The position numbers and the translations under genes are program-made. The notes below the pieces were generated by a model. It ran no database searches, was not told the DNA's origin, and worked only from the letters and a program-made list of their open reading frames with translations. A stretch of DNA of 64,000 bases from Xylophilus ampelinus (lineage in GTDB: Bacteria; Pseudomonadota; Gammaproteobacteria; Burkholderiales; Burkholderiaceae_C): positions 377,386 to 441,385 of the forward strand of contig JAQIJO010000002.1 in NCBI GenBank assembly GCA_036946225.1, in the 5' to 3' direction. Shown piece after piece: positions 1 to 64,000 of this stretch. Each line of letters starts with the position of its first letter. The first letter of the stretch is position 1.

Positions 1-334
1 CAGCGTCCATCCGCTCGCCGCCGACGCGCTGCTGGTCTTCTTCGGCCTCAGCCCCAAGCTCGGGCCGGTCGCCGAATGGGGCCTGGCGATGGAGCGCAAG
101 CAGCTCGTGGTCGACCCGTCCGACTTCGGCACCGGCGTGCCGGGCATCTTCGCGGTCGGCGACATCAACACCTATCCCGGCAAGAAGAAGCTGCTGGTCA
201 GCGGATTCCACGAGTGCGCGCTGGCCGCCTTCGGCGCGGCGCGCCACCTCCAGGGCCGCGAACCGCTGCTGCAGTACACCACCACCAGCAGCCGGCTGCA
301 CGCCCTGCTCGGCGTCGGCGGCACGCCCCGCTAG
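1..334 (+). CDS. ferredoxin-NADP+ reductase (thioredoxin-reductase-like type), C-terminal part; 5' end lies outside the window
   Basis: Frame 2 reads [77 protein letters not shown]..., stop at 332-334. The GxFAxGD motif and tail are typical of TrxB-like Fd-NADP reductases. Confidence 0.75.
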
Positions 335-390
335 CGCCCCGCGCCGCAGTCCCGGCCACCGTCCCTCCGACCCTTCCCCGCCGCGCCACG

Positions 391-1590
391 ATGGACCCCG
401 TGCAGGAAATCCTCCGTTACAACGCGGGCCGCGATCCGGAACGGCTGCGGCTCAAGTACGCCCGCATGCGCGGCGATCCCTTCGTCTTCCTGCGCGGCGC
501 GTGCCACCTGTTCTACGCCCGCCTGCCGATCGAGGGGATCTTCGCCACGGCCCCGCCGGCCTGGTGCTGCGGCGACCTGCACCTGGAGAACTTCGGCAGC
601 TACAAGGGCGACAACCGGCTGGTCTACTTCGACCTCAACGATTTCGACGAGGCCGCGCTCGCGCCGGCGGTCTGGGACCCGGTCCGCCTGCTGGCGAGCC
701 TGCGCGTCGGCGGCGCCGGCCTCGGACTCGACCCGGCCGCCGTCGAGGACCTCTGCCGCGCCTTCGTCGCCGCCTACGCCGACGCGCTGGCGGGAGGCAA
801 GGCTTCGTGGATCGAGAGCCGGACGGCCGAAGGCCTGGTGCGCGGACTGCTGGACGGCCTCGAGGACCGTCCGCGCGCCGCCTTCCTCGACAGCCGCACC
901 GTGCTCAAGGGAAAGCACCGCGCGCTGCGCACCGACGGCCGCAAGGCGCTCCCGGCCTCCGAGGCGCAGCGGGCGCGGGTCGATCGCTTCCTGGAGGCGT
1001 TCGCCCGCGGCCAGGACCGGCCGGAATTCTTCCGCGTCCTCGACGTCGCCCGGCGGATCGCCGGCACCGGCAGCCTGGGGGTGGACCGGTACGTGTTGCT
1101 GGTGGAAGGCCGGGGCTCGCCCGACGGCAACCACCTGCTCGACCTCAAGCAGGCCCTGCCGTCGTCGCTGGCGCCGCGCCTGGTGACGCCCCAGCCCCGC
1201 TGGGCGTCCGAGGCCGAGCGGGTGGTCGCGGCGCAACGGCGGATCCAGGCGGTGCCCATGGCCTTCCTGCAGGCGGCGGACCTCGACGGCACGCCGTACG
1301 TGCTGCGCGGCCTGCAGCCCGCCGAGGACCGCATCGCGCTCGACGGCGCCCGCCAGCGCAGGTCGGACATGCGCGGCCTGGCGCAGACCATGGGCCGCCT
1401 GGTCGCCTGGGGCCAGCTGCGCGGCAGCGGCCGGCAGGGCTCCGCCACCGCCGACGCGCTCATCGATTTCGCCACCGGCGCCGGATGGCGCGATGCGCTG
1501 CAGGCCGCCGGATCGGACATGGCGCGGCGGACCCAGGAGGACGCTGCGGCGTTCGACGCGGCCTACGACGACGGCGCGTTCCGCATCTGA
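391..1590 (+). CDS. DUF2252 domain-containing protein
   Basis: ATG at 391 inside ORF 76..1590. MDPVQEILRYNAGRDPERLRLKYARMRGDPFVFLRGACHLFY...CGDLHLENFG...FDLNDFDE is the characteristic DUF2252 signature. The upstream part of the ORF is Arg/Pro-rich, a high-GC artefact. Confidence 0.7.
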   Translation: MDPVQEILRYNAGRDPERLRLKYARMRGDPFVFLRGACHLFYARLPIEGIFATAPPAWCCGDLHLENFGSYKGDNRLVYFDLNDFDEAALAPAVWDPVRLLASLRVGGAGLGLDPAAVEDLCRAFVAAYADALAGGKASWIESRTAEGLVRGLLDGLEDRPRAAFLDSRTVLKGKHRALRTDGRKALPASEAQRARVDRFLEAFARGQDRPEFFRVLDVARRIAGTGSLGVDRYVLLVEGRGSPDGNHLLDLKQALPSSLAPRLVTPQPRWASEAERVVAAQRRIQAVPMAFLQAADLDGTPYVLRGLQPAEDRIALDGARQRRSDMRGLAQTMGRLVAWGQLRGSGRQGSATADALIDFATGAGWRDALQAAGSDMARRTQEDAAAFDAAYDDGAFRI

Positions 1591-1708
1591 GCCGCCGCGC
1601 CCCCCGGCCGGACCGCCGCGGTCGCGTGCGCAGGACGGGCGCCGGCCGCACGCCGCCGGGCGCGCGGCCGCGCCGGCATCCGACCCTGCCCCGGACGGCG
1701 CTCCCGGA

Positions 1709-2599
1709 CTACCGCGCGGGCGCTGCGGCTTCGCCGACGATGCGCATCGGCCGCGGCGCGTGGCCGTGGTTGAGCGGACCGTGGCCCCGCCCGGTGCGCA
1801 CCGCGGCGCCGGAGGCGATGGCCGCGAGCACGTAGTCCCGCGCGTCGCCGAAGGCCTGCGCCAGGTCCGCGCCCAGGGCCAGGCCGGCCGCGATGGCCGA
1901 CGACAGGGTGCAGCCGGTGCCGTGCAGGTTGCCGCTGGCGATCCGGTCGGAGGCCCGGCGCAGCCGCAGCCCGTCGGCCGTGGCCAGCAGGTCCACCACG
2001 CGCTCGCCCGGCAGGTGGCCGCCCTTGACCAGCACCGCCCGCGCGCCCAGCGCCAGCAGCGCGTCCGCCGCGCCGTCGAGGTCGTCGACGCTGCGGATCG
2101 GGCGGCCCAGCAGCAGCCCGGCCTCGTCGAGGTTGGGGGTGACCAGCGCCACGCGGCCGAAGAGCCGGCGCACCAGGGCGTCGACGGTGCCCGGGGCGAT
2201 CAGCCGGTCGCCGCTGGTGGCGATCATCACGGGATCCAGCACCACCCGCTCCAGCCGGTGGCGTTCGATGGCGTCGGCCACCGCCTCGACGATCTCGGTC
2301 GTGTGCAGCATGCCGATCTTGACCGCGTCCACGCCGATGTCCTCGACCACCGCGTCGATCTGCGCCGCGAGGACGGGCGCGGGGATGCTGTGGATGCCGC
2401 GCACGCCCACCGTGTTCTGCACCGTCACCGCGGTGATGGCGGTCATGCCGTAGCAGCCGAAGGCGCCGAAGGTCTTGAGGTCGGCCTGGATGCCGGCGCC
2501 TCCACCGCTGTCGGAGCCGGCGATGGACAGCACGCGCGGATACCGGAGAGCGGCGGACGGGCCGCCGGAAGGGAGATTCGAATCGGGAGACGGGATCAT
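1709..2599 (-). CDS. thiD: hydroxymethylpyrimidine/phosphomethylpyrimidine kinase
   Basis: Start ATG (cat at 2597-2599) gives MIPSPDSNLPSGG...RVLSIAGSDSGGGAGIQADLKTFGAFGCYGMTAITAVTVQNT..., a classic ThiD N-terminus. The C-terminus reads ...GHGPLNH. The rest of ORF 1709..3235 upstream is artefactual. Confidence 0.9.
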   Translation of the reverse strand: MIPSPDSNLPSGGPSAALRYPRVLSIAGSDSGGGAGIQADLKTFGAFGCYGMTAITAVTVQNTVGVRGIHSIPAPVLAAQIDAVVEDIGVDAVKIGMLHTTEIVEAVADAIERHRLERVVLDPVMIATSGDRLIAPGTVDALVRRLFGRVALVTPNLDEAGLLLGRPIRSVDDLDGAADALLALGARAVLVKGGHLPGERVVDLLATADGLRLRRASDRIASGNLHGTGCTLSSAIAAGLALGADLAQAFGDARDYVLAAIASGAAVRTGRGHGPLNHGHAPRPMRIVGEAAAPAR

Positions 2600-2772
2600 G
2601 CGAAAAATTATGCGCCAGCGGCAGGGTATGCTTTCGGGTTGCGCCGCGGATGCCCGGCGCCGGCGCCCGGCTCCGGCGCGGTGCGGGCCGGAGCCGGCCT
2701 TCGCCGCACCGGGCGCTCCCGCGCCGGCCCGGCCGCCGGGCTGCGCCGCCCCTTCCTTCGCGTATGCCATCC

Positions 2773-3909
2773 ATGACCATCGAATCCCCCGGCGCCTCCG
2801 TCCGCCCGTCCGCCGTCGTCCTGGGCGCGGGACTGATGGGACGCCTGATCGCCTTCGCCCTCGCCCGGCGCGGCCATGCCGTGCGGATCCACGAGGCCGG
2901 CGGAGCGGACGGACAGGGCGCCGCCGCCCGGGTCGCGGCGGCCATGCTGGCGCCGCTGGCCGAGTCGGCGGTGACCGAGCCGCCGGTGGTCCGCATGGGC
3001 CACCACGCGCTCGCGCGGTGGCCGCAACTGCTCGCGGAACTCGCGGACGTCCTCGGCCCGGCGGCCGCGCCGGTCTTCTTCCAGCGCGAAGGCACGGTGA
3101 TCGTCTGGCATCGCCAGGACGCCGCCGAGGCCGACCGGCTCGGCCGCCAGCTGCGCGCCAACCAGCAGGCCCTGCCCGCGCTTCCCGCGCCGCAGGCGCT
3201 GGACGCGGCGGCGCTCGGCGCGCTGGAGCCGGCACTGCGCGGCCGGTTCTCCCACGGCCTCTACCTGCCCGGCGAGGGCCAGCTCGACAACCGACGGCTG
3301 CTGGCCGCGCTCGGCGAGGCGCTGGATCGGCTGGGCGTGCCCATCGACTGGAACAGCCCGCGCGCGCCCGAGGACTTCCCCGCCGGCGCGCCCGACGCGC
3401 CCGGCTGGGTCGTCGACTGCCGCGGTCTGGGCGCGCGCCCGCAGCTCGCGAACCTGCGGGGCGTGCGGGGCGAGGTGATCCGCGTCCACGCGCCCGAGGT
3501 GGACCTGCGGCGGCCGACCCGGCTGGTGCACCCGCGCTATCCGCTCTACATCGCGCCCAAGGAAGACCATCTGTTCGTCATCGGCGCGACCGAGATCGAA
3601 TCCGAGGACGACTCCCCGCCCAGCGTGCGCTCCACGCTCGAACTGCTGAGCGCCGCCTACACGGTCCACAGCGGCTTCGCCGAGGCGCGCATCGTCGAGA
3701 TCGCCACCCAGCGCCGCCCCGCGCTGCCGGACAACCTGCCCGCCCTCGTTTCCCCGCGCCCGGGCGTGCTGCAGATCAACGGCCTCTACCGCCACGGCTT
3801 CATGATCTCGCCGGCGCTGCTGGACGTCGCGCTCGAATGGCTCGACACCGGCCGCTCCGGCCTGGCCGCCGCCTTCCCCCTGGACGTTCCGCCCCCACCT
3901 GCCGCCTGA
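2773..3909 (+). CDS. thiO: glycine oxidase ThiO (FAD-dependent)
   Basis: MTIESPG..SAVVLGAGLMGRLIAFALARRGHAV is a dinucleotide-binding GxGxxG fold. It sits immediately upstream of thiS-thiG-thiE. An alternative ATG lies at 2764. Confidence 0.85.
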   Translation: MTIESPGASVRPSAVVLGAGLMGRLIAFALARRGHAVRIHEAGGADGQGAAARVAAAMLAPLAESAVTEPPVVRMGHHALARWPQLLAELADVLGPAAAPVFFQREGTVIVWHRQDAAEADRLGRQLRANQQALPALPAPQALDAAALGALEPALRGRFSHGLYLPGEGQLDNRRLLAALGEALDRLGVPIDWNSPRAPEDFPAGAPDAPGWVVDCRGLGARPQLANLRGVRGEVIRVHAPEVDLRRPTRLVHPRYPLYIAPKEDHLFVIGATEIESEDDSPPSVRSTLELLSAAYTVHSGFAEARIVEIATQRRPALPDNLPALVSPRPGVLQINGLYRHGFMISPALLDVALEWLDTGRSGLAAAFPLDVPPPPAA

Positions 3910-3932
3910 CGACCCGCCGGACGAATTCCGCC

Positions 3933-4130
3933 ATGCGCATCCTGATCAACCAGCAACCCCACGACTGCCCCGAAGGCGCGACGCTCGCCGACGCCATCGC
4001 CCTGCTCCGGCCCGGCGGCCCGTTCGCCGCGGCGGTCAACGCCGTCTTCGTCCCGCGCTCCCGCTACGCCCTGCATCCGCTGCAGGACGGCGACCGCGTC
4101 GAAGTGATCGCGCCGGTCACCGGCGGCTGA
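3933..4130 (+). CDS. thiS: sulfur carrier protein ThiS
   Basis: 65-aa product MRILINQQPHDCPEGATLADAIALL...DGDRVEVIAPVTGG. It ends in the GG typical of ThiS/MoaD-fold carriers and lies between thiO and thiG. Confidence 0.9.
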   Translation: MRILINQQPHDCPEGATLADAIALLRPGGPFAAAVNAVFVPRSRYALHPLQDGDRVEVIAPVTGG

Positions 4131-4163
4131 GCGCCGCGCCCCCGCCCTCCCGTCACGTCCGCC

Positions 4164-5012
4164 ATGCACCCCCTGCCTGAACCTTCCCCCTCCGATCCGC
4201 TCGTCCTCTACGGCGAAACCTTCGCCTCCCGGCTGCTGCTGGGCACCTCGCGCTATCCCTCGCCGCGCGTCCTGGAATCCGCCATCCTGCGGGCGCGGCC
4301 GGCGATGCTGACCGCGTCCCTGCGCCGGCAGCAGGGCGCGGCGCCGCTGGGCGGCTCGGGCGAGACGCCCAACGCCTTCTGGGACCTGCTCCGGCGCATG
4401 GACGTGCCGGTGCTGCCCAACACCGCCGGCTGCCACAGCGTGCAGGAAGCGGTCACCACCGCGCAGATGGCGCGCGAGGTCTTCGAGACGCCGTGGATCA
4501 AGCTCGAGCTGATCGGCGACGACTACACCCTCCAGCCCGACACGCTGCAGCTCGTCGAGGCCGCCGGGCAGCTCATCCGGGACGGCTTCAAGGTGCTGCC
4601 CTACTGCACCGAGGATCTGGTGGTCTGCCAGCGCCTGGTGGACGTGGGGTGCCAGGCGGTCATGCCCTGGGCCGCGCCCATCGGCACCGGCCGCGGGCCG
4701 GTCAACCCCTACGCGATGCGGATCCTGCGCGAGCGGCTGCCGGTGCCGATGCTGGTGGACGCCGGCCTGGGCCTGCCCTCGCACGCCTGCCAGGTGATGG
4801 AATGGGGCTACGACGGCGTGCTGCTCAACACCGCGGTCGCCCTGGCCCGGGACCCGGTCGCGATGGCGGGCGCCTTCGCCGATGCGGTGCAGGCCGGACG
4901 CAGCGCGCACCGTGCGGGCGCGATGAGCGCCCAGGACGCGGCCCAGCCGAGCACCCCGGTGCTGGGCACGCCCTTCTGGCACCAGGACGCGCCGGGAGCC
5001 GGCAATGGCTGA
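4164..5012 (+). CDS. thiG: thiazole synthase
   Basis: ...[15 protein letters not shown]...[42 protein letters not shown]...[14 protein letters not shown]...[14 protein letters not shown]... is a strongly conserved ThiG sequence. Confidence 0.95.
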
Positions 5013-6039
5013 GCGGACGCAGGAACTGGGATCGGCGGCGGAGGTCCGGCGCCTCGCCTGCGCCCTCGCCGCGCACCATGCGCCGGTCTTCTGCGATCCC
5101 GCGACCGGCGGGGTGCGGGTGGACGACGTCGGCGACGCGGTCGATCGGGCGTTGCGCGAATCGGTCGATGCGCCGCGCGCGGAGGGACGGACGCCGGCCT
5201 GGCGGGCGGCGCGCGCCGGATGCCGGGCGCTGGGGTTCGTCCCGCGCGACGCGGACTGCCTCGCCGACGCCTGGGAAGCCTCGGCCGCGCGGCGCGGCGC
5301 CTTCGCGCCCGACCGCTGGCCGGACGCGCCTGCGGATTTCGGCCTCCCCGTCCGGCCCCGCGGCGGCACATTCCCCGCGCACCCCGACCGGACCGGGCTG
5401 TACGCGGTGCTGCCCGATGCCGCCTGGGTCGGCCGGATGGCCCGGGTGGGCGTGCCGGTGGTGCAACTGCGATTCAAGTCGGAGGACGCGGTCGCCGTCG
5501 CGCGCGAGGTCCGCGCGGCGGTGGACGCGGTGCGCGGCACCGGTGCCCTGCTCTACGTCAACGACCACTGGCAGCAGGCGCTCGACGCCGGCGCCTACGG
5601 CATCCACCTGGGCCAGGAAGACCTCGACGCCCTGCCCGCCCACGCGTTCGACCGGATGCGCAGCGCCGGCCTGCGCCTCGGCCTCAGCACCCACGGCTAC
5701 GCGGAAATGGTCCGCGCCGAACGCGCCGGCCCCAGCTACATCGCGCTCGGCGCCGTCTACCCGACGACGCTAAAGAAGATGGAGACGGCGCCCCAGGGCG
5801 TGGCCCGCCTGGGCGCCTACGCCCGGCTCCTGCAGGCCGTGGGGACGCCGCAGGTCGCGATCGGCGGCATCGACGCCCGGCGCCTGCCCGAGGCGCTCGC
5901 CACCGGCGCCGGCGCGATCGCGGTGGTGCGCGCGCTGGTCGCTGCGGATTCTCCGGAGGCCGAGGCCGAAAAGCTCCAGGAAATGTGTCATAATTTTTGG
6001 ATCGGCCCGGATGCGGACCGGATGAATCGGAAACCTTGA
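5005..6039 (+). CDS. thiE: thiamine-phosphate synthase with a ~130-aa N-terminal extension
   Basis: The C-terminal ~210 aa ([28 protein letters not shown]...[25 protein letters not shown]...[11 protein letters not shown]...[13 protein letters not shown]...) are ThiE-like. The start overlaps the thiG stop by 8 nt. Long N-terminal extensions are common in Burkholderiales ThiE. Confidence 0.85.
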
Positions 6040-6096
6040 CGATCGCCAGATCGACGAAAGATCCGAGGAAATTTCGGTATATAATCTAGGTCTTGT

Positions 6097-6172
6097 TCCT
6101 CAATAGCTCAGTCGGTAGAGCGCCGGACTGTTAATCCGTAGGTCCCTGGTTCGAGCCCAGGTTGAGGAGCCA
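6097..6172 (+). tRNA. tRNA-Asn (anticodon GTT)
   Basis: TCCTCAATAGCTCAGTCGGTAGAGCGCCGGACTGTTAATCCGTAGGTCCCTGGTTCGAGCCCAGGTTGAGGAGCCA. The 7-bp acceptor stem is TCCTCAA/TTGAGGA and the anticodon loop is CTGTTAA. The T-arm GGTTCGAGCCC and an encoded CCA are present. Confidence 0.95.
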
Positions 6173-6200
6173 AAGCTAAGTTGCTGTCACAGCAAGGAAA

Positions 6201-6236
6201 ACCCGCTAGCCGAAAGGCCAGCGGGTTTTTTCTTTT
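6201..6236 (+). terminator. rho-independent terminator downstream of tRNA-Asn
   Basis: ACCCGCTAGCC-GAAA-GGCCAGCGGGT forms an 11-bp stem with one mismatch and a GAAA loop. It is followed by TTTTTTCTTTT. Confidence 0.75.
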
Positions 6237-6374
6237 GACATCGTTGTTCGGACTTTGTCACGATCCAAAAATCTCTCGTTTTCGATGAGGCTCGGCCCGA
6301 CAGATGTGTGTGAGGTAGAACCACTCCAAGTGGTGGAAGCAGCCGGAGGCGGGACCTCATAGGAAGGCGACCGG

Positions 6375-6737
6375 TCAGCATCGCCAGGGGCTGAGAACCT
6401 GTCCCAGCGCCGCCATGAAGAACTGCGGCCGGTTACCGAACGCCGTGAACGCCTGCTGCAACGCCGCCTGGTCGACCCGACGGAGGCTGGGACGATGGTC
6501 TTCGATCGAGGTCGCCACATGGTCGATGAAATCCGGTGCCAACGGAGGCATGCGCTGGATCTGTAAGCCGCAGAACGGCGCCGCTGCCGTATTCACCTAC
6601 CGCAGCAGCTTGTCCCGATCCAAGCTCGACATGGCGAGCACCAGGTTGACCACGCCCGGCTGGTTGAGCTGGTCCCGCGAAGACTTGAGCGCCGTCATCG
6701 CTGGGCGCAGTGACAGGGTGGCGGCGAACGCATCCAT
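6375..6737 (-). pseudogene. unassigned small gene interrupted by an in-frame TAG
   Basis: AGGAG lies 6 nt upstream of the ATG at 6737. The product reads MDAFAATLSLRPAMTALKSSRDQLNQPGVVNLVLAMSSLDRDKLLR, then TAG (6597-6599), then continues in frame as VNTAAAPFCGLQIQRMPPLAPDFIDHVATSIEDHRPSLRRVDQAALQQAF...WRC. No family recognised. Confidence 0.3.
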
Positions 6738-6910
6738 CAAACTCTCCTGATGTCGCTACAGGCCATCCCGGCCAGGCTGTCACATCAAGCATCCGATGGG
6801 CGCATTCGCCGGGGTGATGGGTCGCGTCGCCGATGCCACCGGCGAGTGGCGGTTTAAATCAGCGCCGAGAATTCCGCAACTTGATCTTGATCTGCTGTCG
6901 CGCGCCATCT

Positions 6911-7897
6911 TGAGGTCCCCTCGAATTCCTGATCCAGTCAGAAGTAGAGGTTGGGGAACAGTTTCGCACGGTACTCGACCGGCGGTATGCGGCCGAGGGC
7001 CTCATGAGGCCGGTGATGGTTGTAGCGGTGCAGCCAGTCGGCCGTCATGTCACGCACTTCCTGTAGGCTGTCGAAGACGTAGCAGTCGAGCACCTCGGTG
7101 CGGTAGGTCTTGTTGAAGCGTTCGGCATAGGCGTTCTGCGTGGGTTTGCCAGGCTGGATGTGCTGCAGGGCGATGCCCTTGCTGTGCGCCCACTGGGCCA
7201 AGGCATGGGCGATGAACTCCGGACCGTTGTCCAGCCGGATCGACAGCGGCGCACCCCGGACTTCCACCAACTCGTTCAAAGCCCGGATGACACGTGAAGC
7301 CGGCAAGCTCGTGTCGATCTCGATGCGAAGGCCTTCGCGGTTGAACTCGTCGATGACGTTGAAGGTCCGGAACCGTCGCCCCGACCAAAGCGCATCGGCC
7401 ATGAAGTCGCAACTCCAGCCCTGGTTGGGCTGGCGTGCAGCCTGCAGAGGCTGCTTGATACGTGCGGGCAGGCGCTTCTTGCCGCGCAGCGGCAGGTTCA
7501 GCCGCAACTCGCAGTACACGCGCCAGAGAACGCTCTTGCCCTGGTGACGGGCGCTGTCGTACAGCAGCCCGAAGCCGTGGCGCGGGTTGAACGCCATGTG
7601 CTGCTGAATGAAAGTGATGACCCAGAGTCGTCGCGTGCGGCAGGTCGATACCGCAGCGTGGAGCGAGCGATGCCGCTGGCCTGGCAGGCCCAGCGCTGGC
7701 TCATGCTGTGATCGACTATGAGGGCATGCACGACCACCTCGCGACGCTCCGGGGTCAGAGCTTTCGGTCGACGACGTCCTTGAGCGCGTGGTGCATCAAC
7801 GCCAGGTCGGCGTACATGCGCTTGAGCTTGGCGTTCTCGTCCTGCAGCTGGCGCAGCTGCGACAGATGCGGCACCGTCATGCCTGAGAACTGACTCT
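6911..7897 (-). mobile_element. decayed IS3-family element (IS407/IS2-like), truncated in orfA by the neighbouring IS and frameshifted in orfB
   Basis: OrfB rve core at 6938..7597: ...[29 protein letters not shown]...[45 protein letters not shown]...[11 protein letters not shown]. The HTH part ([18 protein letters not shown]) is in another frame, with the shift near 7620. The orfA leucine-zipper tail ([32 protein letters not shown]) runs to 7897, where it is cut. The left boundary near 6911 (TGAGGTCCCC) is approximate. Confidence 0.75.
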
Positions 7898-7914
7898 GAA
7901 TCGCCCCGGTTTTT

Positions 7915-8790
7915 CTAGACACTCTTGAGCCGTTGGGAATGTCGCTGCTCGAACTCTACCGGCGATAGTCCGGCTGCCGATGAATGACGGCGTTGGGAGT
8001 TGTAGAACATCTCGATGTAGTTGAAGACATCGCTGCGTGCTTCACTGCGGGTCGTGTAGATGCGTCGGCGGATGCGTTCGCGCTTGAGCAGTTGGAAGAA
8101 GCTCTCAGCCACTGCGTTGTCGTGGCAGTTACCGCGTCGGCTCATGCTGCTGATCAGGTTATGGTCACGCAGGAAGGTCTGCCACTCGTGGCTTGTGAAT
8201 TGGCAGCCCTGATCAGAATGAATCACGACGGGTGCCTGCGGCTGGCGTCGCCATAGCGCCATCAGCAGTGCATCGAGAACCAAGCCAGTGTCGATACGGC
8301 TTGCCATGGACCACCCCACCACCTGCCTGGAGAACAGGTCGACTACGACGGCCAGATAGAGCCAGCCTTCATGGGTTCGGATGTAGGTGATGTCCGTGAC
8401 CCAGGACTGGTTAGGCTCGGCCACCGTGAACTGACGCTGCAGGTGGTTGGGCGCGACCACGGAGGGTTTGCCACCTCGCATTCCTGGTCTGCGGCCGTAG
8501 CCGGTCTGCGAGCGAAGCCCCTGTGCCTTGAGCAGACGGGCCACCCGATGCTTGCCGCAACGCTCGCCTAAATCGCGCATGTCCAGTGTCAGCTTGCGAT
8601 AGCCATAGACACCGCCACTCTCCAGCCATGCCTGCTTGAGCAAACCCAGCAGGCGCTGGTCGTCCTCGGCACGCGGGCTCTGCGGTTCTACCCTCCATGC
8701 GTAGTAGCCGCTGGGGTGGACCTGCATCACATGGCACATGCGCCGCACGCCGTAATCCTGCTCGTGCTGCTTGATGAACGCGTACCTCAC
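7915..8790 (-). CDS. IS3-family transposase OrfB (DDE/rve); expected to be made as an OrfAB fusion by -1 frameshifting
   Basis: ...PNQSWVTDITYIRTHEGWLYLAVVVDLFSRQVVGW...IHSDQGCQFTSHEW...MSRRGNCHDNAVAESFF..LK.E... is the canonical rve catalytic core (D, D, E region). Confidence 0.9.
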   Translation of the reverse strand: MRYAFIKQHEQDYGVRRMCHVMQVHPSGYYAWRVEPQSPRAEDDQRLLGLLKQAWLESGGVYGYRKLTLDMRDLGERCGKHRVARLLKAQGLRSQTGYGRRPGMRGGKPSVVAPNHLQRQFTVAEPNQSWVTDITYIRTHEGWLYLAVVVDLFSRQVVGWSMASRIDTGLVLDALLMALWRRQPQAPVVIHSDQGCQFTSHEWQTFLRDHNLISSMSRRGNCHDNAVAESFFQLLKRERIRRRIYTTRSEARSDVFNYIEMFYNSQRRHSSAAGLSPVEFEQRHSQRLKSV

Positions 8791-9068
8791 CCGGACTGCC
8801 TGGCAAAGTACGCGGCGGCCTTTTTTAGGATGTCGCGCTCCTCAGTCACTCGCTTGAGTTCGGCCTTCAACCGCCGCAGCTCCTCTGCCTGGGAGGTCTG
8901 CGACTGTCGTTCGGACGAAGGCACGGAATAAGCCTTGATCCATTTATACAGACTGTGCTGGCTTACGCCGATCCGCGCAGATACGTCGGCCACCCGGTGG
9001 CCACGCTCCGTAATCTGCTTGACCGCTTCAATCTTGAATTCTTCGGGGTATGGCTGCTTGGTCGTCAT
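8787..9068 (-). CDS. IS3-family transposase OrfA (HTH)
   Basis: MTTKQPYPEEFKIEAVKQITERGHRVADVSARIGVSQHSLYKWIKAY...LRRLKAELKRVTEERDILKKAAAYFA has the typical IS3 OrfA HTH, leucine zipper and KKAxAYFA tail. Confidence 0.9.
   Translation of the reverse strand: MTTKQPYPEEFKIEAVKQITERGHRVADVSARIGVSQHSLYKWIKAYSVPSSERQSQTSQAEELRRLKAELKRVTEERDILKKAAAYFARQSG
8820..8826 (-). promoter_or_regulatory. A AAA AAG programmed -1 ribosomal frameshift site of the IS3 element
   Basis: The minus strand reads ATC CTA AAA AAG GCC GCC GCG TAC TTT. The heptamer AAAAAAG sits at the orfA/orfB overlap, which is its usual place in the IS3 family. Confidence 0.7.
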
Positions 9069-9131
9069 GGCACCTCCTATTGGGCCTCAGGTTTGAGGCT
9101 CTAAGGTGTCTAGTACAGCCGGGGCGATTCA

Positions 9132-9594
9132 GGTGGACCGAGAGGGCAAGCCCCTGACCGATCCGAAACGTGCGCACGAAGGCTTCCTGATGCCCATCGG
9201 CGGTCACAAGGGCTATGGCCTCGCCCTTGTCGTGGGCTTGTTGGCAGGAACGCTGCAAGGGGCCGCCATGGGTCGCGACGTCGTCGATTTCAACATCGAC
9301 CACGCGACCCCCACCAACACGGGCCAGGCGATCCTGGTGATCGACTTGGCGGCCTTTGGGGGCGCGGGTCCCTTCAAAGCAGCAGTCGACGCGCTGGTGC
9401 GCGACATCCGCGAGAGCGAGCGCCTGCCCGGCGTTGAGCGCATCTGGCTGCCCGGCGAGCAGAGCCATGGCAAGCGCGAGTCCTACGCCCGCTCGGGCGC
9501 CCCCCTGCCTCCAGCGCTCGTGGAGGAGCTCGACTGCATGGCCGCACGCCTAGGTGTTGAGCCGCTCGAACGTACGGCCCGCGTCGGCGCCTGA
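9132..9594 (+). pseudogene. Ldh_2-family (malate/L-lactate/sulfolactate-type) dehydrogenase, C-terminal ~150 aa only; cut by the IS3 element
   Basis: QVDREGKPLTDPKRAHEGFLMPIGGHKGYGLALVVGLLAGTLQGAAMG...GQAILVIDLAAFG...RLPGVERIWLPGEQSH matches the Ldh_2 C-terminal half. The reading frame begins exactly at the IS end, so the N-terminal ~200 aa are missing. Confidence 0.8.
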
Positions 9595-9638
9595 GGCGTT
9601 GGACGCCTCCTTTCGGACAACACATCAGGAGACACGAC

Positions 9639-10625
9639 ATGAAGACCTTGTTTTTCTCGCCCGCGGCGCGTCGGCTCGCCGCTCTCGTCCTGGCCGCGAC
9701 ACCGGCATTCGCGTCCATGGCGCAGCACGCCTACCCCACGAAACCGATCCAGATGATCATCCCGCTGGCTGCTGGGAGCGCGGTGGACAACGGTGCGCGC
9801 GTGTTGACCCAGCGCATGGGAACCGAGCTAGGCCAAGCCTTCTATCTCGAGAACCAGGCCGGGTCTTCAGGCCTGATCGGCGCCGAGCGGGTCGCGAAAG
9901 CTCCGCCTGACGGCTACACGCTGGGAGGGTTCAACGACAGCGTCCTGACCATGGTGCCCAACATCTACAAGGCGAGCTGGGATCCGCTCACAGACTTCAC
10001 GCCGGTGTCGCTCGTGGGCACGATCGAATGGGGTCTCGTAGTCAAGCCCGACTCACCATACCAGTCGGTCGCCGACTTCATCAAGGCGGCAAAAGCCAGC
10101 CCTGGAAAGCTCAACTACGGCTCCGGAGGCAGCGGCAGCCCGCAACACCTCGCAATGGCGATGTTCGCCAGCAAGACCGGCTTGACCATGACCCATGTGC
10201 CATACAAAGGCGCCACACCTGCCGCCATCGCGGTGGCCGCTGGCGAAGTCGATGCTGCATTCCAAGGTCTAGGCACAGTCACCTCGCTGATCTCAGGTGG
10301 CAAGCTGCGCCTCCTGGCCATCTCCACGCCGCAGAGGCTGCCGCAGTACCCCAACGTGCCGACAGTGGCTGAATCCGGTGTCCCGGATTTCTTGTTCAAC
10401 TCGTGGTTCGCGATCGTAGCTCCCAAGGGCACGCCACAGCCTATCGTCGACAGGCTCTATGCGGCCGTGCGCAAATCGCTCGACGACGCTGATACCCGCA
10501 AACAACTGACCGCACAGGGCATGACCATCCGCGGCACTCCGCCCGCCGAATTCGGCGCGGCTCTCAAGGACCAGTTCGCGCTGTACAAGCAGGTGATCCA
10601 GGCCAACCAGATCAAAGTCGACTGA
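9639..10625 (+). CDS. Bug-family (TctC-like) tripartite tricarboxylate transporter substrate-binding protein
   Basis: Signal peptide MKTLFFSPAARRLAALVLAATPAFASMA, then AYPTKPIQMIIPLAAGSAVDNGARVL..., NYGSGGSGSPQHLAMAMF and THVPYKG. These are hallmark Bug/TctC motifs. Confidence 0.9.
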   Translation: MKTLFFSPAARRLAALVLAATPAFASMAQHAYPTKPIQMIIPLAAGSAVDNGARVLTQRMGTELGQAFYLENQAGSSGLIGAERVAKAPPDGYTLGGFNDSVLTMVPNIYKASWDPLTDFTPVSLVGTIEWGLVVKPDSPYQSVADFIKAAKASPGKLNYGSGGSGSPQHLAMAMFASKTGLTMTHVPYKGATPAAIAVAAGEVDAAFQGLGTVTSLISGGKLRLLAISTPQRLPQYPNVPTVAESGVPDFLFNSWFAIVAPKGTPQPIVDRLYAAVRKSLDDADTRKQLTAQGMTIRGTPPAEFGAALKDQFALYKQVIQANQIKVD

Positions 10626-10724
10626 CCTTATTTCCCGAGCTCGTGATCGCGTTCGCAAGAAACGATGGGCGGGCAATCCGGTCCAGGCCTAGCGACCGCC
10701 CATGCAAGACATCAGGAGTCCTCA

Positions 10725-11123
10725 ATGAACGAAGCCACCATCCTCCGACCATCGACCCTGAAAGCCTACGAGCGCGGCGGCGGCGCCCGCACAATACCGC
10801 TGGTCTCGGCGCGCCTGGGAGCGCAGACGTTCATTAACGGCATCACGGAATTCGGACCCGGCGCGCAGATACCTTGGCACTTCCACAATTGCGAGGAAAG
10901 CGTGATGCTGCTTGAAGGGCGAGCTGTCTTCGACATCGGCGACGATCATCACGATTTGCAGGCCCGGGACACCACGTTCATCCCTGCGGGCGTACCGCAT
11001 CGATTCCGCAACGCCTCCGAGACCGAGGGCATGAAGATCCTGTGGATCTACGGCCGGGTCGACGCCACCCGCACCCTGGTCGCTACCGGCGAAACCCGCT
11101 CAGTCTCGGCCGAGCACGTCTAG
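10725..11123 (+). CDS. cupin domain protein
   Basis: ATG at 10725 preceded by AGGAG. ...PWHFHNCEESVMLLEGRAVFDIGDDHH...TTFIPAGVPHRFRN is a two-motif cupin core. It is a close paralogue of 33602..34015. Confidence 0.8.
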   Translation: MNEATILRPSTLKAYERGGGARTIPLVSARLGAQTFINGITEFGPGAQIPWHFHNCEESVMLLEGRAVFDIGDDHHDLQARDTTFIPAGVPHRFRNASETEGMKILWIYGRVDATRTLVATGETRSVSAEHV

Positions 11124-11163
11124 GCTGGTCCGCGAGCGTTCCCGTCACAAGGAGCCACCAACC

Positions 11164-12303
11164 ATGAGCAACCCGACCACCAGCCGCAGGGCTTTCCTGC
11201 GCAACACCGCCGCCGCGGGCACATCCGTCATCGCCGGTATCGCCCTCGTCGGCTGCGCATCACGCGCGGCGCCGGTCGCGGCTTGGCGGCCTTCGCCCGG
11301 CGATGCATCGGCGGCGCGGGTGCCGGTCGAAGTGGCCGGACGGCGGGTGCGCACCATCGACGTCCACGCCCATTGCTACATCCCGGAGGCGCTGGAGCTG
11401 CTGGGCGCTGTCGAAGCGAAGGCGACCCTGCCGCCGGTGCGGGGCCAACAGCAGCATTTCATCGTCGTGGACGAGAGGCTCGCCGCGATGGACGCCATGG
11501 GCATCGACATGAAGGTGCTGTCGATCAACCCGTTTTGGTACCGTCAAGCGCGCAGTAACGCGGAGTCCATCTGCCGACTGCAGAACGAAAAGCTGGCCGA
11601 ACTCTGCCGGGCACGACCGGACCGATTCGGCGCGTTCGCATCGATCGCGCTGCAGTACCCCGATCTCGCAGTGGCGCAGCTCGACGACGCGGTCCGGCGG
11701 CTGGGCCTGCGGGGCGCAGCCATCGGCGGCAGCGTGGCGGGGGAGGACTTCTCCGCGCCACGCTTCCATCCCGTCTGGGCGAAAGCCGAAGAGCTTGGCG
11801 CGACGCTCTTCATCCATCCTCAGAGTGCGCCCGAGCTAGCGCGACGCTTCAAGGGCAACGGCTGGATGTCCAATGTCATCGGCAACCCGCTCGACACCAC
11901 CATCGCCCTGCAGCACCTGATCTTCGAAGGTGTGCTTGACAAGTTCCCGGGCCTCAAGATCTGCGCCGCCCATGGGGGCGGCTACGTGGGCATGAACGCT
12001 CCGCGCATGGACTTCGGCTGCTACGTGTCGCCCATCAACTGCGATCCGTCCATCGTCTTGAAGAAGCGTCCCAGTGAATACATACGCCAGATGTACTTCG
12101 ATGCGCTGGTGTTCACGCCGGAAGCTCTGCGCCACCTAGTGGCCGAGGTCGGCGCGACCCAGGTGGTGCTGGGCACCGACCACCCCATTCCGTGGGAAAC
12201 CCATCCGGTCGACCACGTGATGCACACGCCTGCGCTGAGCGACGCAGACAGGGAGGCGATCCTGGGCGGCAACGCTGCCCGGATGCTGGGGCTCGACCGC
12301 TGA
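11164..12303 (+). CDS. amidohydrolase_2 (ACMSD/decarboxylase-type metal hydrolase) with a predicted Tat signal and lipobox
   Basis: N-terminus MSNPTTSRRAFLRNTAAAGTSVIAGIALVGCAS has a twin-arginine motif SRRAFLR and the lipobox LVGC. The catalytic-domain motifs are IDVHAHCYIPE, ...AAHGGGY... and LGTDHPIPW. Confidence 0.85.
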   Translation: MSNPTTSRRAFLRNTAAAGTSVIAGIALVGCASRAAPVAAWRPSPGDASAARVPVEVAGRRVRTIDVHAHCYIPEALELLGAVEAKATLPPVRGQQQHFIVVDERLAAMDAMGIDMKVLSINPFWYRQARSNAESICRLQNEKLAELCRARPDRFGAFASIALQYPDLAVAQLDDAVRRLGLRGAAIGGSVAGEDFSAPRFHPVWAKAEELGATLFIHPQSAPELARRFKGNGWMSNVIGNPLDTTIALQHLIFEGVLDKFPGLKICAAHGGGYVGMNAPRMDFGCYVSPINCDPSIVLKKRPSEYIRQMYFDALVFTPEALRHLVAEVGATQVVLGTDHPIPWETHPVDHVMHTPALSDADREAILGGNAARMLGLDR

Positions 12304-12389
12304 ACCGATGCGTCCCGGCAGCCGGGCTGCGCCGGGTGCCGGCGGACCTGCGGCGCCGCGCGTTGGTCCATTACCGGCAACCTAGCCAA

Positions 12390-13184
12390 TCAATAGCGCG
12401 GGCTCTCTCCGCTGCCCAGTTCGGAAACCGGCTGCGCTGCCCGTCTCAGCGCCTGGGTGATGACGCTCGACGCCACCGTAGCGAAGAACCGCGCACCCCA
12501 GGCGCCGTAGCGGGTCTCGTCCGCCGCGTTCATGCCGATGATGCCGGCGCAGGTTCCCGCGCCGGCGATCGCACGCAGGGCCTGCTCGATCACCCGGTCG
12601 ACCTCGGGCGCCTTCCAGTCGCTGCCGAAGCCCATCGAGTGCGACAAGTCGTTGGGGCCGACGAAGACCGCATCCACTCCCTCGACCGCAGCGATCTCGC
12701 CGGCCTGCCCCGCCGCCTCGGCGGTCTCGACCATGACGATCAGCGCCACGCCCTCGTTGCTGCGGCGGGTGTGCTCCACGCCCGGAAATGCCCCGTAACC
12801 GGCGGCACGCGGACTGAAGGCGCTCCCGCGACGCCCCACGCCGGGATAGCGCACCTGCTGCACCAATTCCCGCGCTTCGTCGGCGCTCTGGACCATAGGG
12901 ATCTGGACACCGCTCGCACCCATGTCGAGCACCCTCGCGATGTCCTGCCGCAGACAGCGCACCACCGGTGGGATCCCGCTGGCGCGCGCGGCGCGCAGCA
13001 TGTGCTCGGTGGTGTCGAGCCCGGCGCTGCCGTGCTCGTTGTCGATCAGGATGAAATCGAAGCCCGCATAGGCGCACATCTCAACGATCGCCGGGCTGGG
13101 CAGAGAATTGAAGATGGCGCGCAGTGTTCGGCCGCTGCGCAGCAGGCCCGGCATGCGATCGTCTAGAGGATGGCGGATGTCCAT
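12390..13184 (-). CDS. HpcH/HpaI-family aldolase (2-keto-3-deoxy-acid aldolase type)
   Basis: ...SPAIVEMCAYAGFDFILIDNEHGSAGLDT...VVRCLRQDIARVLDMGASGVQIPMVQSADEAR..VQQVRYPGVGRRG...VMVETAEA...VDAVFVGPNDLSHSMG. Confidence 0.85.
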   Translation of the reverse strand: MDIRHPLDDRMPGLLRSGRTLRAIFNSLPSPAIVEMCAYAGFDFILIDNEHGSAGLDTTEHMLRAARASGIPPVVRCLRQDIARVLDMGASGVQIPMVQSADEARELVQQVRYPGVGRRGSAFSPRAAGYGAFPGVEHTRRSNEGVALIVMVETAEAAGQAGEIAAVEGVDAVFVGPNDLSHSMGFGSDWKAPEVDRVIEQALRAIAGAGTCAGIIGMNAADETRYGAWGARFFATVASSVITQALRRAAQPVSELGSGESPRY

Positions 13185-13215
13185 AGGAAAGCTTTCGTGA
13201 GGGAACCGGGTCGAC

Positions 13216-14223
13216 TCACTCGATGGTGATGCCGTTCGTCTTGATCAGGTCGGCGAATTTGGACGTCTCGGACCGGATGAACGTGCGGAAAGCCTGCGGC
13301 GACATCGGCCGCGGCGTGAAACCCTGCGCGGCCAGGCGTTCGGCCACGGCGGGCAGGCCCAGAACCGCCACGACCTCCGCGTTGAGCCACGAAACGAGCG
13401 GCGCCGGGGTACCGGCCGGAGCCAGCAGCCCGAGCCAAGTCACCGCCTCGAAGCCCGGAACGCCGGATTCGGCCAACGTCGGCAGGTCCGGCCGCAAAGG
13501 GTGGCGATCCACGCTCGTGATGGCCAGCGCGCGTGCCTGTCCGTTTTTCGCGAACGCCAGCGCGGTCGTCATGTTGTCGAACTGCAGGTCAATCTGGTTG
13601 CCTGCCAGGTCGACCAGGGACTGGCTGCTGCCCTTGTAGGGGACGTGCACCGCGCGGGCACCGATGCGGTTGAGCAAAGTGAGCGTGGTCAGGTGCTGCG
13701 AGGTGCCGTTGCCGCTGGTGCCATAGCTCAAAGCATCGGGCTTCGCTTTCAAGACAGCCACCAGCTCCTGCACCGTGCGCGCTCCGGATTTGTTGCTGGC
13801 GAGCAGCACCAGCGGGGTGTCGGCCAGTTCGGTGATCGGCGCGAAATCCTTGTCGACGTCGTAGCCGATCTTCTTCAGCAAGGTCGGGTTCACTGCGAGA
13901 GCGGTCTGCGTGCCGAGCAGCAGGGTCGAACCGTCGGGCTTGGCGCGTGCGACGAACTCGGTGCCGATGCCACCGCCTGCGCCCGGGCGGTTGTCGACGA
14001 TCACCGGAACGCCCCAGCGTTTGCCGAGCTCGTCCGCGACGAGGCGCGCGACGATGTCCGTCGCGCCGCCGGGTGCGAAGGGCACCACGATCGACATTCG
14101 CCCGCCGGTCGGGAATCCTGCGGGGAGCTGGGAGGGCTGGGCGATGGACGGTAGCCCGCACAAGGCCAGCGCGGCGAAAGCCGAAGCGCAGATGGCGCGC
14201 CGACCGAGGGTCGCATTGCTCAT
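13216..14223 (-). CDS. Bug-family (TctC-like) substrate-binding protein
   Basis: Start at MSNATLGRRAICASAFAALALCGLPSIAQ (cat 14221-14223). Motifs: MSIVVPFAPGGATDIVARLV, SYGTSGNGTSQHLTTL and VHVPYKGS. Confidence 0.9.
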   Translation of the reverse strand: MSNATLGRRAICASAFAALALCGLPSIAQPSQLPAGFPTGGRMSIVVPFAPGGATDIVARLVADELGKRWGVPVIVDNRPGAGGGIGTEFVARAKPDGSTLLLGTQTALAVNPTLLKKIGYDVDKDFAPITELADTPLVLLASNKSGARTVQELVAVLKAKPDALSYGTSGNGTSQHLTTLTLLNRIGARAVHVPYKGSSQSLVDLAGNQIDLQFDNMTTALAFAKNGQARALAITSVDRHPLRPDLPTLAESGVPGFEAVTWLGLLAPAGTPAPLVSWLNAEVVAVLGLPAVAERLAAQGFTPRPMSPQAFRTFIRSETSKFADLIKTNGITIE

Positions 14224-14243
14224 GGTGTCTCCTGTTCGCCGCG

Positions 14244-15239
14244 TCATTCGGCCTGGATGCCGGCGTCGCGGATCACCTTGCCCCATTTCGCGATCTCATC
14301 CTTCTGGAAAGCAGCGAAGGCGGCTGTGGGACGCCCGTCGGGCTCGACGCCGAGATTGCGCAGCCTCTCCTGCATATCCGGCAACGCCACGATGGCCGCG
14401 ATCTCGCGTCCGAGCCGATCCACGATGGGCGCGGGCGTCCCGGCCGGGGCGAACACGCCCTGCCACGACTGCATCTCGAAGCTCGGCACGCCTGCCTCGG
14501 CCATCGTCGGCACCCCCGGCAAGCTCGCCAGTCGGCGTGAAGAAGTGACAGCCAATGCCTTGACCCGTTTGCCGTCGATCATCGGGCGCGCCGCGGCCAC
14601 GGTCTCGAACACCATATCGATCTGCCCGCCGACCAGGTCCACCATGGCTTGGGAACCGCCCTTGTAGACGATCTGGCGCATCCGCGTCTTGGCGATGTTC
14701 TGATAGAGCTGGCCGGACAGGTGCTGCGACGTGCCGGGCCCTGCGGTGCCGTAGGTCAGGCTGTCGGGCTTCGCCGTGAGTTCGGCGGTGATCTGCTGGA
14801 CGGTATTGAAGCGGCTGTCCGCAGCCACCACCAGCACGTTGCTCACCGTGCCCACCAGACTCACCGGCACGAAATCCTTGACCTGGTCGTACCCGAGGTT
14901 CTTGTTGAAGAAGGCGTTGACTGCGTGGGTGGTGATGGTGCCGCCCATCAGCGTGTAGCCATCGGGCGCGGCGCGCGCGACCGCCTGGGTTCCGACGATG
15001 CCTGAGACCCCGGGCTTGTTTTCGATCACCACCGGCTGTCCCAGGCGGTCTCCCAGATGCTGCGCCACCAGACGCGCTACGCCGTCCGACACGCCGCCCG
15101 GGGAGAACGGAACGACGAACTTGATCGGCTTATCGGGCCAGGCCGCCGGCTGCGCCAGCGCAGGCAACCCTGTGAGGGACATGGCGGCCAGGAAAAGGAA
15201 TTGCTTGCGTGCGATCACTCTGTTGTCTCCTTCAATCAT
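14244..15239 (-). CDS. Bug-family (TctC-like) substrate-binding protein
   Basis: Signal ...FLFLAAMSLTGLPALAQPAAWPDKPIKFVVPFSPGGVSDGVARLV. Motifs: TYGTAGPGTSQHLSGQL and QIVYKGGS. Confidence 0.9.
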   Translation of the reverse strand: MIEGDNRVIARKQFLFLAAMSLTGLPALAQPAAWPDKPIKFVVPFSPGGVSDGVARLVAQHLGDRLGQPVVIENKPGVSGIVGTQAVARAAPDGYTLMGGTITTHAVNAFFNKNLGYDQVKDFVPVSLVGTVSNVLVVAADSRFNTVQQITAELTAKPDSLTYGTAGPGTSQHLSGQLYQNIAKTRMRQIVYKGGSQAMVDLVGGQIDMVFETVAAARPMIDGKRVKALAVTSSRRLASLPGVPTMAEAGVPSFEMQSWQGVFAPAGTPAPIVDRLGREIAAIVALPDMQERLRNLGVEPDGRPTAAFAAFQKDEIAKWGKVIRDAGIQAE

Positions 15240-15243
15240 CGAA

Positions 15244-16263
15244 TCAGTGCGGCGGGGCGCTGCGCACGGTAGAACGTTCCACGATGCGGCAGGGAATGAC
15301 CGCCTGCCGCGGGGTGCTGTCGTCGCGCATCTGCTCGTGCAGGAGGACTACGGTCGCCTCAACCATGTCCTCCACGCTTTGCACGACGGTGGTGAGCCGG
15401 TAGGCGCCCCAGGCCGCCTGGGGCACGTCGTCGAAGCCGATCACTCCCACGTCCTCCGGCACGTTCAGGCGCAGCTCCTGGCGCAGCACGTCCAGCGCGG
15501 CGATCGCCATATGGTCGTTCGCGACGAAGAGCGCATCCGGTTTCTCGTGTCGAGCGAACAGGCCCCGGGTCGCTTCCTGGGCCCGGTCGAAGTCGTAATG
15601 GCCGACGGCACGGTCGAAGGCGGCGATCCCCGCGTCCGCCAGCGCCGCACGGAAGCCGCGTTCGCGCTCCTGGTTGGTCGACGAGTTCTCGAGCCCGGCC
15701 ACGAACGCGATGCGGCGGTAGCCGCGCGCGAGCAGCAGCTCCGCCGCCATGCGGCCGCCCCGGTAATTGTCGGAAGTCACCGAGCTGGTGCCGCGTTCGC
15801 CGGACGCAGAGACCTGGGGCACCCGGTTGAACATCACCACCGGCACGCCCATGTCCGCGCACCGCCGCGCAAGGTCCTGCGAGAGCATCGCCGACGCCAT
15901 CACCACCGCATCGACCTGGTATTGCAGGATCTCCGACAGCGCGCCGTCGGCATCCTCGGAGCCGGTGATGAACATCAGCACGTGGTAGCCCTGCTTCTGC
16001 AGCTTCTGCGAGAGCTTCTCGATCACGAGCGGGTAGAACTGGTTCTCCAGGTAGCCCATCACCAACGCGATGATCTGGCTGCGCCGGGTGATCAGGCTGC
16101 GCGCCAAGGCGTTGGGCCGGTAGCCGAGCGCCTTGGCCGCCGCCAGGACGCGCGCCCGGGTGTCCTCCGACACGCTCGCCCCCGGGGTGAAGGTGCGGCT
16201 CACCGCCGATTGCGACACCTTCGCCAGATCGGCGACGGCGTGCGCGGTGGCCTTCGCCCTCAC
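15244..16263 (-). CDS. LacI-family transcriptional regulator
   Basis: A GTG start at 16263 overlaps the upstream SDR stop (GTGA). [62 protein letters not shown] is a LacI HTH, followed by a periplasmic-binding-protein-like core. The rest of ORF 15244..16803 lies in the frame of another gene's antisense. Confidence 0.85.
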   Translation of the reverse strand: MRAKATAHAVADLAKVSQSAVSRTFTPGASVSEDTRARVLAAAKALGYRPNALARSLITRRSQIIALVMGYLENQFYPLVIEKLSQKLQKQGYHVLMFITGSEDADGALSEILQYQVDAVVMASAMLSQDLARRCADMGVPVVMFNRVPQVSASGERGTSSVTSDNYRGGRMAAELLLARGYRRIAFVAGLENSSTNQERERGFRAALADAGIAAFDRAVGHYDFDRAQEATRGLFARHEKPDALFVANDHMAIAALDVLRQELRLNVPEDVGVIGFDDVPQAAWGAYRLTTVVQSVEDMVEATVVLLHEQMRDDSTPRQAVIPCRIVERSTVRSAPPH

Positions 16264-17027
16264 GCGGCGCTCCAGCCGCCGTCCAGCATCAGGGCGCTGC
16301 CGGTCATCAGGCTGGAGGCGTCGCTGGCCAGGAACACCACCGCGCCCATGACCTCCTCCACGCGGCCGAGCCGGCCGAGGGCGATGCGCTCGACCACCCA
16401 CCGCCAGAAGTCCGGATCGGCGAACATGCCGGCGGTCATCGCGGTCTCGATGAAGGTCGGGCAAATGGTGTTGACGCGGATGCCGGCGCCTCCCAGTTCC
16501 CAGGCGAGGGCCTTGGTCATACCCTCGACCGCGTGCTTGCTGGCGCAATAGAGCGAGCGGCGCGGGGAGCCGACCACGCCCATCTGGGACGAGATGTTGA
16601 TGATCGATCCGGGTAGCCCAGCAGCGAGCAAACGCCGGACCGCCGCCCGGGTGACGTAGAGGGTCGCCTTGACGTTGAGATCGAAGACCGCGTCGATGTC
16701 GTCGTCCTGCACCTCGACCAACATCTTGGGGCGGTTGAGCCCCGCGTTGTTGACGAGGATCTGGAACGGCGCCATGCGCGCCATCACCGCGTCCACCGCG
16801 CAAGGATCTGTCACGTCCAGCACGACGAAGTCAGCCGTCGCGCCATGGACGCGTAGCTGCTCGCAGGCCGCCTGGAGCTCGGATTCCGACCGAGCCGCCA
16901 GGGTGACCGCCGCACCGGCTTGCGCCAAGGCTGCGGCGGCCGCCAGGCCGATCCCCCGGCCGGCGCCGGTGACGAGCGCATGGCGGCCATCCACACGGAA
17001 ACTGGGCGCGGAGGGCAACGCGCTCAT
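16260..17027 (-). CDS. short-chain dehydrogenase/reductase (SDR)
   Basis: [34 protein letters not shown] carries TGxxxGIG. NNAG and the [13 protein letters not shown] (YxxxK) motif are also present. The start overlaps the upstream stop (ATGA). Confidence 0.9.
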
Positions 17028-18358
17028 GCCGACGCCGCGGTCTCGCGCGGCTGCACCGGTTCGTACCACGCCAGGTCCGGGCGGTCGCCGTAGCGGCGCA
17101 CCCGCAGGTTGGCTTGCTCCCCGTGGCCCGAGAAGTTCTCCATGTGGCTGAGGCGCGAGCAGTATTCCCCCATGGTGGCGCTGGCCTCGTCCGTCAGCAC
17201 CCGCTGGTAGGTGCAGGTCTTCAGGAACTTGCCGACCCACAATCCGCCGGTGTAGCGGGCTGCCCGCTTGGTGGGCAGCGTGTGGTTGGTGCCGATCACC
17301 TTGTCGCCGTACGCGACGTTCGTGCGCTCGCCCAGGAACAGGCAGCCGTAGTTGGTCATGTTGCGCAGGAACCAGTCCGCGTCGCGGGTCAGCACCTGGA
17401 CATGCTCGAAAGCCAGCTCGTCCGCCTTCTGCAGCATCTCCTCGCGGGTGTCGCAGACGATAACTTCGCCGTATTGCTCCCAGCTCACCGACGCGATCGC
17501 CGCGGTCGGGAGGACAGTGAGTTGCCGCTGCACCTCAGCGAGGGTTTCCTGCGCGAGCCGCTCGCTGGTGGTCAGCAGGATCGACGGCGAAGTCGGCCCG
17601 TGCTCGGCTTGGCCGAGCAGGTCCACCGCGCACATCTCCGCATCGACGCTTTCGTCGGCGATGACCAGCGTCTCGGTGGGGCCCGCGAAGAGGTCTATGC
17701 CGACGCGTCCGTAGAGCTGCCGCTTGGCTTCCGCCACATACATGTTGCCCGGGCCGACCAGCATGTCGACCGGCCGGATGCTGGCGGTGCCCACCGCCAT
17801 GGCGACGACCGCCTGCACGCCTCCGAGCACCAGGATCTCGTCGGCGCCCGCCATCGACATCGCGGTGACGATGGCCGGATGGGGCGCGCCCTGGTACGGC
17901 GGCGCGGTGGCGACGATCCGCTTCACGCCGGCGACCTTGGCGGTCAACACACTCATGTGCGCTGAGGCGATCATGGGGTACTTGCCCCCCGGGATGTAGC
18001 AGCCGACCGCTTCGACCGGGATGTGGCGGTGGCCCAGGACCACGCCGGGGTGGGTTTCGACTTCGACGTCCTGCATGGAGTCGCGCTGGATCTGGGCGAA
18101 GTTGCGGATCTGGCGCTGGGCGAACGCGATGTCCTCGATTTCGCGACCGGACAGGCTCCGGCGTGCTCGGTCGATGGCGTCGTGCGACAGCTTGAAGTCC
18201 TCGGGATCCCAATTATCGAATTGACGACTGTACTGCCGCACGGCCGTGTCGCCCTGCGCTTCGACCGTCTTGATGATGTCTTCGACCGTCGCCCGGACCT
18301 TGGTGTCGTCCTCGGCGCGAATTTGCGCATCCTTGCTGCGTTTCAGGTATTTGATCAT
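17024..18358 (-). CDS. histidinol dehydrogenase-family (HisD-like) NAD-dependent dehydrogenase paralogue
   Basis: [10 protein letters not shown]...[22 protein letters not shown]...[28 protein letters not shown]...[16 protein letters not shown]...[13 protein letters not shown]...AGPTE...QAEHGP... has HisD-fold motifs. The context is catabolic rather than histidine biosynthesis. Confidence 0.85.
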
Positions 18359-18394
18359 CGGATTTGAAAATTTAGCTGTTGGAAAAAATTGGCA

Positions 18395-18408
18395 TGCATA
18401 CGGTTGCA
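18395..18408. promoter_or_regulatory. second, degenerate copy of the candidate LacI operator (TGCATACGGTTGCA)
   Basis: It shares TGCATACG and the terminal TGCA with the perfect site 34 bp downstream, with two mismatches to perfect dyad symmetry. Confidence 0.4.
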
Positions 18409-18428
18409 CGCCCTTAATTTGAGTTCCA

Positions 18429-18442
18429 TGCATACGTATGCA
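18429..18442. promoter_or_regulatory. candidate LacI-family operator, perfect 14-bp palindrome TGCATACGTATGCA
   Basis: Perfect dyad with a central CG, matching the general LacI/GalR operator pattern TGnnAnCGnTnnCA. It lies in the AT-rich divergent region between the HisD-like operon, which contains the LacI gene, and the CoA-transferase operon. Confidence 0.55.
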
Positions 18443-18584
18443 AACAGGGTTTTCCCTATGAATGGCGTTGTTGCATAGCTACTTGAGACAAACCCTATAT
18501 CCCAAACATAGTGTTGACACTTAAATTTTAAAAGAAAACACTAAGAGAGATGGAGTTTACAACCTTAGCAATTTGAAAGGCTCT

Positions 18585-19775
18585 ATGCCGCATCTACCTG
18601 CTTCCCCCGCCTTACAACGATTCCGGGTGATCGACCTCACCCAGGTCCGCGCCGGCCCGACCTGCTGCCGCCAATTGGCAGACTGGGGCGCCGACGTGGT
18701 GCAAGTCCAGATGCCCGAGCACATGCGCGGCGACGACACGCTGGGCGGCCAGGACGGCTCGGACTACCAGTACACGCATCGCAACAAGCGCTCGATGACC
18801 CTGAACCTGAAGGAGCCCGAGGGCATCGTGACGCTCAAGCGGTTGATCTCCACCGCGGATGTGGTAGTCGAGAATTTCCGCCCTGACGTCAAGTTCCGCC
18901 TCGGCATCGACTACGAGTCTCTGGCTGCCGATCATCCCGGCTTGGTCTATGCCAGCATCTCGGGTTTCGGGCAGACCGGTCCGCTGGCCAAGCGCCCAGG
19001 CTTCGACCAGATCGCTCAAGGCATGGGCGGGCTGATGTCGGTTACCGGAACACCGGGTGAGGGTCCGATGCGGGTGGGCATCCCGATCGCTGATCTGTGC
19101 GCCGGGATCTTCGCGGCACAAGGGATCCTGGTGGCGTTGCTTGAGCGCGAAGCCTCCGGCCGCGGCCAGTGGTTGCACACCTCACTGCTGGAATCGATGG
19201 TCTACATGATGGACTTCCAGACCTCGCGCTACCTGATCGACGGCGAAGTTGGCGCCCAAGCCGGCAACTTCCACCCCACCAGCATCCCGACCGGCGTCTA
19301 TAAGGCCCGCGACGGCTACATGAACATCGCCGTCTTCGGCTCGAAGATCTGGGAGCGCTTCTGCAACATCCTGGGTGCTCCGGAATGGATCGACGACCCG
19401 CGTTTCCATGACAAGCCATCGCGTTCCATCAATCGGGAAGCACTCAACGCCGCGATTAACGACCGGCTCGCCGCCCACGATCGGACCCATTGGATCCGTG
19501 AGTTCAACGACGGGGGCGTGGCCTGCGGCTTGATCAGCGATGTGCGCGAAATGCTCGAGGAGCCGCAGATCCAACACCTCGGAATGGTGAAGGACGTGAT
19601 CTCCGCGAGGCTGGGCCCCCAGCGCATGGTGGGCCAGCCGGTGCAGCTCGAACGCACGCCCAGCGCGATCGTCCGGTCCGCTCCTCGACGCGGCGAGCAC
19701 ACCGAGGAGATCCTGACCGAACTCGGGCTCGCATCCGAGGACCTGCAACGCATGAAAGCCACTGGAGTCTATTGA
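18585..19775 (+). CDS. family III CoA-transferase (CaiB/BaiF type)
   Basis: MPHLPASPALQRFRVIDLTQVRAGPTCCRQLADWGADVV...VENFRPDV..RLGIDYESL....P.LVYASISGFGQTGP...PGFDQIAQGMGGLMSVTG. ATG at 18585 (AAAGG 5 nt upstream) is preferred over TTG at 18573. Confidence 0.9.
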   Translation: MPHLPASPALQRFRVIDLTQVRAGPTCCRQLADWGADVVQVQMPEHMRGDDTLGGQDGSDYQYTHRNKRSMTLNLKEPEGIVTLKRLISTADVVVENFRPDVKFRLGIDYESLAADHPGLVYASISGFGQTGPLAKRPGFDQIAQGMGGLMSVTGTPGEGPMRVGIPIADLCAGIFAAQGILVALLEREASGRGQWLHTSLLESMVYMMDFQTSRYLIDGEVGAQAGNFHPTSIPTGVYKARDGYMNIAVFGSKIWERFCNILGAPEWIDDPRFHDKPSRSINREALNAAINDRLAAHDRTHWIREFNDGGVACGLISDVREMLEEPQIQHLGMVKDVISARLGPQRMVGQPVQLERTPSAIVRSAPRRGEHTEEILTELGLASEDLQRMKATGVY

Positions 19776-19776
19776 G

Positions 19777-20610
19777 ATGAATGCAACGAACGAAGCGTCC
19801 GCAGTACCTGCGGCTTACGCCACCCGCACCGAACGCGTCGAGACCTGGCTCGACGGAACGACGCTCCACATTCGCTTCAACAATCCGGTGCGGCACAACG
19901 CCTTGTCGGTCGACATGTGGGAAGCGGTCCCGCCGCTGCTGCGCGCGGCGCAGGACGACGACCGGGTGCGCCTCGTGGTGTTCTCGGGCGCCGGCGGCAA
20001 GGCCTTCGTCTCCGGGGCGGACATCTCGCAGTTCGAGGACATGCGGGCCGCGAAGGAGGCGGTGACCCGGTACGAGGCCATGGCCGAGGAATCGCTAATG
20101 AGCATCCACGATTTTCCGAAGCCGACCCTTGCCTTCATCCGCGGCTACTGCATCGGCGGCGGGGTGAACGTGGCCATAAGCTGCGACATCCGTATCGCCA
20201 CCGCCGATTCGGTGTTCGCCATCCCGGCGGCGCGCCTCGGCCTGGGCTACCGCTATTCGGCAATGAAAAACCTGGTGGACCTGGTCGGCCCCGGCGTGGC
20301 GAAGGACCTGTTCTTCACCGCGCGCCGCATCGACGGGACCGAAGCGCACCGCGTCGGCCTGGTGTCGCGGGTCTGCCCGCCCGACGGACTGGACGCCTTG
20401 CTGGCCGAATATACCGGGGCCATTGCCGAGAACGCCCCGCTCACCATCGCCGCCTCGAAGGCGATCACCCGCGAGATCCTGAAGCCTTCGACGGATCTGG
20501 ACCAGGAACTCTGCGGCCGGCTCATCCGCGGCTGCTTCGAGAGCGCCGACTACGCCGAGGGCCGTACCGCCTTCATGCAGAAGCGCAAGCCGGCGTTCGT
20601 CGGCCGCTGA
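19777..20610 (+). CDS. enoyl-CoA hydratase/isomerase (crotonase) family protein
   Basis: ...RFNNPVRHNALSVDMWEA...VVFSGAGGKAFVSGADISQFE...KPTLAFIRGYCIGGGVNVAISCDIRIA is the crotonase oxyanion-hole region. Confidence 0.9.
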   Translation: MNATNEASAVPAAYATRTERVETWLDGTTLHIRFNNPVRHNALSVDMWEAVPPLLRAAQDDDRVRLVVFSGAGGKAFVSGADISQFEDMRAAKEAVTRYEAMAEESLMSIHDFPKPTLAFIRGYCIGGGVNVAISCDIRIATADSVFAIPAARLGLGYRYSAMKNLVDLVGPGVAKDLFFTARRIDGTEAHRVGLVSRVCPPDGLDALLAEYTGAIAENAPLTIAASKAITREILKPSTDLDQELCGRLIRGCFESADYAEGRTAFMQKRKPAFVGR

Positions 20611-20619
20611 GGAGCCCGC

Positions 20620-21597
20620 ATGAAGTCGTATTGGATGCAGATGACCGATACGGACACCGTGCTGGAATTGCGCGATGTCCCGCGCCCCGAACCGTCGGCG
20701 CGGCAGCTGCTGGTGCGCATGCGCGCCGCGGCGCTCAACCGAGGCGAATTCGTGGTGGGCCACGGGCTGCACGGCGCCGCCGGCAGCTGGAAGGCCATCG
20801 GGGGCGAAGGCGCTGGTGAAGTGATGGCTGCAGGGGACGAAGCGACCGGCTTTGCGCCCGGGGACCGTGTGATGGGCCGTTGCGCCGGCGCATTTTCCGA
20901 ATACGCGTTGATGGAGATGGATGAGGCCATGGCCATGCCTGACGGCCTCAGCTTCGTGCAAGCAGCCAGCGTCCCCATGACCTTCCTGGTCGCCTTCGAC
21001 ATGCTGGTGCTGCAAGGGCGGCTACAGGCGGGCGAGTGGCTGCTGGTCAATGGTGTGTCGTCGGGCGTGGGTGTAGCCTCGCTCCAACTGGGCAAGGTGC
21101 TTGGAGCCAGAGTGATCGGCACCTCAGGCTCGTCCGAAAAACTGGAACTGCTTAAAGGGTTGGGACTGGATACAGGCATCCGAACCCGGAATCCGGACTT
21201 CGCCCAACGAGTGATGGATGAGACCAACGGGCACGGCGCCGATCTGGTGGTCAATGCGGTGGGGGGGAGCATATTCGCGGAAAACCTCCGCGCCATGGCG
21301 TTCCAGGGGCGGCTGGCGACCGTGGGATATGTGGACGGCGTTGTGAGAGCCGAAATTGATCTCGAAGCGCTGCATGCGAAGCGGCTCACGCTCTTCGGCG
21401 TTTCGAACAAGCTACGCACTCGGCTGCAACGTGCCGCGGCGGTGCCCCGCTTCGTAGCCGAAGTGCTGCCGCACATCGTCTCCGGACGCATCCAGCCGCA
21501 GATCGATCAGGTGAAGCCGTTCGCTGAACTCCCGGCTGCGAAGGCGTTGATGGAGGCGGGCGGACACGCGGGGAAGATCGTGCTGCAGATTGATTGA
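20620..21597 (+). CDS. NADPH:quinone oxidoreductase-like medium-chain dehydrogenase/reductase
   Basis: ...LVRMRAAALNRGEF...GGEGAGEV...GDRVMG...LLVNGVSSGVGVASLQLGKVLGARVIGTSGS...GKIVLQ shows the MDR/zeta-crystallin pattern. Confidence 0.85.
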   Translation: MKSYWMQMTDTDTVLELRDVPRPEPSARQLLVRMRAAALNRGEFVVGHGLHGAAGSWKAIGGEGAGEVMAAGDEATGFAPGDRVMGRCAGAFSEYALMEMDEAMAMPDGLSFVQAASVPMTFLVAFDMLVLQGRLQAGEWLLVNGVSSGVGVASLQLGKVLGARVIGTSGSSEKLELLKGLGLDTGIRTRNPDFAQRVMDETNGHGADLVVNAVGGSIFAENLRAMAFQGRLATVGYVDGVVRAEIDLEALHAKRLTLFGVSNKLRTRLQRAAAVPRFVAEVLPHIVSGRIQPQIDQVKPFAELPAAKALMEAGGHAGKIVLQID

Positions 21598-21680
21598 GGG
21601 CGACTTTCGAATCAGTTGGTTCAATCACCGGGAGGCAGAGATTGCGCTACTCCCATTCATAAAAGATTAGGAGACAAGAC

Positions 21681-22673
21681 ATGCATCAGAAGAAACGGGA
21701 GTGGATCCTGGCCGCCTGCGCGGTCGCTAGCTTGACTGCGGCCTCCAGTCCAGTTTGGGCACAAAGTAGCGCGCCTTATCCGAGCAAACCAATTCGCTTG
21801 GTCGTAGGCTTCGCCCCGGGCGGTGCGGCCGATCTGGTGGCGCGTGCGATGAGCGATGCCTTCTCCCGGGCGATCGGTCAGCCGGTGGTGGTGGACAACA
21901 AACCCGGAAACGGATCCAGCATCGCCGCTGACATCGTCGCGAAGGCTGCGCCCGATGGCTACACCCTGCTCATCGCCAGCCCCAGCAGCATGTCGGTCAA
22001 CCTGGCGCTCAACCCTCGGCTTACCTACACCACCAAAGATTTCCTGCCGGTGACCAAAATCACCACCTCGCCCCTCGTGCTGGCAGTCAACTCCGAGACT
22101 GGAATAAAAACAGTGCCGGAGTTGATCGCCGCTGCGAAGAAAGACCCGGGCAAGCTGAACTACTCCACATCGGGCAATGGATCGGCTCCACACCTCGGCG
22201 CCGCGCTCTTCAGCCAAGTGACCGGAGCGGAGATGACCCATGTTCCCTACCGCGGAGGAAGCCTAGCGATCCAGTCAGTCATGGCGGGCGACACGCAAGT
22301 GACCTTCGGCACTTCGCCTTCGGTGCTGCCGCAAGTCAGCAGCGGAAAGCTGCGAGCATTGGCTGTCAGCACCCGCGACCGCTCCCCCTTGGTACCCAAC
22401 CTGCCAGGCATGGCCGAAGCCGGCTTGGCGGGCTACGACCTGGAGTTCTGGTATGGGATGTTCCTGCCCGCAGGCACACCTGCGTCGATCGCGAAGAAAG
22501 TCTATGACGCTACCGTCGCTGCCATGCAGCAGCCGCAAGTCAAGGCCACGCTGGCACGCGATGGGACCGAGGTGTCGGTGTCGGCTTCTCCAGCGCAATT
22601 TGAATCCTTCCTCGTGGAAGACGGTAAGTTCTGGACCACTCTGGTCAAGAGCGCCAAGGTCAAGGTCGAATGA
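21681..22673 (+). CDS. Bug-family (TctC-like) substrate-binding protein
   Basis: Signal MHQKKREWILAACAVASLTAASSPVWAQ. Motifs: YPSKPIRLVVGFAPGGAADLVARAM, NYSTSGNGSAPHLGAALF and THVPYRGGS. Confidence 0.9.
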   Translation: MHQKKREWILAACAVASLTAASSPVWAQSSAPYPSKPIRLVVGFAPGGAADLVARAMSDAFSRAIGQPVVVDNKPGNGSSIAADIVAKAAPDGYTLLIASPSSMSVNLALNPRLTYTTKDFLPVTKITTSPLVLAVNSETGIKTVPELIAAAKKDPGKLNYSTSGNGSAPHLGAALFSQVTGAEMTHVPYRGGSLAIQSVMAGDTQVTFGTSPSVLPQVSSGKLRALAVSTRDRSPLVPNLPGMAEAGLAGYDLEFWYGMFLPAGTPASIAKKVYDATVAAMQQPQVKATLARDGTEVSVSASPAQFESFLVEDGKFWTTLVKSAKVKVE

Positions 22674-22711
22674 GTGCGTCAGGCGTCGACAGGCGCGAGT
22701 AGGATTTGTGC

Positions 22712-23386
22712 ATGGTGATTCAATCCAGCAGCACGCGCGGGCCCGGCCTCTCGCATACCATCGCGGCCGAACTCAAGAAGCTTGTCTATTCGGGTGAGTT
22801 CATGCCGGGCGAGCGGCTCAACGAAGCGGCCCTGGCACTCCGGATGGGCACTAGCCGCGGGCCCATCCGCGAGGCGATCAAGGTCCTCGCCGGGCTCGGC
22901 ATCGTGACCGCGGTGCCGAACAAGGGCGTGTTTGTGCGGCAGCTGTCGCTGCGGGAGATGCTGGAGGTCTACGAACTGCGTGCGTTGGTCTTCGGCTATG
23001 CCGCCGAACGCTCATGCGAGAACATGACCGACGCTCATCGCCAGCGCTTCGAGCAGCTGCTGAACGCCATGGATCGAGCCTGCGACGAGGGCGACGGCAC
23101 GCTCTACTATGAACTCAACCTGCAATTCCACGCGCTCATCCTGATGCTCTCCGGCAACCAGCGCGCGCAGCAGGCCTACGATGACTACGTAAACGAACTC
23201 CATCTGGTGCGACGCAGGTACTTCAATGCGCCAGGCAACATGCGGCGGTCCAACGTGGAGCATCGCGCGATCTTCGATGCCATGGTGGCTGCCAATCCCG
23301 CAAAGGCGCGTGCTGCGGCCGAGAAGCATGTGCAGGCAGGCAAAGTCCGGCTTCTCTCTATTTTCGAAGCGCCTCTCACGCCTTGA
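22712..23386 (+). CDS. GntR-family transcriptional regulator, FCD subfamily (canonical single-wHTH architecture)
   Basis: ...GERLNEAALALRMGTSRGPIREAIKVLAGLGIVTAVPNKGVFVRQLS is a GntR wHTH. LNLQFHALILMLSGNQ is the FCD domain. ATG at 22712 with AGGA upstream; the ORF track starts at TTG 22706. Confidence 0.85.
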   Translation: MVIQSSSTRGPGLSHTIAAELKKLVYSGEFMPGERLNEAALALRMGTSRGPIREAIKVLAGLGIVTAVPNKGVFVRQLSLREMLEVYELRALVFGYAAERSCENMTDAHRQRFEQLLNAMDRACDEGDGTLYYELNLQFHALILMLSGNQRAQQAYDDYVNELHLVRRRYFNAPGNMRRSNVEHRAIFDAMVAANPAKARAAAEKHVQAGKVRLLSIFEAPLTP

Positions 23387-23435
23387 GTCAGCTCCCACCT
23401 CACGCCAACACAAGTCTCATCGATCGGAGCGGACC

Positions 23436-24487
23436 GGCGTTGTTGCATAACTCGCTGCCAGGCACCCTCATCAGGGCCCGAACTTGGTAGCCTCGCGGCA
23501 TGACCAAGCCCCCGAGAGCGAAGTACCACACGACGAACTGGACCGAGTACAACGCAGCGCTCAAGCGCCGCGGCTCCCTGACGGTCTGGCTCGATCCGGA
23601 TCTCCAGTGGCAAACGGGTGCCACCGGCCGTGCAGGTCGCCCTGCGGTGTTCAGCGACGCAGCGATCCAGTTCTGCCTGACCTTGAAATGCATGTTCGGA
23701 CTCGGTCTGCGCCAAGCCACCGGATTGGCTGAGAGCCTTCTCAAGCTTGCCCACCTCGACTGGAAGGTGCCCGACTACAGCACCCTCTCACGCCGCCAGA
23801 AAACACTGAACGTAGCTATTCCCCGCGCGTCCGAGCGGTGGCGGCCTGCACCTGCTGATCGACAGCACCGGCGTCAAGATGTTGGGCGAGGGCGAGTGGA
23901 AGACGCGCAAGCACGGGGCTGAGTACCGTCGGCAGTGGCGCAAGGTGCACTTGGGCATCGACAACCAGACGCTCGAAATCCGAGCGATCGAGATCACCGA
24001 CAACGCGATTGGCGACGCTCCCATGCTGCCCGAAATGCTGGCTCAGATTCCCGCAGATGAGCGACTGCACTCGGTGAGTGCGGATTGTGCTTACGACACC
24101 AAAGCCTGCCATGAAGCGATCGCACGCCGGCAGGCCGCAGCCATCATCCCGACCCGGAGAAACGCCAAACCGTGGGTCGACGGCAAGGCCGGAGCGCAGG
24201 TCAGGAACGAGATCCTGCGAGCCACCCGCAAGCTCGGTCGTGCGATCTGGAAGAAGTGGAGCGGCTACCACCGGCGCAGTCTGGTCGAGACGAAGATGGG
24301 GTGCTTCAAGCGACTCGGCGAACGAGTCATCGCGCGGGACTTTGATCGACAGGTCACGGAGTTGCAGGTCCGAGCATCGATCCTGAATCGGTTCACCCGG
24401 CTGGGCACGCCGCAGACGGTGCGCGTGGCCTAACTCCGTCTGGGGTTAGGGGAAGCTCGACCTCAGACAGGTTTATGCAACAGCGCC
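23436..24487 (+). mobile_element. IS5-family (IS903-like) insertion sequence, 1052 bp, transposase split by a frameshift
   Basis: Terminal IRs are GGCGTTGTTGCATAA (23436-23450) and the reverse complement of TTATGCAACAGCGCC (24473-24487), 14/15 identical and similar to the IS903 end GGCTTTGTTGAATAA. The transposase lies in two frames. Frame one is 23500..~23830: MTKPPRAKYHTTNWTEYNAALKRRGSLTVWLD...STLSRRQKTLNV. Frame two is ~23845..24433: LHLLIDSTGVKMLGEGEWKTRKHG...HSVSADCAYDT...YHRRSLVETKMGCFK. Confidence 0.8.
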
Positions 24488-24489
24488 TA

Positions 24490-24585
24490 GACAAGACCTA
24501 CTACCGGACCCTCGGGTCTCAGAACAGCGGGAACTGGTACGGGGATCCCCACAACGTGACGTTGACGGTGCAGGCGTTCTTCTGA
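24490..24585 (+). pseudogene. possible 3' remnant of an outer-membrane beta-barrel gene, cut by the IS903-like element
   Basis: The frame opening right at the IS end reads DKTYYRTLGSQNSGNWYGDPHNVTLTVQAFF-stop. An alternating-hydrophobic last strand ending in Phe is the usual OMP C-terminal signature. It is only 31 codons, so the call is weak. Confidence 0.3.
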
Positions 24586-24869
24586 AGGGGCGAATCTCTA
24601 ATACGCTGGATTTGAGAAGCCCCTGAACGTGTCCGCGTTCAACACGCTGGTGAAGACCGCGAGCGAGGTGCTGCGCTGGCATGAGCAGCACCTTGCCCCT
24701 CAATTGCGCAAGGAAGTGCAGATCGACGTGCGCGGCCTGCGCGTGACCTTCTGCCTTTAGATCGAGCCGGAAGCGACAATAGGTACGCTTTACGGGGATG
24801 GTCTATCCGCCCTGATGCCCATTTTCCCCTTGCTTCTTCAAATCCTTTCAAGGTGTTGCACGCTACACC

Positions 24870-27005
24870 TTACGGGGTGATGAGGCGGATTCGATGACCC
24901 TGTTGATCGGAAATCACCAACCGATTGCTTCCGTCGACGGCGACGTACGAGGGGTAATCGAACTTCGCGGTTGCGGCCGGGCCGTCGGCGTAAGCGCGCG
25001 TGCCGTCGCCCGCGATCGTGCTCAGCGTCCCGTCCGACTTCATCACACGGATGCGACTATTCTGGGCATCGGCGATGAATAGATTGTCGGCGGCGTCAAT
25101 CGCGAGACCGACAGGCTGATTGAGACGGGTCGCTGCGCCGTTCCCATCCACGTAGCCGGCCGATGAGTTGCCCGCCACCGTGGTCACCATCCCGTCCGTG
25201 CCGATCTTGCGGATCCGATGGCCGAATCGGTCGCTCACGAAGATGTTGCCGCTGCTGTCCACCGCGATACCGGTCGGAGTCCTGAATTCCGCCGTGGCGA
25301 CCGGGCCGTCGAGCGAATTCGATGCGCCGGTGCCTGCGATGGTCGTAACCAGTCCGGCCGTGGAGATCCTGCGGATTCGTGAGTTGTCATAGTCGGCGAC
25401 GACGATATTGCCATTCCTCTCCAGAGCAACGCCTGCAGGGAATCGGAACTGAGCCGCTGCTGCGCTTCCGTCGATGTAGCCTAGGATGCCGGTCCCCGCG
25501 ACGGTGGTCACCGTGCCATCCGGCGTGATCTTGCGGATCCGGTGGTTGCCGTAGTCCGCGACGATGAGATTGCCGGTGGAATCCATCGCGATGCCGACAG
25601 GGAAGTTGAATTGGGCGGACGTACCGTTCCCGTCCGCGAAGCCCCGCGCTCCGCCTGCGAAGGTGCTGACCGTACCGTCTGGGGCCACTTTGCGGATCCG
25701 GTCGGTCTCCGGCTCGGCGATGAACACATTCCCGCTCCTGTCCGCCACGATGCCATGCGGCCGGTTGAACTGCGCCGAGGTCGGATTGCCGTCAAGGTAG
25801 CCGGCAGTCCCCGTGCCGGCCAAGGTCGATACCTGGAAAGCGACCGAAGCGCAATTCACGGCGATGTTCGAGACATCGGCCGCTCCCATGGCGCCGCTGC
25901 CGTTGGAAGTCGTGCAGTTCAACCCGAAGGGGTGCGCCCGGGTGATGAGGTTGTAGCTGCTGCCGAAAGCCACCGGCTGCGCCATAGTGAAGAGGCTGGC
26001 GTTGGCAGCGACGTTCAGGACGTCACTCCCGTTGGCCAAGACCAATCCGAGAGCGTTCAAGCCCCCGATACTGCCCCCGAGGGTGAAGGTGCGGCTCGTA
26101 CAGGTCACGGTCACGTCAGCGACGTCCGCGCTCGCGACCGTCCCGGTCGGGTTCGCGACGATGCAGCTCTGACCCGCAGGCGGAGTCAGCACCGAGACGG
26201 CGTAGGCGTTGCCGGTGGGAATTGGTTGGCCGAACGCGAAACGTCCGTTCAATGCGACGTCCACGGTGTCGCTGCCATTGGCGAGGACGAGTCCGCTGCC
26301 AAGGAGGCCGCTGACGGTTCCGCCGAGACGCCAGGCCGCGACTGCAACCGGAGTGGTCTCGCATTCGACTTGGACGCTGGTGATCGGCGCATCGGTGACC
26401 TGACCGCTTCCACCGCTCACGCTGCAGACCTGACCCGCAGGCTGGCGTTCCACGAAGACCTTCCAGCTTCCTCCGCGCGCGATTTTCTGGGAAAGGACGA
26501 AGCTGGCATCCCCCGGATTGATGGCGATCGTGTCCGCCCCGTTGGCCAGCACCAGCCCGTTGCCGGTCAGGCCCCGAACGCTGCCACCCACGGTGAAGGC
26601 ATCGGCGGCGCATGTCAGGACCGCGTTGCGCATTGCTGCGTCGGGCATGGTGCCGGCACCGCTGTCGAAGCTGCAGGTCTGTCCCGCGGGTTGCGACGAA
26701 ACGGTCAACGCATAGCCCTCCCCGACCTTGACTGAGGACGGCATGACGAAGGAGGTGCTTCCGATGGGCACGCTGAGCGAGTCGCTGCCGTTGGTGATCA
26801 CGAGTCCAATACCGGCCAGCCCGCTGATGCTTCCTCCGATTTGGTGGCTCTGCAACGGTCGTTCTTCGACGGCTTTGGGAACTTCGACTGCGGTTTCGCT
26901 ATGACCGCCACATCCGACCAGTATCAAAACGGCCGCGAGTCCGCACAGGGCGGGTACGAGATCGCGACAAGAACGGATGGGACTGCTGACTAGGCTCATG
27001 AGCAC
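24870..27005 (-). CDS. lipoprotein with four ~85-aa N-terminal repeats and a six-bladed NHL-repeat beta-propeller
   Basis: Lipobox LILVGC (Cys32). Four repeats begin GGS(I/V)xGLxGxGLVLxNGxD...PAGQxC (aa ~56-386; nt 25848-26840). Six NHL repeats follow, such as GIAMDSTGNLIVADYGNHRIRKITPDG (nt 24873-25847). Confidence 0.85.
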   Translation of the reverse strand: MLMSLVSSPIRSCRDLVPALCGLAAVLILVGCGGHSETAVEVPKAVEERPLQSHQIGGSISGLAGIGLVITNGSDSLSVPIGSTSFVMPSSVKVGEGYALTVSSQPAGQTCSFDSGAGTMPDAAMRNAVLTCAADAFTVGGSVRGLTGNGLVLANGADTIAINPGDASFVLSQKIARGGSWKVFVERQPAGQVCSVSGGSGQVTDAPITSVQVECETTPVAVAAWRLGGTVSGLLGSGLVLANGSDTVDVALNGRFAFGQPIPTGNAYAVSVLTPPAGQSCIVANPTGTVASADVADVTVTCTSRTFTLGGSIGGLNALGLVLANGSDVLNVAANASLFTMAQPVAFGSSYNLITRAHPFGLNCTTSNGSGAMGAADVSNIAVNCASVAFQVSTLAGTGTAGYLDGNPTSAQFNRPHGIVADRSGNVFIAEPETDRIRKVAPDGTVSTFAGGARGFADGNGTSAQFNFPVGIAMDSTGNLIVADYGNHRIRKITPDGTVTTVAGTGILGYIDGSAAAAQFRFPAGVALERNGNIVVADYDNSRIRRISTAGLVTTIAGTGASNSLDGPVATAEFRTPTGIAVDSSGNIFVSDRFGHRIRKIGTDGMVTTVAGNSSAGYVDGNGAATRLNQPVGLAIDAADNLFIADAQNSRIRVMKSDGTLSTIAGDGTRAYADGPAATAKFDYPSYVAVDGSNRLVISDQQGHRIRLITP

Positions 27006-27186
27006 CTCAGGTAGACGATAAACGCAGAAGATCGATAGGAAAGTTGCCGGAACGTCCTCAAAGGAACTGCTCAGAAAACGTTCATGTACCTTAAATTTAC
27101 ATGAAATTACAAAACATGTCTTTTGTTTCTCATATTCTTGGCTTTACTTGTCGATAACGGACTGGATCACCGCGCTTTTGGATGTG

Positions 27187-27453
27187 CTATGCCGCCTTCT
27201 TGACCTTTTCAACGGTGCGATAGGCCCCCAGGCCGAGCAGCAGCGGCTACAGCGCTTCCGTCTCGATCACCGGGAGGCTGACCGGGTGCCCGGTCGTTTG
27301 GCCGAGCATGTAAAGCATCGGCCCGCCGATGAACTTGAAACCGACCGCGCAGCCGCAAATCCACCTGACGAAGAGGCGCCAGCCACCCTTGAAAAGCCGG
27401 GTGCTCGCCGCCTCGATCTTGTTGGTGTCGGTCTGGCCGGCGGCCAGCTGCAC
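27187..27453 (-). pseudogene. unassigned ORF fragment with an in-frame TAG, abutting the IS5 fragment
   Basis: VQLAAGQTDTNKIEAASTRLFKGGWRLFVRWICGCAVGFKFIGGPMLYMLGQTTGHPVSLPVIETEAL, then TAG (27247-27249), then PLLLGLGAYRTVEKVKKAA. The upstream part is lost at the IS boundary. No family recognised. Confidence 0.25.
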
Positions 27454-27454
27454 T

Positions 27455-27845
27455 AAGAATCGCTAACACCACCGATGGAGGAACCGCGAGCAGATGATGG
27501 CGGCGGCCAGCGACAGCAGCGCTTTATGGGTGTCGAGTCGGCGTTCAAAGCCAATGCGGAGCTGGCCGAAGCCTGCGAACCACGCGTGCGTGCGCTCCAC
27601 GACCCAGCGGTATTTGCCCAGGCGCTCGCTGCTCTCGACACCTCGGCGAGCGATGCGGCTGGCTATGCCCTTCTGCCTCAGATGTGCGCGGCACCACCGA
27701 TAGTCGTAGTCCTTGTCCGCATGCAGCTTGGGGGTCGCTGGCGAGGTCGGCCCGCAAGTCCTCTGACCAGGCATGGCATCGGCACATCGCTCGAACATCT
27801 TGGAGTCGTGACGGTTGGCTCCGCTGACCAGCACCACCGACTTAG
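27455..27845 (-). mobile_element. IS5-family (IS427-like DDE) transposase gene fragment, C-terminal half only
   Basis: ORF 27463..27837: ...GANRHDSKMFE......LHADKDYDYRWCRAHLRQKGIASRIARRGVESSERLGKYRWVVERTHAWFAGFGQLRIGFERR matches the C-terminal part of DDE_Tnp_1. No N-terminal half is present and the boundaries are approximate. Confidence 0.7.
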
Positions 27846-27846
27846 C

Positions 27847-28715
27847 TCATGCGCTGCGCTTGCGGGCAATCGTCCTGCGTGCCTGCAATACCACAGGCAG
27901 GTCGATCATACGGCCATCCAACTGCACTGCAGCGCCACCGGATGACGCATCGGCATCGACACGCGCTGCGCCCAAGCCAGCTCCTCTGGGCTGGGAGCGA
28001 GCGCCTCATGGACAACGGCTACCTGACGCGGATGAATGCAGAGCTTTGCGCCGAAACCGAAATTGAGAGCCCGCCGTGTGTCGTTGCGCAGACGCTGGTC
28101 GTCGTCGAAGGCTGCAGTCACTCCGTCGATTGCAGGAGCCAAGCCGACGAGGCGGGTGTGCAAGGCAACCGAGAACCGAAGCGTGTCGAGCTCGTGCTCA
28201 TCCTCGGAGCAACGCAAGCCCATGTCAGCCATGAAATCGATGTGGCCCACGACCAGCCGCAAGACGTTGGGCGCTCGAGCGATCTCACCGACTGCATGCA
28301 AACCTGCTGCGCTTTCGATCAACGGAAGCAGCGCTGCATTCGGGACGGCCCTTGCCGTCATTTCCAAATCGTGGGCGCTTTCGGCCTTCGGCACCATCAC
28401 CGCATCGAAGCCTTCGATTTGCCGCAACAGCATCAAATCGTCGCTGCCGTGCGAGGACGTATGTGCGTTGATCCGCACCACGACCGGGACCGGTGCTGAG
28501 CGCATCTCTGCCCATGCCTGCACGATCGCACTGCGTGCAGTGTCCTTGGCCGCCGCAGGTACGCTGTCCTCAAGGTCGAACACTACCGCATCAGCACCTG
28601 TAGCCATTGCCTTGGCGAAGCGTTCAGGACGGTTGCCAGGGACGAAGAGCAGCGTCCTGGCGAGTTGCAACGAGGACCTGGCCGAGCGGGCGGCAACGGC
28701 TGGCATTTCGGTCAT
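27847..28715 (-). pseudogene. CitE-like citryl/malyl-CoA lyase beta-subunit family gene with a 1-nt frameshift near the 3' end
   Basis: LLFVPGNRPERFAKAMATGADAVVFDLEDSV...VVRINA....FDAVMVPKAES...PLIESA...GHIDF..D...CIHPRQV is CitE-like. After ...EELAWAQRV the annotated frame ends abnormally (SMPMRHPVALQCSWMAV-stop at 27906). The +2 frame gives the canonical tail VDADASSGGAAVQLDGRMIDLPVVLQARRTIARKRSA-stop (27847-27849). Confidence 0.8.
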
Positions 28716-28831
28716 AGGGGGCTATCGATGAAGTGTTCGATCACGAGCGAACGCAAGATCGGCAATCTGCCCGCGAAGAAATGATCGGCTCCGGGCACTA
28801 CCATGACCGGCTGGCCATGAGGACGCGCCCA
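28712..28831 (-). pseudogene. C-terminal remnant of an alpha/beta-hydrolase-like gene, cut by the IS3 fragment
   Basis: ...RPHGQPVMVVPGADHFFAGRLPILRSLVIEHFIDSPL-stop. The xxPGADHFF motif is typical of the C-terminus (His loop) of dienelactone-hydrolase-like alpha/beta hydrolases. The stop overlaps the CitE-like start (ATGA). Everything upstream is replaced by transposase sequence on the other strand. Confidence 0.4.
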
Positions 28832-29312
28832 ACAGATCAAGTGCCTGACCGTCGTGGACGAGTACACCCGCGAGTGCCTGGCCATCGACGTGGCCGGGGC
28901 CATTCGCTCCAGGCGCGTGATCGAGGTGCTCTTGCGCCTGGTGAGCCTGCACGGCCCGCCGCTGTTCATGCGCTCGGACAACGGGCCGGAGTTCGTCAGC
29001 CATGCCATCCTGGAGTGGATCGCGCACTCGGGCATCGCCACCGTGCTCAACGACCCCGGCAAGCCCTGGCAGAACGGCACCGACGAGAGCTTCAACGGAA
29101 AGCTACGCGACGAATGCCTGTCCATCGAGTGGTTCCGATCACGACGCGAGGCGGCCGCCCTCATCGAGGCCTGGCGTGATCACTACAACGAGGTCCGCCC
29201 CCACAGCAGCCTGCAATACTTGACCCCGGCGGAGTTCAAGCAGCAACCCCGCCAAAACCTGCAACCCGCCGTCTTCTATTTAAAACTGTCTCGGTTAAAC
29301 CGAGCAGGTCAA
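28830..29312 (+). mobile_element. IS3-family transposase OrfB fragment (C-terminal rve half only)
   Basis: QIKCLTVVDEYTRECLAIDVAGAIRSRRVIEVLLRLVSLHGPPLFMRSDNGPEFVSHAILEWIAHSGIATVLNDPGKPWQNGTDESFNGKLRDECLSIEWF.SRREAAALIEAWRDHYNEVRPHSSLQYLTPAEF. No orfA or N-terminal orfB is present. The 3' boundary is approximate (29290-29323). Confidence 0.75.
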
Positions 29313-29313
29313 A

Positions 29314-29745
29314 TTGATGGGACATTCGCAGCGCATGGGCGAATACCTGCGCTACCGCAGCAGCCTGGGTCCGCGCCTGTCCGAGCTTGCGATCCTGGTC
29401 ACCGCGAGGCACTGGTCGCAGCAGGTGGAATGGGCGATCCATGCGCCGATCGCCGAGCGCGAAGGCATCAGCGCGCAGACGATCGAAAGCCTCGCCAAAG
29501 GGAAGCGGCCCACGAGCATGGCCGCGGTAGAAGCCGTGATCTACGGCTTCTACACAGAGCTCCATGAGACCCAAATGGTCAGCGACGCATGCTGGGCGAG
29601 GGCCATCGAGTATTTCGGTGAAGCCGGCGCAGTCGACCTCATCGGTGTGACTGGCTACTACACCTTTTTGTCCATGGTGATAAATGCATCCAGGACCACC
29701 GTACCGACAAGTGAGGCGAAGCCACTTGAGCCGTTGGGCAAATAG
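29314..29745 (+). pseudogene. carboxymuconolactone decarboxylase (AhpD-like) family gene lacking its N-terminal ~50 codons
   Basis: ...QRMGEYLRYRSSLGPRLSELAILVTARHWSQQVEWAIHAPIAEREGIS...VDLIGVTGYYTFLSMVIN is a typical CMD-domain core. Homology starts directly at the IS3-fragment junction. The ATG at 29314 may be fortuitous. Confidence 0.65.
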
Positions 29746-29800
29746 ACCTTGCTCTTCAGGCCATGTCCTCGATGGTTCGAGCTGACTCGGACTCTCAGAC

Positions 29801-30094
29801 TCAATCGATCAGCGCGAAATGTTCAACCTGCGGTGGTTGTGCAAAAAAAGGCCCCACGATCGATCGCCAATCCGCGAACGCTGGAGACTCGCGGAAATCC
29901 TTGGTGTGGTTCTCGAGTGTCTCCCATTCGATCATCAACAGGTAGCGCTCGGGCGATTCGATGCTGTGGTGCACCTTGTAGTCGATGAAACCCTGGGCTT
30001 TAGCGATCACCGAGGTGACGCCGTGCTTGATGGCGGTTTCGAACTCGACTTGCTTGCCCGGTTGGATGCGGAGATCCGCGACTTCGAGAATCAT
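29801..30094 (-). CDS. antibiotic-biosynthesis-monooxygenase (ABM, ferredoxin-like fold) domain protein
   Basis: MILEVADLRIQPGKQVEFETAIKHGVTSVIAKAQGFIDYKVHHSIESPERYLLMIEWETLENHTKDFRESPAF..W has the ABM/Dabb pattern, ~97 aa. Confidence 0.75.
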   Translation of the reverse strand: MILEVADLRIQPGKQVEFETAIKHGVTSVIAKAQGFIDYKVHHSIESPERYLLMIEWETLENHTKDFRESPAFADWRSIVGPFFAQPPQVEHFALID

Positions 30095-30119
30095 TTTTCT
30101 GTCCTGGACTTGGCTTTGG

Positions 30120-30305
30120 TCAACGCTCGGAATACAGCACACCGCCGCGCGACTTGTTGTCTGGCTCGGATTCGACGATCTGCACCACGACCTTGTCGCG
30201 GGGCACCTCGAACGATTCGATCACCGCATCCGTGATCTTCTGCATGAGCGCCTTCTTTTGCGCTGGAGTGCGGCCCTTGACCGCGTAGACGACGATTTCT
30301 GGCAA
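30120..30305 (-). CDS. 4-oxalocrotonate tautomerase family protein
   Basis: The 61-aa product begins MPEIVVYAVKGRTPAQKKALMQKITDAVIESFEVPRDKVVVQIVE. Pro1 after Met and the short beta-alpha-beta length are diagnostic of the 4-OT family. Confidence 0.85.
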   Translation of the reverse strand: MPEIVVYAVKGRTPAQKKALMQKITDAVIESFEVPRDKVVVQIVESEPDNKSRGGVLYSER

Positions 30306-30354
30306 GGTTCTACTCCTTTGAATCAGGCTCGGGACCTATCCCGAGCACGGGATA

Positions 30355-31344
30355 TCACTCTGGCTTGATGTTATGTCGCTTGATCACGTCAGCCCACCGA
30401 GCAGTCTCCGTTGAGATGAACTTGGTGAAATCTTCCGGCGAGCCGCCACCTACGACGTTGCCCTGGGACTGAATACGTTCCCGCAGATCCGGTTCCAGCA
30501 GAGCCTGATTGATCGCCGCATTGAGCTTTGCCACGATCGGAGCGGGGATTCCCTTAGGGGCGACGACGCCGAACCAGTTCGAGACGGCGAAATCCTTGTA
30601 GCCCAACTCAGCGAAAGTCGGCACGTCCGGCAACTGCGGCAGCCGCGTCTCGTTGGCCACCGCCAAGGCACGCGCTTTAGGCGGAGCAGACTTCAGATAA
30701 GGCAGAGCTGCCGGCACCATGTCGAACATGAAAGTGACGTTGCCCGCGAGCAGGTCGTTGGTGGCAGGCGCGCCGCCCTTGTAGGGCACATGCAGCATGG
30801 GGGTGCCCGTTGCCTCCTCCAGCAATTCGCCTGCCAAATGGAAAGCGCCGCCCGGGCCTGCCGAGGCATAAGTCGCTTGCCCGGCGTTGGTCTTGCTCCA
30901 GGTCACCAGATCGCCGACGCTCTTGAAAGACGACTTGCTGCTGACGAGGAGCGCGAGCGGTCCCTTCTCCAGCAGAACGACCGGCACCAGGTCGCGCGAC
31001 GGGTCGTAGCCGAGCTTGAGGAACAGCGCCTTGTTGACCGAAAGAGGCGCGAAGTTGCCGATGCCGATCACATGGCCGTCCGGGTTGGCCCGTGCGATGT
31101 ACTCGGTGCCAATGTTGCCAGCTGCGCCGGGCTTGTTCTCCACGATGACCGACTTGCTCAGGATGACGGCCAGCTTGGTCGCCACTTGCCTCGCGCGGGT
31201 GTCCGAACTGCCGCCCGCGGCATACGGTACGACGAACGAGATGGTTCGGCTCGGATAGCTGGCTGCTGCATCTTGCGCAAAAGACACCGAAACGGCGAGC
31301 GACGTAATCAAGCCGGTGACGGCCCATCGGACTTCACGATTCAT
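30355..31344 (-). CDS. Bug-family (TctC-like) substrate-binding protein
   Basis: Start MNREVRWAVTGLITSLAVSVSFAQDAAASYPSRTISFVVPYAAGGSSDTRARQV. Motifs: TYASAGPGGAFHLAGELL and LHVPYKGGAP. Confidence 0.9.
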   Translation of the reverse strand: MNREVRWAVTGLITSLAVSVSFAQDAAASYPSRTISFVVPYAAGGSSDTRARQVATKLAVILSKSVIVENKPGAAGNIGTEYIARANPDGHVIGIGNFAPLSVNKALFLKLGYDPSRDLVPVVLLEKGPLALLVSSKSSFKSVGDLVTWSKTNAGQATYASAGPGGAFHLAGELLEEATGTPMLHVPYKGGAPATNDLLAGNVTFMFDMVPAALPYLKSAPPKARALAVANETRLPQLPDVPTFAELGYKDFAVSNWFGVVAPKGIPAPIVAKLNAAINQALLEPDLRERIQSQGNVVGGGSPEDFTKFISTETARWADVIKRHNIKPE

Positions 31345-31373
31345 GCTTGTCTCAAGTTTTGGGAGAAATCCGC

Positions 31374-32363
31374 TCAGTCGAGCATGACCTTGGCCGCCGA
31401 GACGACCGCGGTCCAACGCTTGTCTTCCGCCTGGATGAATTGCCCGAAGGTTTCCGGGGTGCCACCGACCGGCGTCGAGCCGAGCTGCGTCAAGCGCTGG
31501 ACGGTGGCGGGTTCTTTCAGGATCTCATTGACCTCCTTGTTGAGGAAGCTCACGATTTCGGGCGAAGTTCCTCTGGGAGCAAGCAATCCGTACCACGCTG
31601 GCGCGTCGAACTGCGGCATCCCGGCTTCGGTGAAAGTCGGTACCGCAGGCAGCTCCGCCAGCCGCTTCGGCCCGGTCACGGCCAAGGCGGTTACCCTCGC
31701 GCCTTTGACGTTGCCCAGCGCCGACGGCGCGGTGTCGAACATGGCCTGGATCTGCCCGCCGATGAGGTCGGTGGTGGCGGGCGCGCTGCCCTTGTAGGGC
31801 ACATGCACCATTTGCGACTGCGTCTGTGCGGCGAACATCTCGCCCGCTAGATGTACCGAGGTGCCATTGCCGCCGGAGCCGTAGTTCACCTTGCCGGGAT
31901 TCGCCTTAGCGTAGGCGATCAGCTGCTCCACGTCCTTGGCCGGCACCTGCGGGTTGACCAGCAGCACAGTCGGCGAATCGGCGATGTGCACGACCGGCAC
32001 GAAGCTCTTCTGCACGTCGTAGCGCAGGCCCTTGTAGACATGCGGATTGATGGCGAGCGTCACCTGCCCGAAGAGCAGCGTCTGGCCGTCGGGCGCAGCC
32101 CGCGCCGCGAACTCGTTGCCGATGTTGGTGCCGGCACCAGCCCGGTTATCTATCAAGAAGGTGGTGCCGGTGCGCTCGGTGAGCCGGCTCGCGATGTAGC
32201 GGGCGACGTTGTCGCTGCCGCCGCCGGGCGCGAACGGCACGACGATGGACACCGGCTTGGCGGGATAGCCGTTCGGGCCAGGGCCGGCATGTACGGATGA
32301 GGCGATGGCGGCGAGGGATACCGCCAGGGCACTCGCGGAGCGGTGTGCTTTGGGAAATCGCAT
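31374..32363 (-). CDS. Bug-family (TctC-like) substrate-binding protein
   Basis: MRFPKAHRSASALAVSLAAIASSVHA...YPAKPVSIVVPFAPGGGSDNVARYI. Motifs: NYGSGGNGTSVHLAGEMF and VHVPYKGSAP. Confidence 0.9.
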   Translation of the reverse strand: MRFPKAHRSASALAVSLAAIASSVHAGPGPNGYPAKPVSIVVPFAPGGGSDNVARYIASRLTERTGTTFLIDNRAGAGTNIGNEFAARAAPDGQTLLFGQVTLAINPHVYKGLRYDVQKSFVPVVHIADSPTVLLVNPQVPAKDVEQLIAYAKANPGKVNYGSGGNGTSVHLAGEMFAAQTQSQMVHVPYKGSAPATTDLIGGQIQAMFDTAPSALGNVKGARVTALAVTGPKRLAELPAVPTFTEAGMPQFDAPAWYGLLAPRGTSPEIVSFLNKEVNEILKEPATVQRLTQLGSTPVGGTPETFGQFIQAEDKRWTAVVSAAKVMLD

Positions 32364-32456
32364 GGTTGTCTCCTTGCTGTTTCAGGCATGCGGCAGCTGA
32401 ACCAGCCTTTGCGAGGGCTGGAACAGATGCGTTGCTATCGTCGGGGCGAAGCGGCT

Positions 32457-33524
32457 TTAGGCGAGCGCCTTCAGCACTACTTGCGTGAACGCCTTGGTGC
32501 CCAGCGTGCCGCCGAGGTCTGCGGTGCGGGTTGCCGGATCGGCCAAGGCGGATTCGACGGCCGCCTCGATGGCATCCCCAGCCTGCGTCAGCGCCGGGTT
32601 CTGGCGTTTTTCCCCCATCCACTGCAGCAGCATCGCCACCGACAGAATCATCGAGACGGGGTTGGCTTTATCTTGGTTTTGGATGTCCGGTGCGGAGCCG
32701 TGCTGGGCCTGGGCGCAGCACAGTTCATCGCCCGCCATGATCGAGCCTGCAAGTCCGAGACTGCCGGAGAGTTCGCTGGCCAGGTCCGACAGGATGTCGC
32801 CATAGAAGTTCTCAGCGACCATCACGTCGAAGCGCTCCGGGTTGCGCACCAAGTACGCGGTGCTCGCATCGACCAGCAGGTCGTCGAACTGCACTTCCGG
32901 GAACTCGGCGGCGACCTTGCGGCAGCACTCCAGGAACAGACCGTCGGTCATGTGGAAGCTGTTGGCCTTGTGGATGGCGGTGACCTTCTTCCGACGTTTC
33001 ATCGCCAGCTCGAAGGCGCGGCGTGCGATTCGCTCGCTGCAATGGCGGGTGATTTTGCGGATCGACAGCGCCATGTCCGGGCTGGGCATCACCTCACCCC
33101 AGCCACGCGACATGTTGCGGTCGGGATAGAAGCCTTCCGTCGCCTCGCGCATCATCACCAAGTCCATCGACTTGCCTTCGCGCAGGTTCGACAGCACGTA
33201 GGTACGGGTCCGCGCGGGGCGGACGTTGGCGTACAGGTCCAGGCCGACGCGGAACGCGCCGGAGATGTTGCGTCCGCCCTTCTCCGGCGCCGGGTAGTCG
33301 GCGTGCGACTGGGTGCCCAGGATGATGCCGTCATAGGCGCGGGCGCCTTGCAGGAGATCCTCCCGCAGGGTGGTGCCGTGCTTTTCCAGGCTGGCGAATC
33401 CGATGTCTTCGGTGGTGTATTGAAAGCCGAGGCCGAACTTGGCGTCGCAGGCCTTGAGCACTTCGAGAGCGGACGAGACGATTTCCGGGCCGATGCCGTC
33501 TCCGGGCAGGACGAGCAGTTTCAT
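32457..33524 (-). CDS. isocitrate/isopropylmalate dehydrogenase-family (tartrate-DH/IPMDH-like) beta-decarboxylating dehydrogenase
   Basis: MKLLVLPGDGIGPEIV...YANVRPAR...DLVMMREATEGFY...FDVMVAENFYGDILSDLASELSGSLGLAGS...HGSAPDI are the family signature motifs. It is a close paralogue of 51940..53013. Confidence 0.9.
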   Translation of the reverse strand: MKLLVLPGDGIGPEIVSSALEVLKACDAKFGLGFQYTTEDIGFASLEKHGTTLREDLLQGARAYDGIILGTQSHADYPAPEKGGRNISGAFRVGLDLYANVRPARTRTYVLSNLREGKSMDLVMMREATEGFYPDRNMSRGWGEVMPSPDMALSIRKITRHCSERIARRAFELAMKRRKKVTAIHKANSFHMTDGLFLECCRKVAAEFPEVQFDDLLVDASTAYLVRNPERFDVMVAENFYGDILSDLASELSGSLGLAGSIMAGDELCCAQAQHGSAPDIQNQDKANPVSMILSVAMLLQWMGEKRQNPALTQAGDAIEAAVESALADPATRTADLGGTLGTKAFTQVVLKALA

Positions 33525-33601
33525 GATGAGGATCTCCGTTGGACTATGGGTTCGATCGGTTGACCAGCTGGCCGGATCAGCGGATGGCTGGCGTTCGGAT
33601 G

Positions 33602-34015
33602 TCAGGTCAGGTGTTCGGCCGCGACCGCGCGTTCCTCACCGGTCGACACCAAGGTGCGGGTGGCGTCGACCGAGCCGTAGATCCAGAGAATCTTGAGTGG
33701 CTCGGTCGCCGAGGCGTTGCGGAAGCGGTGCGGCACGCCTGCCGGGATGAAGGTCGTGTCCTGCGGCTTGACCGGGATGTGCTCGTCGCCGATGTCGAAG
33801 ATAGCGTTGCCTTCGACCAGCACCACGCTCTCTTCGCAGTTGTGGAAGTGCCAGGGGATCTCCGCGCCGCCGGCGAACTCGGTGTAGCCGGTGATGAAGA
33901 CGCTGGCGCCCACGCCCTTGGTCACCAGCGGCGTGGTGCGCGCACCGCCGCCCCGCTCGTGCTTCTTGATCTTTTCCGGCTGGAGGAGCACGGCGTTGGA
34001 GGAGGTCTTGATCAT
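33602..34015 (-). CDS. cupin domain protein (paralogue of 10725..11123)
   Basis: MIKTSSNAVLLQPEKIKKHERGGGARTTPLV...PWHFHNCEESVVLVEGNAIFDIGDEH...TTFIPAGVPHRFRN...ILWIYGSVDATRTLV aligns along its full length with the other cupin. Confidence 0.8.
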   Translation of the reverse strand: MIKTSSNAVLLQPEKIKKHERGGGARTTPLVTKGVGASVFITGYTEFAGGAEIPWHFHNCEESVVLVEGNAIFDIGDEHIPVKPQDTTFIPAGVPHRFRNASATEPLKILWIYGSVDATRTLVSTGEERAVAAEHLT

Positions 34016-34046
34016 GTCGATTCCTTGAGTTCTCGGGTGGACGGAG

Positions 34047-35417
34047 TCACTTCGCCGGGCCGACCCAGACGGTCTTGATGTTGGTGAATTCCCGGATGCC
34101 GAACTCACCGAGCTCCCGGCCGTAGCCGGACTGCTTGATGCCGCCGAACGGCAGGCGCGCATCGGAAGCGACCAGGCCGTTGACGAAGACCGCGCCGGCC
34201 TCGATGCGCCGCACCAGTCGGTTGGCGCGCTCGAGGTCGCCGGTCCAGAGCGCGGCGCCCAGGCCGAACTCGGTGGCGTTCGCGATCCGGATGGCTTCGT
34301 CGACATCCGCCACACGGATGACAGCGGCAGCGGGGCCGAAGGTCTCTTCGACGGCGGCGGCCATGTCGGGCATCACGTGGTCGAGCACGGTCGGCTCGTA
34401 AAAGAAGCCTGGGCCGTCGATCGCCTTGCCGCCGATGAGCAGCTTCGCTCCGGCTTCGACGGTGCGCTCGACTTGCTTGTGCAGGTCATCGCGCAGGTTG
34501 GCGCGTGCCAACGGTCCGACGGTCGTGCTGCGATCGGTCGGATCGCCCACCTTGAGCTGGCGCACGCCTTCGCAGAAAGCTTCGACGAACCGGTCCGCTA
34601 CGGCGGCCTCGACGATGAAGCGCTTGGACGAGATGCAGCTTTGGCCGGTGTTGGAGAAGCGGGCCTTCACCGCGACCTTGGCGGCTTGCTCGATGTCGGC
34701 GTCGGCGAGCACGATGAACGGGTCCGAGCCGCCGAGTTCCAGCACCTGCTTCTTCATCAGGCTGCCGGCGTGCGCGGCGACCAGCTTGCCCACGACGGTG
34801 GAGCCGGTGAGCGTCACCGCCGCTACGCGCGGGTCGGCGAGCACACCTGCGACGTCCGATGCGTCGATCAGCAGCGTCGAGACCAAGCCCGCCGGTGCTC
34901 CCGCCTCGCGGAAGATCTCTTCCAGCGCCACCGCGCATTGCGGCACGTTGTTGGCGTGCTTGAGCAGTGCGCCATTGCCGGCGGCCAGCGCTGGGGCTGC
35001 GAATCGCACGAACTGCCAGAACGGGTAGTTCCACGGCATGATGGCCAGCACCACGCCGAGCGGGTCAAACACCACGCGACTTTCGGCCGCATTACTCGCC
35101 ACAGGCACATCGGCCAGATAGCCAGCAGCAGCGCCCGCGTAGAACTCCAGCGTCCAAGCCGATTTCTCGATTTCGCCTTCCGCTTCGGCGAGCGGCTTGC
35201 CCATCTCAGCGGTGATGATCGCGGCCAGGCGGTCGCGATCCCTGCGCAGGATGCCGGCGGTACGGGCCAACAGAGCCGTGCGTTCCGCGACAGGCTTGGT
35301 GGCCCAATCTTTCTGCGCTGCATCGGCAGCTGCCAGGATGGACTGGACTTGGTCCGCGGTATGCACTTCGAAACGCTGGATCTCGGCTTCGGTGGCAGGG
35401 TTGGTGGAGATGATCAT
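34047..35417 (-). CDS. NAD(P)-dependent aldehyde dehydrogenase (succinate-semialdehyde dehydrogenase-like)
   Basis: 456 aa. ...IMPWNYPFWQ...KHANNVPQCA...TLTGSTVVGK..., LELGGSDP and FSNTGQSCISSKR carry the catalytic Glu and Cys motifs of the ALDH superfamily. Confidence 0.9.
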   Translation of the reverse strand: MIISTNPATEAEIQRFEVHTADQVQSILAAADAAQKDWATKPVAERTALLARTAGILRRDRDRLAAIITAEMGKPLAEAEGEIEKSAWTLEFYAGAAAGYLADVPVASNAAESRVVFDPLGVVLAIMPWNYPFWQFVRFAAPALAAGNGALLKHANNVPQCAVALEEIFREAGAPAGLVSTLLIDASDVAGVLADPRVAAVTLTGSTVVGKLVAAHAGSLMKKQVLELGGSDPFIVLADADIEQAAKVAVKARFSNTGQSCISSKRFIVEAAVADRFVEAFCEGVRQLKVGDPTDRSTTVGPLARANLRDDLHKQVERTVEAGAKLLIGGKAIDGPGFFYEPTVLDHVMPDMAAAVEETFGPAAAVIRVADVDEAIRIANATEFGLGAALWTGDLERANRLVRRIEAGAVFVNGLVASDARLPFGGIKQSGYGRELGEFGIREFTNIKTVWVGPAK

Positions 35418-36343
35418 GCGGATGCCTCGTCAGTGGAAAAATGGATCAGGTCGGATGCTGCGAAGCCATAGAGCGCAGCAGGGTTGTGAATCAGGATTCG
35501 GTCGAGCAGCGACTCGTCGTGGTCGAAGCAGTCGGACAACGCCTGCAATGCATCGGCCGCATCGACAGCTCGGAACGGTTCGATGTCTGTGATCGATGTC
35601 GTGCGCACGCCAGCACCTCCGGTATGCGGCCAGTCCGAGCCCCACAGGAGCCGATGGGGTTTGGAACGGGCAAAGTCTTTCGCCAATGCCGCTAGATCCT
35701 GATAACCCGGCATATCCGATAGGCGATATGGCGCGGATAGCTTGACCCAGGTATTTCCGGCCGTGAGGAGTTCGGTCACGATCGGCGCGCTGCCGTATCC
35801 CGCACCGAAATGGTCGAGAACCAGGGGTACTGACAGGCCTCCCAGGTCATCAGCCAAGCCCTTCAACACGGCAGGACCGGCATGCAGTTGCAGGTGCCAG
35901 CCCAGGGGCGCGATCCGCGTTGCGCATTCAGCGAGCTCCCGACGGACCTGCTTCAGGTCGTCTTCGACGCGAACGCTGATGTTCAACCGGAGGCCGCGGA
36001 CGCCGGCGCGGTGCAACTGCGCCAGGACTTCATCCCCAGCGTTCGCGAGGTTGGCGACAGCCACTCCTCGCGCCCCAGCGCCGAGACAGGACAGCCCGTG
36101 CAACAGCGCAGCGTTGTCCGTGCCGTAGCAGCTCGGCTGCACCAGCACGACCCGCGACATCCTCGTGCGAGCCAAGACCTTGCGCAGTGCATCGACGTCA
36201 GCAGCGCCTGGCGTATAGCCGCGATCCAACGCATAGGGAAAGGATTCGGGCATGAACAGGTGGACGTGGGTGTCGCAGCACCTAGAAGCTGACTGTGCTG
36301 CGAGACCTTTCCCAGCTGTGCGTGATGTATCGATGACTTGCAT
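35414..36343 (-). CDS. amidohydrolase_2, LigI-like (2-pyrone-4,6-dicarboxylate-hydrolase-type lactonase family)
   Basis: ...CCDTHVHLFMPESFPYALDRGYTPGAADVDAL...RVVLVQPSCYGTDNAALL...LDHFG...WGSDWPH. It is a paralogue of 55836..56729. Confidence 0.8.
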   Translation of the reverse strand: MQVIDTSRTAGKGLAAQSASRCCDTHVHLFMPESFPYALDRGYTPGAADVDALRKVLARTRMSRVVLVQPSCYGTDNAALLHGLSCLGAGARGVAVANLANAGDEVLAQLHRAGVRGLRLNISVRVEDDLKQVRRELAECATRIAPLGWHLQLHAGPAVLKGLADDLGGLSVPLVLDHFGAGYGSAPIVTELLTAGNTWVKLSAPYRLSDMPGYQDLAALAKDFARSKPHRLLWGSDWPHTGGAGVRTTSITDIEPFRAVDAADALQALSDCFDHDESLLDRILIHNPAALYGFAASDLIHFSTDEASA

Positions 36344-36530
36344 GAGTAGGTAATTTTAAACATTCAAAATACCAAATCAATAGCTGAGATTGACCCTAAT
36401 GAGAGGTAGGTATATATGTATAAGTTGTTTTCCTGAGCTCTACTTCCTCAATCGTTTAGGTACATCAAACACTCAACAGTACCAAATTTTCCTATCTAGT
36501 GTCGGTGCTACGATGAGACCGAGAAACGCC

Positions 36531-37418
36531 ATGCCACAAGTTCAATCCAATCAGCTGATCGCCAACATCCAGCAGTTCATCCACAGCAGAGGGCTGACGG
36601 TGGGCTCGAGGCTTCCCGAGCGCCAGCTCGCGGAAGAACTGCGCGTTTCGCGTTCGCCCGTTCGCTCCGCACTGCAGTTGATGGAGCAAAGATCCTTGCT
36701 GGCCCGACGGCCGGAGGGCGGCTTCGTCGTGGCATCCGCAGCGCTCGACCATCCGGCAGCGCTATCGGCTCCAGCAGCGGATCAGAACGAGGAAGAGGCG
36801 GCCTATCTGGCGATCGCCCGTGATCGGATCGAAGGCGCCTTGCCCGAGAAAGTGACCGAAAACGAACTGATGCGCCGCTACGGGCTCACGCGCAATCGCC
36901 TGACCGCAGTGCTGCGGCGCTTGGTGCATGAAGGCCTGGTCGAGCGCATGGTCGGCTATGGGTGGGGCTTCACGCCGGGCCTCACGTCGCCCAAGTCCTA
37001 TCAGCAGAGCTACCGCTTCCGGCTGCTGATGGAGCCCGCCGGCATCCTGGAGCCCACCTTCGCCGTCGACGCAACGAGACTCAATCGGTGCCGTGAAGAA
37101 CAGCAGGCGCTTTACGACGGACTCGTCTTCACGGCGTCTCCTGCGCAGATCTTCGATGCCAACACGCATCTCCACGAGACCATCGCCGACTTCTCCGGGA
37201 ACATGTTCATCGTCGACTCGTTGCGACGGCTCAACCGGGTCCGCCGCTTGATGGAGTACACAAAAGCGGTGGACCGGGAGCAAGCCCACCGGCGCTGCCG
37301 GGAGCACCTGCAGTTGATCGAGTTGCTGCAGGACGGTGAACTCGAAGCCGCATCGGACTTCATGCGCCTTCACCTGCGCAATGCCATCAAAGACAAGCAG
37401 GCAGTCGCTGCCTCTTGA
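36531..37418 (+). CDS. GntR-like transcriptional regulator with two tandem winged-HTH modules plus an FCD-like C-terminal domain
   Basis: wHTH-1: LPERQLAEELRVSRSPVRSALQLMEQRSLLARRPEGGFVV. wHTH-2: ENELMRRYGLTRNRLTAVLRRLVHEGLVERMVGYGWGF. FCD-like: THLHETIADFSGNMFIVDSL. The start is uncertain (ATG 36531 or 36513). Confidence 0.75.
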   Translation: MPQVQSNQLIANIQQFIHSRGLTVGSRLPERQLAEELRVSRSPVRSALQLMEQRSLLARRPEGGFVVASAALDHPAALSAPAADQNEEEAAYLAIARDRIEGALPEKVTENELMRRYGLTRNRLTAVLRRLVHEGLVERMVGYGWGFTPGLTSPKSYQQSYRFRLLMEPAGILEPTFAVDATRLNRCREEQQALYDGLVFTASPAQIFDANTHLHETIADFSGNMFIVDSLRRLNRVRRLMEYTKAVDREQAHRRCREHLQLIELLQDGELEAASDFMRLHLRNAIKDKQAVAAS

Positions 37419-37613
37419 GTTCTATCTGTTCGTAGCGCGTCGTTGCCTTTGAAAGGTTCGCGCCATCGAAAGATCGATCCCGGAGGGAGTCATGGATTGG
37501 AACGAGCCCTACGGTCTACGCCGCTCCTGACGCTTGGCACGGGTGCAGACAGCCGGAAACCACTTCCATGGGAAGCGGGCATGGCTCGCAAGCGATGCCG
37601 ATGCTCCATCGGC

Positions 37614-38693
37614 TCACATCACCATGCAGACCGGACTACCGCACGCGACTCGGCTGCATGCCGGGATGGGACGACCACTTTCACCGTCGAGCGGAAACGT
37701 CACGATCGTGTCGCTATCTTCGTTGAGTGCGTGGAGGAAGCCTCGGGCCGCATCCACGGTGAAGAACCGAGGCGTTTGCCCCTCGGATGTGAATGCGCCT
37801 TTGAACTGCATCCATCCCGACTCGGCATCCACCGCGAAGACGGCGATGCTGTCGTGTCCGCGGTTGGACGCATACAGCGTCCTGCCGTCTGCAGACATCT
37901 CGATCTCCGAGCCGGTGTTGTTCCCCACGAACGTATCGGGCAGCGTAGTGAGGATCTGGAATGGAGCCAGCGCGCCATCGTCGGGCGAGAAGCGATACGC
38001 CGTCACCGTCGAGTCCAGCTCGTTGACCGCATATGCGAACGGGGACGTGGGGTGGAATGCCAAGTGGCGTGGGCCGGCGCCAGCACGGGTATCGATCCAG
38101 GGTACCGCTGCGGGGATGAGCGCGCCTTCATCGAAGCGGAAGACGAAGATACGGTCCAGCCCCTTATCCGGCACCACCACGAAACGCCCGCTCGGATCGA
38201 ACGGGTTGAAGTGAGGCTTCGCGTGAGGCTGCTCCTTGCGGTGCGGGCCCGGCATTCCAGGGAGATCCACACGCTGGACGACGGGGCCGAGCATGCCGTT
38301 TTCAGCCACTGGCATGACCAGAACAGACCCGCCCTTTCGAGTGGAACCAAGGTGATCTGAGACGATCAGCCACCGCTCGCTTGGATCCAGCGCGAGATGC
38401 ACCGGATTACGCCCTCCGCATTTCTGCCGATGCAGGAATGCAATCATTCCGTCTTCGGGCGACACGCTGAAGACGCTGACCTCGTCGCCGTCTCCATGAA
38501 CGGTGTAGAGCCTGTCCTTGCGCCGGTTGAGCGCGAGGAATGATGGATTCGTCAATCCGCCCACCAGCTGGATTTGATCGAGTGAGCCGTTGTCGCAAAT
38601 CCGGAATACGCTGACGCCCTCTCCCCGCGCATTGCGTTCCCGGGTCGTCCTCGAACCTACGTAGGCGAAACGCGGTGCGGAAGACGTGATCAT
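37614..38693 (-). CDS. lactonase family 7-bladed beta-propeller protein (6-phosphogluconolactonase/muconate-lactonizing-enzyme-like fold)
   Basis: MITSSAPRFAYVGSRTT....GEGVSVFRI...GSLDQIQLV.GLTNPSFLAL....DRLYTV...GPRHLAFHPTSPFAYAVNELDSTVTAY... shows the typical Lactonase (PF10282-type) repeat pattern. Confidence 0.75.
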   Translation of the reverse strand: MITSSAPRFAYVGSRTTRERNARGEGVSVFRICDNGSLDQIQLVGGLTNPSFLALNRRKDRLYTVHGDGDEVSVFSVSPEDGMIAFLHRQKCGGRNPVHLALDPSERWLIVSDHLGSTRKGGSVLVMPVAENGMLGPVVQRVDLPGMPGPHRKEQPHAKPHFNPFDPSGRFVVVPDKGLDRIFVFRFDEGALIPAAVPWIDTRAGAGPRHLAFHPTSPFAYAVNELDSTVTAYRFSPDDGALAPFQILTTLPDTFVGNNTGSEIEMSADGRTLYASNRGHDSIAVFAVDAESGWMQFKGAFTSEGQTPRFFTVDAARGFLHALNEDSDTIVTFPLDGESGRPIPACSRVACGSPVCMVM

Positions 38694-39424
38694 GCTGCGG
38701 CTGGCGCAACGGACGCGCCCTGGATGCTATGACGCTCGAGCGCCTCGGCTACAAATCCGGAAGATTTCATGTCCTCGACATAGCGTCGCAGGAAGTCAGC
38801 CGCGTCCTCGCCGCGCGACTTCGGCAGACCCATCGCCTGCTGGATAACCATGAAGCGGCCGGGCAAGAGGCGATAGCCAGGATGGCGTGTGAAGTCCGCT
38901 TCCAACTGCTGGCGCACACCTGCCGCGACTTCGTAGCCGCCGGCGACGAAAGTATCCATGACCGCGGGTGAAGTAGGCGCCCGCACCAGTTCCGCAGCGT
39001 TGATCTCTCGTGTGAGGTAGAGGTCGTATGCGCTTCCCTTGCCGACAACGATGCGGTGGCCCGCGCGGTCGACATCTTCGTTGGCGTGCAGTGGGGATCC
39101 GTCCGCCACCGCGTAGGCACCCTCGATCAACACATACGGCGCGGTGAAGAGGATGCCCTCGCCCCGCAGAGGATCCACAGCGAAGAATCCGACATCGGCT
39201 TCTTCCGCGGTCACCGCGGCAACCGACTTGCCGGCCGCGTCGAACATCACCAGGTCGACGTCGACCCCTAGCCGCGCCGCGAGACCTCGCGCGAGATCGA
39301 TCGAGACCCCGGCGGGCTCACCGTCGGGACCACGATTCGCGAGGATCGGATTGCCGAGATTGATGGACGCCCGAAGCCGGCCATTGGGTGCGAATGCAGA
39401 GAGGATTGCAGCAGAGACATTCAT
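38690..39424 (-). CDS. SBP_bac_3-type (amino-acid-binding-protein fold) protein without an obvious signal peptide
   Basis: ...GRLRASINLGNPILANRGPDGEPAGVSIDLARGLAARLGVDVDLVMFDAAGKSV.AV...ADVGFFAVDPLR...FTAPYVLIEG is a class-3 SBP fold. The N-terminus MNVSAAILSAFAPNG lacks a charged n-region and a long hydrophobic core. Confidence 0.65.
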   Translation of the reverse strand: MNVSAAILSAFAPNGRLRASINLGNPILANRGPDGEPAGVSIDLARGLAARLGVDVDLVMFDAAGKSVAAVTAEEADVGFFAVDPLRGEGILFTAPYVLIEGAYAVADGSPLHANEDVDRAGHRIVVGKGSAYDLYLTREINAAELVRAPTSPAVMDTFVAGGYEVAAGVRQQLEADFTRHPGYRLLPGRFMVIQQAMGLPKSRGEDAADFLRRYVEDMKSSGFVAEALERHSIQGASVAPAAA

Positions 39425-39439
39425 GGGGTGATCGATTGC

Positions 39440-40366
39440 TCAGTGGTGAGAAGGACGCTCGGCGCTCAGGATCCGGCTGATCTTCTCGAGGTTGTGCAAG
39501 GTGCTATCGAGATGGCGGGCCATGGCCTGAGCAGCGTCGGGATTGCGTCCCTGCTCCAGCAGGTCGAGGATGTGCAGATGTTGGCGGCAGTGCTCTTCGT
39601 AGCGGCCGCGGTCTTGCATCGAACGGTAGGACAGCAGGCGACGCACCCGGTTGACCCGTCGAATCGCATCGATGAAGAATGAGTTGCCCGACGCCTCGAC
39701 CAGGGACTCATGAAATCGCACTCCGCGGTCGTGCAACTGGTCGGCGGTGTCTCCCTCGATACCTCCCTGCAGCAGGTGCATCTCTGCCGCCCGGCAACGC
39801 TGCAGCACCTGAGGATCGAGCCGGTATCCTGGCTCCAGCAGCGCAGCCGGCTCCAGTGCGAGCCGCAGCCGATAGGACTTGAGCAAGCTGTCCGGCGTGG
39901 TCAGCATGGAGGAGAAAGTCCAGCCGTAGCCGGGCCGACGTTCGACCCAGCCCTCGCCTGCGATGCGCGCCAACACGGTTACGAGCTGCGCCCCAGTCAG
40001 CGCATAGCGCGCCTTGAGCTGTGACTCGGAGACATCCTGCGGCAGAACGCCCTGCAGCAAGTCCTCGGCGATCTGGAAGTACGCATTGCTGATCGTGTCG
40101 TCCTGGGGAGCACCCAAGGCTTGCTCGGCGCTGGCGACGGCATCCGGGCGCTCGGTCAGGAAATAGCCACGGTTGGGTTGGCGCTGCACCACGCCCTTCT
40201 CATGGAGGAGTTGCAACGCCTCGTTGACCGGCGAACGCGACACCCGCAAACGGTCGGCAAGCATCTGGGCCGGCAGATGGCTGCCCGCGGGAAGACCCTC
40301 GCTGCGGATCAAGTCGACGATCTGGACCGCGATGCTTTTTTCGGGATTCATGATCCCGATTCTCAT
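39440..40366 (-). CDS. GntR-like regulator with two tandem winged-HTH modules plus an FCD-like domain
   Basis: wHTH-1: LPAQMLADRLRVSRSPVNEALQLLHEKGVVQRQPNRGYFL. wHTH-2: SESQLKARYALTGAQLVTVLARIAGEGWVERRPGYGWTF. FCD-like: VRFHESLVEASGNSFFIDAI. The start overlaps the aconitase stop (ATGA). Confidence 0.75.
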   Translation of the reverse strand: MRIGIMNPEKSIAVQIVDLIRSEGLPAGSHLPAQMLADRLRVSRSPVNEALQLLHEKGVVQRQPNRGYFLTERPDAVASAEQALGAPQDDTISNAYFQIAEDLLQGVLPQDVSESQLKARYALTGAQLVTVLARIAGEGWVERRPGYGWTFSSMLTTPDSLLKSYRLRLALEPAALLEPGYRLDPQVLQRCRAAEMHLLQGGIEGDTADQLHDRGVRFHESLVEASGNSFFIDAIRRVNRVRRLLSYRSMQDRGRYEEHCRQHLHILDLLEQGRNPDAAQAMARHLDSTLHNLEKISRILSAERPSHH

Positions 40367-43011
40367 GCCTGCCGCTCCTCGCCACGTGCGGCGTGAATGC
40401 CGTGTTCAGCGATGGTGCGTCCCAGGATGAGAGGGATGACTCCGCCGGCACGCAGCAGTTCGACTTCGAGCAGGGTCTCGACCCCGGCCGTCGCCTGCAG
40501 TTCCTCGATGGCACCGTCGGCTCGGTGGATCCGTGCCGCGATCCGCCCTCTCGGCTCGATGGTCTCGCTCGTCGCATCGACTTCGATCCGGTCGCCTGGC
40601 ATCAGCGCGAGCGAGGCGGGCCCGGTGCCGGGCGCGAGGCGCACCGGCAGGATGCCCATGCCGATCAGGTTCGAGCGGTGGATCCGCTCGAAGCTCGGCG
40701 CCAGCACCGCGCGGATGCCCAGCAGTCGCTGGCCCTTGGCAGCCCAGTCCCGGGAGGAGCCGGTACCGTAGCGCTCACCGGCGACCAACACCACCGAGTC
40801 GCCCGCCTCCCGGTAGCACGCGGCGACCTCCCAGATCGGCAGGACCTCGCCGCTCGGTACGTGCAGCGTATGAGCCACCGGCGCCTCCGGCACCAGCCAG
40901 TTCCGTAACGTCTTGCTGTGGAAAGCAGCCCGCATCATCACTTCCCAGTTGCCGCGACGCGATGCGAACACGTTCAGGTCATTGCGATCGTCTCCCCGCT
41001 CCACCAAGAAATCGGCCACCAGGCTATCCGGCGGGATGGCGCTCGCCGGCGATATATGGTCGGTCGTGACATCGTCGCCCACGATCATCAGGGGGTAGGC
41101 TGTGTAGCGTCCCAGGAGGCTGCCTGCCTCGACCGCAGCAAACGGTGGCCGCCGCAGCGCGGTGGAAGCCGGATTCCATGGGAACAGGGGCGACTGCGGC
41201 GCTTTCAGCCCGAACCACAAGGGGTTGCGACTCGCGATTTCGAAATCCCTCGAATAGTCCAGCGGGTCGCCTGCCAGCGCTGCATGCGCCGCCAACTCCT
41301 CGTCCGTGGGCCACAGATCCGCCAGCCTGACCTCGCGGCCGTCCTGCGTGGTCTGCACCGGTTCCTCGCGCAGGTTCCGCTCGGCATCGCCGGCCAGGCC
41401 GAAGACGATCACCAACGGGGGCGACATGATGAAGCTCAGCTCGATATCCGGATGCACCCGACCGGGGAAGTTGCGGTTGCCGGACAGGATGGCGACCGCC
41501 TTGCTCTGCCCGGCCACCTGCGCTTCCCGGATCGGATCGGTCAGCGGCCCCGGGTTGCCGATGCAGGTCGTGCAGCCGAAGCCGACGATGTCGAAGCCGA
41601 CCGCGCCGAGATCTTCGAGCAGGCCCGCTCGCTTCAAGTACGAAGCCGCCGCCGGGGATCCGGGGGCGAGGGAGGTCTTCACCCAATGAGGCACCTTCAG
41701 CCCCAGCGCGCGCGCCTTACGGGCCACGAGCCCCGCTGCGATCAACAGGCGGGGGTCGGAGGTGTTGGTGCAGCTGGTGATCGCTGCGATGCCGACCGGA
41801 TGCCGTGGCAGCGGACCGGTCGATGTCTGCTGGAAACCGACTTCGGAGAGGGCGCGTGCGCTATCGCCATAGTCGAGCAGGTCCTGAGGTCGGCGAGGAC
41901 CGGCGATGTGCATTCCGATGGCATCGAGGTCGATCTCGATGGTGCGCGTGTAGCGCGGAGACGCTTCGGGATCGAACCATAGACCTGCGCGGCGCAGATA
42001 GGCTTCGACGAGTTCGATGTGCTCTTCACTGCGACCGGTCTCGCGAAGATAGTCGAGCGTGCGTCCATCCACCGCGAAGAAGCCGGTGGTGGCACCGTAC
42101 TCGGGCGCCATGTTGGCGACCACCGCCCGCTCGCCGGCGGATAGGGTCGAAACGCCCGGCCCGAAGTATTCGACGAACTCTCCCGACACACCGATCGCCC
42201 GCAGGCGCTGGGTCGCGGTCAGCGCCAGATCCGTCGCCAGCACCCCTGGCCGCAGCCCGCCGGTGAGGCGGACCCCGATGACATCGGGAATGCGCAGCAT
42301 GGTCGGCATGCCGAACATGACCGTCTGCGCCTCCAGGCCGCCGACGCCCCAGCCGAGCACCCCGATGCCATTGATCATCGGCGTGTGGCTGTCGGTGCCC
42401 AGCATCATGTCCGGAACCACCCAGGACGCCCCATCCTTTTCGACGGTGGTCACCACCGTGGCCAGTTGCTCCAGGTTGATGGTGTGCATGATCCCGGTGC
42501 CCGGGGGATGGATGCGCACCCCGTCCAGCACCTTCGACGCCCAACGCAGGAAGCGGTAGCGCTCTGCATTGCGGCGGATTTCGATGGCCAGGTTCTCCGG
42601 CGCCGCATCCTTGCGGCCGTAGGCTTCCACCGCCAGCGAGTGGTCCACCGAGACATCCACCTTCAGCTGTGGATTCAGGACCGTCGGATCCACACCCGCC
42701 TCCTCCAGGGCATTGCGCATCGCGGCGATATCTACCAGCGCAGGCGTGCTGGTGGTGTCATGCATCAGCACACGGCCTGGCTGAAATGCAATCTCCGATT
42801 CGCTGGTTCCGTGATCGAGCCAATCAAGGATGGCGTTCGCCATCTCATCTCGCTCCTCACCCTGAGTGTTGCGCAGAACGTTCTCGAGCAAAAGCCGCAA
42901 GACCGTTGGTAGACGCCAGAACGCATCGCCGCCCGTCGCGACCAGATCCACCATACGAAGTTCAGCGCCTCGGCATGGCAGCGCAATGTGCTTGGTCTCA
43001 GTGTTTTCCAT
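40363..43011 (-). CDS. aconitate hydratase family protein (AcnA-type, ~882 aa) paralogue
   Basis: Start MENTETKH (cat 43009-43011). ...IAFQPGRVLMHDTTSTPALVDIAAMR...VDHS...PGTGIMHTINLE...LGTDSHTPM...GWGVGGLEA...ITSCTNTS...GFGCTTCIGN...NRNFPGR has the Fe-S cluster-binding and substrate motifs of aconitase A. Confidence 0.9.
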   Translation of the reverse strand: MENTETKHIALPCRGAELRMVDLVATGGDAFWRLPTVLRLLLENVLRNTQGEERDEMANAILDWLDHGTSESEIAFQPGRVLMHDTTSTPALVDIAAMRNALEEAGVDPTVLNPQLKVDVSVDHSLAVEAYGRKDAAPENLAIEIRRNAERYRFLRWASKVLDGVRIHPPGTGIMHTINLEQLATVVTTVEKDGASWVVPDMMLGTDSHTPMINGIGVLGWGVGGLEAQTVMFGMPTMLRIPDVIGVRLTGGLRPGVLATDLALTATQRLRAIGVSGEFVEYFGPGVSTLSAGERAVVANMAPEYGATTGFFAVDGRTLDYLRETGRSEEHIELVEAYLRRAGLWFDPEASPRYTRTIEIDLDAIGMHIAGPRRPQDLLDYGDSARALSEVGFQQTSTGPLPRHPVGIAAITSCTNTSDPRLLIAAGLVARKARALGLKVPHWVKTSLAPGSPAAASYLKRAGLLEDLGAVGFDIVGFGCTTCIGNPGPLTDPIREAQVAGQSKAVAILSGNRNFPGRVHPDIELSFIMSPPLVIVFGLAGDAERNLREEPVQTTQDGREVRLADLWPTDEELAAHAALAGDPLDYSRDFEIASRNPLWFGLKAPQSPLFPWNPASTALRRPPFAAVEAGSLLGRYTAYPLMIVGDDVTTDHISPASAIPPDSLVADFLVERGDDRNDLNVFASRRGNWEVMMRAAFHSKTLRNWLVPEAPVAHTLHVPSGEVLPIWEVAACYREAGDSVVLVAGERYGTGSSRDWAAKGQRLLGIRAVLAPSFERIHRSNLIGMGILPVRLAPGTGPASLALMPGDRIEVDATSETIEPRGRIAARIHRADGAIEELQATAGVETLLEVELLRAGGVIPLILGRTIAEHGIHAARGEERQA

Positions 43012-43082
43012 AGGACTTATTTTGCATTTTGCAAATCTAATATGCAATATATCGCAAACCCCAATCGTTTCTTGGAGATCAC

Positions 43083-44060
43083 ATGCACGCAAAGCGCCGC
43101 GTTTTTCTGCTGTCTGCCTTGGCTTCCCTGCTTGCAGCGCAGGCCGCCATGGCGGCACCCGGCTATCCGGAGCGAACGATCACCATCGTCGTGCCCTTCT
43201 CGGCGGGCGGCGGAGTCGATGCGATCGCCCGCCTGCTGGCCAATAAGCTTCGCGAATCCTTGAAGCAGTCGGTGGTGGTGGACAACCGCCCTGGCGCGAG
43301 CGGCATGCTGGGCGCCTCCTTCGTGGTGAAGGCGCCAGCCGACGGCTACACGTTGCTCATGGGATCGGCCGGCGAGACAGCGATCAACCCTTTCGTCTAC
43401 AAAGCGCGGATGCAGTACCAGCCGGCGCGTGACCTGTCGCCGATCTCGCTGGTGGTGAAGGTGCCCAACATCCTGGTCGCCAACCCGGCCCTACCCGTCA
43501 AGGACGTCGCGGAACTCGTCGCTTACGCCAAGAAGAATCCAGGCAAGCTCACCTACGCGACCAGCGGCGTGGGCAATCCGCAGCACCTGAACGGCGAGCT
43601 CTTGCAATCTCTCGCCGGCATCACGATGCAGCACGTCCCGTACAAAGGTGCATCCGGACAGCTCGTCGACGTCGCATCGGGCACCGTGGATCTCTCCTTC
43701 GTCAGCTACGCCGGCGCAGCGCCGTTCCTCAAGGGCAACCGCCTGAAGGCATTGGCCGTGACCTCGGAAAAGCGGGCCAGCTTCGCTCCGACGATCCCGG
43801 CCATCGCCGAGACCGTGCCCAAGTACAACCTGGAGAACTGGTTCGGACTGTTCGCACCCGGAGCAACGCCAGCCGCAGTCACCGCGAAGCTAGGAGCTGC
43901 GGTGCATGAGGCCCTTCGTGACCCCGCGCTCGTGAAGCAGCTCCAGGAACAAGGCGGCGAACCCGCTCCGATGACACAGGACCAGTTCCGCGAATTCATC
44001 AAGTCGCAGTCACGGCTCTACGAGCAGATCGTGGACGCCGGAAAGATCGTCGCCGAATGA
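43083..44060 (+). CDS. Bug-family (TctC-like) substrate-binding protein
   Basis: MHAKRRVFLLSALASLLAAQAAMAAPGYPERTITIVVPFSAGGGVDAIARLL. Motifs: TYATSGVGNPQHLNGELL and QHVPYKGASG. Confidence 0.9.
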   Translation: MHAKRRVFLLSALASLLAAQAAMAAPGYPERTITIVVPFSAGGGVDAIARLLANKLRESLKQSVVVDNRPGASGMLGASFVVKAPADGYTLLMGSAGETAINPFVYKARMQYQPARDLSPISLVVKVPNILVANPALPVKDVAELVAYAKKNPGKLTYATSGVGNPQHLNGELLQSLAGITMQHVPYKGASGQLVDVASGTVDLSFVSYAGAAPFLKGNRLKALAVTSEKRASFAPTIPAIAETVPKYNLENWFGLFAPGATPAAVTAKLGAAVHEALRDPALVKQLQEQGGEPAPMTQDQFREFIKSQSRLYEQIVDAGKIVAE

Positions 44061-45067
44061 AGCCGTTGCACCCAGGAGCATCCATGACCCCCGTTCTCAA
44101 GATCACCGCTCTCGTGTTCGCCGCATCTGCGGCAATGCTCCCGGCTGCTCGGGCACAGGATGCAGCGGCCAGCTACCCGAACAAGACGATCACGATCATT
44201 GTTCCGTTCGCCGCGGGCGGCAACACCGACGTGAAGACCCGTCTGGTGGCGCAGCAGCTCGGCACCGTGCTGGGCAAGACGGTGATCGTCGACAACAAGC
44301 CTGGCGCGAGCGGCAACATCGGCACCGAGATCATTTCCAAGGCCGCACCCGACGGATACACCATCGGCATGGGAAGCTTCGGGCCGCTGGCGGTGAATGG
44401 CTCCATCTACCCGAAGCTGAATTTCGATCCCCGCGGTTTGGTGCCTGTCATCCTGCTGGAAAAGAGTCCCCTCGTGCTGACTGTTTCTGCAGACAAGCCC
44501 TACCGTACCGTGGCCGATGTCGTGAAGGCGGCCAAGGCAGCGCCCGGTCATCTGAATTTCTCCAATGCCGGTCCGGGCGGCGCAGCGCACCTGGCGACGG
44601 AACTGCTCGAAAGCGCAGCGGGCATCGAGGTCGTCGGTGTTCCGTTCAAGGGGGGTGGACCGGCAGCGACCGCGCTGCTGTCGGGCCAGGTCGATGCGAT
44701 GTTCGAACAGACCTCCGCGGCATTGCCGTCCATCCAGGCCAACAAGATCCGTGCGGTCGGCGTAACGTCTTCGCAGCGGCTAGCGGCATTCCCCGGGGTG
44801 CCGACCTTCGCTGAATCCGGCTATCCGCAGGTCAACGTGTCGAACTGGATGGGGTACGTGGTGCCCAAAGGCACGCCGCCCGCCATCGTGGCCAAGCTCC
44901 ATGCGGCGTTCGCCAAGGCACTGGAGCATCCGGATGTCAAAGGACGGATCATTGCGCAGAGCAACGAGTTCGGTGGCGGGTCGCCAAAGGATTTCGGGGA
45001 CTTCATCGAATCCGAGCGGAGCAAGTGGTCCACCCTGGTGAAAGAGCGCAACATTTGTATCGACTGA
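44057..45067 (+). CDS. Bug-family (TctC-like) substrate-binding protein
   Basis: ...MTPVLKITALVFAASAAMLPAARAQDAAASYPNKTITIIVPFAAGGNTDVKTRLV. Motifs: NFSNAGPGGAAHLATELL and VGVPFKGGGP. ATG 44057 overlaps the upstream stop (ATGA); an alternative ATG lies at 44084. Confidence 0.9.
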   Translation: MKPLHPGASMTPVLKITALVFAASAAMLPAARAQDAAASYPNKTITIIVPFAAGGNTDVKTRLVAQQLGTVLGKTVIVDNKPGASGNIGTEIISKAAPDGYTIGMGSFGPLAVNGSIYPKLNFDPRGLVPVILLEKSPLVLTVSADKPYRTVADVVKAAKAAPGHLNFSNAGPGGAAHLATELLESAAGIEVVGVPFKGGGPAATALLSGQVDAMFEQTSAALPSIQANKIRAVGVTSSQRLAAFPGVPTFAESGYPQVNVSNWMGYVVPKGTPPAIVAKLHAAFAKALEHPDVKGRIIAQSNEFGGGSPKDFGDFIESERSKWSTLVKERNICID

Positions 45068-45155
45068 GATTTAGGCAATCGGTGTTGCGTGACAGAAGCA
45101 GGAGGCTGGATACTGATCGATGATCTGATCCCCACAAATCTGTTTTTCCTCACGC

Positions 45156-45815
45156 ATGCGCATTCTCCTGGTCGAAGACGACAAGAGCCTCGGCAGCACG
45201 ATACGGACCTGGCTCCAAATGGATGGGTATGCCGTTGACTGGCTCGAGCGCGGCGATCAGGTCGATCCCGCGCTAAAGACTTTCGACTACCAGGGCCTGA
45301 TCCTCGACCGCGGACTGCCCGGCCTGGACGGGGATGACGTCCTCCGTTCCCTGCGCGCGCGCAACGACTTCGTGCCGGTGCTGGTAATCACCGCACGGGA
45401 TGCGCTGCATGAGCGGATCAAGGGGCTCAATCTCGGCGCTGACGACTACCTAGTGAAACCCTTTGACCTCGAGGAGCTGTCGGCGCGCCTGCGCGCGGCG
45501 CTCCGACGAGGGGCCATCGCAGCGCCCGTCCTGCTAAAGCATGGGCGGGTCGAGCTCGATCCTGCGACCAAACGCGTCGCCATCGACGGGCAATCCATCA
45601 GCGTTACATCGCGGGAGTTCGCGCTGCTGCAGACTCTGATGCGGCGCAACCAGCAGGTGTTCTCCCGCGCCCAACTGGAAGAGTCACTCTACGGTTGGGG
45701 ATCGGAAGTCGACAGCAATGCGGTCGAGGTTCACATCTCGAACCTGCGTCGCAAATTCGGCGCGGGCTTCATTAAGACGGTTAGGAACCAAGGCTACGGG
45801 CTCGCTCCGCCATGA
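45156..45815 (+). CDS. OmpR-family two-component response regulator (TctD/QseB-like)
   Basis: The receiver reads MRILLVEDDKSLG...LILDRGLPGLDGDDVL..LR......PVLVITARDAL.ERIKGLNLGADDYLVKPFDLEEL.ARL. The winged-helix output reads ...LTSREFALLQTLM...VFSR.QL...YGW......NAVEVHISNLRRK. Confidence 0.9.
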   Translation: MRILLVEDDKSLGSTIRTWLQMDGYAVDWLERGDQVDPALKTFDYQGLILDRGLPGLDGDDVLRSLRARNDFVPVLVITARDALHERIKGLNLGADDYLVKPFDLEELSARLRAALRRGAIAAPVLLKHGRVELDPATKRVAIDGQSISVTSREFALLQTLMRRNQQVFSRAQLEESLYGWGSEVDSNAVEVHISNLRRKFGAGFIKTVRNQGYGLAPP

Positions 45816-47242
45816 GATTTCCCCCGCAGGCCTCCCGCACCGGACCTCCTGCAGGGACGTCACCGACGGCAGGGACGGCGTACTCGCTGCGCCGGCGGCT
45901 CATCGCCTGTGTGCTGGGTGCGAGCGTCGTCGCCTGGTCGGTCAGCCTCGGCATCGTGACTTATCTCTCGTGGCAAGAGACGAGCGATCTGTTCGACGAC
46001 GCCTTGAAGGAAACGGCGCGCCTCGCGCTGGTGCTCAACGCCGCGGCAGCGGGCCGCGATCCCGCAACGCCGCACGGCGCAGCCGTCGAGAAAGAGCCGG
46101 CGAAGCTGCGGCTCTACTACCAGATCGTCGACGACCGCGGGACCATCATGCGCCGGGCAGAGCACGCGCCGGACCGGCCTTTCTCCGCCGAGCGGGACAA
46201 GCGCGATTCATACCGCAACGTGTGGATCGACGGGCAAGCCTGGAGGGTGTACCTCGCCCGCGCCGACGGCGAGGCGTTCCAGGTACAGGTCGGGCAACCC
46301 TGGAACAAGCGGCTCTCCCTGCTCAGGCACATCGCCAGCGGACTCCTCTGGCCGATGCTCGCGCTGCTCGTATTGCTCAGCGGCTCCTGCTGGTGGATCA
46401 TCCGGCGCCTGCTCCGGCCGATCGAGGCGACAGCCGAACGCATCCGCGCCAAATCGGCGGCGGATCTCGCTCCTGTGGCCACCGCGGGCGAGCCCCGGGA
46501 GCTGCAGCCCATCGTGCAGTCGTTGAACGTGGTCCTCGGCCGCTTGTCGCAAGCGCTCGATGCCGAGCGCCGGTTCACCGCCGACGCGGCGCACGAACTG
46601 CGCACGCCGCTGGCGGCGCTGCGCATGCGGATCCAGCTCATGCAGCGCCAACGCGACCTTGCGAGACCCCGATCCGACCCCGGTGGCGACGGCACCGTCA
46701 CCCTTGCCTCGTTGCGGGACGAAGTCGACCGATGCACCGCGTTGGTCGAGAGCTTGCTGGTCCTGGCACGGCTCGACCCCGAAAACCCGGAATCATTGGG
46801 CAGGATCAATGTCGATCTGCCCATTTTGATTGAATCGGTGGTGGAAGAAGTCACGCGCGCATCTCCGGCCGAAGTCCGGATCGATTGCCGCGAAAGCCGC
46901 CTGCGGGCCGAGCCCGCGTTGCTGCGCACGGCCCTGCGCGTCCTCCTCGACAACGCGCTGCGCTATGGCCCCACCGGCGGCCCGGTGACGGTGGATACGT
47001 TCCGCGCAGGCAGTACATGCATGATCGCGATCAGCGACCGGGGTCCGGGCGTGGCTCCTGATGATCGCGCGCGCCTGGGCGAACGTTTCTTCCGCATCCT
47101 GGGCAGCGGCAAGACGGGCAGCGGACTCGGACTGTCGATCGTTACGCGGATCGCCGCGCTGCATGAGGGTGCTGTCTCGTTCGATCCCGGCCCGGGAGAT
47201 ATCGGACTTCGCGTCGTGCTGCGCATTCCCGATCCGGGCTGA
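45812..47242 (+). CDS. sensor histidine kinase (HisKA + HATPase_c), partner of the upstream response regulator
   Basis: The H-box is RRFTADAAHELRTPLAAL. N, G1 and G2 boxes are present (LLDNALRYG...ISDRGPGV...GSGLGLSIV). There are two hydrophobic segments. The start overlaps the RR stop (ATGA). Confidence 0.9.
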   Translation: MRFPPQASRTGPPAGTSPTAGTAYSLRRRLIACVLGASVVAWSVSLGIVTYLSWQETSDLFDDALKETARLALVLNAAAAGRDPATPHGAAVEKEPAKLRLYYQIVDDRGTIMRRAEHAPDRPFSAERDKRDSYRNVWIDGQAWRVYLARADGEAFQVQVGQPWNKRLSLLRHIASGLLWPMLALLVLLSGSCWWIIRRLLRPIEATAERIRAKSAADLAPVATAGEPRELQPIVQSLNVVLGRLSQALDAERRFTADAAHELRTPLAALRMRIQLMQRQRDLARPRSDPGGDGTVTLASLRDEVDRCTALVESLLVLARLDPENPESLGRINVDLPILIESVVEEVTRASPAEVRIDCRESRLRAEPALLRTALRVLLDNALRYGPTGGPVTVDTFRAGSTCMIAISDRGPGVAPDDRARLGERFFRILGSGKTGSGLGLSIVTRIAALHEGAVSFDPGPGDIGLRVVLRIPDPG

Positions 47243-47320
47243 TTCCTCAGAAAACCTTCAGATCTCCCGATTCGAATGGGTTGCGCATCCACCGGATGCG
47301 ACCACCCTCCCATTCGGATC

Positions 47321-48103
47321 ATGGCACGCGCTACTTGCCCCACCCTCCCCCAGTTCCTTGCGCAGGCTGTCCTGCTGGTGCTCGCGATTCTGCTGATCGC
47401 TCCCAGTGCGAAGGCGCAGGACCTCGAATCAACGCTCGCCGGACTCGCACTGGGCGTCGACAGCTCCTACGCGGACAATCCCTACCGGGTGATGGGCGCG
47501 CGCCAGCGGACCCAGCCGCTCCTTTCCTACCAGAGCGAGGACCTGCGCGCGGCCCCCGACTCCTTGGACCACCGCATCCTGCGGAGCGGCTCCGCCGACC
47601 TGTGGCTACGCGCCAAGTACCGCGACGATGGCTACGACTTGGCGGACGGAGCGGGCACCGTGTCCGCGCACACGCCTCGCGGAAAAGGTCTCTGGCTCGG
47701 TGGGAGACTCATCATCCACACCGACGTCACCGACTTGCAGGCGACATTCATGCAGGGTGCTTCTTCGCAAGCCGCTGGCAATACCCTGAGCTTTCGCGCC
47801 ACGCGGGATTTCATTTGTGGCCCAGTGACCATCGCTCCGCGAATCAGCGTGACCCGGCTTTCGGCAGGGTATGTCGATCGCTTCTACGGTGTTGAGCAGC
47901 CCGACGACGAAGCGAATCGGTTCACCGCGCAATCGACTTGGACACACCAATGGGGTGTGCAGACAGCTCTCAAGCTTGATGCGCATCGAACGCTTTCGCT
48001 CGACGTCATGACCACCCAACTCGGCCGAGCCATCGCCCACAGCCCTCTAGTGGGCCGGTCCCACCTGTTCGAACTGCACCTGGGATACATCTACCGGTTT
48101 TGA
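47321..48103 (+). CDS. MipA/OmpV-family outer-membrane scaffolding protein
   Basis: Signal MARATCPTLPQFLAQAVLLVLAILLIAPSAKAQ. The body has beta-barrel-like alternating sequence and the C-terminus is ...FELHLGYIYRF, with terminal Phe. It sits directly downstream of a two-component system, which is common for MipA-family genes. Confidence 0.65.
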   Translation: MARATCPTLPQFLAQAVLLVLAILLIAPSAKAQDLESTLAGLALGVDSSYADNPYRVMGARQRTQPLLSYQSEDLRAAPDSLDHRILRSGSADLWLRAKYRDDGYDLADGAGTVSAHTPRGKGLWLGGRLIIHTDVTDLQATFMQGASSQAAGNTLSFRATRDFICGPVTIAPRISVTRLSAGYVDRFYGVEQPDDEANRFTAQSTWTHQWGVQTALKLDAHRTLSLDVMTTQLGRAIAHSPLVGRSHLFELHLGYIYRF

Positions 48104-48137
48104 ATCCAGCGTGGTGGACGATTCCGGCATCGTTCCA

Positions 48138-49025
48138 TCATCGCCAAGCCTGCGCCCACGCCTCGGCCATGGCGGGGGTGTTGAAGCAGGCGGTGTCGTG
48201 GCTCGCGGTGCAGACAGCGCGCTCGAGCAACTGAATGTCGGCTTCGTGCTGCCGTGCTACATGCACGTCCTCGAAGAAAAGCACTTTGTGGCACTGGCGA
48301 TCCAAGACCAGTTCGGCGATCTGGGCATCGCCACCGAGCGGGCCACTCTGCAGCGGTCGAACCCATTGGGTTGCGCGCGGCCATCCACGCGCCCACGCCA
48401 TTTCGTTGAGCTTGCTGCCGGTGGTGCCGGTCGCCACCCTTTCCCGCATGCTTGAGAGCAAGCTGAAATGCCGCGAAGCAAAGTCCACCATCGCGGATTT
48501 CAGGGCATCGTGGGCGATCAACGCGATCGACTGCTCCTGCGGCGCTGCGATCCCCGACGGTGGCTCTGCGCACAGCGGAACCCCCGTTAGCCGTGACCGC
48601 TCCACCGCCATCCACTCGATGGCCCCGGCCACTGTGAGCAGAAGCGGCTTCGCGTGAATGATGCACTGGCGCTTAAGCGCCTGCGCTTCCGGATAGAGCG
48701 AGGACGGGTCCAACGGATCCAACAGGTAGATCGCCCCCGCGAGCTCGTCGTCAGGGTGGATTCCTCCGGCGATCCGAGAGACCATGCGCATCACTCCACC
48801 CTCTCGGCCGTAGGGAAGGCGGCCCAAGCCATCGTAGTCCCGGAGCAGTCCAAGGGTTTCGAGTGCGTCGGCTGAACCACCCACTGCCAGGATCCCAAGC
48901 TTTGCGACCCGAATGGATTGCTCCGATTCGCGCACCCATTGCGCGAGGCCGCCATCCGGCGGTGTCCGGTGCAGGCGGTGCGCCGCGAGGCCGAACTTGC
49001 GCGACGGCAACGATGTAGACGTCAC
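48138..49025 (-). CDS. protein with two tandem methylglyoxal-synthase-like (MGS) domains: N-terminal degenerate, C-terminal canonical
   Basis: The C-terminal domain reads SIALIAHDALKSAMVDFASRH...VATGTTGSKLNE...LQSGPLGGDAQIAELV...VLFFEDVHVARQHEADIQLLERA. Compare MgsA IALVAHD / ATGTTG / SGPMGGD / PHDPDV. The N-terminal domain reads KFGLAAHR...ILAVGGSADALE...YGREGG...IYLLDPLDPSSLYPEAQALKR, the same order of blocks with key residues replaced. The proposed GTG start at 49025 overlaps the aldolase stop (GTGA). Confidence 0.65.
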   Translation of the reverse strand: MTSTSLPSRKFGLAAHRLHRTPPDGGLAQWVRESEQSIRVAKLGILAVGGSADALETLGLLRDYDGLGRLPYGREGGVMRMVSRIAGGIHPDDELAGAIYLLDPLDPSSLYPEAQALKRQCIIHAKPLLLTVAGAIEWMAVERSRLTGVPLCAEPPSGIAAPQEQSIALIAHDALKSAMVDFASRHFSLLSSMRERVATGTTGSKLNEMAWARGWPRATQWVRPLQSGPLGGDAQIAELVLDRQCHKVLFFEDVHVARQHEADIQLLERAVCTASHDTACFNTPAMAEAWAQAWR

Positions 49026-49712
49026 CAATACGCCCCGAACGTCTGCCGCAGTTCCGCAATCGATTCTTCCGCTAAAGGTGCGCATTGACCGCGCGACAAC
49101 AACCAGAGCTTTGCCGTCTCCTCGAGCTCTTCCAGGGTCGCCATCGCCTCCGACGGCGAACCGTGCCACACGTTCGGACCGAGCCGGTCGAGCATCACGG
49201 CGCGCAACGCGATCCCGCGCGCCGCGTAGCTTCCGATCAGCCGCGCCACTTCGTCGCCCACGGCAGGATCGCCCGGCCGGTGGTAGGGCACCAACGGCAC
49301 CCGGCCGACCTTCATGACGAAATACGGCGTGATCGGAGGCAGCAGCTCCCCCGCATCGACGGCTTGGCCGCGGTTCGCCAGGGTGAGCGCGACCAAGTGG
49401 GTGCTGTGGGTATGGATGACGCAACGGGCGGCGTTGCCCGCCTCCGCGCTCGCCTGGTAGATGCGGCGGTGGAGCACGATGGTCTTGCTGCCGCGCGCGC
49501 CGCCGACCTGAACGCCCTGCTCGTCGAGACGTGCGAGCGTCGCGGGATCAAGGCGGGCGAGGCAGGCGTCGGTGGGGGGTGATCAGGAAGCCGCCGCCGT
49601 CCTCGGGCGCGAGCCGCACGCTGATGTTGCCCGCCGTCGCATGGACGTAGTTGCGGGCGAAGAGGCTTTCGCCGACGCGGCAGATTTCTTCGCGGGCCTG
49701 GGTTTCGTTCAC
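49022..49712 (-). pseudogene. class II aldolase/adducin-family protein (OtnC-like decarboxylase/aldolase), reading frame broken in a G6/C6 run
   Basis: The GTG start at 49712 (GGAGAAGG upstream) gives VNETQAREEICRVGESLFARNYVHATAGNISVRLAPEDGGGFLITP, then the frame is lost at 49574-49579. With one base fewer it continues TDACLARLDPATLARLDEQGVQVGGARGSKTIVLHRRIYQASAEAGNAARCVIHTHSTHLVAL...PYHRPGDP..., a canonical class II aldolase. Confidence 0.8.
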
Positions 49713-50644
49713 TTGCCTTCTCCGACTTTCGTGATGCGGGCGGTGTTGAGGTGCTGGCGCATGAAGAGCGACGCCTCCATGCGGTCGCCCTGGACCAGCA
49801 ACTCGATCAACTGCAGGTGCTCTTCGCACTGCCGATGGAGCCGGCTGCGGTCGAGCCGGGTGCCATACTCCACGATACGCCGCATCTGGTTGACGCTGCG
49901 CAGCGCGTCCAGCACGAAACGGTTGCCGCTGCCGGCGGCGACCGTCTCGTGGAAATGGGTGCCGGCCTGAAAGAGCTGGGCGGGGGTGCATTGCTCGATG
50001 CCGCCGTCGAGCAGGTCGACCTGCTCCCGGCGGCAGCGCTCCAGCTCGGCCAGGTCCACCGCATAGCCCGGCTCCAGGATCGCCGCCGGCTCCAGCATCA
50101 TCCGGAAGCGGTAGCTCTCGCGGTGGGATTCGACCGTGGACAGGAGTTCGCGGAACATCCATCCCCGGCCCGGTTTCCGATCGATCAGGCTGTCGCGGGC
50201 CATGGTGTTGAGCAGGCGCTGAACCTGCAGCCGCGTGAGGTCGTAGCGCTCCATCAGGTCCGCTTCGGTGATCTCCTTCGCGATCAGGCCGCTGATCCGG
50301 TCGTTCGCGACCCGGAGGTACAGGTCATCCAGCGGGGGCGTGGCGTCCGACAAGTCCACTTCCGCGAGCTCCCGCGCGTCCTTCGCAAGCTGGAAACCCT
50401 TGTTCGGCTCTGACCGCACCGCGCCCGTCGACTCCAGGTACTGCAAGGCTTTGCGGACCGGGGACCGGGATACGTTCAGAGCGTCGCACAGGGATTGCTC
50501 CGTGAGCCGGGCACCGCGGGTCAGCCCGTCGCGCCGAGCCATCTCCAGGATGCGCGCGGCGAGCGTCGGAATCAGCGGACTGACGTTTCCGGGCGCGCCC
50601 GTTGGCGGTGGTTCGGCTGCAGCAGGATGGGGCATGGGAGTCAA
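49709..50644 (-). CDS. GntR-like regulator with two tandem winged-HTH modules plus an FCD-like domain
   Basis: wHTH-1: LTEQSLCDALNVSRSPVRKALQYLESTGAVRSEPNKGFQL. wHTH-2: TEADLMERYDLTRLQVQRLLNTMARDSLIDRKPGRGWMF. FCD-like: THFHETVAAGSGNRFVLDAL. The stop overlaps the aldolase GTG (GTGA). Confidence 0.75.
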   Translation of the reverse strand: MTPMPHPAAAEPPPTGAPGNVSPLIPTLAARILEMARRDGLTRGARLTEQSLCDALNVSRSPVRKALQYLESTGAVRSEPNKGFQLAKDARELAEVDLSDATPPLDDLYLRVANDRISGLIAKEITEADLMERYDLTRLQVQRLLNTMARDSLIDRKPGRGWMFRELLSTVESHRESYRFRMMLEPAAILEPGYAVDLAELERCRREQVDLLDGGIEQCTPAQLFQAGTHFHETVAAGSGNRFVLDALRSVNQMRRIVEYGTRLDRSRLHRQCEEHLQLIELLVQGDRMEASLFMRQHLNTARITKVGEGK

Positions 50645-50648
50645 TCGA

Positions 50649-51920
50649 TCAGCGGAGGAGGTCGAAAGCCTTCGTGAAGAAGTCCGTCGAACCGAAGTTC
50701 CCGGATTTCAGGGTGATGTGGAGGCTTCCGTAGGAAGCATACGGCGACTGCGCATGGCACCACGGAACCCCGGGCGCGATCTGCGGCCCGATGCGCATGC
50801 GGTCGATGTCGAGCGCTTGCACACAGGCACCGGACGTCTCGCCGCCGGCGACCACGAGTTGCCCCACGCCGCGCTCGGCGAGGCCGCGCGCGATGGCGGA
50901 CAGCGCGGCCTCGACCATGTGCCCTGCCCTTTCCACTCCGACCCTCGCCTGCACCGCGCGGACGGCGTCGGGCTCCGCCGTGGCGTAGATCAGGACCAGG
51001 CCCTCCCGCAGCTGCCGCTCCGCCCAGGACAGCGCTTCACCGACTAGGTCGGCGCCATCCGCGAGGCGCAGCGGATCGATGGCGAACGACTCGCCGCCCC
51101 GCGCCTTGAAATCGGCGACCTGGGCATTCGTTGCCACCGAGCAGCTACCCGAGACGATCGCGCGGGCGCCTGCGGCCGGGGGCAGGTCCGAAGCGCGGTC
51201 GTCCGCGCGCACCCCGAAGTTCTGCGGCAGGCCAATGGCCACGCCGGACCCCGCCGTGACCAGCGGCAGCTCAGCGAATGCCGGTCCCATCGCCATCAGG
51301 TCAGCGTTGTCGGTTGCATCGACGATTGCCATCTGCACGCCTTGTTCCCGGAGCGATGAAATACGCTTGCGAATCGCATCAGTTCCTTGGCGCACGACCG
51401 TGTGATCAATCAGTCCGACCTTCCGGGCAGTCTGCGCCTGCAGAACCCGGACCAGGTTGGAGTCGGTCATTGGTGTCAGCGGGTGGTTCCGCATGCCCGA
51501 TTCTTGCAGCAGGACGTCGCCTGCGAACAGGTAGCCTTTGAAGATGGTCCGGCCGTTCTCCGGGAAAGCCGGGCAGGCGATGGTGAAGTCAGCGCCCAGA
51601 TCGTCCATCAGCGCATCGGTCACCGGACCGATATTGCCTTCTGGCGTTGAATCGAAAGTCGAGCAATATTTGAAATAGAGCTGCCCTGCGTTTTGTTCTT
51701 TCAACCAACGTAGCGCCCCCAGGGATTGCTCGACCGCTTCGGCAGCAGGAATCGTCCGGGACTTCAATGCGATGACGACGGCATCGACGTCTTCGGTAAG
51801 GTGCCCGTCCGGCACGCCCATCGTCTGGACGACGCGCATCCCGGAACGCACGAGGTTGTTCGCGAGATCGGTCGCGCCGGTGAAATCGTCGGCGATGCAA
51901 CCCAGGTGGAGCGTGCGCAT
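50649..51920 (-). CDS. DUF1537-family four-carbon acid-sugar kinase (OtnK/DtnK/DenK-like)
   Basis: Start MRTLHLGCIADDFTGATDLANNLVRSGMRVVQ (cat 51918-51920). ...YFKYCSTFDST..GNIGPV.DAL...ACPAFPENGRTIF.GYLF....LL.ES.M.NHPLTPM.DSNL has the DDFTGA N-terminal motif and other blocks typical of DUF1537 kinases. Confidence 0.8.
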   Translation of the reverse strand: MRTLHLGCIADDFTGATDLANNLVRSGMRVVQTMGVPDGHLTEDVDAVVIALKSRTIPAAEAVEQSLGALRWLKEQNAGQLYFKYCSTFDSTPEGNIGPVTDALMDDLGADFTIACPAFPENGRTIFKGYLFAGDVLLQESGMRNHPLTPMTDSNLVRVLQAQTARKVGLIDHTVVRQGTDAIRKRISSLREQGVQMAIVDATDNADLMAMGPAFAELPLVTAGSGVAIGLPQNFGVRADDRASDLPPAAGARAIVSGSCSVATNAQVADFKARGGESFAIDPLRLADGADLVGEALSWAERQLREGLVLIYATAEPDAVRAVQARVGVERAGHMVEAALSAIARGLAERGVGQLVVAGGETSGACVQALDIDRMRIGPQIAPGVPWCHAQSPYASYGSLHITLKSGNFGSTDFFTKAFDLLR

Positions 51921-51939
51921 GGCGTGCCGGTCCTCTCGT

Positions 51940-53013
51940 TCAGACGCTGGCGACGGCCTTGGCCACTTCAGCGGCGAAGGCCTTGCAGCCCATGGTTCCG
52001 CCGATGTCGGCGGTGCGGGTCGCAGGGTTCTCGAGCACCTTGTCGACCGCAGCTTCCATCGCCTTGCCGGCCTTCTTGAGGCCTTCGTCACCGCGCTTGT
52101 CGCCCAGCCAACTGGCCATCATCGCCACCGACAGGATCATGGAGGTCGGGTTGGCCTTGTCCATGCCGGCGATGGTCGGCGCAGAGCCGTGCTGGGCCTG
52201 GGCGCAGCACAGGTCGTCGCTCGCCATGATGGAGCCCGCGAGGCCGAGACTGCCAGAGAGCTCGCTGCACAGGTCGGACAAGATGTCGCCGTAGAAGTTG
52301 GTTGCGACCAGCACATCGAAGCGCTCCGGCTCCTTGATCAGGTGTGCGGTCGACGCGTCGACCAGCAGGTCGTCGAGCTGCACCTCTGGGAAGTCCTTCG
52401 CCACGTGGCGCACGGCCTCGAGGAACAGGCCGTCGGTCATGTGGAAGCTATTCGCCTTGTGGATGGCGGTGACCTTCTTGCGGCGGGTCATGGCCAGCTC
52501 GAAGGCGCGGCGGGCTATGCGCTCGCTGCAGTGGCGGGTGATCTTGCGGGTGGACAGCGCCATGTCCGGGCTCGGCATGACTTCGCCCCAGCCGCGCGAC
52601 ATGTTGCGGTCGGGGTAGAAGCCTTCGGTCGCCTCGCGCATGATGACCAGGTCCATCGACTTGCCAGCCTTCATGTTCGATTCCAGGAAAGGCCGGGTGC
52701 GCGCCGGACGCACATTCGCGTAGAGGTCCAGGCCGATCCGGTAGGCGGCCGAGACGTTGCGCCCGCCCTTCTCCGGCGCCGGGTAATCGGCGTGCGACTG
52801 GGTGCCCAGGATGATGCCGTCGTAGGTCTTCGAGCGCTCGAGCAGCTCGTCACGGATCGTGACGCCGTACTTCTTGAGGCTGGCGAAGCCCAGGTCTTCG
52901 TAGTCGAACTGCAGGTCGAGGCCGAAGCGCTCGCCGGCGGCCTTGAGCACTTGCACGGATGCGTCGACGATCTCGGGGCCGATGCCGTCGCAGGGCAGAA
53001 CGATGAATTTCAT
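51940..53013 (-). CDS. isocitrate/isopropylmalate dehydrogenase-family dehydrogenase (paralogue of 32457..33524)
   Basis: MKFIVLPCDGIGPEIV...YANVRPARTR...MREATEGFYPDRNMSRGWGEVMPSPDMALS.RKITRHCSERIARRAFELAM.RRKKVTAIHKANSFHMTDGLFLE... contains long blocks identical to the other copy. Confidence 0.9.
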   Translation of the reverse strand: MKFIVLPCDGIGPEIVDASVQVLKAAGERFGLDLQFDYEDLGFASLKKYGVTIRDELLERSKTYDGIILGTQSHADYPAPEKGGRNVSAAYRIGLDLYANVRPARTRPFLESNMKAGKSMDLVIMREATEGFYPDRNMSRGWGEVMPSPDMALSTRKITRHCSERIARRAFELAMTRRKKVTAIHKANSFHMTDGLFLEAVRHVAKDFPEVQLDDLLVDASTAHLIKEPERFDVLVATNFYGDILSDLCSELSGSLGLAGSIMASDDLCCAQAQHGSAPTIAGMDKANPTSMILSVAMMASWLGDKRGDEGLKKAGKAMEAAVDKVLENPATRTADIGGTMGCKAFAAEVAKAVASV

Positions 53014-53054
53014 GAGGAACTCCGGTAGGTTGGCAGATTGACGAAGGGCAAGAG

Positions 53055-53768
53055 TCAGGTCGACTCGACGGATTTCTTGAGCGAGCGGACTGCGCTATCG
53101 GGGCTGCTCAGGACGGGTACAGAAAGGTCGGCGGCCACGCGTTCGCGCATATGGGCGGTGGAGAACTGGCCGAGCATCACGATGTCGCATCCTCGGAGCT
53201 CGCGGGCAGCTGCCAGCACCTGTGCATCGTGATCAGCAGGACGGCCTTGCGACAAGGCTTCCAGGGCGCCAGCAGGGCACTCGACATGAAGCGTGAAATC
53301 GATGCCCCGTTTGCCAGCGATTGCTTCCAGTTCGTGGCGCATGCTGGCGACGGACGCTGCGAAGGTCGAGATCATTCCGATGCGACCCGGTCGACCTAGA
53401 CCGGCGCAGACATCCAAAGCCTCTTCGAACATGGCTTCGTTCGGTTTGAGCGTCGGCACGCCTGCCGAAGCGCCTGCAGCCTCGATCGCCGGGCCGAAGG
53501 CCGAGCATGTGAACAGGATCCCAACCGCGCCGGATTGCACCGCATAACGCGCCAGTGCGATGAATCGTTCTGTCAATGCCTCGTCGATCCAGCCAGCAGC
53601 AGAAAGGTCTGGCGACAGGCTGTCATCCAGCAAATCCATACGCACGGCCTCCGGCCAGAGCTGCTTGAAGGCCTTCCTCACAGGCTCCATCGCAAGCGGC
53701 GTGGCATGTATCAAAGCAATCCTTGATTCATTCATTGGTAGATTTTTGCTCATAGGGTTGGCACTCAT
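53055..53768 (-). CDS. Asp/Glu/hydantoin racemase superfamily protein (arylmalonate-decarboxylase/maleate-isomerase-like)
   Basis: ...RIALIHATPLAMEPVRKAF...AVGILFTCSAFGPAIEAA......PTLKPNEAMFE...IGMISTFA.....CDIVMLGQFS shows the two-lobed Asp/Glu-racemase pattern with Cys in the TCSAF block. The start is uncertain (53768 or 53735). Confidence 0.65.
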   Translation of the reverse strand: MSANPMSKNLPMNESRIALIHATPLAMEPVRKAFKQLWPEAVRMDLLDDSLSPDLSAAGWIDEALTERFIALARYAVQSGAVGILFTCSAFGPAIEAAGASAGVPTLKPNEAMFEEALDVCAGLGRPGRIGMISTFAASVASMRHELEAIAGKRGIDFTLHVECPAGALEALSQGRPADHDAQVLAAARELRGCDIVMLGQFSTAHMRERVAADLSVPVLSSPDSAVRSLKKSVEST

Positions 53769-53832
53769 TGTACTTATAAATCTTTAAATACAATCAGGGA
53801 ATCCACCGAACTGGTGCAATCCTGGAGACGAC

Positions 53833-54834
53833 ATGGCATTCGGACAACATTTCTTCTTTCGCACTGCTTGTGCTCTGACCACTGGCGCAGTGCTCTCATC
53901 AAGCGCATTCGCCCAGGCTGCGAGTAGCGACTACCCGTCCAAGCCCATCACGTTCGTCGTACCCTACGCGGCAGGCGGTAGCTCCGATACGCGCTCACGG
54001 CAGATCGGAAACAAGCTGGCGATCGCCTTCGGCCAGCCAGTGATCGTCGAGAACCGCCTCGGCGCCGGTGGGAACATCGGCACCGACTACATCGCCAAGG
54101 CCAAGCCTGACGGCTACGTCATCGGGCTGGGCAATTTCGCGCCCCTAGCGGTCAACAAGGCGCTCTTCCCGAAGCTGAGCTACGACCCGGCTACGGACCT
54201 GGTCCCCGTCGTCATGATTGAGAAGGGACCGCTGGTGTTGTCCGTGGGCCGCAACTCGCCCTACAAGACAGTCCAGGATGTGGTCGCCGCCGCCAAAGCG
54301 AAGCCCGATACCGTGACCTTCGCCTCGGGCGGTCTGGGCGGATCCCATCACTTGGCCGGCGAACTGTTCGAAGAGCGGGCCGGCATCAAGATGACCCATG
54401 TCCCCTACAAGGGCGGTGCGCCCGCGGGCAACGACCTGATCGCCGGCAACGTGGACGTGATGTTCGAATGGATCTTCGCGGTCATGCCCTACGTGGGCGG
54501 CTCAGCCCCCAAGATGCGTCCCCTGGCCATCACCAGCCCGCAGCGTTCGCCGCTGCTCAAGGACGTGCCGACCTTCGACGAGCTCGGGATCAAGGGCATG
54601 GAGATCTCCAACTGGTTCGGGGTGGTCGCACCCAAGGGCACTCCACCACAAATCGTTGCAAAGCTCAACGCTGCCATCAACGAAGCCTTGAAGGATCCGG
54701 AAATCGTCAAGGCGATTACTTCGCTCGGCGACGAGGTGGTCGGCGGCACGCCCGAACAGTTCGGCGCCTTCATCAAGTCGGAGTCCGCGCGGTGGTCGCA
54801 GCTCGTCAAGAGCCACAACATCAAGCCCGAGTGA
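53833..54834 (+). CDS. Bug-family (TctC-like) substrate-binding protein
   Basis: MAFGQHFFFRTACALTTGAVLSSSAFAQAASSDYPSKPITFVVPYAAGGSSDTRSRQI. Motifs: TFASGGLGGSHHLAGELF and THVPYKGGAP. Confidence 0.9.
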   Translation: MAFGQHFFFRTACALTTGAVLSSSAFAQAASSDYPSKPITFVVPYAAGGSSDTRSRQIGNKLAIAFGQPVIVENRLGAGGNIGTDYIAKAKPDGYVIGLGNFAPLAVNKALFPKLSYDPATDLVPVVMIEKGPLVLSVGRNSPYKTVQDVVAAAKAKPDTVTFASGGLGGSHHLAGELFEERAGIKMTHVPYKGGAPAGNDLIAGNVDVMFEWIFAVMPYVGGSAPKMRPLAITSPQRSPLLKDVPTFDELGIKGMEISNWFGVVAPKGTPPQIVAKLNAAINEALKDPEIVKAITSLGDEVVGGTPEQFGAFIKSESARWSQLVKSHNIKPE

Positions 54835-54858
54835 ACGAACTTTCGGACGCAGACCATC

Positions 54859-55839
54859 ATGATCAGCAGCAATCTCACGCGCCGCGCACTCTTCGTTCTG
54901 ACGGCTGCGCTCGCAGGCTCTGTCGCCAACGCACAGCAACCAGCGTATCCCACCAAGCCAGTGCGCTTGATCGTCCCGTTCGCAGCGGGTGGACCCAACG
55001 ACGTGATGGCGCGGGTGCTCGCGAAGCGGCTCACCACCGACACCGGCCAATCCTTCGTCGTCGACAACAAGCCAGGGGCCGGAGGCATCATCGGAACCGA
55101 AGCAGTGGCCAAAGCTGCGCCTGATGGCCACACACTCGGCTTCATCAGCGCACCGTTCACCATGACGCCTGCATTGCAAGCCAAGATGCCGTTCGATACC
55201 GACAGGGATCTGGTGCCGATCGCCAAGGTCGCGGAATCACCGATGGTCGTGATGGTCCCCTCGACATCCCGTTTCAAAACCGCCAAGGATCTGCTCGACT
55301 TCGCGCGCAAGAATCCCGAGAAAGTCACTTACGGATCGGGCGGGGTGGGCAGCACGCCGCACCTCACGACAGAACTGTTGGGATCCGTGGTCGGTGCGAA
55401 GTTCCTCCACGTCCCTTACAAGGGAGGCGGCGAATCGATCAAGGCGCTGATGGGCGGGGAGATCGACCTCCTCATCGACAGCATCACCAGCACGGGCGCG
55501 GCCTTCGCGTCCGGCCGTATCCGCGGGCTGGCGATCGGCCAGTCTAAGCGTGCTCCCCAGCTGCCCGAGGTGCCGACTTTCGACGAAGCCGGGCTCCAGA
55601 ATTTCAAGGTGGAGCACTGGGTTGGCATCGTCGCGACCGGCAAGACGCCACAGCCGATCCTCGACGCCCTGCATGCGCAAGTGGAGAAGGCGCTCCGGAG
55701 CCAGGAAGTCAATCAGAAGTTCGAAGAGCTCGGGGCGCACACCGTCTCCGATACCCCGGCTCAGTTCAAGAAATTCATCGGCGATGAACTCACCAAATGG
55801 CGACAGTTGGTCAAGAGCGCAAAGATCCAGCCTCAATGA
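54859..55839 (+). CDS. Bug-family (TctC-like) substrate-binding protein
   Basis: MISSNLTRRALFVLTAALAGSVANAQQPAYPTKPVRLIVPFAAGGPNDVMARVL. Motifs: TYGSGGVGSTPHLTTELL and LHVPYKGGGE. Confidence 0.9.
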   Translation: MISSNLTRRALFVLTAALAGSVANAQQPAYPTKPVRLIVPFAAGGPNDVMARVLAKRLTTDTGQSFVVDNKPGAGGIIGTEAVAKAAPDGHTLGFISAPFTMTPALQAKMPFDTDRDLVPIAKVAESPMVVMVPSTSRFKTAKDLLDFARKNPEKVTYGSGGVGSTPHLTTELLGSVVGAKFLHVPYKGGGESIKALMGGEIDLLIDSITSTGAAFASGRIRGLAIGQSKRAPQLPEVPTFDEAGLQNFKVEHWVGIVATGKTPQPILDALHAQVEKALRSQEVNQKFEELGAHTVSDTPAQFKKFIGDELTKWRQLVKSAKIQPQ

Positions 55840-56729
55840 GCGCGACATCGATAGCGTCTCGCAGTTGCGACGCCCATGTGCATGTCTTCGATCCTGCACG
55901 ATTTCCGTATGCGTCGCCGAGACGCTTCACTCCCGGACGTGCGGATGTCGCTGAACTGCTAGCCCATCTCCGCAGTATCGATGCCGGTCGGGTGGTGCTG
56001 GTGCAGCCGAGCGTCTACGGTCATGACCACCGATGCTTGGTCGATGCCTTGACCCAACTGCAAGGAATGGCGCGCGGCATCGCGGTCATCGGCCCGCAAA
56101 CCAGCGACGAGGAAATCGCTCTGCTGAATACCGTCGGCGTTCGTGGCGCACGGCTCAACTTGGTCGTCGACGGCATCGCGGACCTGGACTTCGCTCGAGA
56201 GGCGATTGCTCGCTTATCGGATCGGATCCCGGTCGAGTGGCATATCCAGTTGCATGTGGGCCTCGATCTAGTACGAGGGATTGCCGATGAGCTGATGGCG
56301 AACACTCGTCACTTCGTGCTGGATCATTTCGGACTTCCCAAAGACGATCGTCGCGACGCTGCTGCGGAACTGCGATCGTTGACCGACCTGATGCGAGCGG
56401 GGAAATTAACCGTAAAGCTTTCCGCACCGTATCTATGCATTGCTCAAAGCGAGGATCCCTCGACATTGGAGCCTCTAGTTGCGCACCTTTGCCGGATTAA
56501 TCCGCGTGCAGTAGTCTGGGGGACGAACTGGCCTCATACGCAAGGCACGGCGAGGAGCGAGTCCTCTCCGATCGACAAGATCGAGCCGTTCCGCGATGTC
56601 GACGATGCCTCGTGGCTGCAGTTGTGCCGCTCATGGCTCCACCGTCTCGCACTGCCCGCTTCAACGTTCGACGACAACTCTACCCGCCTCTATGGATTCG
56701 AACCATCCGCCGCTGGCAAGTCTGCATAA
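55836..56729 (+). CDS. amidohydrolase_2, LigI-like (paralogue of 35414..36343)
   Basis: MSATSIASRSCDAHVHVFDPARFPYASPRRFTPGRADVAELL...RVVLVQPSVYGHDHRCLV...LDHFG...WGTNWPH. ATG 55836 overlaps the upstream Bug stop (ATGA). Confidence 0.8.
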   Translation: MSATSIASRSCDAHVHVFDPARFPYASPRRFTPGRADVAELLAHLRSIDAGRVVLVQPSVYGHDHRCLVDALTQLQGMARGIAVIGPQTSDEEIALLNTVGVRGARLNLVVDGIADLDFAREAIARLSDRIPVEWHIQLHVGLDLVRGIADELMANTRHFVLDHFGLPKDDRRDAAAELRSLTDLMRAGKLTVKLSAPYLCIAQSEDPSTLEPLVAHLCRINPRAVVWGTNWPHTQGTARSESSPIDKIEPFRDVDDASWLQLCRSWLHRLALPASTFDDNSTRLYGFEPSAAGKSA

Positions 56730-56877
56730 GCCCAGCATTCCTGAATCCCACACGGGCTGCGACGTCAGTCCCCAAGAAGGCCGTTCGCTATCCGGATCTC
56801 GCCCCGGCGATCACTTCCAAGATCTGGTGACACGCGCAGCGTTCAAATTCTCATCACACCAACCCTCCAACCCCGCA

Positions 56878-57140
56878 ATGAAACGTTCACGTCAAGCAAA
56901 GATCATCGCCCCCTTGGGTCCCGCTAGCTCCGATCTGGAAGCTGTGAGATCGCTTTTCGATGCAAGTGCGGATGTGTTCCGGCTGAATTTCAGCCACGCA
57001 CTCCACGGGCAGCAAAAAGCCCGCATGTAAATCATCCGTGCGGTGGAACAAGGGCGTGGCCGGCCAATCGCAGTTCTAATCGCCCTGCAAGGCCCGAAGC
57101 TTCGGATCGGCACTTTGCAAAGCGAACTCGACATCGAACA
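56878..57140 (+). pseudogene. pyruvate kinase N-terminal remnant with an in-frame TAA
   Basis: MKRSRQAKIIAPLGPASSDLEAVRSLFDASADVFRLNFSHALHGQQKARM, then TAA (57028-57030), then IIRAVEQGRGRPIAVLIALQGPKLRIG. This matches the first ~80 aa of Pyk (KIxxTxGPAS...DVFRLNFSHG...DLQGPKxR). Similarity is lost after ~57140 and the next gene is on the opposite strand. Confidence 0.7.
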
Positions 57141-57226
57141 AGACCGAGTCCAGACATATACGGCAAAACGGTTGGGCACGGTACGACAGACTACTGGTAA
57201 AAACAGCGATCTACGTATTGGGTCAA

Positions 57227-58189
57227 TCAAAATCGCGCCTTGAGTCGGTCGTAGGCATAGGTTCCGAAGAGTCGATTCGCTGCTGGAGTGAAATACACGG
57301 GATCGGCGAACAAGTAGGAATCGTAGGCTAGGCCGGATGCTATCGTCGAGGTCGTGCATAGAGCAGAATTCACCTGACCGCTCCCAATGCCTAGGCCATC
57401 ACCAACATCCGTCGATGTACACACCACCGTTGTGCTGTCGACAAGGCTGTAGCTGGCCGGAGAATTGATCAAGAGGTTGAAGTAATAGGCCGAATCGACG
57501 TACAGGACGTTCGAGGCGAGGTCGCTGATGGCGAGCAGCAATGCCGTGTTGAATGCTGCCGCGGCAGAGGTAATGATGGATGCTTCATTCGGCAGTTTTG
57601 ACGCCCATGGCGATGAGCCGAGATAATAGGTTCCTGTCACCACCACGTATTTGGCTCCTGCGGTGACGAGTCGGCGCACCTGCGCACCCAGCTCCGTGCC
57701 AGCTTGGGTGAGCGCCGCCGAGAACTGCGAGCTATTGATGGTGCCTTGCGTATACCGCTGGTGGTTGTAGATGACATGGCTAATCCCTCCCTGCACCAGC
57801 GCAACATCAGATGCGCCGAACGCGCTGGTGGCCAGAAAGTTCGAGATTTGCTCGGTGACGGTGGGAGTGTCGGCATTCCCGGAGGCGTCTGGTTTGCCGG
57901 TGACACGGGCGTTGCCGACGGCGAATCCGCTGCCGCCGTTCGCAGAGGCACTGATCGCGACCCCATAGCTTGAGGCCAGTTGCTGGACCCACACGTTAAC
58001 GGTTCCGTCGTTGACGGTGTAGCGACTCCCCTTATTCCCCAGGTCGCTCAATCCGTCTCCGAATGCGATGAATCGGGAAGGGGTTATGGCGGATTCGACA
58101 GTGCTCGACCCGCACGCGATCAGCGCTGAAGAAACAATTGAAGCGCCTGTGGTGGCGAGGAATGCGCGGCGTGACCAGTCTGGGGCCAT
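57227..58189 (-). CDS. SGNH/GDSL-family esterase/lipase, predicted Tat-exported lipoprotein
   Basis: N-terminus MAPDWSRRAFLATTGASIVSSALIACGSS has the Tat motif SRRAFL and the lipobox LIAC. Block I is FIAFGDGLSDLGN, the GDSL motif with a catalytic Ser. Later blocks include ...GG..V... and FADPVYFTPAANRL, a degenerate version of the expected DxxH block. Confidence 0.8.
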   Translation of the reverse strand: MAPDWSRRAFLATTGASIVSSALIACGSSTVESAITPSRFIAFGDGLSDLGNKGSRYTVNDGTVNVWVQQLASSYGVAISASANGGSGFAVGNARVTGKPDASGNADTPTVTEQISNFLATSAFGASDVALVQGGISHVIYNHQRYTQGTINSSQFSAALTQAGTELGAQVRRLVTAGAKYVVVTGTYYLGSSPWASKLPNEASIITSAAAAFNTALLLAISDLASNVLYVDSAYYFNLLINSPASYSLVDSTTVVCTSTDVGDGLGIGSGQVNSALCTTSTIASGLAYDSYLFADPVYFTPAANRLFGTYAYDRLKARF

Positions 58190-58366
58190 GAGATCTATCC
58201 GGGGATTGAGGGTTATAGAGAGGGGCGCTCGACTCAGCTGGATTCAAATGCGGCCTGAATCGGGCAGATCAGTGGACGATGTTTCAGTTTCTAGGCCGAC
58301 CGAATGCATTGTGACCTGTCGAAAAATCGGCAGAATTGCCTGGAATGAGGCGCTCGCGATGCGCGC

Positions 58367-60361
58367 TCAACGAAAACTACCCAAAAAGCGTTCTGATTCC
58401 ATAGCAGGCAATAACGCGGAAGGAGTAGATTCGGCCGGATCTGCGTAGCTTCTCGTCATTGCGCGCTGCTTAGCACCGATGAATTCGTAACGGTCGATCG
58501 ACACGTTTTGGGTATCGGAGCGGTCTGCCATGACCACCGGCCGCAAAAACACCAGGAGATTGGTCTTCTTGTGCGTCCGTGATAGGCTACGGAATACCGC
58601 TCCCACGGCTGGTAGCTTGGATAGGTATGGCAAATTGTTGAATTCATGACGGTACTGGTCCTCGATCAAACCGCCCAGTACGATGATCTTTCCGTCATTC
58701 ACCACGATAGAGGAATCGATCGAACGCTGGTTCGTCGTGGGCCCCAGGGTGGTGTCCGTCGAGGCTACGGACGAGGATTCCTGGTAGATCGTCATTCGGA
58801 TGTTGCCGTCCTGGCCGATCTGAGGTCGAATCCGGAGCGTGATGCCGACATCCTTCCGTTCGACGGTGGTGAACGGATTGGTGCTGGCGGTGGTGGTGTA
58901 GGAGCCAGTGACGAACGGCACGTTCTGCCCCACCACGATCTTCGCTTCCTCGTTGTCGAGGGTGACGACATTCGCTACGGACAGTATGTTGGTGCCGGCC
59001 AGTGTCTCCAGCGCCTTCGCCACGGCACCCAATGTGAGATTGGTGGAAGTAGTGATGCTTGGCAAAGTCGCCCACTGCAGCCCGAGATCCACGCTCTTGC
59101 TCGCATCGACTTCGACCACCAAAGACTCGACGTAGAGCTGCGCACGCCGGATGTCGAGTTGGTCGATCACCGCGCGCATTTCCCGAAACCTCGATTCGGG
59201 GGCCGTGATGATGAGGGAGTTGCTGGAGGGATCGGCTTGGATCCCACCACCCAAAGTGGGCTGGGCGGCTGGCACCACGGTAGTTGCAGACAGCCCCATC
59301 GATCTTCCGATTTCCGCGGAGAGAGTGTTGCCCACGTAACTGGTACTAGATCTTTCTTGGGAATTTGAAGCCAAACCAGTCGAAGACATCGTGGAGACAT
59401 TCGTCGTTGTCTGCGACGGAAAAGCAGAACGCAGGATCTGCGCGATTCGGACAGCTTCAATGTTCTTCAGATAAACAACTCGGACGTTGATGTTGTCGTG
59501 CGACTTGTCAAGCTGCCGTGCGAGTTCTCTGACGCTTGCGAGCTGCAGTGCATTGGATGCACGCACGAGGAGGCTGTTGGATTGGATGTCCGGGATGATG
59601 ACCAAGCTCGATGCTTCCGGAGAGGCGCCCTCTCCGACTGCACCGGCATTTTTTACGTTGGGCAATTGCGCGGATTCCACCTGGGTCGATGCGGAACCCA
59701 AAGCCCGCCTGATCATCACAGCCACTTCTTGGGCGACTGAATATTTGAGATCAATGGTTTCCACGCCGGTCGACCCGGGGACATCCAGTGCTGCGACGAT
59801 CGTGCGCATTCTTCGAATATTTTCCGCGTAGTCGGTGATGACCAACGAGTTGCTTCCTTGGTTCGCCGTGATGGAGTTATTCGCAGTGATCAGCGGACGA
59901 AGCACACCCACCATGCTCAATGCATTTTGATAATCCAACCGGAATATCTCGGTGGTTATTACCCCACCCTGCAATCTATCAATGCCTGCCACATTTGTCG
60001 ATTGCCACTTTCCTTCAGCTTCCGGAACGATCTTGACCAAATCGCCTGACTCCAGCGCAACGTAATTGAGGGTTCTGATCGCCGCGACGAAATGCTCCCA
60101 TGCGACGCGCGGAGTGACTGGACTATCGGTGCTGAAAGTCATGACCCCTTTCACTCTGGGGTCCAATACGATGTTGCGATGCGTAATAAGAGCGAGGGCG
60201 CGTGCAACGCCATCGATACCGGCATTGTTGAAGTCGAGCGTCACCAGATCCTGCTTCGAACCTTTAGCGATTTGCCTCGAAGCGCTTGCTGGAGTCGGGA
60301 CAAGGCACGAAGTTGCCGCCAATAAAGAGAGCGCCAAGCAAATTTTAGATGAATACCGCAT
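58367..60361 (-). CDS. gspD: GspD-type secretin (type II secretion / related outer-membrane channel), no partner gsp genes in the window
   Basis: Signal MRYSSKICLALSLLAATSCLVPTPASA. The N0 domain reads VTLDFNNAGIDGVARALALITHRNIVLDPRVKGVMTF. N1-N3-like repeats follow. The secretin domain reads VVTLDNEEAKIVVGQNVPFVTGSY...ERKDVGITLRIRPQI...NQRSIDSSIVVNDGKIIVLGGLI......NLPYLSKLPAVGAVFRS......KTNLLVFLRP. An alternative upstream ATG lies at 60412. Confidence 0.85.
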   Translation of the reverse strand: MRYSSKICLALSLLAATSCLVPTPASASRQIAKGSKQDLVTLDFNNAGIDGVARALALITHRNIVLDPRVKGVMTFSTDSPVTPRVAWEHFVAAIRTLNYVALESGDLVKIVPEAEGKWQSTNVAGIDRLQGGVITTEIFRLDYQNALSMVGVLRPLITANNSITANQGSNSLVITDYAENIRRMRTIVAALDVPGSTGVETIDLKYSVAQEVAVMIRRALGSASTQVESAQLPNVKNAGAVGEGASPEASSLVIIPDIQSNSLLVRASNALQLASVRELARQLDKSHDNINVRVVYLKNIEAVRIAQILRSAFPSQTTTNVSTMSSTGLASNSQERSSTSYVGNTLSAEIGRSMGLSATTVVPAAQPTLGGGIQADPSSNSLIITAPESRFREMRAVIDQLDIRRAQLYVESLVVEVDASKSVDLGLQWATLPSITTSTNLTLGAVAKALETLAGTNILSVANVVTLDNEEAKIVVGQNVPFVTGSYTTTASTNPFTTVERKDVGITLRIRPQIGQDGNIRMTIYQESSSVASTDTTLGPTTNQRSIDSSIVVNDGKIIVLGGLIEDQYRHEFNNLPYLSKLPAVGAVFRSLSRTHKKTNLLVFLRPVVMADRSDTQNVSIDRYEFIGAKQRAMTRSYADPAESTPSALLPAMESERFLGSFR

Positions 60362-60629
60362 GACTGGTTTTTTTGCTATTAAAGCAGCTCGTACACATTC
60401 GCGCGAGATCATTCATTGGAAGATAAGCTGCCGCGTCGACTCACCAAGAATACCTGGGTATTCCCCATCAACACCTCCGCATGAGGCTTTCTCTTTATCC
60501 GTGTAGGATTCTCGGGACGCAGGATGAGTCGATAGGACACACAAAATCGCATGGTCATGTATGTTCCGTCCTGATGCGAGGTCGAGAGCGAAAGCTCGCG
60601 AAGCCGGACACGTCGTAAATGCTGGATTT

Positions 60630-61586
60630 TCAAATTGCCAGACCGACAACTATGGTGCCGTTGTAGCCGTTTATGGCGTCGCCGGACAGGACGGGCGTTT
60701 GGGCGGCGATTTGAGCGGCTGTGTTGTCGCCGAAAACGTTGTCGCTTGCCAAAGTGACCCGAGCCAAGTTGGCACTGCTACCTGCATAGAGCGAGCTGTT
60801 CGCGTTGTAGACAGCCACGCACGCGTCGCGAGGCATGCACATTTGCGAAGTCAGAAGCGAGTTCGAACCTTGCGTCGCGGTGTTGGCGCTTCGATAGATC
60901 TCGAAATGGATATGCGGATAACGCCCATCGTAGGCTGCCGGAAAATTCGTCGAGAACGTCACCTGGCCTGCCGCATCCGTCACCTGCACACCGCGCAAGT
61001 AGTTTTCCAACGGAAGGTCGTACAGGGAATACTTTCCTGTAGCGTTGCAATGCCAGAGATAGATTGCGTATCCGGACAATGCCGCGCAGGATGCATTCGT
61101 GTCGACCAGGGTTATTGCCAACTTCAATGGCACCCCAACGGCCGTCGTGGTGGAGATTCCGAAACTTTTCCGGATGTCGCTGCGCACGATCCCGCTGGCC
61201 ACCAATACGTTGGCGACGCTGCCGTGTGCACTGTTCGTGCCGTCGGCCGGATAGGGGCCCGCCGTTTCTCGTGGATCGGCGATGCAGCCGGTGCTCGACG
61301 AATTCGAAGTCGCGGTTGACGAAGTCGCTGCGCTGGTCGCCGTCGACGATGCCGAGCTGCCAGACGATGTCGTGCTGGATGTGGTGGATGTCGTGGCAGT
61401 CTCGCTCCCCCCTCCGCCGCACCCGGGCAACAGGACAGCGCCGCCGATGCCGGCGAGCAAACTGAGCACGCGACGGCGTTCGAGTGACTGCCACACCATC
61501 TGCTCAGCCAACGCGGACAAGTCGCGCTGCAACCCGTGGTCGTGTTCGTGCATCCGTGTGAAGGAGTGCCGTGATGAAGTCTGCAT
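60630..61586 (-). CDS. intradiol-dioxygenase-fold (protocatechuate-dioxygenase-like beta-sandwich) protein, predicted Tat lipoprotein with a Ser/Thr-rich linker
   Basis: ERRRVLSLLAGIGGAVLLPGCGG carries an RR motif and a lipobox. A 45-aa S/T-rich linker follows (SETATTSTTSSTTSSGSSASSTATSAATSSTATSNSSSTG, nt 61284-61418). The domain then reads PRETAGPYPADG...VPLKLAITLVD......GYAIYLWHCNATGKYS...GVQVTDAAGQVTFSTNFPAAYDGRYPHIHFEI. The start may be 61586 or 61499. Confidence 0.7.
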   Translation of the reverse strand: MQTSSRHSFTRMHEHDHGLQRDLSALAEQMVWQSLERRRVLSLLAGIGGAVLLPGCGGGGSETATTSTTSSTTSSGSSASSTATSAATSSTATSNSSSTGCIADPRETAGPYPADGTNSAHGSVANVLVASGIVRSDIRKSFGISTTTAVGVPLKLAITLVDTNASCAALSGYAIYLWHCNATGKYSLYDLPLENYLRGVQVTDAAGQVTFSTNFPAAYDGRYPHIHFEIYRSANTATQGSNSLLTSQMCMPRDACVAVYNANSSLYAGSSANLARVTLASDNVFGDNTAAQIAAQTPVLSGDAINGYNGTIVVGLAI

Positions 61587-61696
61587 GATGAATTCGTGAG
61601 GTGGGGTGTGCGTTTGACTGGATGCCCGCAAAGAGCGGTCAATGGGATGAATCGGTCAGAGCGGGCATCAAGGCATCTCAAAGGCGCAGGGCGCGG

Positions 61697-62428
61697 TCAG
61701 GTCAAACGCGCCCTGCGCCGTGCGACCGCCGTGCCCAGCAATCCGAGGCCGATCAACGCCAGGGAGCCGGGTTCGGGCACGTTGTTGGGCACGGCGCTGT
61801 CGCCGTTGAAATTCGCGCTGCCGAAAGCCGTGGCGATGTTGCCGTTGAGAAAGGTGGTGAACGAAGAGGTGAACGACAGATCGGCGCCGTTGGCCTTCGA
61901 ATTGGTATCGAAGTATTCCGCTGCAACGCCTCCGGCCACGTCGAGCAGGCCGCTGCCGGTGAGGGTCGGGCCGCTGTTGGCCGTGCCGGAAAGCGTGTAA
62001 CCGGTGCCGGTGGAATTGCCGACCAAGGAGAGCCAGAGGACGCCGTCGCTCGCGGTGGCCGCGGTCAGCGCGGTGCCGCCGCTGGCGTTGCCGCTGGCGT
62101 CGTAATACACGTTGAGGATGCCGCCCGAGTAATAAGTGGTACCACCGCTGGTCGTGACCGGCGTGTATCCGGAGAAGGCGAAGGTCAATTCGCCGCCCAG
62201 GGCTGCGAAGACGCTCTGCAGGGTGTTGTTCAGGGTCGTGATGAAACCATAGCCCGAGAGCTCGCCGTTCGCGGCGATGTTCTGGAACACCTGAGCGCTG
62301 GTGCCGGTGAAGTCGAAGATGGAGTCGGTGTCGAAGGTGACGCCGGCAATGGTCACGGGTACCGCGTGCGCGGAGGCGACCGATGCGGCGGCGGCGATGG
62401 CCGCCAGGTATTTCTTGAGAAGCTTCAT
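61697..62428 (-). CDS. PEP-CTERM sorting-domain exported protein (putative exosortase substrate)
   Basis: Signal MKLLKKYLAAIAAAASVASAHA. The body is Gly/Thr/Ser-rich. The C-terminus is NNVPEPGSLALIGLGLLGTAVARRRARLT: a PEP motif, a hydrophobic helix and an Arg cluster, which is the PEP-CTERM signature. Confidence 0.85.
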   Translation of the reverse strand: MKLLKKYLAAIAAAASVASAHAVPVTIAGVTFDTDSIFDFTGTSAQVFQNIAANGELSGYGFITTLNNTLQSVFAALGGELTFAFSGYTPVTTSGGTTYYSGGILNVYYDASGNASGGTALTAATASDGVLWLSLVGNSTGTGYTLSGTANSGPTLTGSGLLDVAGGVAAEYFDTNSKANGADLSFTSSFTTFLNGNIATAFGSANFNGDSAVPNNVPEPGSLALIGLGLLGTAVARRRARLT

Positions 62429-62553
62429 GCTGAGGACTCCAGGGTTTTTCGGCGACGAGCGCCGGAGGTTGGGAAACTCTTATCGCGCGTCGGTGCGCAA
62501 GGTCGCCTGCCCTTCGCGAGTCGGGCACGCGAGTGATGAAGTGCAGGGCGCGG

Positions 62554-63693
62554 CTAGCGCGCCTCAGCGAGGGCTGCGCCCAGGACGTCGTACAACGCCT
62601 GGACCAGTGCGTCGATGCTGGGACGTGGCAGGACCGCGAGCCGCAGAAAGGTGGAGCTCGAGCCGATCTTGTTGCCGCATTTGCGTACGTAGATGCCATG
62701 CTTCTCCAGCAGATCAGCCCGCAACGCTTTGCCGTCGCGCACCGGCCGCAGCTCGACATACAGGAAGTTGGCGCGCGACGGATGAACGACGAGTCCGGGC
62801 ACGCGTTGCAACGCCTGCTCCATGTAGGTGCGGTCGCGGTCGACGAGCGCGAAGCTGGCATCGAACGCCAGGCGTGCTTCAGGGTTGCGCGCCAATTCTT
62901 CGAGCACGTATGCCGCGATGCCGTTGATGTTCCACCAGGGCAGGCGGTCGCGCAGCGCGGCGGCGCGCGCCGGATTGGCCACCGCATAGCCGAGCCGGAT
63001 GCCGTGCCAGCCCAGCGACTTGCCCAAGCTTTTCACGATGACCAGATTGGCGCTGCGCGTGGCCAGGTTAGCGGCGCTGCGCAGGCCGGAGAAATCGATG
63101 AACGATTCGTCCACCACGACAGCGTCGAGATGGGCCAGCTTCTCGGTCAGGATCTCGATGTCGCGGTGTTCGAACCACGCACCGGTCGGGTTGTTCGGGT
63201 TGCACAGCACCAGCGTCCTGGCGCGACGACGGACCGCCTCTTCGGCCAGTTCATCCGCATCAATGCGCCAACCCTTCTCGCGTCGGTGCGGCACGAAATG
63301 CAATAGGGTACCGAGCACGGGTGGCAGGTCGGTCCAGCGTCCGAAAGTGGGCACCGTCGTCACCATCGGCCCGCCCGCGGCTTGGCACAGCGCGTTGATG
63401 ATTTCGGTGGAACCGTTGGCGACGACGACGCACGCGGGCGGCAAGTCCGCCACCGCGGCAATGTGCGCCTCGTGGGTCGCGGCGTAGTCGGGGTAGTGCT
63501 TGAGCAGGTCCGGCAGCCGTGCGGTGATGCGCTCGAGCATGCCCGGGGTCGGGAAATACGGGTTTACCGGCACGCAGAAGTCGAGTACCCGGCGCGGTCC
63601 GCCGAGGGCGTGTCGAACCGCATTCATGGATGGGTTGTGGGCGGGCGCGGACAGGAGCTCCTGCAGCGTGCCAGATGAAGCTTTAGATCGCAC
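62554..63693 (-). CDS. class I/II aminotransferase-fold PLP enzyme, CobD/HisC-like (threonine-phosphate decarboxylase-like)
   Basis: ...VLDFCVPVNPYFPTPGMLERI...HYPD......VVVANGSTEIINAL...LVLCNPNNPTG...VVVDESFIDF....NLVIVKSLGKSLGWHGIRLGY has the PLP-Lys block SLGK and the NPNNPTG block. The proposed GTG start at 63693 follows GGAGG by 5 nt and overlaps the upstream gene end. An alternative ATG lies at 63627. Confidence 0.75.
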   Translation of the reverse strand: MRSKASSGTLQELLSAPAHNPSMNAVRHALGGPRRVLDFCVPVNPYFPTPGMLERITARLPDLLKHYPDYAATHEAHIAAVADLPPACVVVANGSTEIINALCQAAGGPMVTTVPTFGRWTDLPPVLGTLLHFVPHRREKGWRIDADELAEEAVRRRARTLVLCNPNNPTGAWFEHRDIEILTEKLAHLDAVVVDESFIDFSGLRSAANLATRSANLVIVKSLGKSLGWHGIRLGYAVANPARAAALRDRLPWWNINGIAAYVLEELARNPEARLAFDASFALVDRDRTYMEQALQRVPGLVVHPSRANFLYVELRPVRDGKALRADLLEKHGIYVRKCGNKIGSSSTFLRLAVLPRPSIDALVQALYDVLGAALAEAR

Positions 63694-64000
63694 GATTGCC
63701 TCCGCCGATGATGCGGAACGCGCCCAGCACATCGAGATCGTCGCCGAACTCGTGGTCCATCCTGTCGCGCAGCTGCTCCTCGTGTCCCGGAGCGTCTTCG
63801 AACAGCAGTCCGAGCACCGTGCCGCTGTGGGCGCAGTTGATTCCGACAAGTCCCCACTCCGCCGACAGAGCCCTCAGCTCGCGGAAGCCCTTCTTGGGCA
63901 GGATGAACTGGCTCAACTCGGCGCTGGCCGTCGCGGCTTCACCGATGCAACGGTTGCAACCCTCGGTCAGTCCTCTCGCGAGGGTGCGCAAGGCGTCGCG
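63683..64000 (-). CDS. GHMP-kinase-like protein, C-terminal part (PduX/threonine-kinase-like); 5' end lies outside the window
   Basis: ...GEAATASAELSQFILPKKGFRELRALSAEWGLVGINCAHSGTVLGLLFEDAPGHEEQLRDRM... The AHSGTxxGLLF block resembles the GHMP C-terminal domain of PduX-type kinases. Only ~100 aa are visible. Confidence 0.5.
   Translation of the reverse strand, partial: RDALRTLARGLTEGCNRCIGEAATASAELSQFILPKKGFRELRALSAEWGLVGINCAHSGTVLGLLFEDAPGHEEQLRDRMDHEFGDDLDVLGAFRIIGGGNRAI

Follow-up and report, generated by a model that had tools for sequence, protein, structure and literature searches.

A conserved operon of Burkholderiales as a previously uncharacterised variant of the OtnK/OtnC pathway

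The 64,000-nucleotide window analysed here, from Xylophilus ampelinus, carries an operon that is a real, previously uncharacterised variant of the known OtnK/OtnC pathway. We hold at about even chances that it serves the catabolism of a hydroxylated carboxylic acid, in which new front-end enzymes feed an established OtnK/OtnC finish. The operon points to an undescribed way of using a hydroxy-acid.

Results

The six minus-strand genes of a preliminary description of this locus and its three divergent plus-strand genes all lie where that description had placed them, and its family assignments are correct (Table 1). The GTGA overlaps reported there for the aldolase-family and MGS genes are likewise real: the gntR stop overlaps the otnC start in a GTGA at 49709-49712, and the otnC stop overlaps the mgs start in another at 49022-49025. 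The IPMDH-like gene is separated by 19 nt from otnK, whose enclosing ORF spans 50649-52091 on the minus strand, with a likely start (MRTLHLG) at 51920. The annotated homologue of the racemase-fold protein has 226 aa, which suggests a start of that gene near 53735. Because the same order recurs in many genera, the arrangement is not due to chance. The system also reaches beyond the coordinates first described, a point that had been missed: it takes in an aconitase, a beta-propeller protein, an SBP-like protein and a second, paralogous gene set.

Table 1. Genes of the operon and of associated loci in the window.
Feature	Position	Strand	Family, model or remark
Asp/Glu-racemase-fold protein	53055..53768	-	PF01177, E 5e-14
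IDH/IPMDH-family dehydrogenase	51940..53013	-	PF00180, 276 bits
OtnK, 3-oxo-tetronate kinase (DUF1537)	50649..51920	-	SBD_N + NBD_C, NF043035
GntR/FCD transcriptional regulator, embedded in operon	49709..50644	-	PF00392 + PF07729
OtnC-like class II aldolase-fold decarboxylase, frameshifted	49022..49712	-	NF043034 (repaired protein)
Long (tandem) MGS, 295 aa	48138..49025	-	NF003559
TctC/Bug periplasmic carboxylate-binding protein A, divergent from operon	53833..54834	+	PF03401
TctC/Bug binding protein B	54859..55839	+	PF03401
LigI-like Amidohydro_2 protein, probably lactonase	55797..56729	+	PF04909
Linked accessory operon	37614..43158	-	four genes
AcnA-type aconitase (accessory operon)	40363-43158	-	
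GntR/FCD (accessory operon)	39440-40366	-	
SBP_bac_3-like protein, 244 aa (accessory operon)	38690-39424	-	
Seven-bladed beta-propeller 'lactonase' (accessory operon)	37614-38693	-	PF10282
Two further Bug genes, divergent from accessory operon	43083-45067	+	
Paralogous set: Bug, Bug, IDH/IPMDH-family, cupin, aldehyde dehydrogenase, Amidohydro_2	30355..36343	-	
GntR divergent from paralogous set	36390-37418	+	

Profile scores clearly assign the kinase to OtnK, the 3-oxo-tetronate kinases, and not to DtnK or DenK. It reaches 643.6 bits on the OtnK model NF043035 (cutoff 350) and 135.7 bits on the D-threonate kinase model (cutoff 450). Its closest PDB structures are 5dmh (4e-139), 1yzy and 3dqq, and the DUF1537 chains 4xfm/4xfr match it weakly. 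The aldolase gene is split into two frames (49548-49712 and 49022-49477) by a +1 frameshift: one base of the G6 run at 49574-49579 (plus strand) is surplus. With this base removed, the gene encodes a 229-aa protein that is colinear with intact 229-aa orthologues in two relatives; because the window matches a MAG, a homopolymer sequencing error and a real lesion are indistinguishable here. The repaired OtnC scores 219.9 bits on NF043034, just under the cutoff of 250 and equal to the intact orthologue in L003. It belongs to Aldolase_II, the class of 3-OtnC; the three-step route has a 2-OtnC of the F_bP_aldolase class (PMC12540250). DHAP, the pathway product put forward in the preliminary description, is most likely the end product of the operon. 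Since OtnK and OtnC take C5 and C6 3-oxo acids in vitro, a substrate longer than a C4 oxo acid may be used.

The dehydrogenase can be placed by sequence among NAD(P)-dependent beta-hydroxyacid dehydrogenases of uncharacterised specificity: it reaches none of the NCBIfam equivalog cutoffs (LeuB, Icd, HICDH, tartrate DH), and annotation sources name it just 'family protein', with 83-94% identity across genera. In the alignment to 6ltf, the Arg/Tyr/Lys/Asp catalytic motifs are visible, as are those that surround each of the three conserved Arg, the residues that in the IDH/IPMDH family bind the two carboxylates of the substrate. At the two positions that read the substrate's substituent in IDH (S113 and N115 in E. 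coli IDH), the enzyme is polar (R-N-V-S). The Ramlibacter humi operon consists of the IPMDH-like, OtnK, OtnC and GntR genes and nothing more, which places the dehydrogenase upstream of the kinase; most likely it acts before the kinase and produces an oxo-tetronate. In the MAG locus L013, an SDR-type gene occupies its slot beside the racemase-fold, OtnK and OtnC genes. A PdxA2-like role had been suggested for this enzyme. IDH/IPMDH and PdxA have a common fold, and the substrates of PdxA2 are tetronate 4-phosphates made by DtnK or DenK. That role finds no support, given the OtnK-type kinase, an OtnC that already covers decarboxylation, and the position of the dehydrogenase before the kinase in R. 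humi.

For the racemase-fold protein, sequence search returned no close solved structure. Its AF2 model (pLDDT 92.7) matches Asp/Glu/allantoin racemases and arylmalonate decarboxylase in Foldseek (TM 0.6-0.7, 11-19% identity). Alignment to allantoin racemase 3qvj, together with the family invariants, indicates that Cys88 is kept and that the position of the second catalytic Cys is an invariant Gln201, as expected of a predicted one-base (one-cysteine) variant; for such an enzyme, the proposed replacement of the usual isomerase is plausible. Because the family elsewhere sits mostly with Ldh_2 dehydrogenases and Bug genes, and the gene is absent from the R. humi cluster, the protein may be a substrate epimerase instead of an OtnI analogue.

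The tandem MGS architecture first described is borne out: a degenerate N-terminal MGS-like domain is joined to a catalytically complete C-terminal MGS domain. The C-terminal half (about 163-289) has all catalytic residues, scores 94.8 bits on NF003559 (cutoff 84) and matches PDB 2xw6 (8e-16; Foldseek TM 0.86). The N-terminal half lacks these residues, and its profile matches only MGS chains in the PDB (1wo8, 1.8e-4; 6phe, 7.6e-4, over nearly its full length). The long MGS is widespread among Comamonadaceae as a stand-alone gene: among all evaluable loci with a near-full-length match (69), it follows otnC in 13 and lies elsewhere, in varied contexts, in about 56. It is absent from about half of the cluster instances, and the in-cluster copies are scattered in the MGS tree. 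The gene is accessory and optional, not a core operon member. Of the DHAP-to-methylglyoxal link that had been proposed, the GTGA overlap stands, and mgs start codons overlap the otnC stop in Xylophilus-group loci, but its defining role is weakened by these counts.

The operon is kept in at least ten genera of Burkholderiales and also in Pantoea, and the GntR/FCD regulator holds the same operon position in orthologous clusters. In Ramlibacter, Piscinibacter, Caenimonas and Comamonas, the IPMDH-like, OtnK and OtnC genes form a tight operon with 8-60 bp spacers or overlaps; the Piscinibacter order is GntR, IPMDH-like, OtnK, OtnC, TctC, TctB, TctA, racemase-fold. Instead of MGS, some clusters end in a pyruvate kinase together with a GapN-like aldehyde dehydrogenase (Paraburkholderia sabiae), in an aldehyde dehydrogenase (Polaromonas) or in nothing; MGS and these two other endings are all triose-level disposal functions, in line with DHAP as the product. 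No canonical LtnD/DenD or OtnI-type (AP_endonuc_2) gene was found in the clusters examined; a single NAD_binding_2 gene turned up, next to the L027 cluster, with a score of 162.7 against the model for L-threonate dehydrogenase (cutoff 350). In the PGAP-annotated records examined, the upstream enzymes bear only family-level names, and no paper describing the operon was found in the literature searched, which agrees with the earlier remark that the combination is not a recognised pathway.

The nearest PDB relative of the Amidohydro_2 protein is LigI 4dia (2e-27), with 4mup also matched. Its gene is linked to the dehydrogenase and racemase-fold genes in Burkholderia, Paraburkholderia, Pantoea, Pigmentiphaga and Comamonadaceae, and it stays with the IPMDH-like and racemase-fold genes also in loci that lack OtnK/OtnC. 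In most Comamonadaceae clusters, a Bug A orthologue (54-80% identity) occupies the corresponding place, Bug B is a conserved neighbour, and transporters vary by genome (TTT/Bug, TctCBA, DctA, SLC13, MFS or TRAP). Homologues of the accessory operon adjoin the cluster or lie inside it in other genomes, the beta-propeller 'lactonase', SBP-like protein and AcnA-type aconitase being frequent companions; in Ralstonia, only the aconitase and dehydrogenase occur. In the paralogous set, the second IDH/IPMDH-family gene is 75% identical to the first and the second Amidohydro_2 gene 40% identical, and in Comamonas sp. Tr-654 a comparable set of amidohydrolase, MFS transporter, cupin, TctC, second Iso_dh and aldehyde dehydrogenase genes adjoins the cluster.

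Discussion

In the scheme that follows, the substrate, the order of the upstream steps and the reactions of the three upstream enzymes are inferred. A TTT system served by two Bug proteins would import an acid or lactone, and the lactone would be opened by the LigI-like amidohydrolase, which the PF10282 beta-propeller (annotated as a lactonase) adjoins in many genomes. The IDH/IPMDH-family enzyme would then oxidise, and most probably oxidatively decarboxylate, a C5 hydroxy-dicarboxylate (C5H8O7) to an oxo-tetronate; this dicarboxylate could be 2-(hydroxymethyl)tartrate, a 2-carboxy-tetronate or a pentarate. The one-cysteine racemase-fold enzyme could act via an enediolate, either converting 2-oxo- to 3-oxo-tetronate (the OtnI role) or setting the C2 configuration. 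OtnK would phosphorylate 3-oxo-tetronate to its 4-phosphate, which OtnC would decarboxylate to DHAP and CO2. The tandem MGS would be the lineage's ordinary mgs, parked at the operon 3' end in some lineages as an overflow valve for DHAP.

A C5 hydroxy-dicarboxylate or its lactone is our best guess for the substrate: the transporter types, the Arg/Tyr/Lys/Asp motifs of the dehydrogenase and its polar residues at the substituent-reading positions favour a di- or tricarboxylate, and the linkage of the LigI-like gene across genera favours a lactone. One objection to this scheme is that IDH/IPMDH enzymes, in their canonical reaction, turn a 3-substituted malate into a 2-oxo acid, so that among the C5 candidates only 2-(hydroxymethyl)tartrate, for which we know of no natural source, would yield an oxo-tetronate. 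The 2-carboxy-tetronate and pentarate would have to be bound as in PdxA, and the conserved Arg triad gives no hint of this. Nor does the scheme explain the strong association with an AcnA-type aconitase, which hints at an isocitrate-like substrate, and the OtnC score falls slightly short of the equivalog cutoff.

An ordinary tetronate pathway in which some parts have been substituted is unlikely. The lactonase would open threono- or erythrono-1,4-lactone, the IPMDH-family enzyme would oxidise (2R)-tetronates (L-threonate, D-erythronate) at C2 without decarboxylation, acting as tartrate dehydrogenase does on L-tartrate, and the racemase-fold enzyme would serve as OtnI analogue before OtnK and OtnC finish. 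Its four slots (dehydrogenase, isomerase, kinase, decarboxylase) match the canonical route, with L013 as an SDR, racemase-fold, OtnK, OtnC example, and a one-base active site fits a 1,2-proton shift; the hosts are often plant-associated, and threonate is a breakdown product of ascorbate. It is disfavoured by the dicarboxylate- or tricarboxylate-type transporters of other genomes (DctA, SLC13, TctCBA), by the motifs retained around all three Arg residues and by the R. humi cluster, which has no proposed isomerase, and it leaves the aconitase and beta-propeller links unexplained. A lower probability goes to two pathways in one locus, in which the aconitase, IPMDH-like, racemase-fold and lactonase genes would degrade a plant acid of the isocitrate, hydroxycitrate or tartrate type to a central 2-oxo acid, with OtnK/OtnC acting on a separate, merely co-regulated tetronate. 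The tight IPMDH-like/OtnK/OtnC operon, and operons with no other enzyme able to supply the OtnK substrate, argue against such a split. It would account for Ralstonia solanacearum, which has only the aconitase and an IPMDH-like gene (78% identical), and for Burkholderia sp. S171 and Pigmentiphaga, where the dehydrogenase and amidohydrolase (with a racemase-fold gene in S171) occur without OtnK within the locus; the polar residues at the presumed substituent-reading positions and the pyruvate kinase of the P. sabiae cluster are also in its favour, the tartrate (ttu) operon of Agrobacterium vitis containing a pyruvate kinase.

Equally doubtful, if not slightly more so, is a variant of the Cupriavidus necator L-ascorbate route acting on plant C6 compounds derived from 2,3-diketogulonate. 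The C. necator pathway reportedly relies on a protein of WD40-like fold together with an amidohydrolase and a PdxA-family decarboxylase, and PF10282 beta-propeller and Amidohydro_2 genes are regular neighbours here. These two would yield 2-carboxy-L-pentonate, the IPMDH-like enzyme, replacing PdxA, would decarboxylate it oxidatively to 3-oxo-pentonate, and OtnK and OtnC, given their in vitro acceptance of longer 3-oxo acids, would convert this to tetrulose 4-phosphate. Plants naturally produce 2-carboxy-L-pentonate and its two epimeric lactones (PMC11066805), and among the hosts are Xylophilus, Ralstonia, Pantoea and isolates from leaves and roots. However, the kinase is very close to C4-specific OtnKs, the accessory MGS, GapN and Pyk suggest triose phosphates rather than tetrulose phosphate, and IDH/IPMDH substrates carry an alpha-carboxylate that is missing from the carbinol to be oxidised here. 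Very improbable is the version of the preliminary description, in which the kinase acts on a tetronate, a PdxA2-like IPMDH-family step on the resulting phosphate ester gives DHAP and an integral MGS makes methylglyoxal as the last step. The shared IDH/IPMDH and PdxA fold and the mgs/otnC overlap fit it, but the assignment of the kinase to OtnK largely refutes it, OtnC is present and conserved, and MGS is distributed mostly outside the cluster and missing from half of the clusters.

The operon shares its OtnK family and clade, Aldolase_II-type OtnC and expected product DHAP with the four-step L-threonate/D-erythronate pathway of LtnD or DenD, OtnI, OtnK and OtnC (E. coli ygbJKLM), as far as that work is reported in later papers (Zhang et al. 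2016 PNAS, via PMC12540250 and PMC12994016). It differs in having no NAD_binding_2 dehydrogenase and no OtnI but an IDH/IPMDH-family dehydrogenase, a one-Cys racemase-fold protein and a LigI-like lactonase, with TTT/Bug uptake and a regulator gene inside the operon. A precedent for another dehydrogenase family feeding OtnK/OtnC with OtnI dropped is Ltn3D of Paracoccus litorisediminis, an SDR L-threonate 3-dehydrogenase that bypasses LtnD and OtnI (Watanabe et al. 2026, PMC12994016); Ltn3D acts on monocarboxylic sugar acids, whereas here a beta-decarboxylating dehydrogenase family occurs with dicarboxylate-type transporters. The DtnK/DenK plus PdxA2 route (D-threonate, D-erythronate) likewise combines a DUF1537 kinase with an IDH/PdxA-fold enzyme to give DHAP; here the kinase clade is another, the dehydrogenase is PF00180 and not PF04166, and OtnC is present. 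The C. necator pathway is said to share a beta-propeller, an amidohydrolase-superfamily lactonase, an IDH/PdxA-superfamily decarboxylating dehydrogenase and Bug-type uptake, but to exit via L-lyxonate and not via OtnK/OtnC with an IPMDH-type dehydrogenase; the racemase-fold protein and aconitase have no known counterpart there. Like MgsA, the long MGS keeps in its C-terminal domain the His/Asp/Lys residues, the TGTTG phosphate loop, GGD and the His..Asp motif; unlike MgsA, it has two MGS-like domains in 295 aa, of which the N-terminal copy is dead, and a Trp-rich insert of 9 residues, and it forms a Comamonadaceae family encoded mostly by a stand-alone gene.

Genetic organization and predicted back end of the cluster

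The gene list of the preliminary description is confirmed by an ORF listing and by Pfam and NCBIfam scans, and the minus-strand operon and the genes divergent from it are treated here as one cluster. GTGA overlaps link gntR to otnC and otnC to mgs, and the other genes are separated by short spacers; a promoter and terminator scan of 47900-54000 returned nothing exceeding shuffled sequence. The closest solved relatives of the divergent Amidohydro_2 protein are LigI lactonases (2e-27). For the first TctC-type binding protein (Bug A), the only matches are to proteins that bind terephthalate, adipate, Asp or Glu and other ligands, all at a similar level, which gives no clue to its ligand.

Features of the cluster and of linked operons in the window
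Feature	Coordinates	Strand	Remarks
Racemase-fold protein	53055-53768	-	PF01177, 53 bits
IDH/IPMDH-family dehydrogenase	51940-53013	-	PF00180
DUF1537 kinase	50649-51920	-	ORF extends further upstream; conserved start MRTLHLG
GntR/FCD regulator	49709-50644	-	
Class II aldolase-fold gene (otnC)	49022-49712	-	Two frames; PF00596 on both fragments
MGS-like protein	48138-49025	-	295 aa
Two TctC/Bug genes and Amidohydro_2 gene	53833-56729	+	Divergent from operon
Operon of aconitase, GntR, SBP_bac_3-like protein (244 aa) and PF10282 beta-propeller	37614-43158		5 kb from cluster; divergent from two Bug genes (region to 45067)
Paralogous set: two Bug, second IDH/IPMDH gene (75% identical), cupin, succinate-semialdehyde-type aldehyde dehydrogenase, second LigI-like Amidohydro_2	30355-36343		Divergent GntR gene (region to 37418)

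The kinase has the two-domain SBD_N and NBD_C architecture (PF07005, 266.8 bits; PF17042, 155 bits) and scores 643.6 bits on NF043035, the equivalog model for 3-oxo-tetronate kinase (OtnK; cutoff 350), against 154.3 bits on the model for the 3-oxo-isoapionate kinase OiaK (cutoff 700) and 135.7 bits on that for D-threonate kinase (cutoff 450). Its closest structures are 5dmh (4e-139), 1yzy (HI1011) and 3dqq, with E values from 1e-108 to 1e-139, and 4xfm and 4xfr follow at ∼1e-16.

The decarboxylase gene is interrupted in the window by one extra base in a G6 run at 49574-49579 (plus strand), a +1 frameshift whose deletion restores a protein of 229 aa; intact 229-aa orthologues are present in strain NCPPB 2930 and in a Xylophilus sp. 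metagenome-assembled genome (MAG). Because the proteins of the window are 100% identical to those of a Xylophilus ampelinus MAG, a homopolymer error is as likely as a real pseudogene. The repaired protein (219.9 bits) misses the cutoff of 250 of the OtnC equivalog, as do an intact orthologue (220 bits) and the protein of the MAG locus L013 (209.9 bits), and that model is nevertheless by far its best family match, with a full-length alignment. In all clusters the order is OtnK, GntR where present, then OtnC, with OtnC adjacent to OtnK. The window decarboxylase shares the Aldolase_II fold with 3-OtnC and differs from the 2-OtnC of the three-step route, which has the F_bP_aldolase fold (PMC12540250); a 2-OtnK/2-OtnC route was rejected on this difference in fold. 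The model scores and structural relatives of the kinase, together with the Aldolase_II-fold OtnC match, indicate that the last two steps almost certainly convert 3-oxo-tetronate via 3-oxo-tetronate 4-phosphate to DHAP.

An atypical front end

The IDH/IPMDH-family enzyme (hereafter IPMDH-like) had been proposed to play a PdxA2-like role, which is not supported: the dehydrogenase belongs to PF00180 rather than to the PdxA family PF04166, and the kinase is OtnK rather than DtnK/DenK. The canonical front-end enzymes, LtnD/DenD (NAD_binding_2) and the isomerase OtnI (AP_endonuc_2/Hyi-like), have no match among the nine cluster genes, and the same is true of the related loci examined. The front end of the cluster belongs neither to the canonical four-step operon nor to the PdxA2 route, and its back end is that of the known OtnK/OtnC route.

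The IPMDH-like enzyme falls below every curated equivalog cutoff among the IDH, IPMDH, HICDH and tartrate dehydrogenase models. It scores best on the LEU3_arch subfamily (279 bits, cutoff 410), with 252 bits on PRK08997 IDH (510), 238 on LeuB (353) and 214 on TTC (470), and its best 120 database relatives bear family-level names only. The motifs YR..LYANVRP, MREATEGFY, HKAN, LVDAS and GDILSDL align with those of the IDH 6ltf and contain the presumed residues of the family for binding substrate and metal (three Arg, Tyr, Lys and three Asp); polar residues stand where IDH presumably recognizes the substituent. The enzyme is unusually conserved, at 83–94% identity across genera versus 50–80% for the neighbouring genes.

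The racemase-fold protein stands far from the rest of its superfamily: Foldseek superposes it on racemases and arylmalonate decarboxylase with a TM of 0.6–0.7 at less than 20% identity, and a sequence search of the PDB gave no informative match. In the alignment, its Cys88 falls on Cys79 of allantoin racemase, and the position of Cys184 is occupied by Gln201, invariant in 16 homologues. Since the first catalytic cysteine is kept and the second is replaced by an invariant glutamine, the protein does not qualify as a classical two-base racemase. A lone acid/base would suit an enediolate isomerization, a stereospecific protonation or a decarboxylation like that of arylmalonate decarboxylase.

The family of this protein is large (>6000 matches at E ≤ 1e-5), and OtnK is missing in about 70 of 80 genome loci that carry it. 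Many of the homologues lie in a three-gene unit of racemase-fold protein, Ldh_2-family dehydrogenase and then Bug (L014, L016-L022, L028 and others; e.g., L018:10004-12846). The Ldh_2-family member has its best matches, below cutoff, in L-sulfolactate and ureidoglycolate dehydrogenases, and the unit appears to be uncharacterized too.

Distribution and variants of the cluster

Variants were collected from a search with the racemase-fold alignment through one genome for each species, from metagenome and plasmid searches and from exact look-ups.

Variants of the cluster and their carriers
Composition	Carriers
Amidohydrolase, BugB, BugA divergent from racemase-fold, IPMDH-like, OtnK, GntR, OtnC, MGS	Xylophilus, Acidovorax sp. 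CF316, Variovorax sp. PvP013
Same composition as in the row above, further carriers	Hydrogenophaga MAG, Burkholderiaceae MAG, several metagenomic contigs
Cluster without MGS	Polaromonas sp. CF318 (aldehyde dehydrogenase after otnC), Limnohabitans, Caenimonas, Comamonas sp. Tr-654
TctCBA within cluster	Piscinibacter sakaiensis
IPMDH-like, OtnK, OtnC, GntR only	Ramlibacter humi
DeoR, SLC13, OtnC, OtnK divergent from IPMDH-like, racemase-fold, amidohydrolase, MFS, SBP-like, AcnA (plasmid)	Pantoea agglomerans
Cluster with DctA, porin, pyruvate kinase, GapN-like dehydrogenase	Paraburkholderia sabiae

The cluster is real, conserved and uncharacterized, and is a variant of a known pathway type. It is widespread in Burkholderiales-type soil, freshwater and plant-associated bacteria, Xylophilus and Pantoea included, and the Pantoea agglomerans carrier, a gammaproteobacterium, has it on a plasmid. 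At L013, an SDR-like gene takes the place of the IPMDH-like gene beside those for the racemase-fold protein, OtnK and OtnC. Across the topics DUF1537/OtnK, OtnI with racemase, hydroxycitrate, pentarates and the catabolism of ascorbate, no publication describing the cluster turned up in the library searched. On a plasmid of Paraburkholderia sabiae (L169, 13683-19020), four transposase genes directly follow otnK and no OtnC is annotated; this copy appears to have been disrupted by IS elements.

Linked genes in the window

The cluster has three further regular neighbours. The PF10282 protein, a seven-bladed beta-propeller 'lactonase', lies directly beside it in at least eight loci; the other two are an SBP_bac_3-like protein (∼245 aa) and an AcnA-type aconitase, behind which its own GntR gene lies. 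The window aconitase is 69% identical both to an aconitase 2 kb from the cluster at locus L012 and to one divergent from the IPMDH-like gene on Ralstonia solanacearum megaplasmids, where 102 records hold a 78% identical dehydrogenase; in this species the aconitase has only the IPMDH-like gene as its partner. The SBP_bac_3-like protein of the window has no NCBIfam match. Comamonas sp. Tr-654 (L177) has a set similar to the paralogous one next to its OtnK cluster, with an MFS transporter and a single TctC gene. Because the beta-propeller/aconitase operon and the paralogous set stand near the cluster, we regard 30–57 kb of the window as an island of related organic-acid catabolism.

TctC/Bug genes are dense here, with at least seven in 35 kb (21681, 30355, 31374, 43083, 44057, 53833 and 54859; window 20620-45067 and 53833-55839); no TctA or TctB membrane gene was seen in the parts of the window scanned. 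An integrase-core (rve) ORF of 237 aa at 28854-29567, apparently a truncated IS transposase, adjoins an HpcH/HpaI aldolase or citrate-lyase-like gene (27906-28715), and the gene at 24870-27005 encodes an NHL-repeat beta-propeller protein of 711 aa, with repeats of the teneurin-NHL-like and SGL-like types. Beyond the cluster, three ORFs without a Pfam match (155, 320 and 252 aa; 56892-58189 and 60561-61319) flank a type II secretion secretin (58367-60412).

A proposed pathway

The IPMDH-like enzyme would precede the kinase and produce the oxo-tetronate, because LtnD/DenD and OtnI are lacking from the clusters examined, because the dehydrogenase-kinase-decarboxylase operon of Ramlibacter humi is complete and because an SDR-like gene replaces the dehydrogenase gene at L013. 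Tetronate catabolism through DUF1537 kinases was reportedly worked out only in 2016 (Zhang), and front ends of the route were still being added in 2024 and 2026. Watanabe 2026 (PMC12994016) provides a precedent for a front-end swap in the OtnK/OtnC route.

The variety of transporters in different genomes (TTT, DctA, SLC13, MFS and TRAP), together with the retention of the presumed dicarboxylate-binding motifs, favours a di- or tricarboxylate substrate. This reading, combined with carbon and oxygen bookkeeping, points to a possible C5H8O7 diacid that would release one CO2 in the dehydrogenase step and a second in the OtnC step; we make no choice among the candidates, namely 2-(hydroxymethyl)tartrate, 2-carboxy-tetronate and a pentarate. 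Such a scheme leaves the aconitase link unexplained. Hydroxycitrate, itatartarate and 2-carboxy-pentonate were rejected as precursors of 3-oxo-tetronate, since the bookkeeping yields no C4 3-oxo acid with a free CH2OH from them.

A more far-reaching reading, to which we give just short of an even chance, is that the locus and the linked genes for the beta-propeller, the SBP-like protein and the aconitase specify an undescribed catabolic route for a hydroxy di- or tricarboxylic acid of plant or oxidative origin, in which the IPMDH-like enzyme would make the oxo-tetronate by oxidative decarboxylation and the one-cysteine racemase-fold enzyme would perform an enediolate isomerization. A branched breakdown product of ascorbate, or its lactone, is one candidate substrate. 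The ascorbate pathway of Cupriavidus necator, described by Stack in 2020, is said to combine a beta-propeller protein, an amidohydrolase and a decarboxylating dehydrogenase, and the logic of the present locus would resemble that pathway. 2-Carboxy-L-pentonate and its lactones are documented as plant compounds (PMC11066805).

If the proposed pathway is correct, it would bring new activities to three enzyme families and a new entry into the OtnK/OtnC route, one common to several plant-associated bacteria (Xylophilus, Pantoea and leaf and root isolates). Solving the cluster would give functions to a large IDH/IPMDH subfamily, to the one-cysteine racemase-fold family and to the LigI-like lactonase, and would probably name a plant-derived carbon source of these bacteria.

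The tandem methylglyoxal synthase

The product of the last gene of the operon is a separate small curiosity. Ordinary methylglyoxal synthases (MGS) are single-domain proteins of ∼130–150 aa, whereas this one has two MGS-like domains. Its C-half aligns with methylglyoxal synthases (PDB 2xw6, 8e-16), and the protein scores above the cutoff of NF003559 (94.8 bits, cutoff 84) and below that of TIGR00160 (81.4 bits, cutoff 146.9). The C-half residues H172, D173 and K176, T199, T201 and T202, G231, G232 and D233, and H260 and D263 are invariant in 20 homologues, and we take them to correspond to His19, Asp20, Lys23, Thr45/47/48, Gly66, Asp71, His98 and Asp101 of the E. coli enzyme; by this alignment, the C-half keeps all of the predicted catalytic and phosphate-binding residues. 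An AlphaFold model (pLDDT 92) matches MGS structures at a TM of 0.86. The profile of the N-half retrieves only MGS chains from the PDB (1.8e-4), in near full-length alignments with the catalytic positions substituted, and a profile-profile comparison of the two halves is weak (E 0.008 over 25 columns) and in register. The C-half match and the N-half profile search therefore bear out the earlier label of a tandem MGS.

The long form has 1732 matches, each of ∼290 aa among the matches listed, and in Variovorax, Polaromonas, Rhodoferax and Acidovorax it bears the name methylglyoxal synthase in database records. Among the Comamonadaceae sampled (the window, L001 and L089-L166), genes named methylglyoxal synthase by their sources encode ∼290-aa two-domain proteins in which the N-terminal MGS copy is dead and the active half carries a conserved Trp-rich insert. 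The long form seems to be a common and perhaps the standard version of the enzyme in this family; we found no description of the architecture.

An integral step from DHAP to methylglyoxal, the most novel claim of the preliminary description, is its least supported one. The long MGS is mostly found outside the cluster: its near-full-length matches across all loci comprise 13 in the cluster, 56 elsewhere and 22 not evaluable. The gene clearly follows otnC in four of 80 metagenomic loci, with one further truncated case. Stand-alone copies have varied neighbours; the one of a complete Variovorax genome lies between genes for a methyltransferase and a GST. In a neighbour-joining tree the in-cluster copies are scattered among the stand-alone copies. 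These surroundings speak against an obligatory association with the operon. Insertion of the cluster beside a resident mgs gene was set aside, given the lack of synteny, outside the MGS gene itself, between one stand-alone and one in-cluster Variovorax locus. At the end of the cluster, MGS, GapN with pyruvate kinase, or an aldehyde dehydrogenase alternate, which supports a triose-phosphate product with MGS as an optional overflow device.
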